Part shown: one piece after another, positions 1 to 64,000 of the stretch
How positions within the stretch are numbered: the first letter of the stretch is position 1
How the letters are laid out: each line of letters begins with the position of its first letter
Virus record (IMG/VR): IMGVR_UViG_3300009499_000114
Coordinates: 1-64,000 of that record
Length of the DNA stretch: 64,000 bases
From: a virus
Reading direction: 5' to 3' (one strand)
The notes under the pieces: generated by a model
What the model was told of the DNA's origin: nothing
Database searches by the model: none
What the model saw: the letters and a program-made list of their open reading frames with translations, nothing else
Made by a program: the position numbers and the translations under genes

Positions 1-229
1 ACGTGGAGAGACGAGAAATGAACTGCTCAGAGTTCGTTCGCTATGGCAGGATCTGGTGTAGTACCGTGCTCATCATTCGTTGGTTGTATAGTCCTGTTGT
101 GAGACCTCACTTTGTCTCGGGTTCAACCTTTCGGCTATATGAAGTCCAGTGAATTCCTTACGACTCTATATACGAAAAAAATGATCCACATTTGTGGGTT
201 TGTGTAATGGCTTAGCTTGAGGTTTAGTT

Positions 230-661
230 ATGTCAGAAACTGTCCATTTTTCGCCTCGTCAACTCAAATTTATAGACTGGCTAGCTCTACCTAGACAAGA
301 GCGTGTACCGCTGACTCAGGTGCTCTTGGCTCAGGAACTTCGCTTACACCCCCGCACACTTTCTCGTTGGAGAAAAAAAGCTGAACTACAAGCAGAAGTC
401 ATGCAGCGGGTTCGCGAGATGCTCGGTGATGACTTACCTGAGATTTACGGTGCTCTGCGTAGAGAGGCGATTGCTGGCAGCTTTCATCACATCCGCTTAG
501 CTCTCAAGATGACGGGTGAGTTTACCGAAGAGCAGATCCTCACAGTCAAACTTGAACGAGAGATGAATCAGGTCTTGGACGTTTTGGAGAAAGAATTGGA
601 TGTCGATGCATACCGCCGTATTCTCACCGCCCTCAGTAGTGAGTCGGCTGGCGGAAAGTAG
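230..661 (+). CDS. terS: Terminase small subunit (phBC6A51-like HTH)
   Basis: N-terminal HTH-like segment (LTQVLLAQELRLHPRTLSRWRK); overlaps the 5' end of terL. Confidence 0.75.
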   Translation: MSETVHFSPRQLKFIDWLALPRQERVPLTQVLLAQELRLHPRTLSRWRKKAELQAEVMQRVREMLGDDLPEIYGALRREAIAGSFHHIRLALKMTGEFTEEQILTVKLEREMNQVLDVLEKELDVDAYRRILTALSSESAGGK

Positions 662-2036
662 ACTCAAGGCTCCGACGAAATCTTCTCCGACTTGGCCCTC
701 CGAGTATGTCAACTCCCGCACCGGCAAGATCTACGCCCCGCACAACGACGACGAGCGGGTATTCGTCTACGACGACGTGCCGCGCCACTCGCTGTTAAAA
801 GGGGGCGAAGGCGCGGGGAAAACAACGGCCGGCGTGGTCAAAGACCTGGAGCGCCTTCGCCGAGGCATGAACGGAGTCATGGTCGCCCCCGACCTCGAAC
901 ACCTCAAGAAGTCCACTTGGCCCGAGTTCAAGCGCTGGTGTCCCTGGGACCGGGTCATCGAGCGCCACCGCTACCGGCAAGTCGAGGGCTGGGAGCCGTC
1001 CCAGTCCTTCACTCTCGTCTTTGAGAATGCGGTCGGCGGGTACTCGGAGCTGATGTGCGGCGGCGCCAAGGAATCGGAGATCGCCGCCTGGGAAGGCCCG
1101 AACGTCAGCTTCGTCCACTTCGACGAGGCCCGTCGGCACAAGACCCCCATCGCGCTCAAGACCTTCGACGGGCGCGTTCGCATCCCCGGCCCAGCAGGAG
1201 AGCCCCCGCAGTTCTTCGTCACGACTACCCCGCGCAAACACTGGCTATTCGAGTACTTCGGCCCGCTCCTAGAAGACGACCCGCACGCGGACTTCAAGGC
1301 GGACAGTTTCGTCGGCACGGTGTTGACTTCCGAGAACGCGGCGAACCTGGAGCCGGGCTTCGCCGAGAAGCGGGCGCAGTCGCTGAACGCGGCCGAGGAA
1401 CGGGTGCTACTGCTGGCCGAGTGGGAGGACGAAGCTGATAGTGAAAAATTCCTTGCCAGTATGATTTGGTGGGATAACTGCATTGAAACTCTGCCGCCTT
1501 TGACACGGTCTGAACCGATGGTGATCGCATTGGATGCGGCCAGGGGCGGTGTTACGGATGACCCCGATGAGTTCGCGATGGTCGGGGTCACCCGACACCC
1601 CATTCGAAGGGCGGACATATCTATTCGTTATGCCAATTCTTGGCAGCCTCCCTCTGGCGGAGTGTTGGATTTTAGGCTTCCCGAAGAGGAACTTCGCCGG
1701 CTATGCCGAGAGTTTTCAGTCATCGAGGTCGCGTTCGACGTTTTTCAGCTTCACGATTTTTCAATGCGCCTGTCGTCTGAGGGGATCGCTCTTTTCAAGG
1801 AATTTTCGCAGGGGCCGGCTCGTCTCAAATCCGATAGTATGCTAAAAGATTTGATCATGGGTAAGCGCATTTCGCACAGCGGGGAGCCGAATTTGCGAAA
1901 ACATATAGATAATTCTGATTACGTAAAATCGGGTGGTGGTCGAAGAATCGTCAAAAGATCGAAGAGCTTGAAAGTAGACATGTGCGTTGCGCTGAGCATG
2001 GCAGCCGCACGAATTCTATATTACAATGTCGAGTGA
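600..2036 (+). CDS. terL: Terminase large subunit
   Basis: Walker A GGEGAGKT, Walker B VHFDEA, coupling motif TTTP, nuclease Asp (IALDAA), C-terminal KVDMCVALSMA; the real start may be GTG 639. Confidence 0.93.
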   Translation: MSMHTAVFSPPSVVSRLAESRLKAPTKSSPTWPSEYVNSRTGKIYAPHNDDERVFVYDDVPRHSLLKGGEGAGKTTAGVVKDLERLRRGMNGVMVAPDLEHLKKSTWPEFKRWCPWDRVIERHRYRQVEGWEPSQSFTLVFENAVGGYSELMCGGAKESEIAAWEGPNVSFVHFDEARRHKTPIALKTFDGRVRIPGPAGEPPQFFVTTTPRKHWLFEYFGPLLEDDPHADFKADSFVGTVLTSENAANLEPGFAEKRAQSLNAAEERVLLLAEWEDEADSEKFLASMIWWDNCIETLPPLTRSEPMVIALDAARGGVTDDPDEFAMVGVTRHPIRRADISIRYANSWQPPSGGVLDFRLPEEELRRLCREFSVIEVAFDVFQLHDFSMRLSSEGIALFKEFSQGPARLKSDSMLKDLIMGKRISHSGEPNLRKHIDNSDYVKSGGGRRIVKRSKSLKVDMCVALSMAAARILYYNVE

Positions 2037-2043
2037 TAATAGA

Positions 2044-2072
2044 TTGACAGGTTCTCTCAGGTATGGTATACT
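2044..2072 (+). promoter_or_regulatory. Sigma70-type promoter
   Basis: TTGACA-17 nt-TATACT with TG extension; RBS-like AGGAGAGG before ATG 2104. Confidence 0.8.
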
Positions 2073-2103
2073 TACCTTACTATACCATATCTAGGAGAGG
2101 GAC

Positions 2104-2643
2104 ATGAGCATTGAATATGTGGCACTCAGGGACCTGGCCCAGGAACTCGGGATCGACAGGAGCAACCTTCGCAAACAGATTTTAAGTAGCGGCCTCGGCC
2201 TTGACTTGAGAAAGATCCGAACTAAGGATAGCAAGGGGCAGCTTACCCTGGCACTCACTTCGGAAGATGCGGAAATGTTCAGGGCAGCCAGGGAACGACA
2301 GGGCTTTTCGGACAAACCGAAGCCCGTTGCGAACGGCGATGGCTGGTTCTACGTCGTGCAGATAATGCCGGATGTCGAGCCCCGGCGCGTCAAGCTGGGC
2401 TTCGCGTCGGATGCACAGAATCGGCTCAATGCTTTCAGGACCGTATCACCCTCGGCAGAACTGGTGAAGTCCTGGCCCTGTAAAAGAGGTTGGGAACTGA
2501 CCGTGATTGATTCGGTGACGAGGTATGGGTGTGAATGGCTAGGCGGGGAAGTCTTTGACTGTGACGATTTGGAAAGTCTCGTTGGGAATTGCGAGGCTTT
2601 CTTTTTGATAATGCCAGAGGTACAGGGAGTAAATTGTGATTGA
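2104..2643 (+). CDS. HTH + GIY-YIG (T5orf172-like) nuclease
   Basis: HTH LRDLAQELGIDRSNLRK; GWFYVVQ...RVKLGFASDAQNRL. Confidence 0.7.
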   Translation: MSIEYVALRDLAQELGIDRSNLRKQILSSGLGLDLRKIRTKDSKGQLTLALTSEDAEMFRAARERQGFSDKPKPVANGDGWFYVVQIMPDVEPRRVKLGFASDAQNRLNAFRTVSPSAELVKSWPCKRGWELTVIDSVTRYGCEWLGGEVFDCDDLESLVGNCEAFFLIMPEVQGVNCD

Positions 2644-3121
2644 AGTAACTGCTGGTGACGTGCTGGACGGCGAGAAATTACTTGACTTATTAGGCTGTAG
2701 ACGTGATCCACTACCGGGGGAAAGTTTCAATGACGCTTGTGCTAGATTGAAAAAGGCTGGACCTCGACCCAGTTATCGTTTATATGTAGTACGTGATGGT
2801 GATGTAGTGTTTTATGTGGGCCAGAGTCAGAATGTGATCAACCGATTATGGGATCATTTAGGTGAAGGGTGCTGGGCGCGGGTGCAAGGAAAATCGAATT
2901 TAGGCCGACTCATAAAATTCAACCTGCCCGCGTCTCGTGTCTGGCAAATAGAATTGCTGACGGTTGAGGATTGTCAGGATTACGGTGAGACGTATGGTGA
3001 TGTAAGCCGGGCGGAACAATTACTGATTGATTATCATTCGCCATACCTGAATGTGAAAGGTAACCGAGCATCATCAGGTCTGTTGCCAGAATGCTATAAA
3101 ACACCTTGGGTCCGACGTTGA
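2636..3121 (+). CDS. GIY-YIG nuclease family protein
   Basis: RLYVVRDGDVVFYVGQSQNVINRLWDH...AEQLLI...PYLN. Confidence 0.75.
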   Translation: MIEVTAGDVLDGEKLLDLLGCRRDPLPGESFNDACARLKKAGPRPSYRLYVVRDGDVVFYVGQSQNVINRLWDHLGEGCWARVQGKSNLGRLIKFNLPASRVWQIELLTVEDCQDYGETYGDVSRAEQLLIDYHSPYLNVKGNRASSGLLPECYKTPWVRR

Positions 3122-3161
3122 GGTGTGAGGTGAGTCTTTACATAGAGCATTTGAACTTGTC

Positions 3162-3189
3162 TTGACAATACCGCATACCGTGGTATAAT
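3162..3189 (+). promoter_or_regulatory. Sigma70-type promoter
   Basis: TTGACA-16 nt-TATAAT with extended -10 (TGgTATAAT). Confidence 0.8.
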
Positions 3190-3424
3190 GTTCTTGAGTG
3201 GCCTGTGGCGGTCAGATTCTAACTAATCACGCGAGTTCGGGGAAGTTTGCAGACATCCTAATCTAGCATAACCTGAGCGAACCTGGCGACGTTTGAGATT
3301 TTACGGCACTTACACTTAAATTTGATACCTGAAACCCGCACCAAGATGGACATACTGTAATATCAATATGACCATTTTAACGCCTTAGCGGGCGACGTGG
3401 TGGGTCGGTTCATTATAACGGGGG

Positions 3425-4117
3425 ATGAACGTGGTGAGATTTTCTGAGGCAGAAGTTCGTGAGGCGTATCGACAAGTTAAGAAGAACGTGAAGATTTTTG
3501 AGGCTGTAAATCAGTTTGGCCTTTGCAGCATATCCGTGTTCGTCGGTGATCAAGATGCGCAGATAATCGTATCAGGATTGGTGAAGACCGGCGAACGTCC
3601 CGAGGATTTCTTCATCAATGATTTTGTGGATAGCCCTGCTGTTTTTATAGAGGATCCCGATAAACTCGGCTGGGGTAGGTGGGTTGGCTTGATAGACAAC
3701 CAAGCAATTGATTCTGAGGAGCAGCAAACGAAAGAATTCAGCTTCCCCGTCCGCCTGAGGATCAATGGGCAGAAGGTCTGCCTTTCGTCCATAGTCATGT
3801 CGGACCACTGGGTTTACCCATCTGGGTACAGCACTATCGGAGGGAAATGGACCGGGTGGTCTCTGAAGATTGAGTCGTCCGATAGAATGCCAGTTTCTCA
3901 TCGAGATAAGTGCAACGTCTCCGTTTCTGTCGGGAGCCTCGACTTCGATGGAGTGGGTCGGTTGGAGAAGACCGCGACAGGAGTTTCAGGCGTCGTTTAC
4001 TGGTTCATGGGCAAGCGGCCTTTTGAGCTCACCGGGTCCTGGCTAGAGTCGGAAGAAAACCCTCTCCTCGCCCACGGTTTCCTGGCCGGGGTTCTGGCCG
4101 GGCGGGACGACGGATGA
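3425..4117 (+). CDS. Hypothetical protein
   Basis: 230-aa ORF downstream of the 3162 promoter. Confidence 0.6.
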   Translation: MNVVRFSEAEVREAYRQVKKNVKIFEAVNQFGLCSISVFVGDQDAQIIVSGLVKTGERPEDFFINDFVDSPAVFIEDPDKLGWGRWVGLIDNQAIDSEEQQTKEFSFPVRLRINGQKVCLSSIVMSDHWVYPSGYSTIGGKWTGWSLKIESSDRMPVSHRDKCNVSVSVGSLDFDGVGRLEKTATGVSGVVYWFMGKRPFELTGSWLESEENPLLAHGFLAGVLAGRDDG

Positions 4118-4145
4118 TGGCCGAGAAGAAAATGGTCCCCGTCTG

Positions 4146-4345
4146 CCGGCATCGAGGAAATAATTATGATGGGAAAATATAGGCGAAAAGGGGCGAAGAA
4201 GAGGCTGACCCCCGTCTGCCGGCACTGCGGCAAGGCTCTGGTCATGGACCGGGAGAGCGGCCTGCAGGCCTGCCCTGAACACGGGGTGCAGCGGCGGTAT
4301 TCGTGGGCGGCGGGAGGGAAAGTAAAGGAGAATAAACATGGATAA
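4146..4345 (+). CDS. Small Zn-ribbon-like protein (coordinates approximate)
   Basis: Read manually: MMGKYRRKGAKKRLTPVCRHCGKALVMDRESGLQACPEHG...; CxxC...CxxH. Confidence 0.45.
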
Positions 4346-4502
4346 GATTTACATATGGATAGCATGGCATTTGCCTAAAGTGGTCGTGAAGTGGTGTGCA
4401 ATTAGGATGAGTGCTTTTGCTACTCGGGGGCTGTACAGCTCAATGGATGTATCAGATCTGCGCATAATTGATGCATTGGATCGTTGGAATTTGGCAGATT
4501 AA
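4338..4502 (+). CDS. Small hypothetical protein
   Basis: AAGGAG RBS; MDKIYIWIAWHLPKVVVKWCAIR... Confidence 0.55.
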   Translation: MDKIYIWIAWHLPKVVVKWCAIRMSAFATRGLYSSMDVSDLRIIDALDRWNLAD

Positions 4503-4695
4503 GGGACTACGCTAAAAAAAGGAAGGTCAAAATGTTTTTCATAGGTTCAATCAGAAGGTTCCTGTTTACTCCATTTCCTAGTCGCTGGAACGCCCGGGTG
4601 CGGGATGTGACAGCGCGACTTGAGGGAACCTGGCTCATTCGCAGCGAAAAATAGTTGGATGTGTATGGGGCGGCGGGAGGAAAAGAATAAGAGGC

Positions 4696-5199
4696 ATGAG
4701 AGCAATATTGAATCCATATCTGAAGTTAAGGAAGTCACGTTATATGCATTTCTACTTCCCTCGGCGCAAGGATGACGATGGGATAATGAGACGATTCTTT
4801 GATTTCCTGAGACACGCGCGGCCGGCTTATAGATTGTGGCTGGAGCGTGAGGCTGAGCGCGAGAATGCCATCAAACTGGCGAAAAGGCTGTCCGATCTTG
4901 GTTTCACTTGGGGAGGGGGCTGTCCTGCCCGAGACGTAAGCCCGGCTTTGAAATTAGCCCAGCGGTACGGAGTAGAATTCCACGTCGGCCTGGCCTACTG
5001 CGATTGTCGGGCAGTGTTGCCACAGAGTCAATGGGTTCGACCGCCTGATCCTGCTACCGACCCGTTCTTGTTCGGGATTTTTTACAGGCAACCTTTGGAG
5101 CAAATATCTGAGGTTGTCGCCTTTGGTTTCTCTGTCCAGGAGGCGGTGTGCAAGTGCTTGGAGAACGCGGCGAGGGCGAAGGTCGTGGACCCGAACTGA
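4696..5199 (+). CDS. Hypothetical phage protein
   Basis: ORF in a translationally coupled string; start uncertain. Confidence 0.5.
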   Translation: MRAILNPYLKLRKSRYMHFYFPRRKDDDGIMRRFFDFLRHARPAYRLWLEREAERENAIKLAKRLSDLGFTWGGGCPARDVSPALKLAQRYGVEFHVGLAYCDCRAVLPQSQWVRPPDPATDPFLFGIFYRQPLEQISEVVAFGFSVQEAVCKCLENAARAKVVDPN

Positions 5200-5642
5200 T
5201 GGATACAAGGGCTTACTCTTTGCCACGAAAGCGATCACGCTACCTGCGCTTCTGCTATCACGTTCGGCGTGTCTACTGCCACCTGCACCCGTTCATCAGG
5301 GCACGCTGTCGGTATGGTGAGGACGGACGGATCATAGTTTACTCTCCGAATCGTCACCAGTGGATCATGCGCCATGCGTCGCTCATCAGTCACGGTGTCC
5401 CGTTCTTCTTCGAGCCGTGGGTGAACCCGGACGACCTGGAGTACTTGCCCACGGATAGGTCGTTTGTCGTGGCATTGTGTCAGAGGTTCGTGCATGAGCT
5501 TGTAAGGACTGAGTGGGGGAAGATTGCTTATAGGCGTGCTCTACGACAGTTTAGCAGAGCAGGCTATGACTTAGAATGGGTAAAGACGTGGAGCTATGAG
5601 GACACAATTGCTGGGGGGCAGGAAGTTGCAAAATGGCACTGA
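5199..5642 (+). CDS. Hypothetical protein
   Basis: TGATG coupling with the upstream ORF (start refined from 5148). Confidence 0.5.
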   Translation: MDTRAYSLPRKRSRYLRFCYHVRRVYCHLHPFIRARCRYGEDGRIIVYSPNRHQWIMRHASLISHGVPFFFEPWVNPDDLEYLPTDRSFVVALCQRFVHELVRTEWGKIAYRRALRQFSRAGYDLEWVKTWSYEDTIAGGQEVAKWH

Positions 5643-5830
5643 AAACTGAGCACACGCTAATCGCCATCGGCTTCATGTCCCATTATCACGTCTATATTGA
5701 TGTGCCCTTAGATGAAGCCAAGCGCAGGTGGAAGGCTGAAGAGGAAATGGACATAGATGGTGAATTTGTGACTGTGGAAGTGGTGCGTGCCAAAGACGAA
5801 TTTGAGGCTTATGCGATATGGGAGACGTGA
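5633..5830 (+). CDS. Hypothetical protein
   Basis: Overlapping, coupled small ORF. Confidence 0.5.
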   Translation: MALKTEHTLIAIGFMSHYHVYIDVPLDEAKRRWKAEEEMDIDGEFVTVEVVRAKDEFEAYAIWET

Positions 5831-6249
5831 ACTTGCGGGAGTTTGACGCCTGGATAGCGGAGCATGTGTTCGGGCATCAACTCAAGTACATAGATGCGCC
5901 GATTTCACAAAACGTGTACGTATTTTATCTTGTGAGAAAGCCCGCGTCTGAGGAAAATGAGTGGACTGAGGAAGAAGACTGGTGGGAAGTTCCGTTTTAC
6001 TCTGCACAACCCGTTGACTTCGCCCTCATCAAGCGCGGGATTGAAAAGCGTTGGTGGGGCTGGGACGTTAGCCGAGAAAATGGGCCCAAGGCTTCTTTCC
6101 GGTTTACAGTCCATGTACCCCAGGGTATGCCGGGTCAATACTGCCGTGAGTTTAAGGGGTATGCCAATACTGAAGAATTGGCTGGCTGCTTGGCTCTGAA
6201 GGAGGCGGTGAAGGCGACGGAGAAAGCCGCAGAGGTGACGGATGGCTGA
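5827..6249 (+). CDS. Phage ABA-sandwich-like protein
   Basis: FDAWIAEHVFG...VPFYS...EELAGCLALKEA. Confidence 0.6.
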   Translation: MNLREFDAWIAEHVFGHQLKYIDAPISQNVYVFYLVRKPASEENEWTEEEDWWEVPFYSAQPVDFALIKRGIEKRWWGWDVSRENGPKASFRFTVHVPQGMPGQYCREFKGYANTEELAGCLALKEAVKATEKAAEVTDG

Positions 6250-6520
6250 AGTTCGCAGGCATGCGGAAACTGTGAGCTTGTCGCTAAAACTCATAAGACA
6301 ACTTGCGTCTGGTGTTACTTCTCTTAAAGAAGAATTGGAGCATGTGGAAGTTATTTTGGAGAAGATTATACATACTATGGATCTTCATGGTGCGAGCGTT
6401 TTCGGCTTCAATGCAGTTGCTCTGGATAAAGAGGAATGGAATGGCCTCTATATAGAATTGACTGCCTTATTGGTACGCATCAAGGAAGTTCTGGGGGAGG
6501 AATCTAATGGACCGAATTGA
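6242..6520 (+). CDS. Hypothetical protein
   Basis: GAGG RBS, overlapping neighbours. Confidence 0.55.
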   Translation: MAEVRRHAETVSLSLKLIRQLASGVTSLKEELEHVEVILEKIIHTMDLHGASVFGFNAVALDKEEWNGLYIELTALLVRIKEVLGEESNGPN

Positions 6521-6806
6521 ACTGTCCGTGTTCCTGCGGCATTACGCGGTTTCGTTGAGGGAAGCGCTTGAAGCGGTCAAGTCTGAACTGCCGGCTGAGT
6601 TGGCGGAAGAGGTGACTCATCCGAGGGATTATCTGTACAGGATTGAAGGACTGGGGGGGAATATACAGCGAACTACAGAATATCCTATCTTAAAGAAACT
6701 TGAGAAACTTCTGACCACGATGGAAGACGACCTGACCATGCTGACGTTGGGTCCCGGGATGTCGCAGCCCGGCCGCCCCATACAGGATTATTTTAAGAAT
6801 GATTGA
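6507..6806 (+). CDS. Hypothetical protein
   Basis: GGAGG RBS, overlapping neighbours. Confidence 0.55.
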   Translation: MDRIELSVFLRHYAVSLREALEAVKSELPAELAEEVTHPRDYLYRIEGLGGNIQRTTEYPILKKLEKLLTTMEDDLTMLTLGPGMSQPGRPIQDYFKND

Positions 6807-6851
6807 AGGTGTCTTAAAGAAAGTACAAAGAACACTATACAGAGGTGAAGC

Positions 6852-7553
6852 ATGAATTTGCGACAATTTTTCAAGTCCTTGACTCAGCAGCCAGTTCACA
6901 AGAAACTTGAGCCGCGCCAATCTTGGGAGAGATCAGAGTTTGACGTTGCAAAGAGACGGCGTCGGCCAGGCGAATCAGTTATGGGCGTTTGGGAGAGAGA
7001 GAGAAGCGAAGATGGAGAGGCTTATAGGGAAATCGTACAGACTATCAGTACCGGGCACGAAACTTTACCAGAACTTGCCAAGAAAGTCTACCTACATTTC
7101 AAAGAGAATGAGAAAGAAGGAAGACGCATCCTAAAACTTGAAAAGAGTCTTGGATCTTACGTGCCAGTTCTAAAGAAACTTGGTCTAACAGAGATAGAGC
7201 TAAGCGGCAGAGAATCAGAATCACTTCTCTACGGTCCTACAATAGACTTTGAACTAGATGGTCTGAAATTAAGAGCGGATTATGAATATAACGGGGATTT
7301 CTCGGGTTTCCTCCGATTCTGGGCTGATTGTCCTTATTGCGGAATTGAAGTTCTATCTAGGCCGTGCTATGGCTTATATTCTCTTGGGCTTTACCTTGAA
7401 AATTTTGTGCCTGATTCGGAGTTTCACGAATGCCCGATAGAGCTTGAGCAGAATCAATGTAAACTGAACGAGGAATATATACGGAAGGCTGTGAAGACTG
7501 TAAGACAGTTTGGTTTTGAGGTTTCACTAATGGAGAAGAAAAAGAATGATTGA
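6852..7553 (+). CDS. Hypothetical protein
   Basis: GAGG RBS; 233 aa with CPYC motif. Confidence 0.6.
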   Translation: MNLRQFFKSLTQQPVHKKLEPRQSWERSEFDVAKRRRRPGESVMGVWERERSEDGEAYREIVQTISTGHETLPELAKKVYLHFKENEKEGRRILKLEKSLGSYVPVLKKLGLTEIELSGRESESLLYGPTIDFELDGLKLRADYEYNGDFSGFLRFWADCPYCGIEVLSRPCYGLYSLGLYLENFVPDSEFHECPIELEQNQCKLNEEYIRKAVKTVRQFGFEVSLMEKKKND

Positions 7554-8049
7554 AGGCGTCGTCCTCAAGCCCCTCGTCACCTACCCCGACGAACGCGGCT
7601 TCTTCCGCGAGGTCGTCCGGGCCAGCGATGGATTCTTCGCCGAGGGTTTCGGCCAGCTCTCGCACAGCTTCATGCGGGCTGGCGTCGCCAAGGCATGGCA
7701 CGTCCACAGCCGGCAAGTGGACTGGTGGTACGTCGTGTCCGGCTGCCTCAAGGTGGCGCTGTACGACCTGCGGTACGCGGCACCCTGGCCGGAATTCTCG
7801 GCGTCCCAGGTGGAGCACCGCGAGTTCTCAGATACTGCCGGTGAACTGCTGGAATTGTTCCTCGGTGACGGCCACCCGGCTCAGGTGCTGCGCATCCCGC
7901 CCGGCGTGGCGCACGGGTGCAAGGCGCTGGAGCCGACGCACCTGCTGTATATCACGAGCCTGGAGTACGACGGGACCAACGAGGGGCGGTTGCCGCACGA
8001 CGTTTCGGGCATAGATTACGACTGGCTGAGCGGGCCGGAGGTGACGTAA
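7546..8049 (+). CDS. rmlC: dTDP-4-dehydrorhamnose 3,5-epimerase family (RmlC-like cupin)
   Basis: MIEGVVLKPL..YPDERGFFRE, KAWHVH, LYDLR, IPPGVAHG. Confidence 0.85.
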   Translation: MIEGVVLKPLVTYPDERGFFREVVRASDGFFAEGFGQLSHSFMRAGVAKAWHVHSRQVDWWYVVSGCLKVALYDLRYAAPWPEFSASQVEHREFSDTAGELLELFLGDGHPAQVLRIPPGVAHGCKALEPTHLLYITSLEYDGTNEGRLPHDVSGIDYDWLSGPEVT

Positions 8050-8053
8050 GCAA

Positions 8054-8275
8054 ATGAAAGCATCTTATTATCTCACGACTGCTGATGGTCAGACGAAACC
8101 CGTTGAGAACGTAGTTGGCCTGGCCCGCTACCTGGGCGATGCCGCGCTGGCCCGCAAACTGGAGGCCCTGGCCGAGCGCCTCGACCCGGCCGCCTGGCGC
8201 GTCGTGCGTTCGTGGGCCGAGCAGGAAGCGCCGGGCGCGCTGCGTCTGGTGGACCGGAAGAGGCTGAAACCGTGA
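8054..8275 (+). CDS. Hypothetical protein
   Basis: GGAGG upstream; operon context. Confidence 0.5.
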   Translation: MKASYYLTTADGQTKPVENVVGLARYLGDAALARKLEALAERLDPAAWRVVRSWAEQEAPGALRLVDRKRLKP

Positions 8276-8286
8276 GGAGAAAAATC

Positions 8287-8448
8287 ATGACAAACCAGAG
8301 TGAACTGACCAAAAACAAGGCAACCGACCGGATAGCCGAGGCGTTTCTATGGGTTATCTGTGCCGCGTTTGCTATCTTCATCCTCGCCCTTTCCCTGGGC
8401 ATTTCGGTCGTGGTGTTCAGGTTCCTGGTGGGGCTTGGCTGTGGATGA
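8287..8448 (+). CDS. Small single-TM membrane protein
   Basis: AGGAG RBS; hydrophobic AFLWVICAAFAIFILALSLGISVVVF. Confidence 0.5.
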   Translation: MTNQSELTKNKATDRIAEAFLWVICAAFAIFILALSLGISVVVFRFLVGLGCG

Positions 8449-8486
8449 CTGCCTGCTCTGCCATGCCGAAGCAAGTGAGGTGGTAA

Positions 8487-8654
8487 GTGAAGAATGAGAA
8501 GAAGTACCCTTGGTTTCCAGAGGAGGGATCCTTTCCATGGTGGATAATCGTGATTTCTTACTTCATCTTTGCTGTCGACACAATAGTGCGTTTCTTCTGG
8601 CCCAGTCTCTGCCTCAAAGAGATAGCGATTTTCCTGGTTCAGGTTCTGCCATGA
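8487..8654 (+). CDS. Small membrane protein (55 aa, not in ORF track)
   Basis: GAGGTGG RBS, GTG start; VKNEKKYPWF...WWIIVISYFIFAVDT. Confidence 0.45.
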   Translation: MKNEKKYPWFPEEGSFPWWIIVISYFIFAVDTIVRFFWPSLCLKEIAIFLVQVLP

Positions 8655-8936
8655 ATGGACATAAATATGGATGACTGTCTTCTCTGCAAAGCCGAAAAAT
8701 TGACCACTTGGCACTACGAGGACGCCGGCTTCTTTATCTGCGACTGCCTGACCTGCGGCGTGCCGATGGCCGTGATGCGGGTCCACGCGCTCAGCCCGCT
8801 GGACGACATGCGCGACGCGATCAAGCGGGAGCTGACCCGCGTCGCAAACGCCCGCTACGGGCCGGGCAACTGGCGCTACGACTTCGAATTGCGGGGCATC
8901 AAGGACCACTGGCATGTTCACGCGAGGCCGAGGTGA
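8655..8936 (+). CDS. HIT-like / Zn-binding small protein
   Basis: CLLC, CDCLTC and C-terminal HWHVH histidine-triad-like motif. Confidence 0.55.
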   Translation: MDINMDDCLLCKAEKLTTWHYEDAGFFICDCLTCGVPMAVMRVHALSPLDDMRDAIKRELTRVANARYGPGNWRYDFELRGIKDHWHVHARPR

Positions 8937-8939
8937 TCG

Positions 8940-9212
8940 ATGGTTACAAAAATGTACAGGCCCAAGCGTTCTTGCCCGAGAAATCTAGGGTCCTGGTATT
9001 GCGATGACTGTCGGGCTAGATGCCTTGACGAATCGTCCTCGAGTGATTATCCTGTCGATCTTGAGGGTTGTGATAAGAAATTAGGTGACCGGGTATGCGG
9101 GCAGACGCATCTGGGCTATGAACTGTGCCCTGAGTGTGAAGCCGAGGGTCGTGAGAAATCGCTGCACGTGAATGAATATGAGGTTGTGGCCGTGATCAGG
9201 AGTTCAAAGTGA
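8940..9212 (+). CDS. Cys-rich hypothetical protein
   Basis: CDDC, CPEC motifs; GAGG RBS. Confidence 0.45.
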   Translation: MVTKMYRPKRSCPRNLGSWYCDDCRARCLDESSSSDYPVDLEGCDKKLGDRVCGQTHLGYELCPECEAEGREKSLHVNEYEVVAVIRSSK

Positions 9213-9802
9213 TCAGTGTTTCAGAGTTTGCCAGCATCGGTCAGGATGTGACCATCTGGCCCCTGGCCAAGATAGTGTCGCCCGAGGTCATATCCATCGG
9301 CGATTCGGTCATCATAGATGATTTCGTCTTTATCGTAGGCGGTGAGGAAACCGTCATCGGCAACTTCGTGCACATCGCCTCTTTCACGTCCATCACCGGT
9401 GGCGGCAAGTTCGTGATGGAGGATTTCACTACCCTGTCAAGCGGGGTGCGAATTTTCACGGGCAATGATGACTACTCCGGGGGGTGCCTGACGGGTTCGG
9501 CGGTTCCTGCTCCCTACCGTATACCAATTCGTTCCTTCATATGCATTAGGAAGCATGCAATCATCGGGGCTGAGGCGGTGATCCTGCCGGGTGTAACTAT
9601 CGGCAGGGGCGTGGTCATCGGAGCGAACTCACTCGTCAAGAAGGACTGTGAGCCGTGGACGGTCTATGCCGGGTCGCCTGCGAGGGCTATCAAGTCCCGC
9701 CCGAAAAAACGCATCCTTGAGCTTGAGGACCAACTACGTGATGAACTCTATGATCTGGAAGGAAACTACGTCTCGAAACTTGATAGGGAGCAATGGGGAT
9801 GA
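9209..9802 (+). CDS. Hexapeptide-repeat acyltransferase (VioB-like sugar N-acyltransferase)
   Basis: LbH repeats (ISIGDSVIIDDF, IGNFVHIA), DDYSGG motif, ILPGVTIG..VVIGANSLV..VYAGSPA. Confidence 0.85.
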   Translation: MISVSEFASIGQDVTIWPLAKIVSPEVISIGDSVIIDDFVFIVGGEETVIGNFVHIASFTSITGGGKFVMEDFTTLSSGVRIFTGNDDYSGGCLTGSAVPAPYRIPIRSFICIRKHAIIGAEAVILPGVTIGRGVVIGANSLVKKDCEPWTVYAGSPARAIKSRPKKRILELEDQLRDELYDLEGNYVSKLDREQWG

Positions 9803-10998
9803 TGAAGATATGTGTACAGGACCTTGCTGTATTTGGCGGCGCCCCTGCGTTCTCGGAGAAACTTCACGTCGGCTGTCCTAATATTGGCGACAAAAAACTT
9901 TTAATGGAACGTATCAATGATATTCTTGACCGGCGATGGCTGACGAACGATGGTCCCTACGTTCAGAGATTTGAGTATGAAGTTGCCGAATTGGTGGGTG
10001 TCAAGCACTGCATCGCAGTGTGCAACGGGACGATGGCTCTAGAGCTCGCGATACGAGCCATGGATTTGACGGGTGAAGTTATCATTCCCTCGTTTACTTT
10101 CATCGCCACGGCTCACGCTCTCTGGTGGCAGGGGATCAGGCCCGTCTTTTGCGATATTGACCCGGCGACTCACAACATTGACCCCCGCCGAATAGAGGAG
10201 AAGATTACGCTGCACACGAGCGCAATCATCGGTGTGCACGTCTGGGGGCGCCCATGTGACGTGGAGACTCTCACCGAGATTGCCCAAGAACATGAACTTC
10301 GGTTGATGTTTGACGCGGCGCACGCATTTGATTGCTCCTATCAGGATCGCATGATCGGTAGTTTTGGGGACGCCGAGGTCTTCAGCTTCCACGCCACTAA
10401 GTTTCTCAACACGTTTGAGGGCGGTGCAGTCGTTACCAACGACGATGACCTGGCTACCAGGATTCGCCTGATGAGAAACTTCGGGTTCGCCGGAGAGGAT
10501 AACGTCGTCTGCGTCGGCACCAACGGCAAGATGAACGAAGTGTCGGCGGTGATGGGTCTGACGGGGCTTGAAAGTCTGGAAGAATTCATCGCCGTGAATC
10601 ACTGCAACTACGGATTGTATCGGCATCTACTAGAAGACATTCCAGGCATTCAGTTCGTGGCTTATGATGAGGCTGAGCAAAATAACTATCAATATATCGT
10701 TCTGGAGATAGACGACAGGATTATACAAATTAGCCGTGACCAATTAGTAGAAATTCTGCGTGCTGAGAATGTCCTGGCCCGGCGTTACTTCTACCCCGGT
10801 TGCCATCGGATGGAGCCCTACTGTTCCTATTTTACTCACGCGGAACTTTTCCTGCCCGAAACAGAGAGGCTCGTGGAACGTGTGCTGTGCCTGCCCACGG
10901 GTACGGCGGTCGGGGTAGAGGAGATCAGGGAAGTCTGCCAGATCATTCGATTCGTCGTGGAGCACGGGGCTGAGATCAGGTCAAGATTACAAGTGTGA
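9793..10998 (+). CDS. DegT/DnrJ/EryC1/StrS sugar aminotransferase (VioA/DesI-like)
   Basis: CNGTMAL, PSFTFIAT, FDAAHA, FSFHATK (PLP lysine), NGKMNE, RRYFYP. Confidence 0.93.
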   Translation: MGMMKICVQDLAVFGGAPAFSEKLHVGCPNIGDKKLLMERINDILDRRWLTNDGPYVQRFEYEVAELVGVKHCIAVCNGTMALELAIRAMDLTGEVIIPSFTFIATAHALWWQGIRPVFCDIDPATHNIDPRRIEEKITLHTSAIIGVHVWGRPCDVETLTEIAQEHELRLMFDAAHAFDCSYQDRMIGSFGDAEVFSFHATKFLNTFEGGAVVTNDDDLATRIRLMRNFGFAGEDNVVCVGTNGKMNEVSAVMGLTGLESLEEFIAVNHCNYGLYRHLLEDIPGIQFVAYDEAEQNNYQYIVLEIDDRIIQISRDQLVEILRAENVLARRYFYPGCHRMEPYCSYFTHAELFLPETERLVERVLCLPTGTAVGVEEIREVCQIIRFVVEHGAEIRSRLQV

Positions 10999-11012
10999 AA
11001 GTGAGGAATTAG

Positions 11013-11540
11013 ATGATTTCGTCGGGCATTATTTTCCAAGAAGATGAGATCACAGGGAAATTACAGGCGTTCCCTCATTATCTGGTACTGAACGGGAACG
11101 ACGAAGATCAAGTGGTGAAGGCTTACAACATATTTGACGGCGGGTATAATCTGGGCATGAGCTGCTGGAGACTGCTGAAAGCCACGTTTTACGATCTAGT
11201 GAAACACTCCAATGCATTTTGGGAATTGGTTGCCGTGGACGTTAGTACTGATGATCGTGCTACATTTGGTAAATCTCGTTCCAGGCCCATAGTTCGTGTA
11301 CTTCATGTCCCATTTTCAAAGTGCGTTGTGGACGAGAAGGAAAATCTGACGTATATGCCTTCCACAGATTCAGCTACTCTGATGCACAAATCAAGATTTA
11401 TTCAGTTTACAGATTTGTTGTTAGAAGACGAACGGGTTGAGGGCAATGAAGAAATCCTAGTCAAGCGTGCGGTAGAGAGAATTCTTCCTGAAGACATTGA
11501 CGTCGTCTTGGCGACGAGGGCTCCCGATGGACAAATTTAA
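11013..11540 (+). CDS. Hypothetical protein resembling an internal portal segment
   Basis: DLVKHSNAFWELV...RVLHVPFSKC...LMHKSRFIQFTD aligns by eye with portal DYLTQDKGAFWELI...GVAHLDSAAC...KMHATRVVHLVD. Confidence 0.55.
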   Translation: MISSGIIFQEDEITGKLQAFPHYLVLNGNDEDQVVKAYNIFDGGYNLGMSCWRLLKATFYDLVKHSNAFWELVAVDVSTDDRATFGKSRSRPIVRVLHVPFSKCVVDEKENLTYMPSTDSATLMHKSRFIQFTDLLLEDERVEGNEEILVKRAVERILPEDIDVVLATRAPDGQI

Positions 11541-11648
11541 CGTGACCGACATCCCGCCCTGGATACGCCACTTCTTAGTACACGTCGTTAAGCGCTGCGC
11601 GAACATCCTGGTGAAGTGGATTGAGGACATGCAAAAGGCAGGCGGAGG

Positions 11649-12167
11649 GTGAGCATGGTTTTAGACTTATTGAGACCCTGGGCTCGCAAAGTCGAATTAA
11701 ATGAAGCCTGGCTGGAACGGCTGGCTGATCCCGCCCTGAAACTCCTTGACATTATCCTTGCCGAAGAGGTTATGGGTTGGCGTCTTGCCCCGATGTTCAA
11801 GTGGGCGCCAGCCTGGCTACGGTTTGACCAGAATCTAGTCAGGGAAACCTGGACTGGCTATTGGTTTACTCAAGTTGACATCCCGCCCTTTGAGTTACCG
11901 AAGCTTGAGCGGATCGATGAGGACGGAAAGCACCAGAGCACATTTTTCCGGGGGAGGGAATGGTGCCCGACCCGGAATCTTGCTTGCGTGGACGTGCTGA
12001 GATCCAAACTCGGACTTCACGAGTTCGTCTTGCATTTCAAGCCCGAACCTGACCGTTGCCGAGCAGAATTGACGTCTGCTGGTAGGACATCTGGTGTCAT
12101 TAGGCCGACGCAGTCCTGGGCGATGTCTGAGGCTGTATACAAATGGTTTCAGGCCGAGGATGAATAA
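11649..12167 (+). CDS. Phage ABA-sandwich-like protein
   Basis: LDIILAEEVMGW...WCPTRNLA...WAMSEAV. Confidence 0.55.
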   Translation: MSMVLDLLRPWARKVELNEAWLERLADPALKLLDIILAEEVMGWRLAPMFKWAPAWLRFDQNLVRETWTGYWFTQVDIPPFELPKLERIDEDGKHQSTFFRGREWCPTRNLACVDVLRSKLGLHEFVLHFKPEPDRCRAELTSAGRTSGVIRPTQSWAMSEAVYKWFQAEDE

Positions 12168-12175
12168 TTAGTCCC

Positions 12176-12204
12176 TTGAACTTTTCGGCATTTTAAGGTA
12201 TAAT
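12176..12204 (+). promoter_or_regulatory. Sigma70-type promoter
   Basis: TTGAAC-17 nt-TATAAT; GAGGAGG RBS before ATG 12234. Confidence 0.7.
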
Positions 12205-12233
12205 AAGTACTAATAGCTCAGAGGAGGCTAAAG

Positions 12234-12446
12234 ATGAACGACGAATTGAACGAACAACAGCAGAAGGCTTGGAGCCGTGTCGTCAAAGTCTGGCAAGATA
12301 TCTTCAGAAAGGATATTTCCGCTCAGGTTAGTCCTAGTGTAGTTCTGAGCCTGGCCGAAGAAAACGGGATTGATCTTCTTACAGCAGAAGAGGGTGTCCT
12401 GTTAAATGTAGTTAATCAAGCCAAGATAAAATCATTCTACTCATAG
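12234..12446 (+). CDS. Small hypothetical protein (moron-like)
   Basis: Own promoter, RBS and downstream terminator. Confidence 0.65.
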   Translation: MNDELNEQQQKAWSRVVKVWQDIFRKDISAQVSPSVVLSLAEENGIDLLTAEEGVLLNVVNQAKIKSFYS

Positions 12447-12532
12447 ATTCCAAATCAAACGTATAAACTTGTAGTCAAGGAACTAGCCGGAAGATTCACA
12501 ATCTGTCCATCTTCTCGGCCGTAGGCCCGCTT

Positions 12533-12563
12533 AAGCTCGCCTCAATTGAGGTGGGCTTTTTTT
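12533..12563 (+). terminator. Rho-independent terminator
   Basis: AAGCTCGCCTCA-AT-TGAGGTGGGCTT hairpin running into a T7 tract. Confidence 0.7.
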
Positions 12564-12585
12564 CTATTCTCAACGGAGGTCGGGC

Positions 12586-12771
12586 ATGTCAGGGGACAAG
12601 TCCAAACAGTACAAGCTATTAGCGGTGGGAGAAATCGGTGGTCCTGTGAAGTGGGTCTCACCTAAGCGGAAATGGTACGTTCGCCTTGAACTTTGGATGC
12701 AATCCTGCTTGGTGCATTTGGCCTTTCTGACCGCAGGATTTCTGATGGGATTGGCCGTGGCTTATTTCTAG
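12586..12771 (+). CDS. Small membrane-anchored protein
   Basis: GGAGG RBS; C-terminal hydrophobic helix. Confidence 0.5.
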   Translation: MSGDKSKQYKLLAVGEIGGPVKWVSPKRKWYVRLELWMQSCLVHLAFLTAGFLMGLAVAYF

Positions 12772-12788
12772 ACGAATTGAGATGAGAA

Positions 12789-13391
12789 ATGTTTAAGCAC
12801 TTGGCGAAGTTCGAAAAGATCCTGGTCACCGGCCCGCAACGGTCGGGCACCAACATTTGCGCTCGGATGATTGCGCATGACACGGGCCACGTGTTCGTGT
12901 CAGAGGACGCGATAGCTCCCTCTGACTCTGGGCTTAAAGAGCTCAATGTTCTGTTCCAGCAGGATCTGAAGTTCGTCGTGCATGGACCTTACTTCTGCCG
13001 ACACGCGCATGAGTTTGCCATCCCCGGGTCATTGATTGTCTTAATGATCCGTGACCTGAAAAGTATATACGAATCGCAGGAGCGGGTAGGCTGGCGTTAT
13101 GGGCAGATGGATCTCAGCAAGCAGTATGATTCATTTCCGGTAGGGCGGCTAGTGATCAGTCAGGTGGTGCAGGAATTGAAGGAAGTGAATCCCGATAAGA
13201 TAATTGCCGGGGTGAAGTATCATTTCTGGTCTGAATACCAAAGATTATGGATTAAAGATTATCTTGAGGTTTCATTTGATTCGCTGACTGAACATCCATT
13301 GTGGGTACCGAAGGAACAGCGCGCAGATTTCACTTTCCACCAGACGAAGGTAGACGAGATTCCAGAATTTGAGGAAGCCGGGAATGGCTAA
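12789..13391 (+). CDS. Sulfotransferase-like P-loop protein
   Basis: KILVTGPQRSGTN (5'-PSB-like loop); LIVLMIRD...YES (3'-PB-like). Confidence 0.6.
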   Translation: MFKHLAKFEKILVTGPQRSGTNICARMIAHDTGHVFVSEDAIAPSDSGLKELNVLFQQDLKFVVHGPYFCRHAHEFAIPGSLIVLMIRDLKSIYESQERVGWRYGQMDLSKQYDSFPVGRLVISQVVQELKEVNPDKIIAGVKYHFWSEYQRLWIKDYLEVSFDSLTEHPLWVPKEQRADFTFHQTKVDEIPEFEEAGNG

Positions 13392-14988
13392 GCGAGCAGC
13401 GCGGGCGAAAACCGAGGCGGGCGATGGTAACCTGCCCGTCGAGGCCAAGGCCCTGACGCCCCAGCAGGAAATCGACGAGCTGTCGATCCAGCCCCGCGCC
13501 CAGCCCAAGGCGGTGCCCGAGACGACGGCATCCGTCATGTGGTTCGTTCAGTCGGGCGGTGACGACGAGATTGCTGCTTGGTGGTCTGAACAGCGGGATG
13601 TGGGTCTGCGTGAATTCTGGATGCTGCCCGGCAATGACATCCTGGCTGGGGCGGTATCCTCGATGGTTAAAAAGTTCAAGGCGATGTCCTGGGTCGTCGA
13701 AGGTCCCCAGCGTGTCGTCGGACACTACCAGAACGTCCTGTCCGAGGCCGAGTTCGGGCATGGCTGGGGCACGCTGCTGGGCAAGACGCTGACCGACTAC
13801 CTGACCCAGGACAAGGGCGCCTTCTGGGAACTCATTGGGCGGGGGAAGCCCGACGAGGCCATCGAAGGGAAAGTCCTGGGCGTCGCACACCTGGACTCGG
13901 CCGCCTGCCAGCTCACCGGCGACCCGGTCTATCCTGTGCTCTACCGCACGCCAAAAGATAAGATCAGCCACAAGATGCACGCGACGCGCGTGGTGCACCT
14001 GGTGGACATGCCCAGCCCGAACCAGGGCATGAACTCCATCGGCTTCTGTGCCGTTAGCCGCGTCATCGCCGCCTCGAACGTGCTGCTCAAGCTGGCCAAG
14101 TACAAGAACGAGAAATTATCTGACTTGCCCCAGTCCGGTCTACTGCTCTTTAACAATCTGATGCCCACGAAATGGGAAGATGCCACGGCCAACTACCAGC
14201 GAGAGCGGCGGCGAATGGGTCAGGAACTATGGACGAATGTGATGACCCTGTTCGGCATCGACCCCGCCCATCCAGTGAGCGCCGAGTTCATCAACTTTGC
14301 TGGGCTGCCTGATGCCTTTGATGAGCGAGAGGCGACGGACATCTACGTCAACATCGTCGCCCTGGCGTTCGGCGTGGACGTGCGCGAGTTCTGGCCGCTC
14401 TCGGCCGGGCCGATGGGCACGGCGGCCGAGACGCTGATAATGCACCAGAAGGCGCGCGGCAAGGGCGTGGGCGACATCGTCAGCACGCTGGAGCGGGTCG
14501 TCAACTGGAAGATATTGGCGCCGTCTGTCTCGTTCGGGTTCGACTTCCGCGACGACGAGGAGGACCGGCAGCGGGCCGAGCTGGACAAGGCGCGCACAGA
14601 GACCATCATGTCGATGTGGCAGCCGCCTAAAGCCGAGGGCGAAGAAATGCCGGTGACGCGCGCCGAACTGCGGCAGATGCTGGCCGACAACGTAGGTGAC
14701 TACTTTAAGGAGGACTTCCTGGAGGTGGACGTCACCGAGGAAGTCGAAGCCACCGACACGGAACGTGAAGAAAAGCAGATGATGCGGGACCGGTTCGGCC
14801 CGAGGGTGAGCATGGACCATAAGGGGGTCGTGCGGCCTCTTGACGGGCGGCGAAACGGGCGTCTCGCGGTTGACGAAGTTTTGACCGCTGTTGAGCATAA
14901 TTACCGGGCTGGTTTGGTAGAGGCCGAGGATTTGGCCGAGTTCGCCATGGGTGAACTGCTGGACCGACGGAGGGCCAATGGCGGTTAG
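13384..14988 (+). CDS. Portal protein
   Basis: About 535 aa in head-module position; GAFWELI, GFCAVS, IVALAFGVD...FW motifs. Confidence 0.8.
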   Translation: MAKRAARAKTEAGDGNLPVEAKALTPQQEIDELSIQPRAQPKAVPETTASVMWFVQSGGDDEIAAWWSEQRDVGLREFWMLPGNDILAGAVSSMVKKFKAMSWVVEGPQRVVGHYQNVLSEAEFGHGWGTLLGKTLTDYLTQDKGAFWELIGRGKPDEAIEGKVLGVAHLDSAACQLTGDPVYPVLYRTPKDKISHKMHATRVVHLVDMPSPNQGMNSIGFCAVSRVIAASNVLLKLAKYKNEKLSDLPQSGLLLFNNLMPTKWEDATANYQRERRRMGQELWTNVMTLFGIDPAHPVSAEFINFAGLPDAFDEREATDIYVNIVALAFGVDVREFWPLSAGPMGTAAETLIMHQKARGKGVGDIVSTLERVVNWKILAPSVSFGFDFRDDEEDRQRAELDKARTETIMSMWQPPKAEGEEMPVTRAELRQMLADNVGDYFKEDFLEVDVTEEVEATDTEREEKQMMRDRFGPRVSMDHKGVVRPLDGRRNGRLAVDEVLTAVEHNYRAGLVEAEDLAEFAMGELLDRRRANGG

Positions 14989-16405
14989 AAAAGCTACCAT
15001 TGCGGGTTACCGTCAGGCCCTGCGCGGGGCGGTGCGCGGGTTGTGGTCGGGCGTCATAGACAGCAGCCAGTTCGAGGAGATAGTGCGCGATTCGGTTTAC
15101 CGGGGCTTGAACCAGGCCTGGCTGAAGGGCGCGGCGCAGTGCGGCATTGCCGAGGAGGACTTGACGCTTGACGAGTGGGAGGTGCTGAGCAAGGCACTGG
15201 CGGAGGAGATTAGCCACATTCGGAATCTATCCGAGCGAGTCGAGGGTAATAGCAAGGCAAAAGGCGGGAAAGTCACGCCACTGCTGGCTCACTTGTCGCT
15301 GTGGGTGAACCGCTACACCGACGTGCAGAACCAGGCCAAGGTGATGGCCTGCAAGGACAAGAAGCTAATTTGGATTTTCAATCCGCAGAAGGAAAATTGT
15401 AATACTTGCAAGAAATTACACAACAAGGTCAAGCGGGCGTCGTACTGGAAGCGGATCGGACTCCGCCCGCAGAATCCTCCGAACGACATGCTGGACTGCG
15501 GTGGGTGGGAATGTGGTTGTCGTTTAGAGGTGACGGATAAGCCGGTGAGCAAGGGGAAATTGCCGAGTGTGAGAGGACCTAAACCTGTTGAACCAACGCG
15601 CAAAGTACAGCCACGTAAACCGGGCCAGGCTCCCGAGGGTAGAGATGTAACTTCCGAAAAACTTGACGAATTCTTAATGAAGGATCTCGGTCCCGGCTCT
15701 TGGGAGGATGTATCGCAGGATACTAGAGCACGAGCCAAGCACGAATTAGTGACAACTTTGGCAGAACGTACTGGCCTTGACTACGAGGAAGTGAATAAGT
15801 TTGTTTACCAATGGTCTAAGTCATCTAATGATGAAGACATGCGTTCTCTCATGATCCAAGTAGCATCATCAGAGGAATTTGGAATTCCGCTATCCGATTT
15901 CACTAAAGGAAGGATTGCTGAGCTTGAGGAAAAACTCAAGATTTTTGAACAATATCATTTGGATGTGGGCCCTGAATTACGTCCCCTGATGGGTATGGAT
16001 CGCCAGAAGAGACTTCTTCGGGTTATGTACGATAGAACTCAAGAAAAGCTCAAAGAAGCTGGCTTTAAGCCCGACGATGTGATAAGGCTTCGAAGAGGAG
16101 TTGGGCTGCCAGTAGAGGTGGTGAAGGATTGGAAGCGGGGTGGAATAAAGAATATTGTAGGCAATCCACTGGAAAGTTGGTCTGTAGGCCAGGAGGCAGC
16201 AGAATATTTTGCTCGTGATGCAACTCGCCGTGGTCAAGTGGGAATAGTTTTTGAGATTGATATGCCTATCAGTTCGATCATATCGTCGGCACGAACTGGG
16301 CTTGGCAGCTTACCCGAAGGTGAATTTGTGGCCGTTGGAAGTATACCTGGTGAAGCAAAAGTGATTAAAGGACTCAAACCGGAGAGAGTATGGCAACAAG
16401 AATAA
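14978..16405 (+). CDS. MuF/gp7-like head morphogenesis protein with C-terminal ADP-ribosyltransferase-like domain
   Basis: Follows portal; NCNTCKKLH...CGGWECGCRL MuF Cys motif; C-terminal R-S-E pattern LRRG...ESWS...EGEF. Confidence 0.72.
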   Translation: MAVRKATIAGYRQALRGAVRGLWSGVIDSSQFEEIVRDSVYRGLNQAWLKGAAQCGIAEEDLTLDEWEVLSKALAEEISHIRNLSERVEGNSKAKGGKVTPLLAHLSLWVNRYTDVQNQAKVMACKDKKLIWIFNPQKENCNTCKKLHNKVKRASYWKRIGLRPQNPPNDMLDCGGWECGCRLEVTDKPVSKGKLPSVRGPKPVEPTRKVQPRKPGQAPEGRDVTSEKLDEFLMKDLGPGSWEDVSQDTRARAKHELVTTLAERTGLDYEEVNKFVYQWSKSSNDEDMRSLMIQVASSEEFGIPLSDFTKGRIAELEEKLKIFEQYHLDVGPELRPLMGMDRQKRLLRVMYDRTQEKLKEAGFKPDDVIRLRRGVGLPVEVVKDWKRGGIKNIVGNPLESWSVGQEAAEYFARDATRRGQVGIVFEIDMPISSIISSARTGLGSLPEGEFVAVGSIPGEAKVIKGLKPERVWQQE

Positions 16406-16527
16406 AGGACCTGATCAATATTGGGGATACTGACGAAAACGCGGACTGGACCAAAACAAAGAAGAATCGCAAAGAAGAGCGTCAGATATACGAAGAACTA
16501 AAACGAAAAAATAAGAAGTCCGACTAA
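16390..16527 (+). CDS. Small charged protein (45 aa), candidate immunity partner
   Basis: GGAG RBS; MATRIKDLINIGDTDENADWTK...; overlaps the MuF stop. Confidence 0.45.
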   Translation: MATRIKDLINIGDTDENADWTKTKKNRKEERQIYEELKRKNKKSD

Positions 16528-16658
16528 TATGAGAACTATCCTGACACGTCTGCTGTCTCAAATGATAGACTGGCTGACTTCCCTGCGGGACCGGCTCGCA
16601 GGCGAAGTTGAGACGCCCGTAATGCCGCCCGAGCCGGGTGATGGGAGAGGATAAGCTA

Positions 16659-17297
16659 ATGCCGTCTACTGGAAAAGTCACCGCTGAGGAAATGGCCAGT
16701 GCTGTCCTCGTCGTTCGCTGGCTTGCAGACAACGACGTGGTGAAGGTAGCACTGACGGGCACCCTGGATAGTGGATCGCCGCAGGAATTGTTGGTGGACT
16801 CCACGGTCGGTGCGCTGTCGGTCATAGACACGATACACCACGAGATTCACGAGGGCGTCGCATTTGAGGCGTCCTATAAATCGCCGGACGGATCGGAGCT
16901 CGCGGACAATGAGACGCTGGAGATACTGTTCGTCATGGGTGCCACCAAAGAGGCCCACGTCACGTTCATCGCAGCGGCGGTCGGAAACTTCGAGTTGAGA
17001 CTATCTGAGGTCACGGTGGGCGCGAACGGCACGGCTCTAGAAGTTAACAACTTGAGCGCAGTCATTGATACCGCTGCTGAAGTGAGGATTTTCCATACTC
17101 CGGTTCTTCCGGTCATCGTCCGCACCTACCTCGATGTGTGGATGCCCGGCGGGACCGGCGGGAAAATCCAGGGCGGCAGCACCCGCGAAGAAGTCGAGCA
17201 CGTCTTCGCCCCGAATAAGAATTATCTGTTGCGCCTGACGAACCGGTCGGGCGGTGCCCAGCCCGCCAGCGCGCACGTCCAGTGGTACGAGGTGTGA
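16659..17297 (+). CDS. Hypothetical (possibly virion) protein
   Basis: GAGG RBS; beta-rich ORF in the head module. Confidence 0.6.
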   Translation: MPSTGKVTAEEMASAVLVVRWLADNDVVKVALTGTLDSGSPQELLVDSTVGALSVIDTIHHEIHEGVAFEASYKSPDGSELADNETLEILFVMGATKEAHVTFIAAAVGNFELRLSEVTVGANGTALEVNNLSAVIDTAAEVRIFHTPVLPVIVRTYLDVWMPGGTGGKIQGGSTREEVEHVFAPNKNYLLRLTNRSGGAQPASAHVQWYEV

Positions 17298-20200
17298 TGG
17301 AAACAGATCAGAAAGTTACTTTTGAGGAAATGGATGCAGGTCTCATCGGGCGGAAGCCCGACGATTCCTTGCTCGATACACATCGACACACGCACGGCCT
17401 CGCCAAGTTGGGCGATGTTGATTGTACTGAACTGAAGCGTGTCCACAGTCTGGTCGTGGCAGAGATGAAGCGGCGCGAGATGAATCACGATTCGCCATTG
17501 GAATGCACTGGGGCGAAAGCTGGCCTGTGCCTCCAGCCGCCGCACGGCTTTCTGCTCTGGCGCGGCAAGAAAACGGCCATCGCCGAACCGCCGAATTTCG
17601 TAGAACAATACGGTGACAAGGCAATTGACATGCCGCTGGTCGTCGTCTCGGGCGATGAAGCCTACGGCGTCGTGATATTAGGTAAGCCAGCATCTATGAC
17701 GGTGGAAGAATTCGACCGGCGCGAGTGGACCGAACAGCACCGGGTCAGACCGGAGGAACGCAAGGAATGGTGGCTCGGCGCAGAAATGCTGCACGTCTAC
17801 CCGATCAAGGATTGGAAACCTTACCCTGAATCGCGTCCTATTGTCGTCCCACAGGATGCTCAGGGCTATGTGCATGCCGTTGAATTCAAGGCGTACCGCC
17901 CGCCTACCGAACAGGAACAGGTACTCATCACGAAGGGAAAGCGACTCCCTAAGACCATTGTGCTGACGCCGAACGCCGTGTCGTTGACCGGCTCGCAAAT
18001 CTACGGGCAGCAAGCGGCGCAGGATACTGACCTAGTCGTCGTCGGCGCGGATTGGCGTGAGGACGAGGAACAATTTGTGGTACCCTTGACGCCTACCTTC
18101 AAGGAGAAGGTGGAGCGGGTATTGAAAGCCGTGTTTGGGATTGATAACGAAGTCCAGTACATTGCCGAAGGCGCGGGCGCGACGTTCGACTATCTACCGC
18201 TCTACGACCTGGCGCTGGTGCGCCGGCCCCGGCTGGAGGTGGAGCACGTCAGCGAGGCAGAGCCAGACTTCGCCGCGCTGTGCTACGATAAGAAGGCGAC
18301 GACGGAGGGGACGAGCGGCGGGAATGTGCAAGTCAAACAAGAGTCGGAAGACGACCCGGCAGCCGCGCCCTCCGCGTCCAAGGCCGCGTCGCTATTAGAT
18401 TACCCTGACGAGGGCAAGGGTTCACGCTTCGTCTTCCAACATCACTACCGAGGAAAAAGTGTCCATGGTGACTTTCGGGTCGAGACCGGGGATTACCTGG
18501 TAGGCTGGACGGTAGCCGACCAAATCACAGGCGCAATCAAAGAGTCCGTCACGACGATGGCCGACGCGAAACGCGAGAACGCCGACGCTGGTAACTGGAA
18601 GATGGACCTGAAGACGGGCCTCATCAAGCCACGCAAGATCAGGGGAGGAACCGTTAGGCGGGGCGAGTTACGCGCCTTCCCCAAGGCAACCGAAATTCCC
18701 GAGGCTTGGCTGGACGTGGAGGGCGTGACGGAGAAGCCCGAGCCCGGCGAAGTAACGCCGGTAGGGGCGACTACTGAATTCCCTGGCGTGTTCACCATCA
18801 TCGAAAAGGGGACGGTGGAGCACGGGGCCAAGAAAGCTACATTCCAAGAATACTTCGTCCACGGCAAGAAGTGGGCCGACCAGCGCTGGATGTTCAGGAC
18901 ACTGGAACGCAAAGAAGATGAAAAGGGCGTCTCGTTCATCGATGTTGAGACAGGAGAAGTCCTGGACGGGTGGGAGGAATTATTTGAGTCCCTTGAAAAG
19001 GCCGCGGTTCTCCCGCCGGGTCAAGAGGAAGAGGAACCGCGGACTAAGACTTTCTGGGTGCTGATGCAGCCCGAGGACCAGACGCCTTACGTGCTGGGGA
19101 GGGAAGCCGTCAAGAAAGGTTGGCTCCCGCCCAAGAGCGTGTCGGCACTGCCCAAGTCCATCCGCAAACATGTGCCGGAGAATCTCCAGTACTGGAAATC
19201 CAGCGGTAAGGCAGCGCTGGCGAAGCGCAGGGAACTGTCCGAGCTAGACATCCGAGAACTGGGTGGGCCGGAACTGAAGGAGGATGAATCCATGTACACG
19301 TATTCCTGCAAGACGTGTGAGAAAGAATTTGAGAGCAAAGTCGCCTTGGAGCAACCGGTTTGTTTGGATTGCGGGAATGTTCCGGACGAGAAAGCTGGCC
19401 GGCGCCTGCGTGGTGACAAGCTGGGCCTGCTGACCGAAATTAGGGATGGCTTTGACAGCTTGATGGAACGCTTGAAGGAACTCATCTCTTGGGGCGGTTA
19501 CGACGACGAGCAACCGAGCACGCTGGCTGACCTGTTCAAGGGTGATACGGGCTTCGCCGTCAAGGAAGTGGAGGGTGTAAGTTGGTTCTTCACCTGGACA
19601 ACGAATGCTTTTGAGGATCGACAGAAGGAAATCTTTTCTACGCAAGCACTTGAGCACTACGTATCTGAGAATAATGAGAAGGAAGATAAAGGTACTTTCA
19701 ACCTATGGCATATCAATGACGGTGCTGGTACCAATTTTGCCCGTAAGGAATGGCAAGCCGTAATAGGCCGGTTCCTGGTCGAGGCCGGGCCATTCTTGGA
19801 CAATCACCAAGGACACAGTGCCACGAAATTCTTTACGCAAAATCCAGAAGCACACTCGGCCCTGGCCCCCGAGGGTTGGGGATGCTCGCCGGAGTACAAA
19901 TATCTGCCAGAGGAGCGCGAGACGGGAATTTACGATTGGATCTGGATCGTTCGTACATCTATCCTGCCCAGAGCGGCAGCAGCGAACATCTGGACGAAAG
20001 CCACGGAGGTAACGACCATGGCTATGACGGATCAACAGAAAGAAATGGCCGACGCCATCTTCGGCAAGGACTGGGTACAGACGAACCTGATCCAGGAAGG
20101 AGACCGTCGGACTAAGGAACTCGAAGAGGCGGATATCGCTCACAAGGGCGAGACGCCTGAACCGGAAGTCAAACCGGCCGCTGAACCCGAGACGGACGAG

Positions 20201-20794
20201 AAGCGCCTGGACGCCAAGTTCGGGAACGCGCTCAAGGAAATCGCGGCCGAAGTGGACGACGATGCTACCAAGAAAGCGATTCTCGCGGTCGCCAGCGAAC
20301 TTACTGAGGATAATGCCGAGGACCAGGCTAAGACGCTGAAGATGCTGGCCGGAAAGCTCAAAGGTGCTCTCAAGACGCGCCTGTCGAAGATTGCGACTGC
20401 GCTGGCTGCTGGGGAAGGCTACCCTGCACCGGGCGAAGAAATCTCGGAATCAGAGGAGAAAGAACAGCCGACTCGGGTCGAGATAGACATCGAAGCCCTG
20501 GCCGAGAAAGTCGCTAAATCCTTTGGGGCCAACCTGGCCCCTATGGCCGAGGCGGTAGCCTCGCTGGCGGTGGACGTGAAGGCCATCGACGAGCGGACCG
20601 CGCGGCTTGAGAAGGAAACGGACATCAAAGCGCAAACCGAGAAACCCCGCTTTGTCCTAGAACTGACGAAGCGTGCTTCTGAGGCGGAAGAGACTGCCCT
20701 GAAGGAAGGTGATGATTTACTAGAGAAGAAGCCGAAAGAAACCTCCCCCCGGAAGGAAGGCGCAAGTTCCATCGACGCCTACTTCCCACGCTAA
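17297..20794 (+). CDS. Multidomain prohead protease/scaffold (ASCH-like, NTase-like, LigD phosphoesterase-like, Zn-ribbon, protease, scaffold)
   Basis: Directly precedes the capsid gene; CLQPPHGFLLWRGKKT, SLTGS..DTDLVV, FVFQHHYRGKSVHGDFRVE, YSCKTC..CLDCG, TNAFEDRQKEIF..LWH..SILP..AAN, acidic helical C-terminus. Confidence 0.7.
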   Translation: METDQKVTFEEMDAGLIGRKPDDSLLDTHRHTHGLAKLGDVDCTELKRVHSLVVAEMKRREMNHDSPLECTGAKAGLCLQPPHGFLLWRGKKTAIAEPPNFVEQYGDKAIDMPLVVVSGDEAYGVVILGKPASMTVEEFDRREWTEQHRVRPEERKEWWLGAEMLHVYPIKDWKPYPESRPIVVPQDAQGYVHAVEFKAYRPPTEQEQVLITKGKRLPKTIVLTPNAVSLTGSQIYGQQAAQDTDLVVVGADWREDEEQFVVPLTPTFKEKVERVLKAVFGIDNEVQYIAEGAGATFDYLPLYDLALVRRPRLEVEHVSEAEPDFAALCYDKKATTEGTSGGNVQVKQESEDDPAAAPSASKAASLLDYPDEGKGSRFVFQHHYRGKSVHGDFRVETGDYLVGWTVADQITGAIKESVTTMADAKRENADAGNWKMDLKTGLIKPRKIRGGTVRRGELRAFPKATEIPEAWLDVEGVTEKPEPGEVTPVGATTEFPGVFTIIEKGTVEHGAKKATFQEYFVHGKKWADQRWMFRTLERKEDEKGVSFIDVETGEVLDGWEELFESLEKAAVLPPGQEEEEPRTKTFWVLMQPEDQTPYVLGREAVKKGWLPPKSVSALPKSIRKHVPENLQYWKSSGKAALAKRRELSELDIRELGGPELKEDESMYTYSCKTCEKEFESKVALEQPVCLDCGNVPDEKAGRRLRGDKLGLLTEIRDGFDSLMERLKELISWGGYDDEQPSTLADLFKGDTGFAVKEVEGVSWFFTWTTNAFEDRQKEIFSTQALEHYVSENNEKEDKGTFNLWHINDGAGTNFARKEWQAVIGRFLVEAGPFLDNHQGHSATKFFTQNPEAHSALAPEGWGCSPEYKYLPEERETGIYDWIWIVRTSILPRAAAANIWTKATEVTTMAMTDQQKEMADAIFGKDWVQTNLIQEGDRRTKELEEADIAHKGETPEPEVKPAAEPETDEKRLDAKFGNALKEIAAEVDDDATKKAILAVASELTEDNAEDQAKTLKMLAGKLKGALKTRLSKIATALAAGEGYPAPGEEISESEEKEQPTRVEIDIEALAEKVAKSFGANLAPMAEAVASLAVDVKAIDERTARLEKETDIKAQTEKPRFVLELTKRASEAEETALKEGDDLLEKKPKETSPRKEGASSIDAYFPR

Positions 20795-20806
20795 CGGAGG
20801 ATTGTC

Positions 20807-22249
20807 ATGGATGAAAATACCACGCTTCAAGCGCTGGCGAGAGCGCTGAGCCCTCACCTTGAAAGCGTGAAGGGACTGGGCGTGCCTGGCTATAGTAGCA
20901 AGGCCGTCGGCACGCCCAGCAATACGGCGTACCTGTACGAGGGCGGAGGACTCTTCGGCAGATGCGACGGACCATCGACGCTGATGAACGCCATGGTTGG
21001 GCCGATAGGGTTCGAGAGTGCCCTGACCTGGGTGGGCACCGATACCGAGAAAGAATTCGTGGACGCGCTAAAGGCCATCGAAGAGGAGGATGGTCACGAA
21101 CAGCAGACGGCCTGCGGGGACTGCAAGAAGATTTCCTTGAAAGCCTGCGCTCAGTTCTACTGTTTCGGGCGCTTCTGCCGTCAGACGGACGAGCTACAGT
21201 TTGACCGGCTGGGACTCAAGTACCACTCCAATACGCCTACCAAGGCCATCTTCGGGGACATCACCGATGCGCAGGGCAACGTGCTGGTGGCCAGTGGCAG
21301 TCAGATCACCGACGCTTTCATGCTCCAGACGCGGGCGGTGGCCTACGCGCTGCGGTTGCGAAACTCGACGCTACTGTGGACCGGCAACCCGGCCAACAAC
21401 ATCGGGACCTCCTACATGGAGCACATGGGCTTCGCGCTCATCGTGAACACCGGGAAGTACGACGCCTACACGCAGCTTGACTGCGACAGCATCGACAGCT
21501 TCCTGATGGACTTCGGCAACAACAACCCAGCCTCGACCGGGGCTTGGGCCATCCCGAACTGGTTCCGCCGGATGGTGAACCAGTTCCAGCGCAGGGCTGG
21601 CGGTGCCGGCCTGCCGTGGGAGACGGCGACGATGTACATCGTGATGTCGCCCAATACCTGGGACTGCGTCGCGCGGACCTACGCCTGCACCGGCCTCGAC
21701 CTGTGCACGGTGGCGGCCAACCGCCAGCTCCAGCAGTCGGCGGACCAGGCGCGCGAGCGGTACGAGGAGTACCAGTCGCGCATGGCATTGCCGATCAACG
21801 GGCGCTGGTACCCGGTAGTACTGGACAGCCAGATCCCGGAGACGACGGGACAGCCGAACGGCATCTGCTCCGACATCTATTTCATCACGACCGAGATCAA
21901 CGGTGAGACGATCACGTACGGGGAGTACCAGGACTTCAATCGAACGTACGGTCGTATCCGCGACGAACTCGCCGGCCTGTTCGGCTCCGACGACATCGCC
22001 ATCACCGACAACGGGCGCTACGCCCTGATCCGCGACAACGAGCGGGGCTGCTTCGACATCCAGGCCTACGTCAAGCCGCGCATCGTCGCCGTCGCACCCT
22101 GGCTGCTGGGACGCATCCAGAACGTGTGCTGCGATGTCCTGCAAGAGCCGTTCCCGGACGTGACGGGTAGTGGCAGAGTCTACGAAAAAGATGGCGGACG
22201 TAGTATCACGCAAGTTCCCACGCTTTATGGCGAGTGCCTTGACTGCTGA
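20807..22249 (+). CDS. Major capsid protein (Cys-rich)
   Basis: 480 aa after protease/scaffold; GGAGG RBS; strongly biased codon usage; ends with WLLGRIQNV, typical of HK97-fold capsid C-termini. Confidence 0.75.
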   Translation: MDENTTLQALARALSPHLESVKGLGVPGYSSKAVGTPSNTAYLYEGGGLFGRCDGPSTLMNAMVGPIGFESALTWVGTDTEKEFVDALKAIEEEDGHEQQTACGDCKKISLKACAQFYCFGRFCRQTDELQFDRLGLKYHSNTPTKAIFGDITDAQGNVLVASGSQITDAFMLQTRAVAYALRLRNSTLLWTGNPANNIGTSYMEHMGFALIVNTGKYDAYTQLDCDSIDSFLMDFGNNNPASTGAWAIPNWFRRMVNQFQRRAGGAGLPWETATMYIVMSPNTWDCVARTYACTGLDLCTVAANRQLQQSADQARERYEEYQSRMALPINGRWYPVVLDSQIPETTGQPNGICSDIYFITTEINGETITYGEYQDFNRTYGRIRDELAGLFGSDDIAITDNGRYALIRDNERGCFDIQAYVKPRIVAVAPWLLGRIQNVCCDVLQEPFPDVTGSGRVYEKDGGRSITQVPTLYGECLDC

Positions 22250-22305
22250 GTAACCACTAAGCCTAGACTGTAGATACAATGTCAGGTTTGCGGTTTTGCT
22301 CTACC

Positions 22306-22353
22306 TGTGATATAATGTGTAAGGGGATGACCGTGAGGGTTACCCCCTTACAC
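22306..22353 (+). promoter_or_regulatory. Extended -10 promoter followed by a hairpin
   Basis: TGTGaTATAAT, then imperfect inverted repeat TGTAAGGGGATGACC-gtgag-GGTTACCCCTTTACA upstream of the endonuclease RBS. Confidence 0.55.
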
Positions 22354-22372
22354 AGCACAGGAGGGAGCAACG

Positions 22373-23359
22373 ATGAATGGGGTAGCTTACATCTATGGTT
22401 TGTATGACCCTAGAAATGGAGAGCTGCGGTATGTCGGTAAGACAATAGATCTCAAACTTCGTCTTTGGGTACATATGTCAAAGGCGAAAAGCAATGAACC
22501 TGATTTAAAATCTAAATGGATTCGTAAGCTTTTGGCCGAAAACTTAGAGCCAGAAATTAGGATACTAGAAACATCAAATGATAGTAATTGGCCAGAAGCG
22601 GAAAGAAGGTGGATAGCACAGTGTCTTGCGGATGATGCATCACTATTCAATGTATCAGAAGGTGGTGACAATCCACCGGATCATTCGGGCGAGAAGCAAT
22701 CTATTGATCATGTTCAGAAACGTGTTGAGGCCAGACGAAAAAACGGATCTTACTCTCATTCTGCTGAAACGAAACAGAAGATAAGCGAATCCAAGAGAGG
22801 CAGAAATACTGGAAAAGGCAATTCTTTCTTTGGAAGGAAACATTCCGAAGCTTCCAAACAAAAGATGAGCGAATCTAAAAAAGGACGAGAGGCCTGGAAT
22901 AAGGGTATCCCTTGCTCAGATGAGGCCAAGAGAAAGATTAGCGGAGCCAAAAAAGGTACTCATCTTTCAGAGGAAACGAGACGGAAGATGAGCGCGATTC
23001 GACGAGGGCGCAAGCTGTCGCCAGAACATGCTGAGAATATCAGGCAGGCTAACATTGGTAAAAAACTTTCCAATGCTACCAAGCAAAAGCTACGGGTAGC
23101 AAACCTTGGCAAGAAACATACCGAAGAAACCAAGTCAAAATTGAGAGAGATATTCACGGGTAGGGAAGTTTCCGAAGAGACTAGGCAGAGATTGAGCGAA
23201 GCAAACTCAGGGAAACAACGGACGGCAGGACAAAAGCAGCATCAAAGTGAAGCCTTGAAAGCAAGGTGGCAAGACCCTGAATATCGAGAGAAGATGCTGA
23301 ACGCTCAAAGAAAACGTCGGGCTAGGGAACGACAGGAAAAAGAGATTAGCGATGTTTGA
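22373..23359 (+). CDS. Free-standing GIY-YIG homing endonuclease with NUMOD3 repeats
   Basis: YIYGLYDPR..RYVGKT; repeated (H/L)SEETKxK(I/M)S..KG units; AT-rich. Confidence 0.88.
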   Translation: MNGVAYIYGLYDPRNGELRYVGKTIDLKLRLWVHMSKAKSNEPDLKSKWIRKLLAENLEPEIRILETSNDSNWPEAERRWIAQCLADDASLFNVSEGGDNPPDHSGEKQSIDHVQKRVEARRKNGSYSHSAETKQKISESKRGRNTGKGNSFFGRKHSEASKQKMSESKKGREAWNKGIPCSDEAKRKISGAKKGTHLSEETRRKMSAIRRGRKLSPEHAENIRQANIGKKLSNATKQKLRVANLGKKHTEETKSKLREIFTGREVSEETRQRLSEANSGKQRTAGQKQHQSEALKARWQDPEYREKMLNAQRKRRARERQEKEISDV

Positions 23360-23361
23360 GT

Positions 23362-23391
23362 TTGACACCATACCGTATGCTGTGGTATACT
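23362..23391 (+). promoter_or_regulatory. Sigma70-type promoter, near-leaderless
   Basis: TTGACA-18 nt-TATACT with TG extension; ATG 4 nt after the -10. Confidence 0.7.
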
Positions 23392-23395
23392 TGAC

Positions 23396-23536
23396 ATGAA
23401 GAAGAAGACGAGCGTCACATTGTCCGAAGAAGCGCTGAAGTTGCTAGCTGAGCTGGCTGAGCGGTATGCCGTCAGCCGGTCCGCGATGCTTGAAGTCATC
23501 ATAAGGGATAGGGCCAAAGACGAGGGAACTAAGTAA
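23396..23536 (+). CDS. Ribbon-helix-helix (CopG-like) regulator, 46 aa (not in ORF track)
   Basis: MKKKTSVTLSEEALKLLAELAERYAVSRSAMLEVIIR; TAATG coupling to the next ORF. Confidence 0.8.
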   Translation: MKKKTSVTLSEEALKLLAELAERYAVSRSAMLEVIIRDRAKDEGTK

Positions 23537-23757
23537 TGCCTGTCTCTTACTCAGACGTGGGGCACATGACAGATATAATGACACGACCTGATTTCCGCGT
23601 TAAGGTTTGGGAGCATGGAAAAGAGACGAGACGAAAACTAATCAAGGAGCGCTGGCAGATTTTAGCCCTGATGGGAGTACCCGAAGACATCACGAGACGC
23701 GCCTGCCATGATCATGATTCGTTCTCCATTATGAGGATGCTCTATTTTCGTAAATAA
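23536..23757 (+). CDS. Hypothetical protein
   Basis: Coupled to the RHH gene. Confidence 0.55.
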   Translation: MPVSYSDVGHMTDIMTRPDFRVKVWEHGKETRRKLIKERWQILALMGVPEDITRRACHDHDSFSIMRMLYFRK

Positions 23758-23827
23758 AAATATAACTTAATACTTTCTGTCTCGTATCGCGTTAAGCCCC
23801 GCGAGGCGGTCGTCCCTCCCAGAAAGG

Positions 23828-23874
23828 CCGGGACTGCTGGTGAACGAAAGTTCGCCTGTGGTCCCGGTTTTTTT
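23828..23874 (+). terminator. Rho-independent terminator
   Basis: CCGGGAC..GGTGAAC-GAAA-GTTCGCC..GTCCCGG followed by T7. Confidence 0.75.
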
Positions 23875-23898
23875 AGGTTAAGGTCTCCGGAGGAAAAG

Positions 23899-24114
23899 AT
23901 GATGAGAAGATTTAAAGTATTATTGATAACAGAAAAGTTCTTTGAGATCTGGGCTGACAGTTGGGATATCGATGCTACATCGGAACGCCTTCTCTTCAAA
24001 TGTGGTGGGGATTACACCGCGGTCATCGCGGGCGGGATGTGGACGTGGCTCAAAGAAATGACACCCGATGAGACGCCCCCGGAAAAAGAATCCGATTCTG
24101 ATGAGAGTGCATAG
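23899..24114 (+). CDS. Hypothetical protein
   Basis: GGAGG RBS. Confidence 0.55.
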   Translation: MMRRFKVLLITEKFFEIWADSWDIDATSERLLFKCGGDYTAVIAGGMWTWLKEMTPDETPPEKESDSDESA

Positions 24115-24844
24115 TTACACTATTGTCCACTACGGCGCGGACTACGTCTGCTACGCCCTGCGGTCAGTCTACGACCAGGTTGAAAAACTGCATGTGTTCT
24201 ACACGCCCCACCCGTCGCACAGTCACCGCGTCGACGTACCGCCACCTGAGTCACGAGACGAAATCGCAACCGCCGCGCTGGCATGTGATCCTGAAGGGAA
24301 GATCATCTGGCACGAGACTGACATCTGGCAGGAGGGGCCGCAGCGGGACTACGCGGTGGACGTATGCCGGCAGGCCGGGGCTGAGATGGTCCTGGTCGTG
24401 GACTATGACGAAGTATGGCACGACGCGACGCTGGAGAAGGCATTGAGGCACGCCTGGGAATCTAACTCAGTCCACAACTGGCTGCTGAACTTCACGACCC
24501 TGTGGCGTTCGTTCGGCTGGGTCTGTCACGATGAACTATGGCCGGTGCGCATCAAGGATTTGCGGCACGTAGAGGGGACAGCCTATCTACCGCGCGAACT
24601 GGGAGAGACATACCATTTCGGCTACGCGGTGCGTGACGAGATCATGCGCTATAAGTGGCTGGTGCATGGGCACAAGAATGAAGCCCTGCCCGGCTGGTGG
24701 CGGGACAAGTGGGAAGCGTGGCCGCCGCCCGAAAACTGCCACCCGACCTGCGAGCACTTCTGGAACCCCGAACCGTTTGACCGGGCCGAGCTGCCGGCCC
24801 TGCTGCGGGAGCACCCGTTTTACAATCTAGAGAGGATTGAATGA
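24101..24844 (+). CDS. Glycosyltransferase (GT-A/GT2-like)
   Basis: YTIVHYG..ALRSVYDQVE; EGPQRD..VLVVDYDEVW (DxD); YHFGY. Confidence 0.75.
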   Translation: MRVHSYTIVHYGADYVCYALRSVYDQVEKLHVFYTPHPSHSHRVDVPPPESRDEIATAALACDPEGKIIWHETDIWQEGPQRDYAVDVCRQAGAEMVLVVDYDEVWHDATLEKALRHAWESNSVHNWLLNFTTLWRSFGWVCHDELWPVRIKDLRHVEGTAYLPRELGETYHFGYAVRDEIMRYKWLVHGHKNEALPGWWRDKWEAWPPPENCHPTCEHFWNPEPFDRAELPALLREHPFYNLERIE

Positions 24845-25050
24845 TGAAGTGGGAATACACGACCGTCATGGCCGAATTCTTGATGACGGGGGCCACACAC
24901 CGCTTGAATAAATTGGGCAATGAAGGTTGGGAACTGGTCGGATTTGACTACGGATTCGCGTTTTTCAAGCGCCCGTCGGAAAAATATCTGAAGCAAGAAC
25001 AAAAGCGGGAGCAGCAGCTAATTCATGACGCCTGCAAAAGAGGAAGATAG
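24841..25050 (+). CDS. DUF4177-like small protein
   Basis: KWEY...LNKLGNEGWELV...FFKRP. Confidence 0.75.
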   Translation: MMKWEYTTVMAEFLMTGATHRLNKLGNEGWELVGFDYGFAFFKRPSEKYLKQEQKREQQLIHDACKRGR

Positions 25051-25891
25051 CGTGGAAACGCCCGTGACCTTCGTCAGGACTCGCTACGTATATGACTCCT
25101 ACACAGATTTCTGGAAGCTGGTCGAACTATCTGGTTTCCCGACGATTTACGTCGACGAGCTGGACGCGAGCCAGCCGGGCGTCTTCATCGTCGCCCCGAT
25201 GAACGGCGAATGGCGCCCGCATATTGACAACCAAGCGGGCAAGCCCCGCAACGCCCACCTGATAATGTGGAACCTCGAACGGCCCTCCGGGTCCGCTGGG
25301 AGCGTGGGGCAATACGCCCAGGCGAACCGTGACCTGATATACAAGCGGCACGTGGACGAGGTGTGGGTTAGCGACCGGCGACTGGCTGCCGAGACCGAAC
25401 TGCGCTTCGTGGTGCTCGGCTCCGACGAGGGATTGGGCGAACCAAGCGAGCGCAAGAAGTACCAATTCGTCCACATGAGCTACGAGACGCCCCGACGCCA
25501 GACGATCTACAAGCAGTTCAAGCCTGAGGCAGTTGCTCCCAACTGCTGGCCGCCCGAGCGTGACGAGGTGCTCAAGCTCAGCAAATTCGCGTTGAATGTC
25601 CATCAGGACAGTCACCCGTTCCAAGAACCGCTGAGGTTCGCGCTGTTCGCCGCCTATGGGCTGCCCATCGTCTCGGAGACCATCTACGACAGCTATCCCT
25701 GGTCGGAGGAGTTCATGGTCTATGCGCATTACGACGGGCTGGTAGGCAAGATGCGGCAGGTGCTCAACAACGACTACGAGCGGTGGCGGGAGATGGGCTT
25801 GGCGGCGCGGGAGCGTATGTGTGGCGAGTTCCGGTTCAAGGACATGGTGGAGCGGGCCGTAACCGAGAGCGTAGGGGGTGACTGGCGGTGA
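25025..25891 (+). CDS. Glycosyltransferase-like (GT-B C-terminal domain)
   Basis: ERDEVLKLSKFALNVHQD..FQEPLRF..AAYGLPIVSE. Confidence 0.65.
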   Translation: MTPAKEEDSVETPVTFVRTRYVYDSYTDFWKLVELSGFPTIYVDELDASQPGVFIVAPMNGEWRPHIDNQAGKPRNAHLIMWNLERPSGSAGSVGQYAQANRDLIYKRHVDEVWVSDRRLAAETELRFVVLGSDEGLGEPSERKKYQFVHMSYETPRRQTIYKQFKPEAVAPNCWPPERDEVLKLSKFALNVHQDSHPFQEPLRFALFAAYGLPIVSETIYDSYPWSEEFMVYAHYDGLVGKMRQVLNNDYERWREMGLAARERMCGEFRFKDMVERAVTESVGGDWR

Positions 25892-26148
25892 TTGAGTGCG
25901 GTTCGGCACCGCGAATCCGTTTCAGAGATTCTGAATATCTCTTAATTGACGGGGTGATTGCTACCTGTGAGCAATTTGAGAATGGACATCTGGGCTTTGC
26001 TTACGTCTATGAAGACGGGCTCATAAGACGCTACGGGACTGTCATCGGTTCAGTTCAGGACATGACGTTCTTGGGTGAGGATGAACAAATATCAATGACT
26101 ACAGAAGGATTAGTAAATCTGCTAAAGGAAGGAACAGCATCTCTCTAG
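25888..26148 (+). CDS. Hypothetical protein
   Basis: GTGA coupling. Confidence 0.5.
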   Translation: MIECGSAPRIRFRDSEYLLIDGVIATCEQFENGHLGFAYVYEDGLIRRYGTVIGSVQDMTFLGEDEQISMTTEGLVNLLKEGTASL

Positions 26149-26162
26149 AGAGGAGAACAACG

Positions 26163-26678
26163 ATGACTTTGAATTTGGCACAACGGACACGAAATCGAAT
26201 TGCTGAATGGAATAGAGACAGAAAAATCAGACCGGAAGATTATAGCTGTGGGGGAGATGGTTCATTATCTATTGCTTTTCTAGATGAACTTTTGTTTGCC
26301 AAGTTTCCAGAACTGTGGGAAAGTGATAAGATCGATACTTTCTTTGTCCGGGGCGAAATGTACGAGTCGGTTCTGCAAGGGAAGACGAAAACGATAAATC
26401 GTCCTCGCAAGATAAGACTTGGAGAGAAGAGCGACACTCTTCATATCTGGCGCAATGGGCGTGCCCTGTGGAAAGTCGGGCAGGTTTATACTGTTCCAAG
26501 AGAAAATGCAAGTGAAGACATAACGCAAAAACATTCTGCGAACGATGATGGTAGTTTCACGTATACGCATACCATTGGATATGATTCAATGGGATGTGAT
26601 CCTCAAGGAAGGTTGCGCTTGACGAATATTGAGCCTCTCAGAAATCACGATGTTTTGACTTTTGAGATTGTGGAATGA
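26163..26678 (+). CDS. Hypothetical protein (possibly ASCH-like)
   Basis: AGGAG RBS; VLQGKTKTINRP...WKVGQVY...RLRLTNI. Confidence 0.5.
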   Translation: MTLNLAQRTRNRIAEWNRDRKIRPEDYSCGGDGSLSIAFLDELLFAKFPELWESDKIDTFFVRGEMYESVLQGKTKTINRPRKIRLGEKSDTLHIWRNGRALWKVGQVYTVPRENASEDITQKHSANDDGSFTYTHTIGYDSMGCDPQGRLRLTNIEPLRNHDVLTFEIVE

Positions 26679-27481
26679 AACTCTCTGGCTTCACCTTCGT
26701 CCACAACGCGATAGAGGGTGGATACCCCATCGTAGAGTCCATCGGGGCCGTCCTGCCACACGTGGATGAGGTAGTCGTGGTGGACATGGAGTCCGACGAT
26801 GGGACGCACGAGATCCTGGAGAAACTCGGTGTCAGGGTCCTAGACGGGCTCTGGTCACGCGACGGGGATCGCACCCTGCAGGACACCTTCCACCTGCACC
26901 GGGAATGCGAGCACGACACGGTCATCTTCTTCGAGGCCGACGAGGTATTCGAGGACCGGCTGTTGGAGAATGTCAAAGACGCGCTGATTGCAGGCCACTC
27001 TGAGGTAGCCATCCATCGCCTGAAGCTGGAGCAGAATTTCCAGCGCTGCCGGTGGTATCCGTTTCCGGTCACGCGCGTGGTACGCAAGGGTTACGAGGGT
27101 TACGTCCCGTCGCAGATGGGGGTGTCTGAGGATGCCTTTGTACTGCCGACGTCGGCTGGCTACCTGTGGGACATCTCAAATTGCTTCCGCGACAACTGGT
27201 TAAGGCGACTCGAGAACCAGTCTGAACTATGGGGTCAGCCACGCTTCCTGATGGTGCCGTACAGGTATGAAGAGGCCGTGGCGCTGACGGAAGAGGACAT
27301 GATCGCCCGGCTGGGGGCCGAGCGCTGGACGTGGACCGGGACGCCGTTCGCCCTGCCAGAGATACTGAAGCCTCTGGTGGGGATGACGAAATACGAGGCG
27401 AGAATTCAGGAAAATGCCGATGAAGACGAATGCTCTCTTGAAGTGACGGTGGACAATCTGGGAAATGATGTCCATGCTTAA
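26675..27481 (+). CDS. Glycosyltransferase family 2
   Basis: MKLSGFTFVHNA..YPIVESI..VDEVVVVDMESDDGT; FEADEV. Confidence 0.85.
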   Translation: MKLSGFTFVHNAIEGGYPIVESIGAVLPHVDEVVVVDMESDDGTHEILEKLGVRVLDGLWSRDGDRTLQDTFHLHRECEHDTVIFFEADEVFEDRLLENVKDALIAGHSEVAIHRLKLEQNFQRCRWYPFPVTRVVRKGYEGYVPSQMGVSEDAFVLPTSAGYLWDISNCFRDNWLRRLENQSELWGQPRFLMVPYRYEEAVALTEEDMIARLGAERWTWTGTPFALPEILKPLVGMTKYEARIQENADEDECSLEVTVDNLGNDVHA

Positions 27482-27532
27482 ATACTGACCGGGCTTGGTG
27501 TGTTAGTTTCACGACGAACAAGAGGTGAGGGT

Positions 27533-27778
27533 ATGAAGATCACAGAGGTTGAGATTAAGCGTTTCATGACCTGGGGTCAGGCTATTTTGATTTGCTGGGG
27601 CATTATATCAATCCTTATTTCCCTCTTTTTTGGGACTCGTACTACTAATCTAGACCCTGTCAGTAATTTGTATTGCGTCATCTTTCTTATCTGGTGCGCA
27701 TATTCCCTGATGAGCCTCGGTGCAGGAATCGGTTGGTACATTGCGTGGTCCGTGTTCTTTTGGGAGCGGAAAAAATGA
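27533..27778 (+). CDS. Small two-TM membrane protein
   Basis: Two hydrophobic segments. Confidence 0.5.
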   Translation: MKITEVEIKRFMTWGQAILICWGIISILISLFFGTRTTNLDPVSNLYCVIFLIWCAYSLMSLGAGIGWYIAWSVFFWERKK

Positions 27779-28098
27779 CCGATATTCATGGTCTTGAAAC
27801 TGATGAGAATACGAGAATAGAATGGCCCCCGAAGTGGAAATGGACGGTCTGGAAAGCGAAATCTAAGTTCAAGTACCGTCTAGGCCTGACGCATCAGTTT
27901 CACTGTAAACATTGTGGTGCTCCTATCGAGGAGATAGAAGTTTCTGGCTGGGGAGGCCAGATGTGGCAATGGCATTGTGTCTTTTGCGGATGGAATTTAG
28001 GAACCTCTGGTGGTCATGCACCTAGAATTATGAAGTCATCTCATAGACGAATATTGATCATTCGAAAATTAACGTGGAGGCTGAGATGCCGACTGTAG
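27775..28098 (+). CDS. Zn-finger-like hypothetical protein
   Basis: ATGA coupling; CKHC...CVFC. Confidence 0.5.
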   Translation: MTDIHGLETDENTRIEWPPKWKWTVWKAKSKFKYRLGLTHQFHCKHCGAPIEEIEVSGWGGQMWQWHCVFCGWNLGTSGGHAPRIMKSSHRRILIIRKLTWRLRCRL

Positions 28099-28904
28099 CA
28101 TTCGTCACCTACTGCCACCCGCCGCATTTGCTCAGATTGCATGTGCCCGGTGTGCTGGAGGAGATAATCGCGTCGCACAAATATCCGTTTGACGAGATCG
28201 TCGTGGTACACCAAAACTGCCGGGGATTAGAATATTCGCCCGTTAAGGACCCGTCGGTGCGTGTTCTGGAGAGCGAAGATTACCATCCCGGCATCCTGGC
28301 TGAGTTCGGGATACCGGAGGAGGACGCAATTGCTGAGGAGCTTTCGGGCGGCGAGGACCAGCCGCGCCATTGGAAGTGGCAAACCATAAACCATCTCATC
28401 GGCCTCAAGGAGGCTACATCGGATTACGTCGTGTTCTCGGACTGCGATTGTCTCCTCATTAAATCATCGCCAAAGCGGTCGTGGGTTGAGGAAGGAATTG
28501 GCATCTTGCGGAAATATCCCAAGGTGCTCATCGTCTCGCCCAGTGACGGCGGGAGCATACGCGAGGACGTGATACCCGAGGCATTCTTGACGCGGAATGC
28601 AAGTCAGCAGCTATTCATCGCAGAGAGGGAGCGGTTCAGCAAGATTGACTTTAATGTGCCCTGGGATGGGAAGAAGAAAGCCCCGGGCGATCCGTTCGAG
28701 GCATTCTACGTGCTCATGGAAGGGCGGATTTGGCGATACCTTGATAAGTACAAACTTTGGCGGGCCTTCCTACCTAATACCTGGCGATACTGGCACTATG
28801 ACGGTGGGGCCTGGGCACCCCGGAATTGGATAGGCGAGGGAAGGCCGGTGTACAGTGGGACGAATGACGGATGGGTGCTTATAAAGGAACGCCGAGATGG
28901 GTAG
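28086..28904 (+). CDS. Glycosyltransferase-like (GT-A)
   Basis: FDEIVVVHQ; SDYVVFSDCDC (DxD); GGAGG RBS. Confidence 0.65.
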   Translation: MPTVAFVTYCHPPHLLRLHVPGVLEEIIASHKYPFDEIVVVHQNCRGLEYSPVKDPSVRVLESEDYHPGILAEFGIPEEDAIAEELSGGEDQPRHWKWQTINHLIGLKEATSDYVVFSDCDCLLIKSSPKRSWVEEGIGILRKYPKVLIVSPSDGGSIREDVIPEAFLTRNASQQLFIAERERFSKIDFNVPWDGKKKAPGDPFEAFYVLMEGRIWRYLDKYKLWRAFLPNTWRYWHYDGGAWAPRNWIGEGRPVYSGTNDGWVLIKERRDG

Positions 28905-29328
28905 CAATTCTATGCTTCATGTCAAGATCAATTTATTAGTTGCTGAGCATATCTTCGGCGCTGAACGGGGAGAATACGTGTATGGACCAAAAGAGGCCAT
29001 GCCCGAGGGCACGAGAGAAGAGCAGTGGGCTATACCTCCTGATCAAAGATTGTTCTTTGCCTGGTTTACTCCGCCAGGTGAACGCACTGAACCAATTTTA
29101 GGTTATTGCTACAGGAATTTTTCGGAAGAGATTTCGGAAGCATGGCAAGTAGAAGAACGTCTCACGAAAATGAAACTTCAAGATGAGTACATCAATCATT
29201 TACGTGGGATCGTCAATGCGAATGAATGGGTTGAAAATGAGGAATGGCTGATGGTGCACGCTTCACCGAAGGAACGTTGTCTAGCAGCACTAAGAGCAGT
29301 CGGTGTAGTAATTGAGGAACCGGCATGA
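28897..29328 (+). CDS. Phage ABA-sandwich-like protein
   Basis: INLLVAEHIFG...NFSEEISEAWQVEE...SPKERCLAALRAVG. Confidence 0.7.
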   Translation: MGSNSMLHVKINLLVAEHIFGAERGEYVYGPKEAMPEGTREEQWAIPPDQRLFFAWFTPPGERTEPILGYCYRNFSEEISEAWQVEERLTKMKLQDEYINHLRGIVNANEWVENEEWLMVHASPKERCLAALRAVGVVIEEPA

Positions 29329-30188
29329 ACTATCTACCTGTTTCAGCTTGCACTCTCACCCGCGATGCCTTTGCCGGGGGCTGGTGTCTGTTCGAGTCAA
29401 TGGCTTCGCTATTACCGTTCGTGGAAGAACTCGTGGTGATGGACCTGGGCTCAACCGACGGGACCCTAGAAGCTCTGCGCGAGATCGCGGAAGCCAACCC
29501 TAAGTTCAAGATCATTGCTCGGCCCGATTGGCCCAGAGTTGACGCGGGCGTCCTCTCGGATCTAATGAACGAACTCGTGGAGATTTGCCGCTATGAGCGT
29601 GTATTGTGCTTCGGGTCCGATGAAGTGTGGCACGAGGACCTATTGCTTCGCATGGAAGATCACTTTGAGCAGGGCAAGTTTAACCTGACTTTTTGGCGTC
29701 TCCAGTACCGGGATAATTTCCAAAGTATCAAGTGGCCTGCTCACACGGTGCACAGAGTTGGACTCAAGGGACAACTTGATTTTGTCGACGACGCAATGAT
29801 GACACGGAAGAGGCATGGTGCCGAGCTTTGTTCCCAGTACGGCGGTACAACTTATGATCACGACCCGCAAATGAATGATCCGGAGGGCGCCAAGTCTTTC
29901 GTTCATGACATGATCGTAGATGTGTCCAAGGCCGCCTTTCTTGACAATGCCAAGGTGAAAAGCGAACTGCTCGCCCCATTCTGGCACGAGTCGCCTAACG
30001 TTGAGGGCAAACCGACGGACGAGTGGCTGCACGAGGCGAGGGAGAACCCAGACTGGGCACAGACCGAATCGCCATTTAACCTGCCGAAACTTCTGCGCTG
30101 GCACGTCGGGAGGCCACGGTATGAGTTGCGACCCGAGTTGCTGGAGGCGCTGAAGCGAGACGAGACGAGGAAGCTGCTGGGAATATGA
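29325..30188 (+). CDS. Glycosyltransferase family 2
   Basis: ELVVMDLGSTDGT; GSDEVWHE; paralogous to 26675. Confidence 0.8.
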   Translation: MNYLPVSACTLTRDAFAGGWCLFESMASLLPFVEELVVMDLGSTDGTLEALREIAEANPKFKIIARPDWPRVDAGVLSDLMNELVEICRYERVLCFGSDEVWHEDLLLRMEDHFEQGKFNLTFWRLQYRDNFQSIKWPAHTVHRVGLKGQLDFVDDAMMTRKRHGAELCSQYGGTTYDHDPQMNDPEGAKSFVHDMIVDVSKAAFLDNAKVKSELLAPFWHESPNVEGKPTDEWLHEARENPDWAQTESPFNLPKLLRWHVGRPRYELRPELLEALKRDETRKLLGI

Positions 30189-30514
30189 CCTACATCTTGC
30201 GCTGGATGCTGGCTATCTTCGCTACCTACCGTCTGGCTAAATTGCTGGCCGAGGAGGATGGGCCGTTGTTCATCCTCAAGCGGATGCATGAGTTCACTGA
30301 TACCCGGCGAGCATATGAGCAATCTCGATATATAGACGACGGCCCCTGGGCCAGCCTGGACGAGGGGCTGCGCTGCCAGTACTGCGCCGGTGTCTGGGCG
30401 GCGGCCCTGTTTGCGGCCCTGGCGCGGCACCCCACACATTTAGGCGATGCGCTATTAGGCTGGTTGGGCCTGGCGGGGATGCAATCCTACCTATTCAAAA
30501 TCGGGGGCGAATGA
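30185..30514 (+). CDS. DUF1360-like membrane protein
   Basis: ATYRLAKLLAEEDGP...LRCQYCAGVW. Confidence 0.75.
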   Translation: MTYILRWMLAIFATYRLAKLLAEEDGPLFILKRMHEFTDTRRAYEQSRYIDDGPWASLDEGLRCQYCAGVWAAALFAALARHPTHLGDALLGWLGLAGMQSYLFKIGGE

Positions 30515-30551
30515 TGCCATGCACAAAGAAGCGAAAGAAGAAGAGGCGAAA

Positions 30552-31187
30552 GTGACGTCAGGGGACGACACCAGAATCCTGATCCTTGCGGGCGGTAAGG
30601 CAGGTCAGGATCACAAATCTTGGCAGGACAAAAGGGAACGGTTCTTGCTGCCTATCGCTGGCGAACCGTTGCTCCTGCGCACCACCCGATTATGCCGGCA
30701 ACTCGGATATCTGCCGACGATTGTGACCAGTATTCCCGCGGTTCAGGTTGCGGTGGGAAGATATTTCAATCCCGGCCCGAACAAATATGTCTGGGACACG
30801 ATACGCGGCACCCGCGAACTGTGGCGGAAGCGCACCGTATTCCTGGTGGGTGACGTGCTTTTCTTCACCGACACGCTTGAGCGGATCTTGACTTCACGGG
30901 AAACCTGCTCCTGGGAAGGAACCTGGGGAGGAGACACTTTCGGTGTGATCGCGGTCGTCTTCAACGACGAGAAGTGGGAGACCGTCTCAGGCTGGTGCGA
31001 ACTCGCCTGGCAGGAAGCTGAGCGAAGGGGCAACAGCGTCCTCCAGATTCTCAAGCAGTTGAAGTTGATCGAGAACGTGATATACGATGACGCGCGGGAC
31101 GACGTGTATGACTTTGACCTGGTCCGATATTGGGAAGAGTGCGTAACACGCTTTCCGTGGATACTGGGCAATGAACCTCAGGACTAA
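30552..31187 (+). CDS. Nucleotidyltransferase-like protein (NTP_transferase fold)
   Basis: ILILAGG...LLPIAGEPLL.RT...VFLVGDV...DFD. Confidence 0.65.
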   Translation: MTSGDDTRILILAGGKAGQDHKSWQDKRERFLLPIAGEPLLLRTTRLCRQLGYLPTIVTSIPAVQVAVGRYFNPGPNKYVWDTIRGTRELWRKRTVFLVGDVLFFTDTLERILTSRETCSWEGTWGGDTFGVIAVVFNDEKWETVSGWCELAWQEAERRGNSVLQILKQLKLIENVIYDDARDDVYDFDLVRYWEECVTRFPWILGNEPQD

Positions 31188-31590
31188 ACGGGTAGTGTTC
31201 ACCTCGGGCGTGTGGGACTTGCTGCACGAGGGGCATCGTAACCGCCTACGAGGGGCGAAGGCCCTGGGCGATACATTGGTGGTGGGGATAGTCACCGACG
31301 AGTTTGCAAGGTCGTATAAAGACCCGCCCGTCTGGGATTACGAACGGCGCTTTGAGGAAGTGGTCAGTTTGCCCTACGTGGACATCGCCGTTCCGCTTGG
31401 GGGGTTTACAGACTATTGGGCCATCGAAGAATATGGGGTAAGTGTACGGGTGATCGGCCCTGAGTACGGGCGGTTTACGGGCCAGGTAGAGGCTCGGGCT
31501 GAACTTGAACGGCGGGGCATCAAGTTTGTCGTCTTGCCCCGCACCCCGGGGATTTCGTCTACCCAATTACGAAAGAAAACGGAGGTTTGA
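31171..31590 (+). CDS. HxGH cytidylyltransferase (TagD/RfaE domain II-like)
   Basis: TSGVWDLLHEGH, LGDTLVVG..TDE, RTPGISST. Confidence 0.9.
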   Translation: MNLRTKRVVFTSGVWDLLHEGHRNRLRGAKALGDTLVVGIVTDEFARSYKDPPVWDYERRFEEVVSLPYVDIAVPLGGFTDYWAIEEYGVSVRVIGPEYGRFTGQVEARAELERRGIKFVVLPRTPGISSTQLRKKTEV

Positions 31591-32415
31591 ATGAAGAACT
31601 TGTTGATTGCGCTTATCCTGACCGTCCTGGCCGGGTGCGCCCCGCAAACTAGATCTTTGACCTACGTCATCATCCCGGCCGAGGAGGCCGTAAAATCGCA
31701 GGGGCAATTTGAGCCGTTCGTTGAATACCTCTCCGGCAGACTGGGGCGCGAGGTGGAGTTGATGGTCGTGTCCGACTACGCGGCCGTGGTCGAGGCCATG
31801 AAGTACGGTCACGCCGACATCGCCAGGTTTGGCCCCTTCAACTACGTCCTAGCTATGCAGGAGGCAGACATTGAAGTCCTCGTGGCAGGAATCAAAGAAA
31901 ATACCATGGGGCCGTCTTATCACGCGCTGATTATCGCCCGGGCCGACCGGGGCGTCACCGACTTGGAGGGGAAGTCCTTTGCATTCTCGGATGTGGGCTC
32001 GGCTTCGGGCTATCTGGCTCCCATGACGTATTTGCAGGAAAACGGGATACAGCCTGGCGAGATATTCTTCTCTGGCTCGCACAGTGCGTCCATCGAGGCT
32101 GTTAGGAATGGGACCGTGGACGTCGCGGCCCTAGCCGACAATCGCTACCTGGAGGCGCTAAAGGAAGGCGTCATCAATATAGGAGAGTTCGTCATCTTGT
32201 GGGAATCTAGCCCCATCCCGAATTCGCCCATCGCGGTCCAGAAATCAATGGACCCGAACCTGAAGGCGCAAATCTTGGGAGCATTCCTCGAAGCGCCAAG
32301 GGAGATTGTGGAGGGACTGGGCATCGGGGAAGTCGACTACGTTAGGATACAGGACAGTGACTATGACATCATCCGGCAGATGCAGGAGACGCAGGAACGC
32401 CTGGCTGGGGATTGA
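31591..32415 (+). CDS. phnD: Phosphate/phosphite/phosphonate ABC substrate-binding lipoprotein
   Basis: Lipobox LAGC; DYAAVVEAM..DIARFGPFNY; FSDVGSASGYLAP; GSH; LWESSPIPNSP. Confidence 0.9.
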   Translation: MKNLLIALILTVLAGCAPQTRSLTYVIIPAEEAVKSQGQFEPFVEYLSGRLGREVELMVVSDYAAVVEAMKYGHADIARFGPFNYVLAMQEADIEVLVAGIKENTMGPSYHALIIARADRGVTDLEGKSFAFSDVGSASGYLAPMTYLQENGIQPGEIFFSGSHSASIEAVRNGTVDVAALADNRYLEALKEGVINIGEFVILWESSPIPNSPIAVQKSMDPNLKAQILGAFLEAPREIVEGLGIGEVDYVRIQDSDYDIIRQMQETQERLAGD

Positions 32416-33157
32416 AGTCCTCGCCCTCGTAGTTCTTTTCTCGTGGTCAATCGGCGGCGTCGCGGACGACCTGTCGCGCATCCTTGTGGGGTTCCCGTTC
32501 ATCTGCGATTATCTTGCGGGGATGATCCCGCCCGACTGGTCAATCCTGCCGGAACTTTGGGGACCATGGGTTGAAACGTTAAGAATGGCAATCCTGAGCA
32601 TCATGTTGGCGTCTGTGATTGCGTTACCGCTCTCATTTCTGGCCGCGGTCAGTACGACATCTAACATCTTAACATACGCAATGGCACGGAGTCTCATCAA
32701 CTTATTTCGGGGCTTGCCAACCTTGTTACTGGCTATCTTGTTCGTGGCAATGGTTGGGCTTGGGCCTTTGGCCGGGGTATTTGCGCTGACCTGTCACTGC
32801 ATCGGGTCGTTGGGCAAGTATTTCTCGGAGGCCATCGAGGCCACGATACCCGTAGTAACCGACATTATGGAAGCCATGCAGGTAGATGGGGCCAGCAGGG
32901 GCTTGGCTCTTTGGTATGGATTGTTGCCCGAGATAGCGCCACTGTTCGCTGGCTACATCCTGTACTACTTTGAGTGGGCGTTAAGAGTTGGAACTGTGAT
33001 GGGTCTGGTCGGGGCCGGGGGCCTTGGATTATACCTGACAATGACGGTGCGCCTGTTCAAGCGGCAGCAGACGCTGGCGGTCGTGCTGGTCATCCTGGCT
33101 ACCGTGACGGCGGTGGACGTGCTGAGCTACGTTGTGCGCTCAAGGTGGATTGATTGA
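32363..33157 (+). CDS. phnE: Phosphonate ABC permease
   Basis: MIPPDW..ETLRMA; GLGPLAGVFAL; GKYFSEAIE; EAA-like EAMQVDGAS; MGLVGAGGLG. Confidence 0.9.
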   Translation: MTSSGRCRRRRNAWLGIEVLALVVLFSWSIGGVADDLSRILVGFPFICDYLAGMIPPDWSILPELWGPWVETLRMAILSIMLASVIALPLSFLAAVSTTSNILTYAMARSLINLFRGLPTLLLAILFVAMVGLGPLAGVFALTCHCIGSLGKYFSEAIEATIPVVTDIMEAMQVDGASRGLALWYGLLPEIAPLFAGYILYYFEWALRVGTVMGLVGAGGLGLYLTMTVRLFKRQQTLAVVLVILATVTAVDVLSYVVRSRWID

Positions 33158-33888
33158 TGAATGATTGCAGGATATTTGTACCCGTATCAAACCGCTTTCA
33201 ATGGGAACTTGGGCCGTTCTTTCATCTGTTCAACAAGTTTTGGGACGCAAACCTTCCAGTTACGGTACTGAGTTCGAGAAAGCCGAATTTCCAGTTTGAA
33301 AATCTGGAATACGTGCAAGTTCCGGGCCATCTTTTCCAGGAAGGCGATTGGTACTGGGGCTTGTTCGGGAACGGAATAAAGTGGTTTCTCGAGCAGATAC
33401 CGGAGTCAAATGTAATCATCATGATGGCTGATCACTGGCCGAAAGAGCCCGTGGACACCGAGACCATCGCTATCCTGCTGGAGTACGCTTCTGATCACAA
33501 AGATGTTTTCCGCATCTCCCTGTTTCCCCATCATGCATTATCGGTCCTGGAACGCACTGAAATATATAAGGGAGTTGAACTTTGGGAGTGCCCTGGCCAC
33601 CAGCCGGGATGTTTCCTCTTGATGAGCCTAGTACCCGCGATATGGAACAGGGATTTACTGATTGAGGCGGTAAAAGAGGACTGCGGCCCGTGGGAGTTTG
33701 AAGCTTTAGGCTCAAATATACTGAAGGCGAAATCCCCTGGCCTCAGGCACATCATTTCAATCCCGCAGGCTATCTATTATGCTCACGTCGCCCGCACCAG
33801 GGCGAAACAGATCCACTTGAGCGCCATGCCCGCGAATCTCGCCGAGGAAATTAAGAAATGGATTCCCAGCGACATCCAAGTAAAATAG
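33154..33888 (+). CDS. Putative glycosyltransferase-like protein
   Basis: FFHLFNKFW; VIIMMADHW..PVD; PAIWNRDLL..PWEFE. Confidence 0.55.
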   Translation: MMNDCRIFVPVSNRFQWELGPFFHLFNKFWDANLPVTVLSSRKPNFQFENLEYVQVPGHLFQEGDWYWGLFGNGIKWFLEQIPESNVIIMMADHWPKEPVDTETIAILLEYASDHKDVFRISLFPHHALSVLERTEIYKGVELWECPGHQPGCFLLMSLVPAIWNRDLLIEAVKEDCGPWEFEALGSNILKAKSPGLRHIISIPQAIYYAHVARTRAKQIHLSAMPANLAEEIKKWIPSDIQVK

Positions 33889-35099
33889 CCTGCCTGGTCT
33901 GTGGTGGCCCAGTCGAGCCATTCCTGGACCTGGGTAGGATGCCCCTCGCGAATGGATTTGTCCTGCCCGACGAGTTCAGTTCTGAATATTTCTACGATCT
34001 GAGAGTCGGGTTTTGTTCAGGCTGCATGATGGTTCAATTAACGGAAGTCGTGGAACCCGAAAGGATTTTCCACGACCGCTACCCATTCTATTCATCCAGT
34101 TCGGCAGGAATGGTAAAGCACTTCAGAAAGTTCGCAGGTGAAGTTCTTGAGTCCATTCAGGAAAAAGTAAATCCTTTCGTGGTTGAAATCGGCAGTAACG
34201 ATGGGACCCTGTTGCGTCATTTCGCTGATGCCGAAGTACGGCACCTTGGCATTGACCCCTCGACGAACGTCGTTCAGGTAGCAATCAACAGAGAGATAGA
34301 CACACTCTGTCGATTTTTCAATGAGGACACGGCGCGCCAGGTAGTAGCAGACCATGGTCAGGCTGACGTAATCCTGGCCGCGAACGTATTGCGGCACATG
34401 GCTGACCTGAATTCCAAGGTTCTGGGAATTAAATCGCTGCTCAATCCGGGGGGGCGTCTCATATTTGAAGAACCGTACCTGGGTGATATCATTGATATGG
34501 CGTCCTACGACCAGATATACGACGAGCACGTCTTCTATTTTTCTGTTATCTCAGTGTGTAATCTTTTCAAGCGGCACGGGATGGAAGTGATAGACATCAG
34601 GCATCAGAACGTGCATGGGGGGACCATGCGCTTCACAGTCGCCCACGAAAATGTTTACCAGCCCTCTTGGGTTGTGAGACTTCAACGAAGATACGAGAAA
34701 ATAACTGGATTGCACGAACTGGAAACTTATGAAACTTTTTCTTTCCGTACTGAACTTTCGCTTGCCAGACTCGAGGAACTATTAAGGGACCTGAAAAAGA
34801 AAGGGAATCGCGTCATCGGGTATGGCGCAAGCGCCAAGAGCACAATTGTGATCAATAGCTGTGGTATCACGTCCGACGTGATTGAATTCATCGCGGATAC
34901 CACGCCCGAGAAGCAGGGTAAATGCAGCCCCGGGAATCACATCCCTGTGCGGCCCCGAGAGGCGTTCACCTCGGATTACCCAGATTATGCGCTGCTGTTC
35001 ATCTGGAATCACTGCGAGGAAGTCTTGAAAAAAGAGCGAGATTTCAAGGCCGCCGGCGGCAAATGGATAGTGTACGTGCCAGAAGTGAGGATATTATAA
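33858..35099 (+). CDS. NDP-sugar C-methyltransferase (Zn domain + SAM domain + C-MT C-terminal domain)
   Basis: CLVC..FLDLGRMPLANGF..CSGC; EIGSNDG; YDEH.FYFS; HGG; GYGASAK; DTTPEKQGK. Confidence 0.9.
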   Translation: MDSQRHPSKIACLVCGGPVEPFLDLGRMPLANGFVLPDEFSSEYFYDLRVGFCSGCMMVQLTEVVEPERIFHDRYPFYSSSSAGMVKHFRKFAGEVLESIQEKVNPFVVEIGSNDGTLLRHFADAEVRHLGIDPSTNVVQVAINREIDTLCRFFNEDTARQVVADHGQADVILAANVLRHMADLNSKVLGIKSLLNPGGRLIFEEPYLGDIIDMASYDQIYDEHVFYFSVISVCNLFKRHGMEVIDIRHQNVHGGTMRFTVAHENVYQPSWVVRLQRRYEKITGLHELETYETFSFRTELSLARLEELLRDLKKKGNRVIGYGASAKSTIVINSCGITSDVIEFIADTTPEKQGKCSPGNHIPVRPREAFTSDYPDYALLFIWNHCEEVLKKERDFKAAGGKWIVYVPEVRIL

Positions 35100-35116
35100 T
35101 CGGGGATGTAAAATAC

Positions 35117-35690
35117 TTGACACCGGGTCTCATCGAGAACTTGCGACAGAAAGCCGTAGATTGCGAACTGCTCGGAGATGGTCACCTAGATGGTCTCTTT
35201 CTCAATGATACGAAGCGCATCTATTATCGATTCTTGTATTTCCTAGTCCAAGAATTGCAGCCCGCGATTTCCGTCGAACTCGGGATAGGCTGGGGAAGGC
35301 GGCACCGCTCACCTGGCTGCTGGTTGGCCGGAAGGCAAGGTGTTTGGAGTAGATGTCCAGGTGCACAGAGGTTGGCCGATATCTACCAAGCCGTATGACA
35401 AAATCACTCTCCTGTTAGGCAGGTCAGACGCGCCCGATATTCTAGCCCAGTTTGAAAATGACAGCGTCGATCTGTGTTTCGTGGACAGTGATCATGCTGG
35501 AGTATATGTGTTGCGGGAAGTTGAATTGTGGACGCCGAAAATGCGCGATGGCGGGATATTCGTCTTTGACGATTTGGATCTTGACGCGGGGATGAAAGAG
35601 GTGCTGCCGGCATTGCCTTTCAGGCAAAAGGGTAATTTGCCCGGCTTGCACTACATGGGATTCGGTTATGCAGTGGTGGAGAAAACTTAG
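35117..35690 (+). pseudogene. Methyltransf_24-type SAM methyltransferase split by a 1-nt frameshift
   Basis: YYRFLYFL..VELGIGWG in one frame continues as GGTAHLAAGWPEGKVFGVD..DLCFVDSDH..FDD in the next frame at ~35292-35297; paralog of 39420. Confidence 0.75.
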
Positions 35691-36994
35691 TGAAAACATT
35701 GGTCTTAAACCTTTGCGCTGGGCTGATGGGGGATGCGCATTATTCCTGGCGGCACGAGACACCCCGCCACTTGATGCAGATCGCGGGGGAACCCCAGGTC
35801 CGTCGGACATTGCGCCTCGTCCGTAGATTTGGTTTTGACGCCATCACGGTCACCAAGAGTCAGCGCATCAAGGATGTCGTGAAGAACATTTTTGAACCAG
35901 CGGAAGACTATCTGCTGTGGGACACGATGCTCAGCACCCGCGAGCTTTGGGACCAGGCAGACCGGGTCGTCTTTATTCTGGGTGACCAGGTCCTATATGA
36001 AGATTTTTTACGAGATTTATTTGGCTGGGAAGGGTCTTGTGTCTATGAAGCCGATCATGGCCCTCCTGCTGCCATCTTTGCACGGGAAGATTACGACAAA
36101 TGTGAAAAGGGGTTGAGGCATCTCAAAGAAACCCAGAAACTCTACCAAGATTGCATGCAAAATGTTGAAGGCTTTATAGTAATAGTACCTAGATACAAAA
36201 AAAGGAGTTTGCCCGATCTGGATAACACGAGAATATGGGACGCCTGGGTTGCAAAAGAGCCCTGGGTTCTGGAAAGGCCAAAGCCCGTGCTGGTCTACCT
36301 CGCTGCGGGAAGGGCCTCGCGTCTCAGTCCCACGTCTGACGCCTGCCCCAAGGCGATGGTTGAGGTAGGGGGCAAACCCCTGGTAGGGCGGGTGCTGGAT
36401 GAGTTCCTGAAATACGGTCTGGGACTCATCGTGGTCTCGGTGGGATATAAAGGCGACCAGATCGAGTCCTACCTGGGCTCCGCGAGAGGAGGCGTACCTA
36501 TCAAGTATGTCAATTGCCCAGACTACGAGAACGTCGGATCCGGGACTTCCTTCCGTCTCGCGAAGGATTATTTGGTAGAGAGAGACTGCTTCCTGGCCGA
36601 AGGCGACTTCTTGCTGTCCCCCGACCTGGTGCGGCGGCTCGCTATTTCGCCGTACCAGGACTGCGGAATCACCGACCCGTGCCTGCCAGAAGCCAGGGAC
36701 CGGGGCGTATTCGCTTTCGGACAAGGGGGGCTGATCGAACGCATCGTGGCCCCCTATGACTTGGACTACGACCCCGCTCTACAGCCCGACTCCCTGGGTG
36801 AAATGCCCCACGTCTTCAAGTTTTCCCGGGGGGCGGTAGAAATCCTGCTAGAATTCATTGACGAGCAACTGGTCGATTCGGTCAACGCTGTAATGCAGAG
36901 GCTTCCGGTGTACTCAATTCCCGCCGGCGAATCGGCGTGGGCGCACATTAATACAGAGAAGGGCCTTGATTATGCACAGAAAATCGTTGCATAA
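35690..36994 (+). CDS. Two-domain nucleotidyltransferase; C-terminal LicC/PntC-like cytidylyltransferase
   Basis: N-domain paralogous to 30552 (HLMQIAGEPQVRRT..VFILGD); C-domain LAAGRASRL..PKAMVEVGGKPL..VGYK..Y..N...EGD..WAHINT. Confidence 0.8.
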   Translation: MKTLVLNLCAGLMGDAHYSWRHETPRHLMQIAGEPQVRRTLRLVRRFGFDAITVTKSQRIKDVVKNIFEPAEDYLLWDTMLSTRELWDQADRVVFILGDQVLYEDFLRDLFGWEGSCVYEADHGPPAAIFAREDYDKCEKGLRHLKETQKLYQDCMQNVEGFIVIVPRYKKRSLPDLDNTRIWDAWVAKEPWVLERPKPVLVYLAAGRASRLSPTSDACPKAMVEVGGKPLVGRVLDEFLKYGLGLIVVSVGYKGDQIESYLGSARGGVPIKYVNCPDYENVGSGTSFRLAKDYLVERDCFLAEGDFLLSPDLVRRLAISPYQDCGITDPCLPEARDRGVFAFGQGGLIERIVAPYDLDYDPALQPDSLGEMPHVFKFSRGAVEILLEFIDEQLVDSVNAVMQRLPVYSIPAGESAWAHINTEKGLDYAQKIVA

Positions 36995-37016
36995 GGCTAT
37001 TCAAAAGGAGAGTGAT

Positions 37017-37892
37017 GTGAAAGGTCGGTATTTGATTTTGGTAAGTATCCTGATCGTGGTTCTGTTGTCTGGCCTGGGTTTTCTGGCCTATCGTTCATTA
37101 TGTGTCCCCGAAAGGGAAACTATAACGTTCGTATTCCATCCAGGGGAATCGATGGAACTGGGGGTCTTGAAGGAAAACTTTGGGCCTATCTTTGTAGCAT
37201 TGTCCGCAAAATTGGATATGGACTACGATGTTAAACTCGGGTCGAGTTACGCGGCGACGATGGAATCCCTGCGCAACGGCACGGCGGACGTTTCCCGCAT
37301 CGGATCATCCATGTATGTACTGACCAGGGACGAGATTGACTTTAGATTAGTCGCCTGGGATATCATGGACGGCGAGGACCATTACCACGCCGTACTACTG
37401 GGCAGACCCGGCATCTGGGAGGAGCCGTTCACGTTTGAACAACTGAGAGGCAAGACGGTCGCCTTCGTGGATCCGAGTTCTACTTCTGGATACATTGCTC
37501 CTATGACCGCGATGCTAGACGCGGGGGTCGCGCTTGAGGACCTGGGCAAGTATTCATTCGGGACGACGCATCCAGTTGCAATTGAGGCCATGCTCAATGG
37601 TGTAGCAGACGTGGCTTGCACCGGGGACGCCATGATACCCGAGATTGAGGACTCTGGGTCACTTGAGGGAGAAGATTTCATCGTGCTGTGGGAATCGCCC
37701 CCATTGGTGATGGATGTTTGGGTCATCGGTCCAGGCGTTGGAACTGAAAAAGCTGATAGAATTGCCGAGGCACTGCTTAATTTACCCGATGAAGTATTTG
37801 AGGGTTGCTGGATCGACGGTTTCTCGCCAGTGGATTTGAGCGCCTATGAATTCAGTGAGAAGATGCTTCGGGCGGTGGGTGAAATTGAGTGA
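37017..37892 (+). CDS. phnD: Second phosphate/phosphite/phosphonate ABC substrate-binding protein
   Basis: N-terminal anchor; SSYAATMESLRNG; AFVDPSSTSGYIAP; GTTH; LWESPP. Confidence 0.88.
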   Translation: MKGRYLILVSILIVVLLSGLGFLAYRSLCVPERETITFVFHPGESMELGVLKENFGPIFVALSAKLDMDYDVKLGSSYAATMESLRNGTADVSRIGSSMYVLTRDEIDFRLVAWDIMDGEDHYHAVLLGRPGIWEEPFTFEQLRGKTVAFVDPSSTSGYIAPMTAMLDAGVALEDLGKYSFGTTHPVAIEAMLNGVADVACTGDAMIPEIEDSGSLEGEDFIVLWESPPLVMDVWVIGPGVGTEKADRIAEALLNLPDEVFEGCWIDGFSPVDLSAYEFSEKMLRAVGEIE

Positions 37893-38650
37893 GATTCGTT
37901 CTGGTAATCCTGGTCGTCCTATCACTAGCACTATGCGCCCTGGGCGGCCTGGCGGAAGGGATAGTGAGAGCGGGCGGATATTTGGCCCGACTCTGGCCGC
38001 CCGATCTGCGGTATTTCCCGAAGCTCGTCCCCGCCATCGTGGATACTCTGCTCATGTCGCTCGCGGGTACGACCCTGGCCATGCTCTCGGCAATCCCACT
38101 GTCGTATTTCGGGAGCAGGGACCTGGTGGGCAACCCGGTCCTGTACGCTACGACCCGCTTTGTGATGTCCGTGATGCGGGCTACGCCCGTCCTCGTCCTG
38201 GGCATCATGTTCGTCGCCGCGCTGGGGATGGGCATGACGGCCGGGATACTGGGCCTCTGGTTTCACTGCACCGGGGCACTGGGCAAGTTCATGTCAGAAT
38301 CCCTGGACGCAGCGGACAAGTCAGTACGAGAGGCGGCGATCATGGACGGGGCATCGCGGTGGGAAACTTACGCCTACGTGCTGCTGCCGATGCAGGTGAA
38401 CGCTTACCTGTCCTTCTACCTGTACTACATAGAATCGAACTTCCGTTCCGCCGTCGTCCTAGGAGTCGTCGGGGCGGGTGGGATCGGGTTGGAACTTATC
38501 ACAGTGATCGGCATGTTTAAGTATCACCGCATCGGGCTCATCGTCCTGCTGGTCATCGCGGTCGCGCTCGCCCTGGACTTCCTGAGCCGGTGGGTCAGGG
38601 GAAGATTCCTTAAGGAATACGGAGATGTCAGCACAACATCAGCTCTATGA
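37889..38650 (+). CDS. phnE: Second phosphonate ABC permease
   Basis: LWPPD; GKFMSESLD; EAAIMDGAS; VLGVVGAGGIG. Confidence 0.9.
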   Translation: MRFVLVILVVLSLALCALGGLAEGIVRAGGYLARLWPPDLRYFPKLVPAIVDTLLMSLAGTTLAMLSAIPLSYFGSRDLVGNPVLYATTRFVMSVMRATPVLVLGIMFVAALGMGMTAGILGLWFHCTGALGKFMSESLDAADKSVREAAIMDGASRWETYAYVLLPMQVNAYLSFYLYYIESNFRSAVVLGVVGAGGIGLELITVIGMFKYHRIGLIVLLVIAVALALDFLSRWVRGRFLKEYGDVSTTSAL

Positions 38651-39413
38651 ATCGAAACTGGCCTGTCCTGTGTGTCACGGGAAGTTCTTGGATGGGCTGC
38701 GAGACGCGGTCCAGTGTGAGGAGTGCTCGCTAATCTATCCCGTGATGAATGGCACCTACAACCTTGTGCCACCGGGGATCCTGAACGATTCGCGCTTCCA
38801 GTTCGAGCTAGAGCGCTATGACCAGATCGCCGTAGCCGGCCTGAGGGCATACCCGGGGTACTTGGCGACCCGCCCAAAGGAACGAGCGGAACTTATAGCA
38901 GACCTGCTGAGAGCGCATCAGGTAAAGGAATTTGTAGAAGTCGGCCCAGGTTTCGGATCTCTGCTAGATAGAACGAGGGGCTTGAAACGGACGGCCGTCG
39001 AGCTGAGTACTGCATTCCTAACGCACCTTGCGGTGCGCCTGGGTGAACCCGATATGTGCCTTGTAAAAGGCGTCGCTGAATATCTGCCCCTGGCATCTGG
39101 CACGGTTCCTTGCCTAGTGATGGACGGTACCTTTCAGAGCATCGTAGACCGGGAACGGTTTTTGTACGAGGTGTCACGGATCTGTGCTCCCGGCGCAATG
39201 TTCGTCTTCACAGTTGCATATGGGCACAACTACCCACGTCGCCCGCAGAATGGGTTCAATGTGAACCGGCCCGACGAGCTTGAAACACTGCGTCATTTCT
39301 TGGAGGAATTGGGTTTTGATATGGAATTCCGGTACCGCGACCTGGGCGCGGGGAAATGGGTACAGATCAAGGATGAAGGCGATTATCTTTACATGGTTGG
39401 AAGGAAATCCTGA
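38625..39413 (+). CDS. Trm112-like Zn knuckle + class I SAM methyltransferase
   Basis: LACPVC..CEEC..YPV.NG; EVGPGFG; AEYLPL; EVSRICAPG. Confidence 0.8.
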   Translation: MSAQHQLYESKLACPVCHGKFLDGLRDAVQCEECSLIYPVMNGTYNLVPPGILNDSRFQFELERYDQIAVAGLRAYPGYLATRPKERAELIADLLRAHQVKEFVEVGPGFGSLLDRTRGLKRTAVELSTAFLTHLAVRLGEPDMCLVKGVAEYLPLASGTVPCLVMDGTFQSIVDRERFLYEVSRICAPGAMFVFTVAYGHNYPRRPQNGFNVNRPDELETLRHFLEELGFDMEFRYRDLGAGKWVQIKDEGDYLYMVGRKS

Positions 39414-39419
39414 ACGGAG

Positions 39420-39986
39420 ATGAATGAATCCTGGTTTGAGCAACTGGCCGACCGGGCCTACGCATTAAGGCCCTACCCAGATCCGAGGTTTCCACCGTCG
39501 GCGTACTATCGTTTTCTGCGGTTGTTGGCTGAAGAGATGCGCCCAAATCTATCAGTTGAACTGGGAGTTTGCGGTGCCGGGGGCAGTCTACACCTGTGCC
39601 TGGGGTGGCCGGAGGGAATCGTAGTCGGGGTAGACGCAGTTCCTGAAGATGCAGGGGAATGGGTAGAACGCAAGGCCTACGTCAAGGGACTCTGCCCGAA
39701 CTTCCGGTTCTGGTATGGCGATTCTTCGGAATCCGCTTCCGAGATACATGAGCAGTACGGAAACGTTGACATCTTGTTTATTGATACGACCCATACTTAC
39801 GAACAGACACAGCGGGAGTTTGCGGCATGGCAGCCCTACCTGTCCGACCGTGCAGTAGTCTGTCTGGACGATTTGGTTTTCCCGGGCATGAATCGGATTT
39901 GGGCTGAGTTGCCCGGGAAGAAAGTTTTCCTTGATATACTAAACGGCAAAGAAAATTTCGGTGTGGTCTACGATTTGAAAAAATGA
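39420..39986 (+). CDS. Methyltransf_24-type SAM (O-)methyltransferase
   Basis: VELGVCGAGGS; GVD; DILFIDTTHTYE; LDD. Confidence 0.82.
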   Translation: MNESWFEQLADRAYALRPYPDPRFPPSAYYRFLRLLAEEMRPNLSVELGVCGAGGSLHLCLGWPEGIVVGVDAVPEDAGEWVERKAYVKGLCPNFRFWYGDSSESASEIHEQYGNVDILFIDTTHTYEQTQREFAAWQPYLSDRAVVCLDDLVFPGMNRIWAELPGKKVFLDILNGKENFGVVYDLKK

Positions 39987-40002
39987 AAGGGAAAGATTCG
40001 TA

Positions 40003-41763
40003 ATGGACATCAGCATCGTCTCGGGAACTTACAATCGCCTTCCGTTTCTCAAACGCATGGTCGAGACCGCCCGGAGTTCACTCAAAATTCTCTCTGGCCT
40101 GACCCATGAGTTCGTATTGGTTGACGGGGGTAGCCAGGATGGGACGCAGGACTGGTGCCGGGCGCAATCCGATGTACGGCTGATTGAACACGAAAAACTT
40201 TTTGGCGCGGTCAAGGCGTTCAACGACGGGGCTTTCGCGGCGCACGGTGACTATGTGGTCCTGGCGAACGACGACGTGGAGTTCCTGGGCAACACGCTGG
40301 CCCTGGGATGGATATATATGCAGGATCATCCCGACTGCGGGATAGGCTGCTTCTACCAGGACCGCAACAAACGAGACTGGCACGTTGAAAGCATGCCGGT
40401 CGTACGCGACGGCCGGCAGGAGCACGCGCCCTACGGCCAGGTGTGCATCGTGCCCAAATGGCTAGGCGACCGCGTGGGATGGTGGGGCGATTATCTGCAT
40501 ACCTATGGTGGAGACAATGAACTTAGTTCACAGGTATATGCATTAGGTTTCAAGGTCTCACCAGTCCCGGATACGAAAGTTCACGACAACGAACCCGATG
40601 ACGATCTGCGGCGCATCAATAATATTACGGGCGGGAAGGACCCGCGGGCAGTGGCGGGCCACCACCCGGATTCCTGGAAGTGGGGCAAGAGGTGGCGCAA
40701 CGAGGCCGAGAACTTGGTCGGTCCGGTCATCCGGGATGCGCCTGCCGTGGAATTTCCTTTCTCGGTCGTGAAGGAACGGGTACTCTACCTTCCGGTGTAT
40801 GAGCAAGGATGGCCTGTTCAAAAAGAACAGAAACGGGGCCTGCGCGAGGCATTGGGACGGGTGACGTTGGTTTCCGAGTACGACTATCTGACGCGAGATG
40901 CGGAAATAGGCGGGGCGGCGATGTTGGCTGAACTTCAGCGATTATGCCAGGAATCACAGCCCACGCTGGTGCTGACCCAGATCCACAACTCGGACGTCAT
41001 CAGCCCCGACGGAATTGGGACGTTGCGCAGGGCAGTTCCCAATGCCCGCTTCGTCAACTGGAATGGCGACTTCTGGCCCGACAATCTGCTGAGCGAAGCG
41101 GGGCTGCGGCTGGCGCGGTCGTTTGACTTGCAGACGACCGTCAACCGCGACGCGCTGGAGAAGTACCGTGAGCAAGGCATCCGGGCCGAGTACTGGCAGA
41201 TCGGGTGGGAGCCCGACGGCGTGGGGCACGAGCCGGAGGAACGCTTCGACCTGGTATTCCTAGCGAGCGGGTATTCCCCTGCGCGGCACAAGCTGGTCGG
41301 GTTCCTGCGCAACCTGGCCGACGTCAAGTTCGGCCTGTGGGGTCCGGGCTGGCCCGACGGCTGGGCCAGGGGCCAGAACGTCTACGACTTCGTTGAGGCT
41401 TGCAGGTGCTACCGGGGCGCCAAAATCAGCCTGGGCGACAGCCAGTGGCCCGATTCTGGCTTCGTCAGCAACCGCGTCTTCCAGGCGCTGGCGGCGGGGG
41501 GCTCGGCCCTGGCATACCAACGGTTCAGGGGCATGGAGGAATTGGGCCTGGTGGATGGCGAAACGGTCATCGTCTGGGAAGACCATGGCAGCCTGGAGGC
41601 AAAGGTCAGATACTTTCTGGCGCACGAGGTCGAGCGGCAGCGCATCGCACGGGCGGGCGAGGCCCTGGCGCTGAACCGTCACTCGTTCGACAACCGGGTG
41701 CAGGAACTGTTCGGGTGGGTCGGCGCGAGGGAGCAGCCCCAAGAGGAGAACTGGCGGTGGTGA
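40003..41763 (+). CDS. Bifunctional glycosyltransferase (GT2 + CgeB/Glyco_trans_1_2-like)
   Basis: [22 protein letters not shown]; C-half [24 protein letters not shown]. Confidence 0.88.
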
Positions 41764-42443
41764 TGGAGTTGGATACTATCGTTGTGGGTGACTGCCTAGA
41801 CGTGATGGCGGGGATGCCGGACGGGTGCGTGGATCTGGTGGTGACTGATCCATTGTTTGTATTACCTGTCCATACTGCTGCCTCGCGTAAGCGAATAAGA
41901 AACCTGGGAGATTTCTCACCATCTAGTTGTCAGATGTCTATAGTTTTTGAACAATTAGAACGCATTTGTAAATCATCAAGCAGATTATTCTTTTTCTGCG
42001 ACGACAAATTCTATCCTATATTATTTATAATGAGCTATGAGCAGTGGTATCTACAACTCTTGGTGTGGGATAAAGGACGTATAGGTTTTGGCACTGATTT
42101 CAGGAAACAGTTTGAAATGATTCTTTATCTTCGGGGAGAAGATGCACCGTTATTAGAGCGTAAGAATAATAAATCTGATGTCTTGAAATGTACGCCGGTT
42201 CCATCGGGGGAGCGATTGGTAGAAGCACAAAAACCCGAAAATCTGATTCTGGATTTGCTCGATGGTATTCCCGGTGATCTAATCTTTGATCCCTTTGTTG
42301 GTTCCGGTACTACCGCCGTTGCAGCCCTCAAGCTGGGCCGTCATTTCTATGGCTGCGACATCAATCCCGACTACGTGAGGCTGGCGAACGAGCGGATCAA
42401 GAAAACGCGCCTAGAGATGGCGCAGATGGAGATGGAACTATGA
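41763..42443 (+). CDS. DNA methyltransferase (N6/N4, beta class) with variant catalytic motif
   Basis: [13 protein letters not shown] (DPPY position); QKP; [10 protein letters not shown]; start refined from 41400. Confidence 0.8.
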
Positions 42444-43402
42444 CCGACTTCTGGAAAGGCAAGAAAGTTATCGTGACCGGCGGAGCAGGCTTCCTGGGTT
42501 CGCACCTGGTCCCGCGCCTGACAGACGCGGGCGCGTCGGTATTCGTGCCCCGGTCGGCGCAGTACGACCTGCGCACGGAAGACGGCGTGACGCGCATGTT
42601 CGAGGACGCGGGCCCATCCAACGTGCTGTTTCATCTGGCGGCGACCGTGGGCGGCATCGGGGCCAACCAGCAGAGGCCGGCGGACTTCATCTACGACAAC
42701 CTGGTGATGAACGCGCTGATGGTCGAGCAGAGCCGAAAGGCCGAAGTCGGGAAGTTCGTGGGCCTGGGCAGCGTATGCGCCTACCCCAGGACGATGATGG
42801 TCTACCCGATGCGCGAGGAGAACATCTTCGAGGGTTACCCGGAGCCGACAAACGCACCCTACGGCATTGCCAAGCGGGCGCTACTGGTGCACCTCCAGGC
42901 GGCCCGCAGGCAGTACGGGTTCAACGGCATCTGCCTGTTCCCAACCAACCTGTACGGCCCGGGCGATTCGTTTGACCCGGAGACGAGCCACGTCGTGCCA
43001 GCTATCATCAGCAAGATGGTGGAGGCCCGACGCCAGAACAAATTCGAGTTGACTCTGTGGGGCACTGGACGTCCGACCCGTGACTTCCTATATGTGGAGG
43101 ATGCCGCTGGCGGCCTGATGCTGGCTGCCGAAAAGTACAACCGGCCAGAACCGATCAATTTGGGAAGCGGGCGGGAAACTACCATCGCCGGCTTGGCGGA
43201 GGCCATAGAGCGGATCGTGGAATACGAGGGACAAATCGTTTGGGATAAAAGCAAGCCGGACGGTCAGCCTCGTCGAGTGCTAAATTCCGAAAGGGCAGCT
43301 TACGAATTCGGGTGGCGGGCGATGACTAACCTAGGGGAAGGTCTTGAGAAGACGGTCCGGTGGTACGAAGAAATCTCAGAAGAGGAGATTAGCCTTGCCT
43401 GA
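42440..43402 (+). CDS. fcl: GDP-L-fucose synthase
   Basis: TGGAGFLG; [12 protein letters not shown]; GSVCAYP; [12 protein letters not shown]; NLYGPGD; SHVVPA; PDGQPRR. Confidence 0.92.
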
Positions 43403-44804
43403 CATCAGCATCTTGATCCCCGTTCACGCGGACACTCCGCAGAAAGTGGGCTGGCTGGCCGAGGCGCTGGAATCCCTGAAAGCCCAGACATTCGTGGACT
43501 TTGAGGTGCTGATCGTGGACGACTTGTCGCCACTGAGCCTCGACGCGGTCAAGGCGGACACCGACGGGCGCTTCCGCTGGTTCCGCACGTCGGAATTGAG
43601 CGGGCCCGCCCGCTGCCGGAACACGGCGGCAAATCTTGCCCGGGCCGAAGCGCTGCTGGCACTAGACGCCGACGACCGGCTTGCCGAACCGGAGACACTT
43701 GAAGTATACTTCGAGGCGTGGAGGAACGACCAGAAGCGCGTCGTGTACGGGGACATACAAAGGTTGGAAGCCAGCAAGGACGGTTCGTTCAACTTGAGCA
43801 AGGTTTTCAACCTGCCCGAGTATACCTTCGAGGGCGTGATGAGGCTGAACGGCATCATCCCCGTCACGGCGATGCACTCAAAGGAATGCCACCTGGCGGC
43901 GGGCGGCTGGAAGCCGGAGCTGGACGCGGGCCTGGAGGATATCGAGTACTGGATCGCGGCTGGCAAGGGCGGGTTCTGCGGGCACCGGATCGACGCGGTG
44001 ACGTTGCTCTATCGTCGCCACGAGCAGAGCCGCGCGTTCAAGCTGAGACGGGTTAACCGGCGCGAATCCGAGATGCGGAATGCAATTCGCATGTTGCATC
44101 GAGACGTCTACGAGGGGAGGTTTCCCATGGGGTGTTGCAGTGGCGGTAGTAGTGGTGGATCCGGGCAGCCGGCGTTGGCATCGGCCAGGGCTAGCACGAC
44201 CGCTAGTCAACCCACGACGCTGGACCAGTTTGCGGGCAGCGAAAAAGTTTGGGTGCAGTATAACGGCAAGCGGATGGCAGCCTTCGGCGTGACCGGGGTG
44301 TTCACCGGGATGTCGTACAAAGTCGACGGGCCGGGTCACAAGCTGGAGGTGCACGTCAACGACGTGAGCAAGTTCCGGCGGGCCGGGCGTGGGAAGGACT
44401 TCGCAGTGGGCGTCGCGGCCCCGACGACCGGCGTACCTGATATGCCGGGCGAGCCCCCGGTTGAAGAACAACCGCCGGAACCGTACAAGGCTCCCGACGT
44501 GCAACTGGCGACCATCGAGCGGCTGGACGCGATAGGGCACGGGCGGGAGCCTCGGCCACGGCAACCGCAACCGGAACCCGAACCGTCGCTAGAGCCCGAA
44601 CCACAGGGTGGTCCTGGTTCGCTGGCGTCTTTGGACCTGGGCAACCTAGCGGGCATGCTGGAGCGTGATGGGTGGACGGTCGAGGCGTTGGCGACGGCTG
44701 AGGTGGATGAGCTGATATCCTACCGGGGTGTTGGGCCGGTGCGGGCCAGCCAGGTCATCGGCAAGGCGAGGGACAAGCTGGGGATGAAACGGGAGGCGGC
44801 GTGA
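43395..44804 (+). CDS. Glycosyltransferase family 2 fused to a C-terminal domain ending in an HhH-like motif
   Basis: ISILIPV..VDD.S..RN..LDADD..EDIEYW; C-terminal ELISYRGVGPVRA. Confidence 0.8.
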   Translation: MPDISILIPVHADTPQKVGWLAEALESLKAQTFVDFEVLIVDDLSPLSLDAVKADTDGRFRWFRTSELSGPARCRNTAANLARAEALLALDADDRLAEPETLEVYFEAWRNDQKRVVYGDIQRLEASKDGSFNLSKVFNLPEYTFEGVMRLNGIIPVTAMHSKECHLAAGGWKPELDAGLEDIEYWIAAGKGGFCGHRIDAVTLLYRRHEQSRAFKLRRVNRRESEMRNAIRMLHRDVYEGRFPMGCCSGGSSGGSGQPALASARASTTASQPTTLDQFAGSEKVWVQYNGKRMAAFGVTGVFTGMSYKVDGPGHKLEVHVNDVSKFRRAGRGKDFAVGVAAPTTGVPDMPGEPPVEEQPPEPYKAPDVQLATIERLDAIGHGREPRPRQPQPEPEPSLEPEPQGGPGSLASLDLGNLAGMLERDGWTVEALATAEVDELISYRGVGPVRASQVIGKARDKLGMKREAA

Positions 44805-46822
44805 CAACCTGGCGCGTGATTCAAGCCGACGTGACCGAATGGGCCGAGAACTACGATGGCCCGCCCTTCGACGCGGTGCTGTGCGACCCGCCGTATGGCC
44901 TGGGCCAGCAGCCCGACATGGCTGAGGTATTAAAGCACTGGTTGGACGGGGATGACTGCGAACAGCGGGGCGGTGGCTTCATGGGGAAGTCCTGGGACTC
45001 GTTCGTGCCCGGTCCTGCCGCCTGGCGCGCGTTGCTGTCGGTGTGCAAGCCTGGTGCGCCGCTGCTGGCGTTTGGGGGGACACGGACGGCTGACTTGCTG
45101 GGCGTGGCATGTCGTTTAGGGGGATGGGAACGATTCGACGAGATAGACTGCTTATCTTGGATATTCGCGAGCGGCTTTCCGAAGTCCACTGCGTTGGGAA
45201 AGGCGATTGATAAGGCGGCAGGGATGGAGAGAGGAATAATAGGAGTAGGTCCTTACGCTTCGCGGCGACCGCGCCAAGATAAAGCGGCGCAAGGGTTGAC
45301 TTACAATGATGACAATTATGTGCGTCCTGCTGGGGATGCCATCACTGCTCCTGCTACACCCCAGGCCATTGCTTTTCACGAATATGGCACTGCCCTCAAA
45401 CCCGCTCATGAGCCCGTCCTGCTCTTCCGTAAGCCACTGGCCCAGGTGTCCAGCGACGACCTCCACGCCGCGACGGGCTGGGACTGGTGGCATCACGAGA
45501 AGGCTATCAGGAACACGCCGGCCGAGCGGCTGAAGGTGCTGAAGCGGTATGGGCTGCGCCTGCCGTCGGGCTACGTCGAGGTGGATCTGTTCCGCGTGTC
45601 GCGCAAGGCGCTGCACCCAGGCGTGGAGTCGGATACGCTGTTCGTGGCGAAGGCGCGACGGCAGTGGCGGGGTGGGCAGACTGAGCCCGAGACGCTGGGC
45701 CGGGTGGACGTGCGACCTTACCGGCGCTGGAAGTCGCGAACGTATGCGGCCAATGCGCTGGTATGGGGGACTGGCGGGTTGTGGGTAGATGGGTGTCGGG
45801 TAGTGACGGGGGATGAATTCGGCGGTGGGGCAAAGATGTCCAGTAGCGGTCACACTCTGGGGAATTTTGAACACTACGAACATGATGGTTTTAAGGTAGC
45901 AACTCGCGGAAGATTCCCGCCGAACCTGCTTTTGTGCCATTCTCCCGGATGCGTCAAAGTTGGGACGCGGCGGGTGAGGGCGCATTGGTCTCAACCTACA
46001 CGTGGCACTATGAAGACGGGACAGGTATATGGTCAGTATGGTGATAAGTATATTGGCAAACAGGTTGGCTACGCCGACCCCGACGGCACCGAGTCGCAGG
46101 ACGAGTGGCTGTGCGAGCCTGGCTGCGCTGTGGAGGCCCTGGGGCGCATGAGTGGGGAGAGCAAAAGCAAGCGCCCTGATATGACGATACATCACCAAAA
46201 AGCGCCAGGGTGTAATGGAATCTACAACGAATACACTCTGATTGAGAACGCTAGGTATCCCGACAAAGGCACCGCCACCCGTTTTTACCCCAACTTCTCT
46301 TGGCACCACGAACTTGCCGAGCGGCTGGCGGAGGTGACGCCGTTCAGGTACTGCGCCAAAAGTGCTAGGGCTGAACGTGATGCTGGGTTGGATGGGTTTA
46401 CATTGCAACAGGGATTTGATAAAAACACAAGTGCAGTGATAAGACGCAGTAATCCTGATACCGGAATAGTAAGAGAATTTGAATATAAACCAAGTCAACG
46501 CCACAATCCACACCCAACCGTCAAGCCCATATCCCTCTGCAAATGGCTGGCCTCCTTATGCTTGCCCCCGCCCGCCTACGCCCCGCGCCGAATCCTGGTA
46601 GCTTTCGGCGGCACGGGAAGCGAAGCCATCGGGGCCATGCTGGCGGGCTGGGACGACATCACGCTGGTGGAGACAGAAGCCGAATACTGCGACCTGGCCG
46701 ATGCCCGCCTGGCCTGGTGGCAGCAGCGCATGGAGCAGAGCGGCCTGGACGAGCCGGGCGTGCTGCTGAAGTGGAAGCCGGAACTTAAGATACCTGCCCA
46801 AATGGAGATGAGCATTGGCTAG
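44801..46822 (+). CDS. DNA methyltransferase (phage type, with insertion)
   Basis: CDPPYGL, FMGKSWD, SGFPKS, GTALKPAHEP, GRFPPN, HPTVKPI, FGGTGSE. Confidence 0.88.
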   Translation: MTTWRVIQADVTEWAENYDGPPFDAVLCDPPYGLGQQPDMAEVLKHWLDGDDCEQRGGGFMGKSWDSFVPGPAAWRALLSVCKPGAPLLAFGGTRTADLLGVACRLGGWERFDEIDCLSWIFASGFPKSTALGKAIDKAAGMERGIIGVGPYASRRPRQDKAAQGLTYNDDNYVRPAGDAITAPATPQAIAFHEYGTALKPAHEPVLLFRKPLAQVSSDDLHAATGWDWWHHEKAIRNTPAERLKVLKRYGLRLPSGYVEVDLFRVSRKALHPGVESDTLFVAKARRQWRGGQTEPETLGRVDVRPYRRWKSRTYAANALVWGTGGLWVDGCRVVTGDEFGGGAKMSSSGHTLGNFEHYEHDGFKVATRGRFPPNLLLCHSPGCVKVGTRRVRAHWSQPTRGTMKTGQVYGQYGDKYIGKQVGYADPDGTESQDEWLCEPGCAVEALGRMSGESKSKRPDMTIHHQKAPGCNGIYNEYTLIENARYPDKGTATRFYPNFSWHHELAERLAEVTPFRYCAKSARAERDAGLDGFTLQQGFDKNTSAVIRRSNPDTGIVREFEYKPSQRHNPHPTVKPISLCKWLASLCLPPPAYAPRRILVAFGGTGSEAIGAMLAGWDDITLVETEAEYCDLADARLAWWQQRMEQSGLDEPGVLLKWKPELKIPAQMEMSIG

Positions 46823-48020
46823 AGCAGAAACCGTGACACTTCTACCTCTTGACGTTTACGCTAATATCATGGGCATCAGTCCTTGCCATTTCAACCAGCT
46901 CCAGGGCCTCAAGGCCCCGCTGGGTGGCGGGTGTGACTCCGTCTGGGACCAAGACGCGCGAGAAGCGCTGGCCTGGACGATGTACCAGGCCGAGCAGATG
47001 ATAGCCGACTTCCTGGGTTTCTGGCCCGCGCTGAAGTTCATCACCGGCGAGTCAGTCCCGTTCAACCTGCCCGGCGTACGCTCCGACTGGCGGAACGCCG
47101 AGATCGAGACCGAATGGAAACACGTGGACTGCTACGGGACCGAACTGTTGACGCTGAAGCAGGCCGACGCTACCGTCGTGTTCCAGGACCTGGACGCCGA
47201 CCCTTTGGAGCGTGAAGAGACGGCGCTCATAGGGACCGCCATGTACGACACGCTATCCGCCTGCGACCATGCCTGCGACGTAGCGGTCTTCTTCCGGGTA
47301 GCGGACGGGGCCGAGGACGCCGCCGACCCGAGGTGGGAGATTCGCCCCATCAAGGTGGACATTGACGGGTCCATCATGTACGTCACTGCCGAGGCATCGC
47401 TTTTCGTACTCCCCAGATTATGGACTCTGACCGAGGCCGACTGTGCATACTCGGACGACAAGAACAAGTGGCAGTGGAACTACGAGCAGGCAAATCTCGT
47501 CAGTAAAGTGGACGTGTATTGCCGCACCTGCTACAAGGAAACGCCCGTGTCCTTGCATTGGGATGGCGTGTGCGACTGCCCCGGCGTGTGCGAGCACTCG
47601 ACGCAGACGGCCTGCGCCTACGCCACGGACTGGAAGCGCGGTTTCTTCGTGCCCAGGCCCGCAACGTGGAACGGGACGACGAACGTGGACGCGGCGGCCA
47701 GATACTCCAGCCCGCCTGAGTCGGTCATCGTCAACTACCGGGCCGGGTATCCCCTGAATTCGCGTACCTGCCGCATGGACCCCAAGCTGGAACGGGCCGT
47801 CGTCAAGCTGACGAATGCGCTGCTGCCTGAGCCTCCGTGCGGATATTGCGACGCGGCGCGCAAGCGTTGGGAGTTGGACCGGATGGACGTGGACCCGTTG
47901 ACACCCGAGGCGGCGGACATGCCCTGGGACCTCTACACCAGGGGTGCACTGGAAGCCTGGCGCATCGTCAAGATGATGGCGATGGGCAGCGGCGGCAAGA
48001 TGGGGAGGGGTTACAGATGA
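46815..48020 (+). CDS. Putative head-tail connector/virion protein (Cys-rich)
   Basis: AEQMIADFLG...VIVNYRAG adaptor-like pattern; start of the tail module. Confidence 0.55.
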   Translation: MARAETVTLLPLDVYANIMGISPCHFNQLQGLKAPLGGGCDSVWDQDAREALAWTMYQAEQMIADFLGFWPALKFITGESVPFNLPGVRSDWRNAEIETEWKHVDCYGTELLTLKQADATVVFQDLDADPLEREETALIGTAMYDTLSACDHACDVAVFFRVADGAEDAADPRWEIRPIKVDIDGSIMYVTAEASLFVLPRLWTLTEADCAYSDDKNKWQWNYEQANLVSKVDVYCRTCYKETPVSLHWDGVCDCPGVCEHSTQTACAYATDWKRGFFVPRPATWNGTTNVDAAARYSSPPESVIVNYRAGYPLNSRTCRMDPKLERAVVKLTNALLPEPPCGYCDAARKRWELDRMDVDPLTPEAADMPWDLYTRGALEAWRIVKMMAMGSGGKMGRGYR

Positions 48021-48277
48021 AAACTGAACCATTGACGACTGATTATGCCAATGCAATGCTATTCTGTGCTTCCTGCGAGCAACAGACCGAGCATCAACTT
48101 ATTACTGTATTCACTGAGCAGGACTGGCTCGAATACTACGCGAGCGAAGGACAAGATTGGGTTCATAATTATGTAGGTACAGGATACACACTATGTCAGA
48201 AATGTGAGATGGAAATAACTTATCCGGTAGATCTTGTGGCTGAATTTAATTTTGAGAGTAACGAGGAGACGGAATGA
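48017..48277 (+). CDS. Hypothetical Zn-binding protein
   Basis: ATGA coupling; CASC...CQKC. Confidence 0.5.
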   Translation: MKTEPLTTDYANAMLFCASCEQQTEHQLITVFTEQDWLEYYASEGQDWVHNYVGTGYTLCQKCEMEITYPVDLVAEFNFESNEETE

Positions 48278-48421
48278 AAATTTTGGTCACAGGCGGCGCG
48301 GGCTACGTGAGCAGCGTGATGGTCGAGGCGCTGGTTGAAGCCGGGGTGCTCTGACTTGGAGACCATCATATCCGACGCCTGGGCCTGGAAGCGGGCATAC
48401 CCCAAGGGGTATAGTTCATGA
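48274..48421 (+). pseudogene. galE: UDP-glucose 4-epimerase remnant (large internal deletion)
   Basis: MKILVTGGAGYVSSVMVEALVEAG joined directly, out of frame, to DLETIISDAWAWKRAYPKGY, matching the GalE N- and C-termini. Confidence 0.8.
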
Positions 48422-48963
48422 AGATAATGTTCCGTGATGTGCGTTCGGGCAAGCGCAAGGCGGCTATCACCGACCTGGCGAGCATTGCCCGCGCTGAACT
48501 GGAAAAGACTCTGGACAAAAAGGTCAAGCCCGAGTTGATCAGACGCCACGAGAAAATTGTAGAAAGCTGGAAAAACAAGCCGGGCTTCGGGGCGCGGAAA
48601 TATCTGAAGCCGGATCGCATAGAGATTGCGGTATTCCCAACCGGCGAGCACAAGAAGATCTGGGAATACGTAGACAGGGGGACAAAACCACATACGATCA
48701 CGCCCAAGAAAGCCCCGTACCTTAAGTTTCAGTGGGGCGGCAAGGGAAGTTACGTGCCCAAGACGCGACCCTTTCCGTATGCCACGGTCGTGAAAGGCGG
48801 CGGTTACGTTAGGAACGCAAAGACAGTACGTATGCTGAAAGTCAAGCATCCCGGCACGGAACCGCGTAATTTCACAAAGCAAATCGCAGAGAACGTCCAA
48901 CCGGATTTCAAAAGGGAGGTTGAGAACGCTTTCCGGCGCGCACAGCGCAGAGTGAGCGAATAG
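48418..48963 (+). CDS. Tail completion/neck protein (HK97 gp10-like)
   Basis: YVDRGTKPHTITPKKAPYLKF...KVKHPGT. Confidence 0.7.
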   Translation: MKIMFRDVRSGKRKAAITDLASIARAELEKTLDKKVKPELIRRHEKIVESWKNKPGFGARKYLKPDRIEIAVFPTGEHKKIWEYVDRGTKPHTITPKKAPYLKFQWGGKGSYVPKTRPFPYATVVKGGGYVRNAKTVRMLKVKHPGTEPRNFTKQIAENVQPDFKREVENAFRRAQRRVSE

Positions 48964-48975
48964 GAGTGACGGTCA

Positions 48976-50481
48976 ATGGCTGATGACTTGGTTCACAGAA
49001 GTCATGGCAATGTCGACGTGCAGGTGGGCGGACCGGGTAACAACTGGGTCTACCTATCAGCCTGCGGGCGACTGAGCGGCCCGACCGTACCCAGAGGCGG
49101 AACGGAAATCCGGTGGTGCCAAGACCCGCACCGGGCCGGAGGGTTCAAGGTAAGCAGCAAAATCAAGATGGCACCCGACCAAGTGACGGGTGACCTGATG
49201 ACGAAACTGGGTAAGATTGATTACCTGGAGGACCTGGGCTGCCCCTTCGGGCTGCGGGCCAGGTACGCGAAATGCAACGAGCGGGAGGACCCCGCTAACT
49301 ACGACCCGTTCATGCTGAACTACTGCCCGGTTGACTTGACTGAGCATAACTACGAAGACCTGGCAGTGACCGACCCAGGCGAGAACGACGAGATCGTCGT
49401 GACTGCGCCCTGGACAGCTTCTTCAGAATACCGAGTCAAGAAGATCAACGCCTCGCGTGTGGGCACCGCGGCCCAGCTCGGGGACGTGGCGATCAACGAT
49501 ATCGAGTACTGCGACCAGGTGACCTGCGGCGGATACTGCGGTGACCGCAGCGACGGGTGCGCGCTGATGTGGGGCGTGACCGATGCCAACACAGCACCCT
49601 ACGCCAACCCGCAGCTCATCAAGGGTATCAAAGACATGCCGTCCGGCGGCATCACCTTTTCTTACGCGCCCATCCTGGGTCTCAACGGTGATGTCGAGGG
49701 CATCGAGTGTGCAGGTAGCCGCCTGATCGTTTCGTCCAACGCCGACAGCGCGATAGCCTACAACGACCACAAAGGCGACCAGAACGAATGGAACGTGATA
49801 TCCATCGCGCCCATGGCACCGACGGCCAATCACAATGCACTCTATGCGCGGACCGCCCGCGAGATATGGCTGGGTGCTGAGAACGGCTACATCTACAAGT
49901 CCGTAAACGGTGGTCTGACGTGGACGCCGGTCCTCCAGGGCGAGATCACGGGCCAAAACGTCAACGCGGTCTACGCCTATGATAAGGATTTGGTATATGC
50001 AGTCTGCAATGCCGGCATCATGCTCAAATCTGAGGATGGTGGCGGGACGTGGGACGATATCACCGAAATCGCGACCACGGGTGCTGACTTGCTGGTTGTG
50101 ACGGTTCCGCCTGACCGCCCCAAGGAAGTCTATATCGGTACCAATGCCGGGCAGATCTTCAAATCAGAAGATGAGGGGGACACTTTTGCGAACGTCCCGT
50201 TCGACGGCGATGGCATTGGCTCGGTAGACGACATTGAATGGTGCGGCCCGTGCGCGGGGGACATCATGTGGTTCCTGCACAACGACGCCGGGCCGAGGGG
50301 CCGCATCCTGCGCGACCTGTCGGGCGGTGCTGGCGGCGCGGATGTCGAGGTCGTGATGGACTACACCAACGTGCTGCCCAACTCTGTCGAACTGAATGCG
50401 CTCGACTGCTGCGGGGTGAATGAAGCCATCGCTGCCGGTGAGTTGTACGGCACTTACCCGGCAGTGATCAAAGCAAGCTAG
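48976..50481 (+). CDS. Putative major tail protein with C-terminal Asp-box (BNR) beta-propeller
   Basis: Position before chaperones and tape measure; SVNGGLTW, SEDGGGTW, SEDEGDTF. Confidence 0.55.
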   Translation: MADDLVHRSHGNVDVQVGGPGNNWVYLSACGRLSGPTVPRGGTEIRWCQDPHRAGGFKVSSKIKMAPDQVTGDLMTKLGKIDYLEDLGCPFGLRARYAKCNEREDPANYDPFMLNYCPVDLTEHNYEDLAVTDPGENDEIVVTAPWTASSEYRVKKINASRVGTAAQLGDVAINDIEYCDQVTCGGYCGDRSDGCALMWGVTDANTAPYANPQLIKGIKDMPSGGITFSYAPILGLNGDVEGIECAGSRLIVSSNADSAIAYNDHKGDQNEWNVISIAPMAPTANHNALYARTAREIWLGAENGYIYKSVNGGLTWTPVLQGEITGQNVNAVYAYDKDLVYAVCNAGIMLKSEDGGGTWDDITEIATTGADLLVVTVPPDRPKEVYIGTNAGQIFKSEDEGDTFANVPFDGDGIGSVDDIEWCGPCAGDIMWFLHNDAGPRGRILRDLSGGAGGADVEVVMDYTNVLPNSVELNALDCCGVNEAIAAGELYGTYPAVIKAS

Positions 50482-50489
50482 AGAGGTAT

Positions 50490-51095
50490 GTGATGACGAA
50501 AGCTAGAGAGCTTTTGAAAGGATACGAAATCCACAAGCTGGGGTCGAGCGGGGTGACGGTCAAGATTCTGCCGTTCCCCGCCCGGCTCTACGAGGACATC
50601 CAGGCCGAGGCGTTAAAAGAGTTCCCGGAAGTGGAAGTCCCGCTCAAGACCATCAAGGTGCTAGACGGCACTGAAGAGGTCGAGAATCCAACTGATCCAG
50701 GCTACGTCGAGCAGAAGAGGGCAAGGGATAGAGAGCGCAAGACCTGGACCAGCGAAAAACTACTGACCTACTTGCTTGACTTCTGCATCCAAGTTGATTT
50801 GAAGAAGTGGGAGAAGGTCATGCGGCGGCTGGAAAAGGCGCTTGTGCCATTCTCTAAGGATTCCGACGAGCGCAGGGTGGAATTCCTGACGCGCTATGCT
50901 ATCGTGACCAAGTCCGAGTACGAGATGCTGCTCATCAAGTCACTAGCCCAGACTTATATTGACAACCCGGAGGTGGCCGCGCGGCTGGAGACTTTTCAAC
51001 GTGAGGTGGAACGGGCAGCCGATATTGACGCTGATGCATCCGGCGCTGATGGAGACGAGCGGCTGGACGTACAGCCCGAGGTTGAGGCAACTTAA
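50490..51095 (+). CDS. Tail assembly chaperone (G-like)
   Basis: Upstream of tape measure; overlapped by a +1-frame ORF. Confidence 0.65.
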   Translation: MMTKARELLKGYEIHKLGSSGVTVKILPFPARLYEDIQAEALKEFPEVEVPLKTIKVLDGTEEVENPTDPGYVEQKRARDRERKTWTSEKLLTYLLDFCIQVDLKKWEKVMRRLEKALVPFSKDSDERRVEFLTRYAIVTKSEYEMLLIKSLAQTYIDNPEVAARLETFQREVERAADIDADASGADGDERLDVQPEVEAT

Positions 51096-51270
51096 GGCGG
51101 CCCGGTGGTGGGGGTGCGACACGCCGGGCACGTTTGACGAACTGAGCAAGTCGGAGAAGTTGGACATCTTGGCCGCCTACGAAGTAGGCTGGCGTGAGAG
51201 TGCCGTGAACAACTACGAGGCGCAGAAGAAAGCCGAGCGGGAAGCCAAGCAGAAAAGCAAGGGGAAGTAA
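50995..51270 (+). CDS. Tail assembly chaperone frameshift extension (T-like)
   Basis: +1-frame ORF without a good start; FNVRWNGQP...FDELSKSEK..ILA. Confidence 0.6.
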   Translation, partial: FNVRWNGQPILTLMHPALMETSGWTYSPRLRQLKAARWWGCDTPGTFDELSKSEKLDILAAYEVGWRESAVNNYEAQKKAEREAKQKSKGK

Positions 51271-51276
51271 ACGAAC

Positions 51277-53748
51277 ATGGCTGATCTGCCGGAAGTCGGC
51301 CTGAAGGCCATCGTCGAGGGAATAGACAAATACCTGAAGGACCTTGAATCCGTCGCGGACGGGTACGACGAAATCGCAGGCGAGACGGCGGAAGTGACCG
51401 CTACCTCGGGTAAGGCGTCGGCTGCGCTGGACAAAGTGGGCGGCGTGGCGGCCGGAATTGCCACAGGTGGTTTGGCACTACTGGCAACGGCAGTGGTGGG
51501 CATCGCGGCCGGCATCGTCGGGATGACCACAGCCGGCGCAAAATGGGCGTCCGAATTCGGCGAAGACATGGCGCTGGTCCAGGCGCAGACAGGCGCAACT
51601 GACGAGGAATTGGCAAAATTCAAGGAGACCGCCGAAGCTGTCTACAAGTTGGGCCTGGGTGAGACTTTTGAGGATGTGGCGCAGGCTATGGCGACTACCG
51701 AGCGTATAACCGGGGCTGAAGGTGAAGCGCTTGAGACTTTGACCAGAGACGGCTTGACCTTGGCTGAAGTATTTGACAAAGACATCAACGAGACGATGCG
51801 GGCCACTAACAAGATGATGGACCAATTAGGGGTTGAGGGCGGAGAAGCCATCGACCTGATCACGGTCGCCCTCCAAGAAACGGGTGATCCGGCTGACGAC
51901 TTGCTAGATACCATCAACGAATATGCTGCTAACTTTGAGGATGCAGGCTACACCGGCAAGACAATGATGAATACGCTTGTTGCCGGTTTAGAAGCCGGGG
52001 CCTGGAACTTCGACAAGGTAGGTGACGCGGTACGTGAATTTAATATCCGGCTAACCGACGGGTCTGAAACTAGCTCAGAAGCTCTTCAGGCTTTGACAGG
52101 CGATAGCGAGGGGTTTCTGGATGAATTAAGTAAAGGGACCATCACCGGTGCAGACGCCATGGGTATCCTAAATACCAAACTGCGCGGAGTAGAAGATCCT
52201 CTAGAGCGTAATAGGTTGGGTGTTGCGCTATATGGCTCTATGTGGGAAGATATGGGGGCTGATACCATTTTGTCTTTGGATACGACGGTTGATGCTTTGG
52301 AAAGGACTGAAGGTGCAACTGAGCAAGCACGGAAAGTAGTGAAAACAGGGCTGCGCCCTGCTTGGGAAGGGCTGAAGCGGACGCTCAAAGTGAGCATGGC
52401 CGAGGGGTTTGAGCCCGTCCTGACGACTCTCGTTGAGAAACTAACTCCCGCCTTTGAGACTTTCGCGACCTGGCTGGAGGGACCGGGGCAGGAAGTCCTG
52501 GAATCGTTCGGCACATTCATCGCCGAGACCTTGGGGCCAGCGCTTGAGAAGTTGGGGCCTTTCTTGGAAGAGACGGTATTGCCAGCCCTGGTCCGATTCG
52601 GCGACTGGTTCACGGAAAAAGGCATCCCAGCCATGAAGGATCTCGGGGAATGGGTAGAAGACAAACTGATGCCGGCGCTGGCCGAGATATGGGATTGGGT
52701 TAAGGTAAACGGACCGAAAATCTGGCGCATCGTCAAGCTAGTGTCAGAAAGAATCGGAGAGATCATCGAAACTGTCAGTTTAATCATTGAGGAGTTCGTC
52801 GAGATCGTGGACACGATCAAGGAAACGTGGGAAGACGCGCTTGAGGCCGTCGAAGATTTCAAGGAGGACTTCAAGGAAGCAGTCCAGGCTATCATGGATG
52901 CGATGATAGAGGCTATCGAAGACGCTGCCGATAAGGTAAAAACTGCCTTTGCCAATACAGTAGGGAAAGCCGTTACCTGGCTAAAAACTGATGTAGCAAG
53001 TGGTGACCTTGCAGAAAGATTGAAAACGATAGGAAGTAGCCTGCTGGACAGGCTGAGCGAAGGCATCGAATCGGTGACGACCCTGGGCGGCGACCTGATA
53101 AAAATCGTGGTCAAAGCTGTGACGACTTTGTTCCAGAGCGCCTACAACTTAGGAGGTGCAATCCGCACCAGTTTAGAAACGGTCGGAAAGAAATTGATTG
53201 ATAATATCATCGCTGGAGTTGGAAAGACGACTGAAGGGGAGGAAAGTTTGGCATCCAGACTCATCGTAGTAGTGACGGATGCAATAATTAGCTTTGCCGC
53301 CTGGGTAAGTAGTAAATATTTTGGTATCGGTAAGCGAATATACGAAGCTGGTAAGGACATCATCGGCGGCATCGTTGAGGGCTTGAAGGCAGCGGCCAGC
53401 AAGGTGTGGGAGACGCTCAAGAAAATCATCGAGGATGCGGTGGGGAACGTCTTCGACTTCTTCGGGGTCGAGTATTCGCCCTCGACGTTGTTCATGGAAG
53501 TCGGCAAGGACATCATGCGCGGCCTGGAGCTGGGCCTAGCGTCTCAGGTCCCCGTCGTCGCGGCCCAGTTGCAGGCGGCGATATCTGCGCCAGCGGCGGT
53601 GGTGGCCCCGGCGATGGGAGCGATGAATACTGTTACGAACTATTACAATAACTACGACATGGGCGGCAACACCTTCGCCGGTACGATGGGCGAGGCCGAG
53701 TTCGATGCGCGGGTGGAGCGTGCCATTCGGCACGGACTCGCCAGATGA
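51277..53748 (+). CDS. Tail tape measure protein
   Basis: VQAQTGAT..; DDLLDTINEY..GAWNFDKVGDAVREF..LYGSMWEDMG; helical W/F repeats; SPSTLF. Confidence 0.93.
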   Translation: MADLPEVGLKAIVEGIDKYLKDLESVADGYDEIAGETAEVTATSGKASAALDKVGGVAAGIATGGLALLATAVVGIAAGIVGMTTAGAKWASEFGEDMALVQAQTGATDEELAKFKETAEAVYKLGLGETFEDVAQAMATTERITGAEGEALETLTRDGLTLAEVFDKDINETMRATNKMMDQLGVEGGEAIDLITVALQETGDPADDLLDTINEYAANFEDAGYTGKTMMNTLVAGLEAGAWNFDKVGDAVREFNIRLTDGSETSSEALQALTGDSEGFLDELSKGTITGADAMGILNTKLRGVEDPLERNRLGVALYGSMWEDMGADTILSLDTTVDALERTEGATEQARKVVKTGLRPAWEGLKRTLKVSMAEGFEPVLTTLVEKLTPAFETFATWLEGPGQEVLESFGTFIAETLGPALEKLGPFLEETVLPALVRFGDWFTEKGIPAMKDLGEWVEDKLMPALAEIWDWVKVNGPKIWRIVKLVSERIGEIIETVSLIIEEFVEIVDTIKETWEDALEAVEDFKEDFKEAVQAIMDAMIEAIEDAADKVKTAFANTVGKAVTWLKTDVASGDLAERLKTIGSSLLDRLSEGIESVTTLGGDLIKIVVKAVTTLFQSAYNLGGAIRTSLETVGKKLIDNIIAGVGKTTEGEESLASRLIVVVTDAIISFAAWVSSKYFGIGKRIYEAGKDIIGGIVEGLKAAASKVWETLKKIIEDAVGNVFDFFGVEYSPSTLFMEVGKDIMRGLELGLASQVPVVAAQLQAAISAPAAVVAPAMGAMNTVTNYYNNYDMGGNTFAGTMGEAEFDARVERAIRHGLAR

Positions 53749-53769
53749 ATACCCTGGGAGGGTATGCAG

Positions 53770-56700
53770 ATGAGAAGAGTCTTGTTTGCAGTACTACTTT
53801 TTTTACTTGTCGCGATCCCGTCGCAGGCGCAGGGGCCGGGCACGACAATTTTTCTGCCGATAGTCTGGAAGGGAGGCGGCATGGCATCTACTTCTGACGC
53901 GATACTTCGCATCACCGACGGAACCCGGACGGTGGACTTGCTGGGATCCGACGGCGGATTCAAATTGGATGACCCGTACTGGCGACCAGCGATAGCCCAG
54001 TTGAAAGGCGGGGGCGATTACGCCGATTCGCGGTTGGCACCCGGGCGTAGGCTGGTGAGTGCTGAGTACAATAATGTGACGGAATCCTTTCCCCTGATCG
54101 CTAGCGGCAAGGACCAGGACAAGGCTATTCGTTCCATTCGCGAGGCTTTACAGCTCATGCGCCAGGCGTCGGATTACTGGACGACACCTTACGAATACGA
54201 TGATGTATGGATTGAGGTACGTCCTGCCTGCGATGATTGCCTGACGGGTTACGCGAGGGCGATAAAGGGGAGCATCCCCGAACTGGATAACGTTTTTGGG
54301 CAGCCTTTCTATTCCGGCATGAACGAAGCGGTCATGCGGGGCCTCACGCTGCTCGTGGAGAGGGAACCGTTCTGGCGAGGGACTGAGCCGGGGGAGATAA
54401 TCGGCCCGCTATATAACCTGCTGAGGAACCCCGACTTTGAGCTGTGGAATTTCGGCGCGGGCGACAGCCAGCCCGATTCGTGGGACGATATAGAAGTAGC
54501 GGGTGTCGTTGGCACGAACAACCGGCAGGACGTGGCCCCGAAGTGGGGCGACCATGCATTGCGGGTGGATGTGACCGGCAGCATAGCGGTCAACGACACG
54601 AAGGGTGTACATCAGACTGTTACAGGGACCAGGAACGGCATGACTTACACCGTGCTGGCCTGGGTGCGGAACGACGGTATCACGAATGGGGTCGGGCGGA
54701 TACTGATCACTTACGGTCTCAAGCAACTGGAACTCTATCGAGGGGCTGTCATGCATGGCTGGACGCTGTACGCGGACACGTTCACGACCGGGGTCGGTGA
54801 CGTGGTAGGGTTCAATTGCGAGATACTAGTGACCGGGGCCAATACAGTAGGCACAGTCTACTTCGACTCGCTGATGCTACTGGAAGGCGACTGGACGACG
54901 GAAGCCCAAAATGGGACATTACCCTATATGTCATCTTCTCACATCGTCAATCACTGGGACCAACCGACCGGGATAATTGATGAGGGAGACATCAACTGGG
55001 TAGATGCCTGGAATGTGCCGGGCGACGTGCCAGCTCTGGTACGATTGGAGGTTTTGAATAACTCCGAACCAACTGATTCCGCAGACCCAGCAGAGATTTA
55101 TAATTCTGTTCGAATTGGACAACGACGCATATGGAACGTCCTGATATTTGATAATTATCACGATCCAGTCGGAGTAGCTGACAATGCCTGTTCTAGTGAT
55201 GACCGGATCAACTTTACTCCAACTGTAGACTGGACCGATATCACAACACAAACTATTGTCGGGGGCGTAACTGCGCTTAGCAACGAAGGACGGTTCCGGG
55301 TGTTTTGCCGAGTCTATGATGCAAAAGCAGGTGGTGATCCGACCCTAGAATTGCGGCTAAGATACTGGCTTGGCACAGAAGCTGTTAATGTCAAAACCTT
55401 GAAAGGCGTAAAGGTTCCAGTGCGTGCTCAGTGGACGGCTGTGAACCTGACACCCAATGCGGCGATGATTTTTGATGCAAAGTTTAATGCAGATCCGCCT
55501 GGCACGTTGGGTTATACTATTCAGGCACGGCGTCCAACAGGAGCTGGCGATGCGAGGCTTGACCACTGTCTCGCTCTTCCGACTGACGGCGGCTATTTCC
55601 AGGCTATTATTGATCCTGCTCTCAGATATCAAAATTCATTGGTTCTTGATAGTACTGCTTCCATCACTATAGCTGCTGAGAGTCTTCGGTCTGGTTGGAC
55701 TCGGATTTTTGCTCCGGCTGGCGGTCTTAATGCGAGAGCTCTCAAATTCTTCAAGGGTCATTTGTACGTCTCCATTGAGACTGCCGCGTTGCCTATGATG
55801 ATCTACCGCTACTCAAATAATGTGTTTACCCCCGTACTCACATCAGCCATCGCGAATGGCTATTGTGACGAAATGGAAATTTATCATGAAAAACTTTATG
55901 TATCTCAGCATGATCTAGGGGGAGGAGGACAAGCACGAATCTATTCAACATCAGATGGCATTTCTTGGACACAAGAAGTGACTTTGGGTGTAGAACAGAT
56001 TTTTGGACTGAAATCCTTTGACGGATATCTGTGGATAAGTGCTTTTGATTTAGCAGGGCTAACTGGTTACATCTACTCCTGGGATGGTACTGCTTTAGTT
56101 CAGCGTTATACTCGTGCAGGAGCGGGTAACACATTAACTGTTTGTAGCAATGCGTTGTATGGTAGTATTGGATCAGATGTTATAGAATATTCACCGGTGA
56201 CCGGGATTTGGCAAATCATTGGTAGTACTACATTTCTAGCACGTACCTTGGGAACATTTGAGGGAAAAGTATACGTCGGTGGTGGACCCTGGTGGTCAGA
56301 ACCGCTTTGGTCTTACGACGGTACTGTCTTGCACCAAGTTTTTAATACACCGGAAATTCGAGATTGGTATGCGCTTCAAGAATACAACGGAAGATTTTAC
56401 GCGGGAGGTGAGGGCGGGGGTACTGCACCTGTTTTTGTTACTGATGACGGTGTGACTTGGACCGCGGTTTATGATCCATCTGGCTTTACTACACAAGATT
56501 TTACTGTAGGTGAAGGGTTACTTTACATGGCAGCGGGTTTTGGAGGGGCAGAAGTCTACGTCTATACTGAGGACGCAGTACGATATTCAATACCGGATTT
56601 TCAGACATCTGGAGGCTTCCCGACTGCACCCAACCGCGACTTGCCAAATATCCCGCACAGACATCGGTGGGTGTTCAGCTACGACAGGGAGGACTTCGTC

Positions 56701-56775
56701 AACGCCAAGGACGACGCGGCATTAGTTGGAATTGGGTATGTACCACGATATTTATCTTTGAGAGGTCACGACTAA
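53770..56775 (+). CDS. Tail tip / receptor-binding protein (distal-tail-like N-terminus, CBM-like module, beta-propeller)
   Basis: Follows tape measure; NLLRNPDFE...YFDSLML carbohydrate-binding-like module; seven LxxF.G.LY-type blades. Confidence 0.7.
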   Translation: MRRVLFAVLLFLLVAIPSQAQGPGTTIFLPIVWKGGGMASTSDAILRITDGTRTVDLLGSDGGFKLDDPYWRPAIAQLKGGGDYADSRLAPGRRLVSAEYNNVTESFPLIASGKDQDKAIRSIREALQLMRQASDYWTTPYEYDDVWIEVRPACDDCLTGYARAIKGSIPELDNVFGQPFYSGMNEAVMRGLTLLVEREPFWRGTEPGEIIGPLYNLLRNPDFELWNFGAGDSQPDSWDDIEVAGVVGTNNRQDVAPKWGDHALRVDVTGSIAVNDTKGVHQTVTGTRNGMTYTVLAWVRNDGITNGVGRILITYGLKQLELYRGAVMHGWTLYADTFTTGVGDVVGFNCEILVTGANTVGTVYFDSLMLLEGDWTTEAQNGTLPYMSSSHIVNHWDQPTGIIDEGDINWVDAWNVPGDVPALVRLEVLNNSEPTDSADPAEIYNSVRIGQRRIWNVLIFDNYHDPVGVADNACSSDDRINFTPTVDWTDITTQTIVGGVTALSNEGRFRVFCRVYDAKAGGDPTLELRLRYWLGTEAVNVKTLKGVKVPVRAQWTAVNLTPNAAMIFDAKFNADPPGTLGYTIQARRPTGAGDARLDHCLALPTDGGYFQAIIDPALRYQNSLVLDSTASITIAAESLRSGWTRIFAPAGGLNARALKFFKGHLYVSIETAALPMMIYRYSNNVFTPVLTSAIANGYCDEMEIYHEKLYVSQHDLGGGGQARIYSTSDGISWTQEVTLGVEQIFGLKSFDGYLWISAFDLAGLTGYIYSWDGTALVQRYTRAGAGNTLTVCSNALYGSIGSDVIEYSPVTGIWQIIGSTTFLARTLGTFEGKVYVGGGPWWSEPLWSYDGTVLHQVFNTPEIRDWYALQEYNGRFYAGGEGGGTAPVFVTDDGVTWTAVYDPSGFTTQDFTVGEGLLYMAAGFGGAEVYVYTEDAVRYSIPDFQTSGGFPTAPNRDLPNIPHRHRWVFSYDREDFVNAKDDAALVGIGYVPRYLSLRGHD

Positions 56776-56776
56776 C

Positions 56777-57928
56777 GTGCCCGGCCTATCGCTCATCAGC
56801 TATGAGCCTGTGAACGAATCGGGTTTGTACGCCCGTGAATTCGTGGACGACCTGACCGACAACCACTGGGGCTACACGCACACCATCAGTGCAGTCGGCG
56901 GCTTCACCTCGGCCAACTTCAGCCTCAAGGGAACCCGCGAGTACCTTGACGACTGGTTCGACGACGGCCTGTTCCGGCGCGTCGTCCTCTACAACCCGGA
57001 GGCCATCATGGTGTGGGAGGGCTTCGTCAACCGGATGACCTACACCGTCTCGTCCCTCCAGAAGTCCAAGTCACTGGACACGATGTCTAACCGGGTGTAC
57101 TTGCGGTTCAGCCCAATTGATCTTAGCACAATTCCGCCCATTGTATCTCCACCTGAAACCATCCAGGTAAATGACATCGCCAGCCAAATCGACTGGGGTG
57201 TCAAGAGCCTGGTCATCTTCGGTGGCGAGCGGGTAAGAACTTATGTAGTGGATCCATGGGCTGCAAATGTGCTGAAGGAACGAAAGGACGTCAAGACCGG
57301 CGAGAACGTCAACACCATGCGCACCGAGGCCCCGTTCATCGAGGTCGAGTGCAAGGGCTACTACGACGTGCTGCGATGGCTTCCCTACGATTGCGTGACT
57401 TCCGGCTCTATCCTGGCGCACCAGGTCATCATTGAGATAATGAATTACTTCAACCTGGTCAACCAGGGCTGGCTGTCCATGAGCCCCGGCTGGATAGACT
57501 ACAGTTTCAGGAACGAGCGCCGCTGCCGGGACGAGCTGATGTCCTGCTGGGACGTGATCGCGCAGATCATCGGCAAGGGCGGCGCGGGCGGCGAGCGCTG
57601 GGTCGGGGGCCTGTACCAGAACCGGCAGATGGTCTACAAGGCGGCCGAGGACTTCGGCGGCCTGTACGCGGACCACTTCGAGCTCAGGCGGGCGCTGGAG
57701 GACATAAACCAGTTCATCTACGACGTGCCGATGGGCTGGGAGGTCAAGCCGTGGGACATGGTGCCGGACCGGGTGCTGCACACCACGGACGTGAACGCGG
57801 GCGGGGAGAAGAGCCTGATGTACATCGAGCAGGTGACGTATCGGGAACCCTACGGCCTGACGCTGGTGGGCGGCGACGACCAGCGGCTTGAGGTGTTCCT
57901 GGCGCAGAAAGGGTTGCCCGGATTATGA
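56777..57928 (+). CDS. Tail/baseplate hub-like protein
   Basis: Tail-module position; VWEGFV motif. Confidence 0.6.
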   Translation: MPGLSLISYEPVNESGLYAREFVDDLTDNHWGYTHTISAVGGFTSANFSLKGTREYLDDWFDDGLFRRVVLYNPEAIMVWEGFVNRMTYTVSSLQKSKSLDTMSNRVYLRFSPIDLSTIPPIVSPPETIQVNDIASQIDWGVKSLVIFGGERVRTYVVDPWAANVLKERKDVKTGENVNTMRTEAPFIEVECKGYYDVLRWLPYDCVTSGSILAHQVIIEIMNYFNLVNQGWLSMSPGWIDYSFRNERRCRDELMSCWDVIAQIIGKGGAGGERWVGGLYQNRQMVYKAAEDFGGLYADHFELRRALEDINQFIYDVPMGWEVKPWDMVPDRVLHTTDVNAGGEKSLMYIEQVTYREPYGLTLVGGDDQRLEVFLAQKGLPGL

Positions 57929-58590
57929 AAATCGACGCGGCACCCTCGCAACTGTCCGACGCGCTGCGGGCTATTTTCTTCGCCCGGGACCGGGAGGTCT
58001 GGCTGGCGAAAAACTGCTACGCCCGGCTGGACCCGTCCACGACGCGGACCGGGCTGGCGCTGGCGGACCGCTATCTGGCGTGGGTGTCCATCGCCGAGAC
58101 GGCATTGACGGCCCCCGCGGCCATCGTGACGTTCGCCAACATCCCGCAGAACTTCAGGACGCTGGCGCTCCCGTACCAGGCGCGGACGGACGCCGTGGCC
58201 GAATCTGATAACGTGCGCCTCCAGTTCAACGGAAGCGCGGTCGGATACGATACGTTAGAATCGTACTTCAATTCGGCCGGCAACGTGAATATTCCCGGAC
58301 TGAACGGGGTTAGCATGCTAGCCGGCGTTGCGGAAGCCGCGAACTCCCGTGCCAATAACTTTTCGCCGACGCTTCTTTTTATCGAGGGGTATGCAAGGGC
58401 TGATCGCGACAAGTGGGCCTTCGGACAGTCGGGTGTATTTGGTGATGCAAGCGCCAACGCGGACCTGTACAACACGCTGGACAGGGGTCGCTGGCGAAGT
58501 TTGGCGGCCGTAACTAGCATCACCCTATATCCTGCCGTAGGCCCCAACTTCGTAGCGGGCAGCATTTTCCAATTATATGGAGTACTATAA
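57925..58590 (+). CDS. Minor tail / fibre-like protein
   Basis: VTFANIPQNF..L; LQFNG; AVTSITL..GSIFQLYG pattern of phage tail proteins. Confidence 0.6.
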   Translation: MKIDAAPSQLSDALRAIFFARDREVWLAKNCYARLDPSTTRTGLALADRYLAWVSIAETALTAPAAIVTFANIPQNFRTLALPYQARTDAVAESDNVRLQFNGSAVGYDTLESYFNSAGNVNIPGLNGVSMLAGVAEAANSRANNFSPTLLFIEGYARADRDKWAFGQSGVFGDASANADLYNTLDRGRWRSLAAVTSITLYPAVGPNFVAGSIFQLYGVL

Positions 58591-58883
58591 TGCAACCACA
58601 CGTGATAGTGGACTGCGCGACGGGCAAGGTGACGCTGCGCCCGGTGACGGCGGAAGAGATAACAGAGCGACTGGAAAGAGTCGCGGCGGACGAGGCCAGG
58701 GAGCGGGACGAACACCTGAAGCAGCTCAAGGAAAGCATCGTCCAGTCCAGCATCGAGCTGGAGCAGCGGAAAGCCCTCGTGGAAGAGGGCATCTTCACCG
58801 GAAAGGACCTGGCGGACTGTGAGGCGCGGCTGGAGGAAGCGAAGGTAGAACTGGCCGCGTGGAAAAAACCTGCCGCGAAGTGA
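58590..58883 (+). CDS. Small tail-associated protein
   Basis: VDCATG.VT.RP.TAEE; TAATG coupling. Confidence 0.55.
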   Translation: MQPHVIVDCATGKVTLRPVTAEEITERLERVAADEARERDEHLKQLKESIVQSSIELEQRKALVEEGIFTGKDLADCEARLEEAKVELAAWKKPAAK

Positions 58884-58949
58884 CCGGTGTCCAAGCGCCC
58901 ACGGCATCGTTTCAGGCCGTTAGGGGCGACCCTGGCAGCCTTTGTTATG

Positions 58950-59975
58950 TCAGGTAAATGGCATTTTTAGTTGCGACATCTCCAGCCGCGTCTTCTCTAT
59001 CTGCTCGTTTGCCAGCCTTACGTAGTCGGGCGAAACATCACAGCCAAACCAGCGGCGCCCCGTCCTCATCGCCGCCACCGCTGTCGTCCCCCCGCCCATA
59101 AAGAAGTCGCACACCAGGTCACCCGGCCTACTGCTCATGTTGATGATGTGCTCAATTAGCGCCAGCGGCTTCTCGCAGGGATGCTTGCCGGGATAAGTGC
59201 CCACGGTCGGGAAGGTCCACACGTCGGTGTAAGGCGCATCTATACTGGCGTTGAACGGGCGGCGCAGGTCTTCGTATTCGGCGCGTAGGTCTTCGTATTC
59301 GGCCCGCAGGTCTTTATATGATCTTATGAAAAATCCAGGATAGGCCAATTGTAAATTCTTGTACTTTTTCTCTGTGATCATACACCATTGAATCGGGCAA
59401 GTGTTTGTGTTTCTCTGATTAAAAGTTGTACCACAAACTAAATTCATGTCTCCGATGCGCAAACCCGCCCGTCTCCGCTCCCCGTCCAGATACGCCCGCA
59501 ACGGCTCAAACACGAACCCGTGCAACTCATCGCACTTAGCACCGTAGCCCGACACGCCCTTGGCCTGGCTGTCAGCCCCGTAGTGCTCGGCGAAGATGAT
59601 ACGCTCTGATGATGGGAAGTAAGACCGCATGGTCCCCTTGTCAAACATCTCCGCTTTGGTGCTAAACTCAGGTTTGGCCCAGGTGATGAAGTTCACTACC
59701 TCAAACCACTCTCTCACGACACACTCCACCCGCGCAGCCATCTCTGGACTGGCGAAGGCGTACAGGCTGCCGTTCGGGGCCAGAACACGCCGGTACTGTT
59801 CGCACACCGCTCCTATCCAGTCCAGGTACTCGGCGGGCGTCTTCCATTGCCGGTCCCAATCCTCAGACTTGACTCGGTAGTAGGGCCAATCGCTGACGAT
59901 GAGGTTGACGGACGAGTCGGGCAGTCCTGCCGTGATACTCAGGCAATCGCCCACCATGACAGTGTCAAGTTCCAT
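58950..59975 (-). CDS. DNA methyltransferase (N6/N4, beta class)
   Basis: GDCL..SDWPYY; DVWTF; HPCEKP; DFFMGGGTT. Confidence 0.9.
   Translation of the reverse strand: MELDTVMVGDCLSITAGLPDSSVNLIVSDWPYYRVKSEDWDRQWKTPAEYLDWIGAVCEQYRRVLAPNGSLYAFASPEMAARVECVVREWFEVVNFITWAKPEFSTKAEMFDKGTMRSYFPSSERIIFAEHYGADSQAKGVSGYGAKCDELHGFVFEPLRAYLDGERRRAGLRIGDMNLVCGTTFNQRNTNTCPIQWCMITEKKYKNLQLAYPGFFIRSYKDLRAEYEDLRAEYEDLRRPFNASIDAPYTDVWTFPTVGTYPGKHPCEKPLALIEHIINMSSRPGDLVCDFFMGGGTTAVAAMRTGRRWFGCDVSPDYVRLANEQIEKTRLEMSQLKMPFT
59262..59313 (-). repeat. 21-bp tandem repeat within the methyltransferase (EYEDLRA heptads)
   Basis: Encodes YKDLRAEYEDLRAEYEDLRR. Confidence 0.65.
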
Positions 59976-59987
59976 TCTTTACTCTCC

Positions 59988-61652
59988 TTAATGGACTATC
60001 GCGCTCAGGAAATCCTCTGACAAATGCTTCCTGACCCGCGTCCAGTTCCCATCCAGCACGGCGACCAGGCCGTTCTCCGGCCCGTAGTCCTGCTCCCGGC
60101 CGCGCCTCGTCCGCCCACACCCCTGAGCCAGCATGTTCGCCGTGCGCCAGTGGTACATCGCGCCCCCGGCCCGCATCTGCTCGTTCTCGTAGCTGCCCGG
60201 CGCGCCGATGCGGGGAAAAGGAGTCTTGAACACCAGCAGCAGGCGCTCGTCCAGCCCGTCGTAGCCCCGCCAGTGGTTCCAGCTCACCATGATGGAATTC
60301 GGCACCCGCGCCTTCCGGGCCTGCCACAGCGCGGTCTGCTCCCCTGTCCCCAGGAAATGCCTGCCGTCCCGTTCGGGCAGCAGCCAGACGCGGTCCTCGA
60401 AGCCCCGGCTCGCCAACCTGTTCGCCACGTTCTGGGCCTCGAACTTTGACGTGACCAGGGCGATGCCAGCCCAGTCACCGGGGCAGTCCCCGATGATGTC
60501 CCGCGCCAGGTCGGCCTGTAACTCGTATGCGCTTTCGCCTGCCTTCTTGCCCAGTTTCGGTACTTCTTCTGGTATGAGTACCTGCCGCATGTCGGGCGCC
60601 CACTGCGAGGGGACCGACCGGAAGGCGCTGAAGTTGACGCCCAGTTCCCCGGCCAGCGGGTCGGGGTTGCCGATGGTGGCCGACATCAGCAGTACGGTCT
60701 CGGACAGGTTGAACCATCGGGGGAAGTGGAACCGGGCGGTGAGCGGCTTGGCTATGAAGCCCGGCTTGCCGTGGAGGGCGGCCGGCCCGGACCGGACGTA
60801 CCAGCCCTCCTCGCTCATGCGCAGCGCGTCGAGCGCATTGCCGACGCTCATCCCGAGCGACTCGCACTGCCTGCGCCTGGCCCTGGCGACCTGGTTGTCG
60901 GATGCCAACAGTTTCTTGTAGTGCTCCCGCAGAACGATTCTGCTCTTCTCTAGCCATTCAAAAACTTTGTCCATGGGGTTCTCGTGGGCGAGCAGCGACA
61001 CGGTGCCGGAGACGCGCGGGAAGTCCGGCAGGGACCAGTCAAGGCGCTGCTTCTCGGTGATCGTAGTGCCCGCGTGGTCGGTCACGATGTCCGGCAACTC
61101 GTCCGCCTCATCGAGCACCAGGACCCTCGGCGGATCCTGCCTGGGCCACCGGGCGGCGAGCCAGTAGGAATAGTTGAGGCTGGCCTTCGGGGACGCCCGG
61201 ACGACGGCTTTCTGGACCAGGTAGGGGCAGGCAGGCGAGGAGGGGCACCTATGCATGCCCGTGTCCGCGTGGTCGCACTCGCCGGCCGACAGGTGCTCCC
61301 GGCCCGGCTTGGCACATCGGTAATTGGCGCGGCCCTTCAGCACGTCGAAACCGTAGATGCCACCGTAGTTGACGTCCTGCAACTGCTTCGTCTTGACGAG
61401 AGCAGTTATACTTTTGCCATGCGCCAGGGCCACCGCGATGGCTGTCTTACCGATGCCGGGTGGAGCTTCTAGGCTGACAATATCTGATTGCTTCTCTAGC
61501 CACTGCACGGTCTTGAATTGGTGAAGCCGCCAGTCGTCATGAGGCAATCCGTAGTCCGATGGGGTTTCCAATGTTTTAGCCTTCCTTTTCTTGAGGAGAG
61601 GGGTACTTTGGGACGATATTGTCATAGTCACGTAGCAACTGAGACAGCCCAT
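59988..61652 (-). CDS. DinG/YoaA-like Fe-S helicase
   Basis: EAPPGIGKT; LKGRANYRC..C..C..CPY; LDEAD; MSAT; QGCGRTRR; start probably downstream of 61652. Confidence 0.85.
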   Translation of the reverse strand: MGCLSCYVTMTISSQSTPLLKKRKAKTLETPSDYGLPHDDWRLHQFKTVQWLEKQSDIVSLEAPPGIGKTAIAVALAHGKSITALVKTKQLQDVNYGGIYGFDVLKGRANYRCAKPGREHLSAGECDHADTGMHRCPSSPACPYLVQKAVVRASPKASLNYSYWLAARWPRQDPPRVLVLDEADELPDIVTDHAGTTITEKQRLDWSLPDFPRVSGTVSLLAHENPMDKVFEWLEKSRIVLREHYKKLLASDNQVARARRRQCESLGMSVGNALDALRMSEEGWYVRSGPAALHGKPGFIAKPLTARFHFPRWFNLSETVLLMSATIGNPDPLAGELGVNFSAFRSVPSQWAPDMRQVLIPEEVPKLGKKAGESAYELQADLARDIIGDCPGDWAGIALVTSKFEAQNVANRLASRGFEDRVWLLPERDGRHFLGTGEQTALWQARKARVPNSIMVSWNHWRGYDGLDERLLLVFKTPFPRIGAPGSYENEQMRAGGAMYHWRTANMLAQGCGRTRRGREQDYGPENGLVAVLDGNWTRVRKHLSEDFLSAIVH

Positions 61653-61953
61653 CCACGGCGCATTTGTAGGCCGCGTGACTATCTAACCCTTCGTGCTGCG
61701 CCTCTGCGTACTCGTCACCAACTACTTGCAGGCACTCAATTATCGTGACGTAACGGATAAGGCTTGTCGCTATCCCATAACGCTTCATGGCGACATCATC
61801 ATAGCCCAGTCGCATGTGATTCCCTGCCGATTGCAATAGAGTTGGGGCTATTGTTAGCCTGTAAAGATGGCCCTGTGCTCGACAGGCAGGACAATACGTA
61901 GGCTCGTCCACTTCATAGATGTTCCCGCATTCGGGGCAGATTTCATGTGTCAT
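61576..61953 (-). CDS. Zn-ribbon hypothetical protein
   Basis: AAGGAG RBS; CPEC...CPAC. Confidence 0.55.
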   Translation of the reverse strand: MTHEICPECGNIYEVDEPTYCPACRAQGHLYRLTIAPTLLQSAGNHMRLGYDDVAMKRYGIATSLIRYVTIIECLQVVGDEYAEAQHEGLDSHAAYKCAVDGLSQLLRDYDNIVPKYPSPQEKEG

Positions 61954-61984
61954 GATTAACTCCTTAGTTAACCATTAATCTTCT

Positions 61985-62266
61985 TCAGTTTAGAATCCAT
62001 GGAACATCCTCAGATCTTCTAATTCTACCATGTTGAAATTGACTGATATGCAATCCGGGTCTTGCATGCCCGCTCCCCATGCCGATGATCTCGGAAAGAT
62101 CGCTCATGAATAATTCGCAGTAGCGTGCACCGCCAATCACCCAAGCAGCAAAGTCACCACACGAAAAAGAGAAACAACGCCGGTCAAATCGTGCATTGAC
62201 TAATGGATTGGTCATCCCAACAATGATGACATTCTTATCCTTGTCAAGCGCTGCCCAATGTTTCAT
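61985..62266 (-). CDS. Hypothetical protein
   Basis: AAAGGA RBS on the minus strand. Confidence 0.5.
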   Translation of the reverse strand: MKHWAALDKDKNVIIVGMTNPLVNARFDRRCFSFSCGDFAAWVIGGARYCELFMSDLSEIIGMGSGHARPGLHISQFQHGRIRRSEDVPWILN

Positions 62267-62284
62267 GTCTAAGTCCTTTCTTGA

Positions 62285-62319
62285 AAGGTAAGGGGCGGGG
62301 AGGAGGTTGGCCCCGCCCC
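62285..62319 (-). terminator. Possible terminator hairpin
   Basis: GGGGCGGGG/CCCCGCCCC stem, weak U-tail on the minus strand. Confidence 0.4.
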
Positions 62320-62352
62320 TGGACCCAAGGAGGAGGAAGATGAATTCAGTAA

Positions 62353-63966
62353 TCAGAACGGGCAGCCCCCGAATTCCTCGTAATCCCGCTCTTCTTCCCG
62401 CGCCAGTTCGTTCCTGGCCGTCCGCAGAGACGGGAAGAAATCGCCCGGCTCGCAGTCGTCGTCGGGCTCTGGCCGTGCCTCCGCGTACTTCGGCCCCCGG
62501 CGCACCGCCGCCCCGGCTTCCTGCTCGGGCAGGCCCAACCCGACGCCGACGCTCACCAGGTCCGCCTCGACGTCTTTCCAGTCCAGCCCAGCCCAGGGGG
62601 ACATCGCCAGCGACGCCAGCGCCCTCGCCGTCTGGAACAGCGCGGTATTCCTGCCGCCCTCTGGTGTATCGCGCAGGATGTCAAGTTCACTCTCAATGGC
62701 CTGCTCAACGTATTGTTCATAATCGCCAGGTGATGCGGCGCTGGCCTTCGGTCTATCATGCATAGTTTCCATCCTCTCCTCGTCCAGGGTCATCTCGCCC
62801 CGGCGCAGCCTTTCCAGGTTCACCGCGAATGCCTTCAGTCGGCTGACGCCGCCCGGCTTTCTTTCCTCTTCCTGGGTGATGCGTTTTATCCGTTCCGCCA
62901 GGTAGGCGTCGGTGTAAAGCGCCCGCTTGACTGGTTTCTGGCCCGGCGGGGCCTCGAATTCTAGGACGGCGGGCTCGTCGCCCGGTTCGTCGTCTGTCAG
63001 TGCGGCGAAAATGGCATCGTAGGTGCTCATCGGTTCTTCTTCAGGCACAGATTCAGGCACTTCTTTCGGCAGGTTTTCATTGTATATGCCCTGCTCGGCG
63101 TATTTTTTTCGTATATGGAGATTGTAGCCCGACCAGTCTATGTCACGCTCCCAGACGCGGGTCATCTCATATACGAAAAATCTTGTCCGATAGCCCCGTT
63201 CCGCCAAGTTTGCCTCGTAGAGTTCCATCCTCTCAGTCATCGCTAGGTGTAGGGTCTCCAGGTCCACGTCGATGTGGGCCGTGTGCAGGGTTGCCCGTTC
63301 CCAGCATTTGCGGTAGTCGTCCCGGCGCTGCGTCTCGCCTTTGCTGCCCGGCGGGGCCTGGACGACGATGCTCTTCACGGTCACCAGTTTTGAGGGTCCG
63401 CGTTCCTCTTCTTCCTCGCCTTTCTCTTCCTTGACGGCGATTGCCGCGTATTGGCCTAATTTGCCCGAGATGTTCTTCCCTTTCGGTGTCTTGCCGATGG
63501 CGTCCCAGTCCAGGCCGTCCAGATCGTTAATCCACTCGCCCGGCCCGCCCTCCGCGGTGTGGATGATCTCGATCATGCCGTCCTCGCGGGGGAAGCGCCT
63601 ATACTGGCCGCTCTTCAGCGTCTTGACGAGATCTTTGGCCTCGCTCTCTGTCACGGTGACGCGCTTCTTGCGCCCCGTCGCCAGTTCAAGTTGCATCTTT
63701 TCCTTGCCTATCCGCCTCGCCAGGCAGCGGGGGCAGTAGAGGTACAGGCCGCAGTCCTGGTAGTAGCCGTGCCACTCGCCGGTGAGCGGGCTGCACCTGT
63801 GGCGCAGCGCCCCGCAGTTGGCGAGCCGCCCATCCACGCCGGCGGGATGGGCCTCGCCGTCCTCGCCCACGACGTAGGCGTGCTTCTCGCTGCCCAGGTC
63901 CTGCTCGTCGCCGGGCAGGGGGACGGTGCGGGTCCCTTCGAGGAATGAGAGGAGTTCTGCTGGCAT
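62353..63966 (-). CDS. Replication-associated protein with PriCT-like C-terminal motif
   Basis: CG..YCPRC Zn motif; TPEGGRNTALFQTA primase C-terminal-like motif; adjacent to the helicase. Confidence 0.5.
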   Translation of the reverse strand: MPAELLSFLEGTRTVPLPGDEQDLGSEKHAYVVGEDGEAHPAGVDGRLANCGALRHRCSPLTGEWHGYYQDCGLYLYCPRCLARRIGKEKMQLELATGRKKRVTVTESEAKDLVKTLKSGQYRRFPREDGMIEIIHTAEGGPGEWINDLDGLDWDAIGKTPKGKNISGKLGQYAAIAVKEEKGEEEEERGPSKLVTVKSIVVQAPPGSKGETQRRDDYRKCWERATLHTAHIDVDLETLHLAMTERMELYEANLAERGYRTRFFVYEMTRVWERDIDWSGYNLHIRKKYAEQGIYNENLPKEVPESVPEEEPMSTYDAIFAALTDDEPGDEPAVLEFEAPPGQKPVKRALYTDAYLAERIKRITQEEERKPGGVSRLKAFAVNLERLRRGEMTLDEERMETMHDRPKASAASPGDYEQYVEQAIESELDILRDTPEGGRNTALFQTARALASLAMSPWAGLDWKDVEADLVSVGVGLGLPEQEAGAAVRRGPKYAEARPEPDDDCEPGDFFPSLRTARNELAREEERDYEEFGGCPF

Positions 63967-64000
63967 GGGGATTCTCCCTTATTTCCACCCCCTCCCGGCG

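What the first reader, a model, noticed from the sequence alone, without database searches (positions are those of the whole stretch)
31591..38650. ABC transporters without an ATPase: phnD+phnE twice, no phnC
Seen: no ABC ATPase (Walker A + LSGGQ) anywhere in the window, although both permeases keep the EAA-like coupling loop. Known: cellular phn transport operons normally include phnC. Inference: the phage swaps in specificity and channel subunits that use the host ATPase. The two PhnEs could also heterodimerise, or alter a surface receptor for superinfection exclusion.
Basis: partly seen in the sequence, partly recalled or inferred. Interest (0 to 1): 0.7.

Follow-up and report, generated by a model that had tools for sequence, protein, structure and literature searches.

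The report
Phage phosphonate-type importer lacking its ATPase
This phage carries two intact binding-protein-plus-channel pairs of a phosphonate-type ABC importer but no motor ATPase, and the same ATPase-less cassette, always joined to a cytidylyltransferase inside glycosylation gene islands, recurs in dozens of uncultured viral contigs, which suggests that phages borrow a host motor to import a phosphorus head group that they activate and attach to sugars rather than use as food.

Summary
The window is the first 64 kb of a 78.6-kb virus contig. It has two intact phnD-phnE pairs and no ABC ATPase anywhere on the contig.

The lack of an ATPase is not a gap in the assembly:
- A complete relative (108.9 kb, terminal repeats) has phnDE and no ABC ATPase.
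- Of 18 metagenomic loci of the same PhnD clade with room on both sides, none has phnC, while 14 of 14 cellular-type loci do.
- The phosph(on)ate-binding residues of PhnD and the ATPase-coupling (EAA) loop of PhnE are conserved, so an ATPase supplied in trans by the host is the most likely motor. This is inferred, not shown.

A PF01467 cytidylyltransferase sits directly upstream of phnD in 26 of 28 loci. LicD phosphotransferases, a second nucleotidyltransferase-fold protein and TagF-like enzymes are often linked, always inside glycosyltransferase islands, and no PEP mutase is present. The best reading is "import, CMP-activate, attach to glycan", with the substrate unknown.

Virome surveys already list viral phnD/phnE as phosphorus-acquisition genes. 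The cassette and this logic appear undescribed. Other first-stage notes of this scan proposed the same reading for this same DNA.

The parts
30519..31187 (+). NTL: divergent nucleotidyltransferase-fold protein (module 1). Homologous to the N-terminal half of the 35690-36994 protein.
   Evidence: Weak PF12804 match. 28% identity to residues 3-194 of the 434-aa protein. Homologues follow PhnE in at least 14 metagenome loci. AF2 model has pLDDT 83.7, and its Foldseek top hits are RmlA, MobA, LicC and PntC.
31171..31590 (+). CT: small PF01467 cytidylyltransferase directly upstream of phnD1.
   Evidence: PF01467 4e-12. Best PDB hits are ethanolamine-phosphate cytidylyltransferase 4e-20, TagD 1e-15 and the Fom1 CyTase domain 7e-10. 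Homologues lie directly upstream of PhnD in 26 of 28 loci with room.
31591..32415 (+). PhnD1: lipoprotein substrate-binding protein of the PhnT family.
   Evidence: PF12974 6e-60 and TIGR01098 above cut-off. Lipobox LAGC at residues 13-16. Head-binding residues are conserved (Y, Y, S-A-S, H), with tail positions N and S. Nearest PDB relatives are PtxB and HtxB at 1e-34, but the Tyr cap is replaced by Ser.
32363..33157 (+). PhnE1 permease (ORF opens at 32306; likely start ATG 32363, preceded by AGGA).
   Evidence: TIGR01097 233.8 bits, above the 216.7 cut-off, covering profile positions 2-251 of 252. EAA loop MEAMQVDGAS...LLP is present. Start codon read from the sequence.
33154..33888 (+). 244-aa GT-A-fold protein, a candidate transferase. 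It is not a degenerate PhnC.
   Evidence: No Pfam or NCBIfam hit. BLASTP against the PhnC of L001 gives E=58. AF2 model has pLDDT 83.6, and Foldseek hits GT-A glycosyltransferases. Homologues lie near the cassette in L034 and L038.
33858..35099 (+). C-methyltransferase (zinc-binding domain plus class I methyltransferase plus Methyltransf_14).
   Evidence: PF08484 9e-48 and PF08421 2e-20.
35690..36994 (+). Fusion of NTL with an NTP_transf_3 (LicC/PntC-like) nucleotidyltransferase, directly upstream of phnD2 (module 2).
   Evidence: PF12804 1e-17 at residues 202-320. Best PDB hit is LicC at 4e-9; PntC 6pd1 scores 2e-4. The N-terminal half is homologous to 30519-31187.
37017..37892 (+). PhnD2: membrane-anchored substrate-binding protein (ORF opens at 36966; likely start GTG 37017, with AAGGAG 6 nt upstream).
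   Evidence: PF12974 2e-43. Head residues Y, Y, S-T-S, H are conserved, with tail positions A and D. It has its own family of about 10 metagenomic proteins at 50-90% identity, followed by a gap to cellular proteins at 33% or less. Start codon read from the sequence.
37889..38650 (+). PhnE2 permease. Its start overlaps the phnD2 stop by 4 nt.
   Evidence: TIGR01097 217.1 bits, above the 216.7 cut-off. EAA loop REAAIMDGAS...LLP is present.
38625..39413 (+). Class I methyltransferase with an N-terminal Trm112-like zinc ribbon, at the end of module 2.
   Evidence: PF08241 8e-8.
24068..44804 (+). Surrounding glycosylation island: several GT2 and GT1 glycosyltransferases, methyltransferases and an NAD-dependent epimerase.
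   Evidence: Pfam hits.

Best explanation
The two phnD-phnE pairs are working binding-protein and channel halves of type I ABC importers of the phosphonate (PhnT, TC 3.A.1.9) family. The phage lineage shed the phnC ATPase gene.

Proposed mechanism:
1. In the infected cell each PhnE dimer docks a host nucleotide-binding protein through its conserved EAA coupling helix. This would be the host's own PhnC or a promiscuous NBD.
2. The membrane-tethered PhnD delivers an organophosphonate or organophosphate head group.
3. The imported compound is not burnt for phosphorus. The adjacent nucleotidyltransferases convert it to a CMP/CDP-activated form (PF01467 CT plus NTL in module 1, the NTL-LicC/PntC-like fusion in module 2).
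4. Transferases of the surrounding glycosylation island attach it to a glycan. In relatives these are LicD or TagF-like enzymes; here the candidates are the GT-A-fold protein and the glycosyltransferases. The glycan is on the virion or on the infected cell's envelope.

This amounts to a Lic/Pnt-type "activate and attach" pathway in which import replaces choline kinase or PEP mutase.

Shown: gene content, the absence of an ATPase, conserved binding and coupling residues, and conserved synteny.

Inferred: use of a host ATPase, cytidylylation of the imported compound, glycan attachment, and the identity of the substrate. The pocket lacks the PtxB tyrosine cap, the E/D pair of the E. coli 2-AEP binder and the R/T pair of the glycerol-phosphate binder GpxB.
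For: 1. No ATPase.
- No ABC ATPase on the 78.6-kb contig.
- None in the complete, terminally repeated 108.9-kb relative G003, which has phnDE.
- None in 18 of 18 viral-type metagenome loci with room on both sides, against 14 of 14 cellular-type loci with phnC (Fisher p=2e-9, not corrected for phylogeny).
- All of about 15 nearest cellular genome loci are phnC-phnD-phnE.

2. The proteins look functional.
- Both PhnE exceed the TIGR01097 cut-off over their full length.
- The EAA-loop Gly/Ala is invariant in 38 ATPase-less PhnE, and the loop is as conserved as the rest of the protein (0.63 against 0.62).
- The PhnD head-binding residues (E. coli Y47, Y93, S127, T128, S129, H157) are conserved in D1, D2 and nearly all of the family.
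- D1 has a lipobox.

3. Functional linkage.
- CT lies directly upstream of PhnD in 26 of 28 loci with room and in three otherwise unrelated phage genomes: the window, L002 and L003.
- Tandem LicD-CT-PhnD units share a single PhnE in L070, L071, L076, L078 and L112, and their PhnDs have different pocket residues.
- L070 carries a LicD-CT fusion protein.
- NTL follows PhnE in at least 14 loci.
- L001 has PhnD-PhnC-PhnE-NTP_transf_3-TagF-like.
- L002 places LicD-CT-PhnD-PhnE between the major capsid and head-tail genes.

4. No PEP mutase in any of the five virus records, so the head group is not made de novo.

5. Precedents.
- PF12804 and PF01467 are the two nucleotidyltransferase families fused to Ppm in cellular phosphonate tailoring, at 33% and 23.6% (PMC6697681).
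- Hybrid interspecies type I importers with exchanged NBDs are functional (PMC7658222).
Against: - No experiment supports any step, and the host is unknown, so there is no proof that it has a compatible PhnC.
- NBD sharing is documented for sugar (CUT1) importers, not for the PhnT family.
- The window itself has no LicD or TagF-like gene by Pfam, so the attaching enzyme here is only guessed.
- PF01467 and PF12804 enzymes also activate ordinary sugar or alcohol phosphates made inside the cell. Linkage alone does not prove that they act on the imported compound.
- The contig is 89% complete.
- Whether most metagenome loci are viral is inferred from four IMG/VR records and from the lack of matches at 40% identity or above in 185,579 species genomes. 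That scan was based on peptide patterns and can miss members.
Confidence: 0.55

Rival explanations
1. Ordinary phosphorus-scavenging auxiliary metabolic genes. The phage boosts host uptake of phosphonate or phosphite for nucleotide synthesis, as cyanophage pstS does for phosphate, using the host PhnC and host catabolic enzymes.
For: Virome surveys list viral phnD and phnE as phosphorus-acquisition AMGs (PMC11310336, PMC10987575). PhnD1's nearest solved relatives are the phosphite and hypophosphite binders PtxB and HtxB.
Against: - The near-obligate linkage to a cytidylyltransferase (26 of 28), LicD and NTL, and the placement inside glycosyltransferase islands, are not expected for nutrition.
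- No phosphonate or phosphite catabolic gene was seen among the genes annotated next to the cassettes.
- The PtxB tyrosine cap is lost.
- Tandem PhnDs each have their own CT and LicD.
Confidence: 0.17
2. The ATPase is simply not on the part we see. phnC lies in the missing roughly 11% of this phage genome.
For: CheckV completeness is 89% and the record is linear without terminal repeats. One relative (L001/G001) does carry phnC between phnD and phnE, and so does L082.
Against: - In every locus that has phnC, it lies next to phnD and phnE. Here both pairs are tightly packed with no room for it.
- The complete relative G003 lacks any ABC ATPase.
- 0 of 18 informative loci of the clade have it.
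Confidence: 0.05
3. The pairs do not import anything. They could be decaying relics, or they could act at the membrane in another way, such as PhnD as a sensor or decoy, exclusion of superinfecting phage, or a PhnE1/PhnE2 heterodimer with a new role.
For: No type I ABC importer is known to work without an NBD. Substrate-binding proteins can also serve in signalling (PMC8050422, listed).
Against: - Both genes are conserved over a deep clade (42-68% identity) with invariant ligand-head and EAA residues.
- There are no frameshifts or stops in any of the four genes.
- In tandem cassettes several PhnDs share one PhnE, as expected for binding proteins feeding one translocator.
Confidence: 0.1
4. PhnE works as an ATPase-independent facilitator or secondary carrier fed by PhnD.
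For: The ATPase has been lost across a whole viral clade.
Against: - There is no precedent for type I ABC transmembrane domains working this way.
- The ATPase-coupling EAA loop stays conserved, which would not be needed.
- A basal member keeps phnC.
Confidence: 0.04

Closest known systems
PhnCDE phosphonate ABC importer (E. coli phnCDE; PhnT family, TC 3.A.1.9, which includes PtxABC, HtxBCDE and GpxABCD)
   Same: The binding-protein fold and the phosph(on)ate head-binding residues are the same. The PhnE permease scores above the TIGR01097 cut-off and has an EAA loop. The binding-protein and permease genes are adjacent.
   Different: No phnC. The cellular relatives found here always have it next door. 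The tail-pocket residues match none of the characterised specificities, which are E177/D205 for 2-AEP, the Tyr cap for phosphite or methylphosphonate, and R223/T247 for glycerol phosphate. The binding proteins are lipid- or membrane-anchored, and the genes sit in a virus.
Lic pathway (LicB transporter, LicA kinase, LicC cytidylyltransferase, LicD transferase) for phosphocholine decoration of surface glycans
   Same: The logic is the same: import a head-group precursor, cytidylylate it, and transfer it to a glycan. LicC-like (PF12804) and LicD (PF04991) enzymes are linked to the cassette in this phage and its relatives.
   Different: The importer is an ABC binding protein plus permease that recognises an already phosphorylated or phosphonylated compound, so no kinase is needed. 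The most constant partner is a PF01467 cytidylyltransferase. The window has no LicD.
Phosphonyl tailoring (Pnt) pathway: Ppm plus the PntC cytidylyltransferase plus LicD-like transferases (Rice et al. 2019, PMC6697681); also the Fom1 CyTase domain in fosfomycin biosynthesis
   Same: The same two nucleotidyltransferase families (PF12804, PF01467) are coupled to the source of the phosphonate. The neighbourhoods contain LicD-like enzymes and glycosyltransferases. B12-radical SAM enzymes lie nearby in two relatives, as Fom3 follows Fom1 (this last comparison is from my own knowledge).
   Different: No PEP mutase in any of the five virus records, so import would replace synthesis. It is not shown that the substrate is a phosphonate.
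Cyanophage pstS and other viral phosphorus-acquisition AMGs
   Same: A virus carries the extracytoplasmic part of a host ABC importer and relies on host parts for the rest.
   Different: Here the permease is also viral, two systems are present, and the conserved partners are activation and transfer enzymes rather than Pho-regulon genes.
ABC importers served by a shared, separately encoded ATPase (MsmX, MsiK, MsmK; PMC7658222)
   Same: The operons encode only the binding protein and transmembrane domains, and the NBD is supplied in trans. Interspecies hybrids can work.
   Different: Those are CUT1 sugar importers within one cell. Here the NBD would come from another genome (the host), and the family is PhnT.
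Virion glycosylation in actinobacteriophages (glycosyltransferase genes next to capsid genes; recalled from my own knowledge of Freeman et al. 2023 and from titles listed, none of which were read)
   Same: A glycosylation island sits inside or beside the structural gene block (L002: capsid, LicD-CT-PhnD-PhnE, head-tail genes).
   Different: Those phages have two to four glycosyltransferases and no importer or head-group activation genes.

Membership tests
PhnCDE-type (PhnT, TC 3.A.1.9) ABC importer | Periplasmic or anchored binding protein of the phosphonate-bd family | tested here: met
   PF12974 scores 203 bits for D1 and 148.9 bits for D2, against a cut-off of 27. On TIGR01098, D1 scores 192.9, above the 112.05 cut-off, and D2 scores 104.3, just below it.
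PhnCDE-type (PhnT, TC 3.A.1.9) ABC importer | PhnE permease with an EAA coupling loop | tested here: met
   TIGR01097 scores 233.8 and 217.1 bits against a cut-off of 216.7. The EAA loop is present, and its Gly is invariant in 38 family members.
PhnCDE-type (PhnT, TC 3.A.1.9) ABC importer | Cognate ATPase PhnC encoded with the system | tested here: not met
   PF00005 gives 0 matches in the 78.6-kb contig. There is no ORF with both Walker A and LSGGQ. The complete relative G003 also lacks it.
PhnCDE-type (PhnT, TC 3.A.1.9) ABC importer | Residues that bind the phosph(on)ate head (E. coli Y47, Y93, S127, T128, S129, H157) | tested here: met
   D1 has Y, Y, S, A, S, H and D2 has Y, Y, S, T, S, H. 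The canonical pattern is kept in 29 of 47 viral-type sequences, and the rest carry conservative changes.
PhnCDE-type (PhnT, TC 3.A.1.9) ABC importer | Demonstrated ATP-dependent uptake of a phosphonate | not testable with these tools
   Needs uptake assays.
Lic/Pnt-type head-group activation and attachment pathway | Cytidylyltransferase of PF01467 or PF12804 linked to the source of the head group | tested here: met
   CT at 31171-31590 is PF01467, and residues 202-320 of the 35690-36994 protein are PF12804. CT lies upstream of PhnD in 26 of 28 loci.
Lic/Pnt-type head-group activation and attachment pathway | LicD-type or TagF-type phosphotransferase | tested here: inconclusive
   PF04991 and PF04464 are absent from this contig. 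They are present next to the cassette in L002, L062, L069, L070, L071, L076, L078, L084, L112 and L001. A GT-A-fold protein follows PhnE1 here.
Lic/Pnt-type head-group activation and attachment pathway | Endogenous source of the head group (choline kinase LicA or PEP mutase Ppm) | tested here: not met
   PF13714 gives 0 of 5 virus records. No kinase is seen in the window's modules. The importer stands in this position.
Lic/Pnt-type head-group activation and attachment pathway | CMP/CDP-activated intermediate and a modified glycan shown chemically | not testable with these tools
   Needs enzyme assays, 31P NMR or mass spectrometry.
Importers with a shared or trans-encoded NBD (MsmX/MsiK type) | Binding protein and transmembrane domains encoded without an NBD, with the NBD encoded elsewhere and shown to energise them | tested here: inconclusive
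   The first half is met. The NBD donor, presumably the host, is unknown and untested. The known examples are CUT1 systems, not PhnT.

The most novel reading that the evidence does not exclude
A widespread, purely viral cassette (cytidylyltransferase-PhnD-PhnE, with or without LicD and NTL) builds a chimeric phage-host ABC importer on a borrowed host ATPase. It takes organophosphonates or related head groups from the environment, CMP-activates them and installs them on virion or cell-surface glycans. Tandem LicD-CT-PhnD units act as exchangeable specificity modules around one shared channel. This would be the first viral phosphono- or phospho-glycan decoration pathway, and the first importer split between a virus and its host.
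Probability: 0.4. Interest if true: 0.85.

Novelty: new variant of a known kind. Interest (0 to 1): 0.72.

Why it matters
Viral phnD and phnE are currently counted in virome surveys as phosphorus-acquisition genes. If they instead feed a glycan-decoration pathway, those biogeochemical inferences would need revising.

It would also show three things:
- A virus can complete an ABC importer with a host motor protein.
- Phages may carry phosphonate- or phosphoester-decorated glycans, which bears on host recognition, immune or grazer evasion, and the origin of phosphonate esters in dissolved organic matter.
- There is a compact toolkit, made of matched binding-protein, cytidylyltransferase and transferase units, for installing unusual head groups on sugars.

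The cassette is small and can be tested directly in E. coli.

Tried and rejected
- **The 244-aa ORF after phnE1 (33154-33888) as a degenerate PhnC.** Rejected. It has no Pfam or NCBIfam hit, BLASTP against a viral PhnC gives E=58, and the model has a GT-A fold.
- **Recent duplication of the two pairs.** Rejected. D1 and D2 are 31% identical and E1 and E2 36%. D1/E1 are closer to other phages' genes, at 42-61%.
- **Context of the best PhnD homologues through the look-up of encoding contigs.** I used pattern scans of the viral, genome and metagenome collections instead.
- **PhnD2-family loci in viral contigs.** None were found.
- **Host identification.** There are no tRNAs. The large terminase has no match among isolated phages and matches only an unclassified MAG contig at 54%. 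The host remains unknown.
- **PhnE in isolated phage records.** Only five weak hits (32% identity or less) turned up, in unannotated records.
- **Structural proteins of the window.** Pfam and PHROGs found nothing for the portal and capsid candidates. The placement of the island between head and tail genes therefore rests on the terminase, the tape measure and the clearer layout in L002.
- **PhnD tree.** The careful maximum-likelihood search did not finish in time, so only the quick tree is reported.

Full report
**What is there**

The window is the first 64 kb of a 78,578-bp IMG/VR virus record. The record is linear and CheckV rates it 89% complete. It is a tailed phage, with a large terminase at 600-2036 and a tape-measure protein at 51277-53748.

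At the stated coordinates there are two binding-protein and permease pairs.
- **PhnD1** is at 31591-32415. It scores 6e-60 on PF12974 and 192.9 bits on TIGR01098, above the 112 cut-off.
- **PhnE1** is the ORF 32306-33157. It scores 233.8 bits on TIGR01097, above the 216.7 cut-off.
- **PhnD2** is the ORF 36966-37892 and scores 2e-43 on PF12974.
- **PhnE2** is at 37889-38650 and scores 217.1 bits on TIGR01097.

Reading the DNA refines two starts. PhnE1 most likely starts at ATG 32363, after an AGGA. PhnD2 most likely starts at GTG 37017, six bases after AAGGAG. That start gives 291 aa, the length of its closest database relative.

PhnD1 begins with a signal peptide and a lipobox (LAGC). PhnD2 has an N-terminal membrane anchor. 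The two pairs are old paralogues or separate acquisitions, not a recent duplication. D1 and D2 are 31% identical and E1 and E2 are 36% identical.

**Is the ATPase really missing?**

Yes, as far as sequence can tell.
- A six-frame search of the whole contig with PF00005 found nothing, while the same search hit 14 of 14 control genomes.
- No ORF combines a Walker A motif with an ABC signature.
- The 14.6 kb beyond the window encode an HNH-helicase, DNA methylases, an actin-like protein, DUF5131 and an AAA protein, and no ABC ATPase.
- The 244-aa ORF right after phnE1 has the size of an NBD but is not one. It has no family hit, BLASTP against a viral PhnC gives E=58, and its model has a GT-A fold.

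**Is this an accident of one incomplete contig?**

No. Pattern scans with the PhnD1 family found four related virus records.
- **G003** is 108,853 bp, has direct terminal repeats and is rated 100% complete. It has phnD and phnE but no ABC_tran match anywhere.
- **G002** and **G004** also have phnDE without phnC.
- **G001** (L001) is the exception, with the order phnD-phnC-phnE.

A scan of metagenome contigs returned 80 loci. I annotated them by local tblastn.
- **Viral-type clade** (PhnD at least 42% identical to D1): 55 loci, 41 with phnE on the contig and one with phnC (L082). Of the 18 with room on both sides, none has phnC.
- **Cellular-type clade** (40% identity or less): 14 of 14 loci with room have phnC.
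- All of about 15 nearest loci from species genomes, at 34-38% identity, are phnC-phnD-phnE.

A quick maximum-likelihood tree separates the two groups with SH-aLRT support of 97. One side is the phnC-linked cellular group. The other is a 57-row group holding D1, the D2 family on a long branch, and all the cassette loci. In that second group only L001/L085 is phnC-linked. The careful search did not finish, and the root is at the midpoint only.

**Are the proteins still functional?**

- Both permeases match the PhnE equivalog over its whole length.
- The EAA loop is intact.
- Across 38 ATPase-less PhnE sequences the EAA-loop Gly-Ala is invariant, and the loop is as conserved as the rest of the protein, at 0.63 against 0.62.
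- I mapped the E. coli PhnD ligand residues onto the alignment. All eight recalled residues were confirmed in the K-12 sequence at the mature-protein offset. The head-binding residues Y47, Y93, S127, T128, S129 and H157 are kept in D1, D2 and nearly all the family.

The tail positions differ from every characterised specificity summarised in PMC12718374. D1 has N/S and D2 has A/D where E. coli PhnD has E177/D205 for 2-AEP and GpxB has R223/T247 for glycerol phosphate. The tyrosine cap of PtxB is Ser in D1. The pocket therefore binds a phosph(on)ate head with a tail larger than H or CH3. The ligand is unknown. The tail pair is also much more varied in the viral clade than in the cellular one.

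**What is it linked to?**

This is the main new point. The pairs sit inside a roughly 20-kb island of GT2 and GT1 glycosyltransferases, methyltransferases and an epimerase. Each pair is preceded by nucleotidyltransferases.
- **Module 1** is NTL (30519-31187), then the PF01467 cytidylyltransferase CT (31171-31590), then PhnD1, PhnE1 and the GT-A protein.
- **Module 2** is an NTL-PF12804 fusion (35690-36994), then PhnD2, PhnE2 and a methyltransferase.

The enzymes have informative relatives. CT's best solved relatives are ethanolamine-phosphate cytidylyltransferase, TagD and the Fom1 CyTase domain. The PF12804 half is closest to LicC. NTL models confidently as a nucleotidyltransferase fold.

The linkage holds across relatives.
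- The genomes G000, G002 and G003 share almost nothing else, yet all three carry CT-PhnD-PhnE.
- In the metagenome loci CT lies directly upstream of a PhnD in 26 of 28 cases with room.
- NTL follows PhnE in at least 14 loci.
- LicD genes precede CT in nine loci: L062, L069, L070, L071, L076, L078, L084 and L112, and L002.
- In L070, L071, L076, L078 and L112 there are tandem (LicD-)CT-PhnD units. In L070, which extends far enough to show it, they are followed by a single PhnE.
- The two PhnDs of L070 differ in pocket residues, and one L070 protein is a LicD-CT fusion.
- L001 has PhnD-PhnC-PhnE followed by an NTP_transf_3 enzyme and a TagF-like glycerophosphotransferase.
- In L002 the module LicD-CT-PhnD-PhnE lies between the major capsid gene and the head-tail genes.
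- L079 places the cassette among GT1, a GHMP kinase, a DegT aminotransferase and a GT2-methyltransferase.
- B12-radical SAM enzymes sit nearby in L003 and L070. The L070 enzyme's best NCBIfam match is the PhpK P-methyltransferase family, far below its cut-off.
- None of the five virus records has a PEP mutase.

**How it most likely works**

The constant association of a phosph(on)ate-head binding protein with a cytidylyltransferase, and often a LicD or TagF-type phosphotransferase, reproduces the logic of two known pathways. One is the Lic pathway. The other is the phosphonyl-tailoring pathway, in which PF12804 and PF01467 enzymes are the usual partners of PEP mutase (PMC6697681). Here an importer stands where the kinase or mutase would be.

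I therefore read the system as import, then CMP/CDP activation, then attachment to a glycan. The tandem units suggest that binding protein, cytidylyltransferase and transferase form matched specificity sets around a generic channel.

The energy must come from an NBD not encoded by the phage. The conserved coupling loop argues that one is still used. The host PhnC or a promiscuous host NBD is the obvious candidate. Functional interspecies hybrids of type I importers are documented for MsmX-type systems (PMC7658222).

None of these steps has been shown experimentally. The target of the decoration, virion or infected-cell envelope, is open.

**Alternatives**

- **Plain phosphorus scavenging.** This is how virome papers file viral phnD and phnE (PMC11310336, PMC10987575). 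It does not explain the synteny.
- **A phnC in the missing 11% of the genome.** This is unlikely given the complete relative and the fact that phnC is adjacent to phnD and phnE wherever it exists.
- **Decay or a non-transport role.** This is disfavoured by the conservation.
- **ATPase-independent transport.** This has no precedent, and the conserved EAA loop would then be unnecessary.

**Known or new**

Viral phnD and phnE as such are already catalogued, and the groundwater survey lists no viral phnC. I did not find three points in the searched literature:
- ATPase loss as a clade-wide feature.
- The conserved CT-PhnD-PhnE cassette, with or without LicD and NTL.
- Its placement in glycosylation islands.

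Other first-stage notes of this scan on the same DNA proposed the same "scavenge, activate, attach" reading. I had reached it independently, and I tested it here by comparative synteny. I rate it a new variant of known kinds: an ABC importer with a trans-supplied NBD, and a Lic/Pnt-type decoration pathway.

**Limits**

- The host is unknown.
- The collection scans depend on peptide patterns and can miss members.
- The counts of loci are not corrected for phylogeny.
- The synteny of the D2 family outside this phage could not be examined.

Noticed in passing
window 35222-35690: A Methyltransf_24 paralogue appears to be split by a frameshift near 35262-35287. Residues 29-50 of the intact paralogue (39420-39986) match one frame and residues 42-165 match another. 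The cause could be a pseudogene, a sequencing error or programmed frameshifting.
   Followed up: partly
L070:455-1726 and L003:4527-5990: B12-binding radical SAM enzymes lie beside the CT-PhnD cassette in two relatives. The best NCBIfam match for the L070 enzyme is the PhpK family of P-methyltransferases (6e-40, far below cut-off). This hints at methylation of a cytidylylated phosphonate or phosphinate, as in the Fom1/Fom3 logic.
   Followed up: partly
L003:6371-8808: Two sulfatase-family proteins (PF00884 plus SGSH_C) lie directly upstream of the cytidylyltransferases and phnDE in the complete 108.9-kb phage genome. This family also includes phosphoethanolamine and glycerophosphate transferases.
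   Followed up: no
window 32306-33157 (PhnE1), L002:7642-8403, L003:10692-11546: PhnE of the CT-PhnD-PhnE cassettes shares a 3-residue insertion just before the EAA coupling helix. The insertion is absent from PhnE2, from the phnC-linked L001 PhnE and from cellular PhnE. The viral PhnE also lack the long N-terminal extension and a 13-residue insert seen in the cellular relatives.
   Followed up: partly
contig 74705-75694 (-), L114:10705-11694: A phage-encoded actin-like protein (ALP_N 1e-19 plus MreB-like_C 5e-15).
   Followed up: no
window 58950-59975 (-), L114:596-1315 (-), L114:7723-9231 (-), window 44801-46822 (+): There are at least three N6/N4 DNA methylase genes and a further PHROG DNA methyltransferase on one 78.6-kb phage contig. 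An HNH-helicase fusion (L114:4188-6167) is also present.
   Followed up: no
window 7546-10998: A second, separate block of NDP-sugar tailoring genes lies between the terminase and the head genes. It contains an RmlC-like epimerase, a hexapeptide acyltransferase and a DegT-type aminotransferase.
   Followed up: partly
window 22373-23359: An HNH homing-endonuclease-like gene (phrog_314, 2e-27) is inserted just upstream of the glycosylation island.
   Followed up: no
L079:5802-6863: A GHMP kinase lies two genes upstream of CT-PhnD-PhnE in an 80.8-kb metagenome contig. Its best match is D-glycero-D-manno-heptose 7-phosphate kinase HddA, at 1e-49. Heptose activation is therefore an alternative job for some PF01467 enzymes in these islands.
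   Followed up: no
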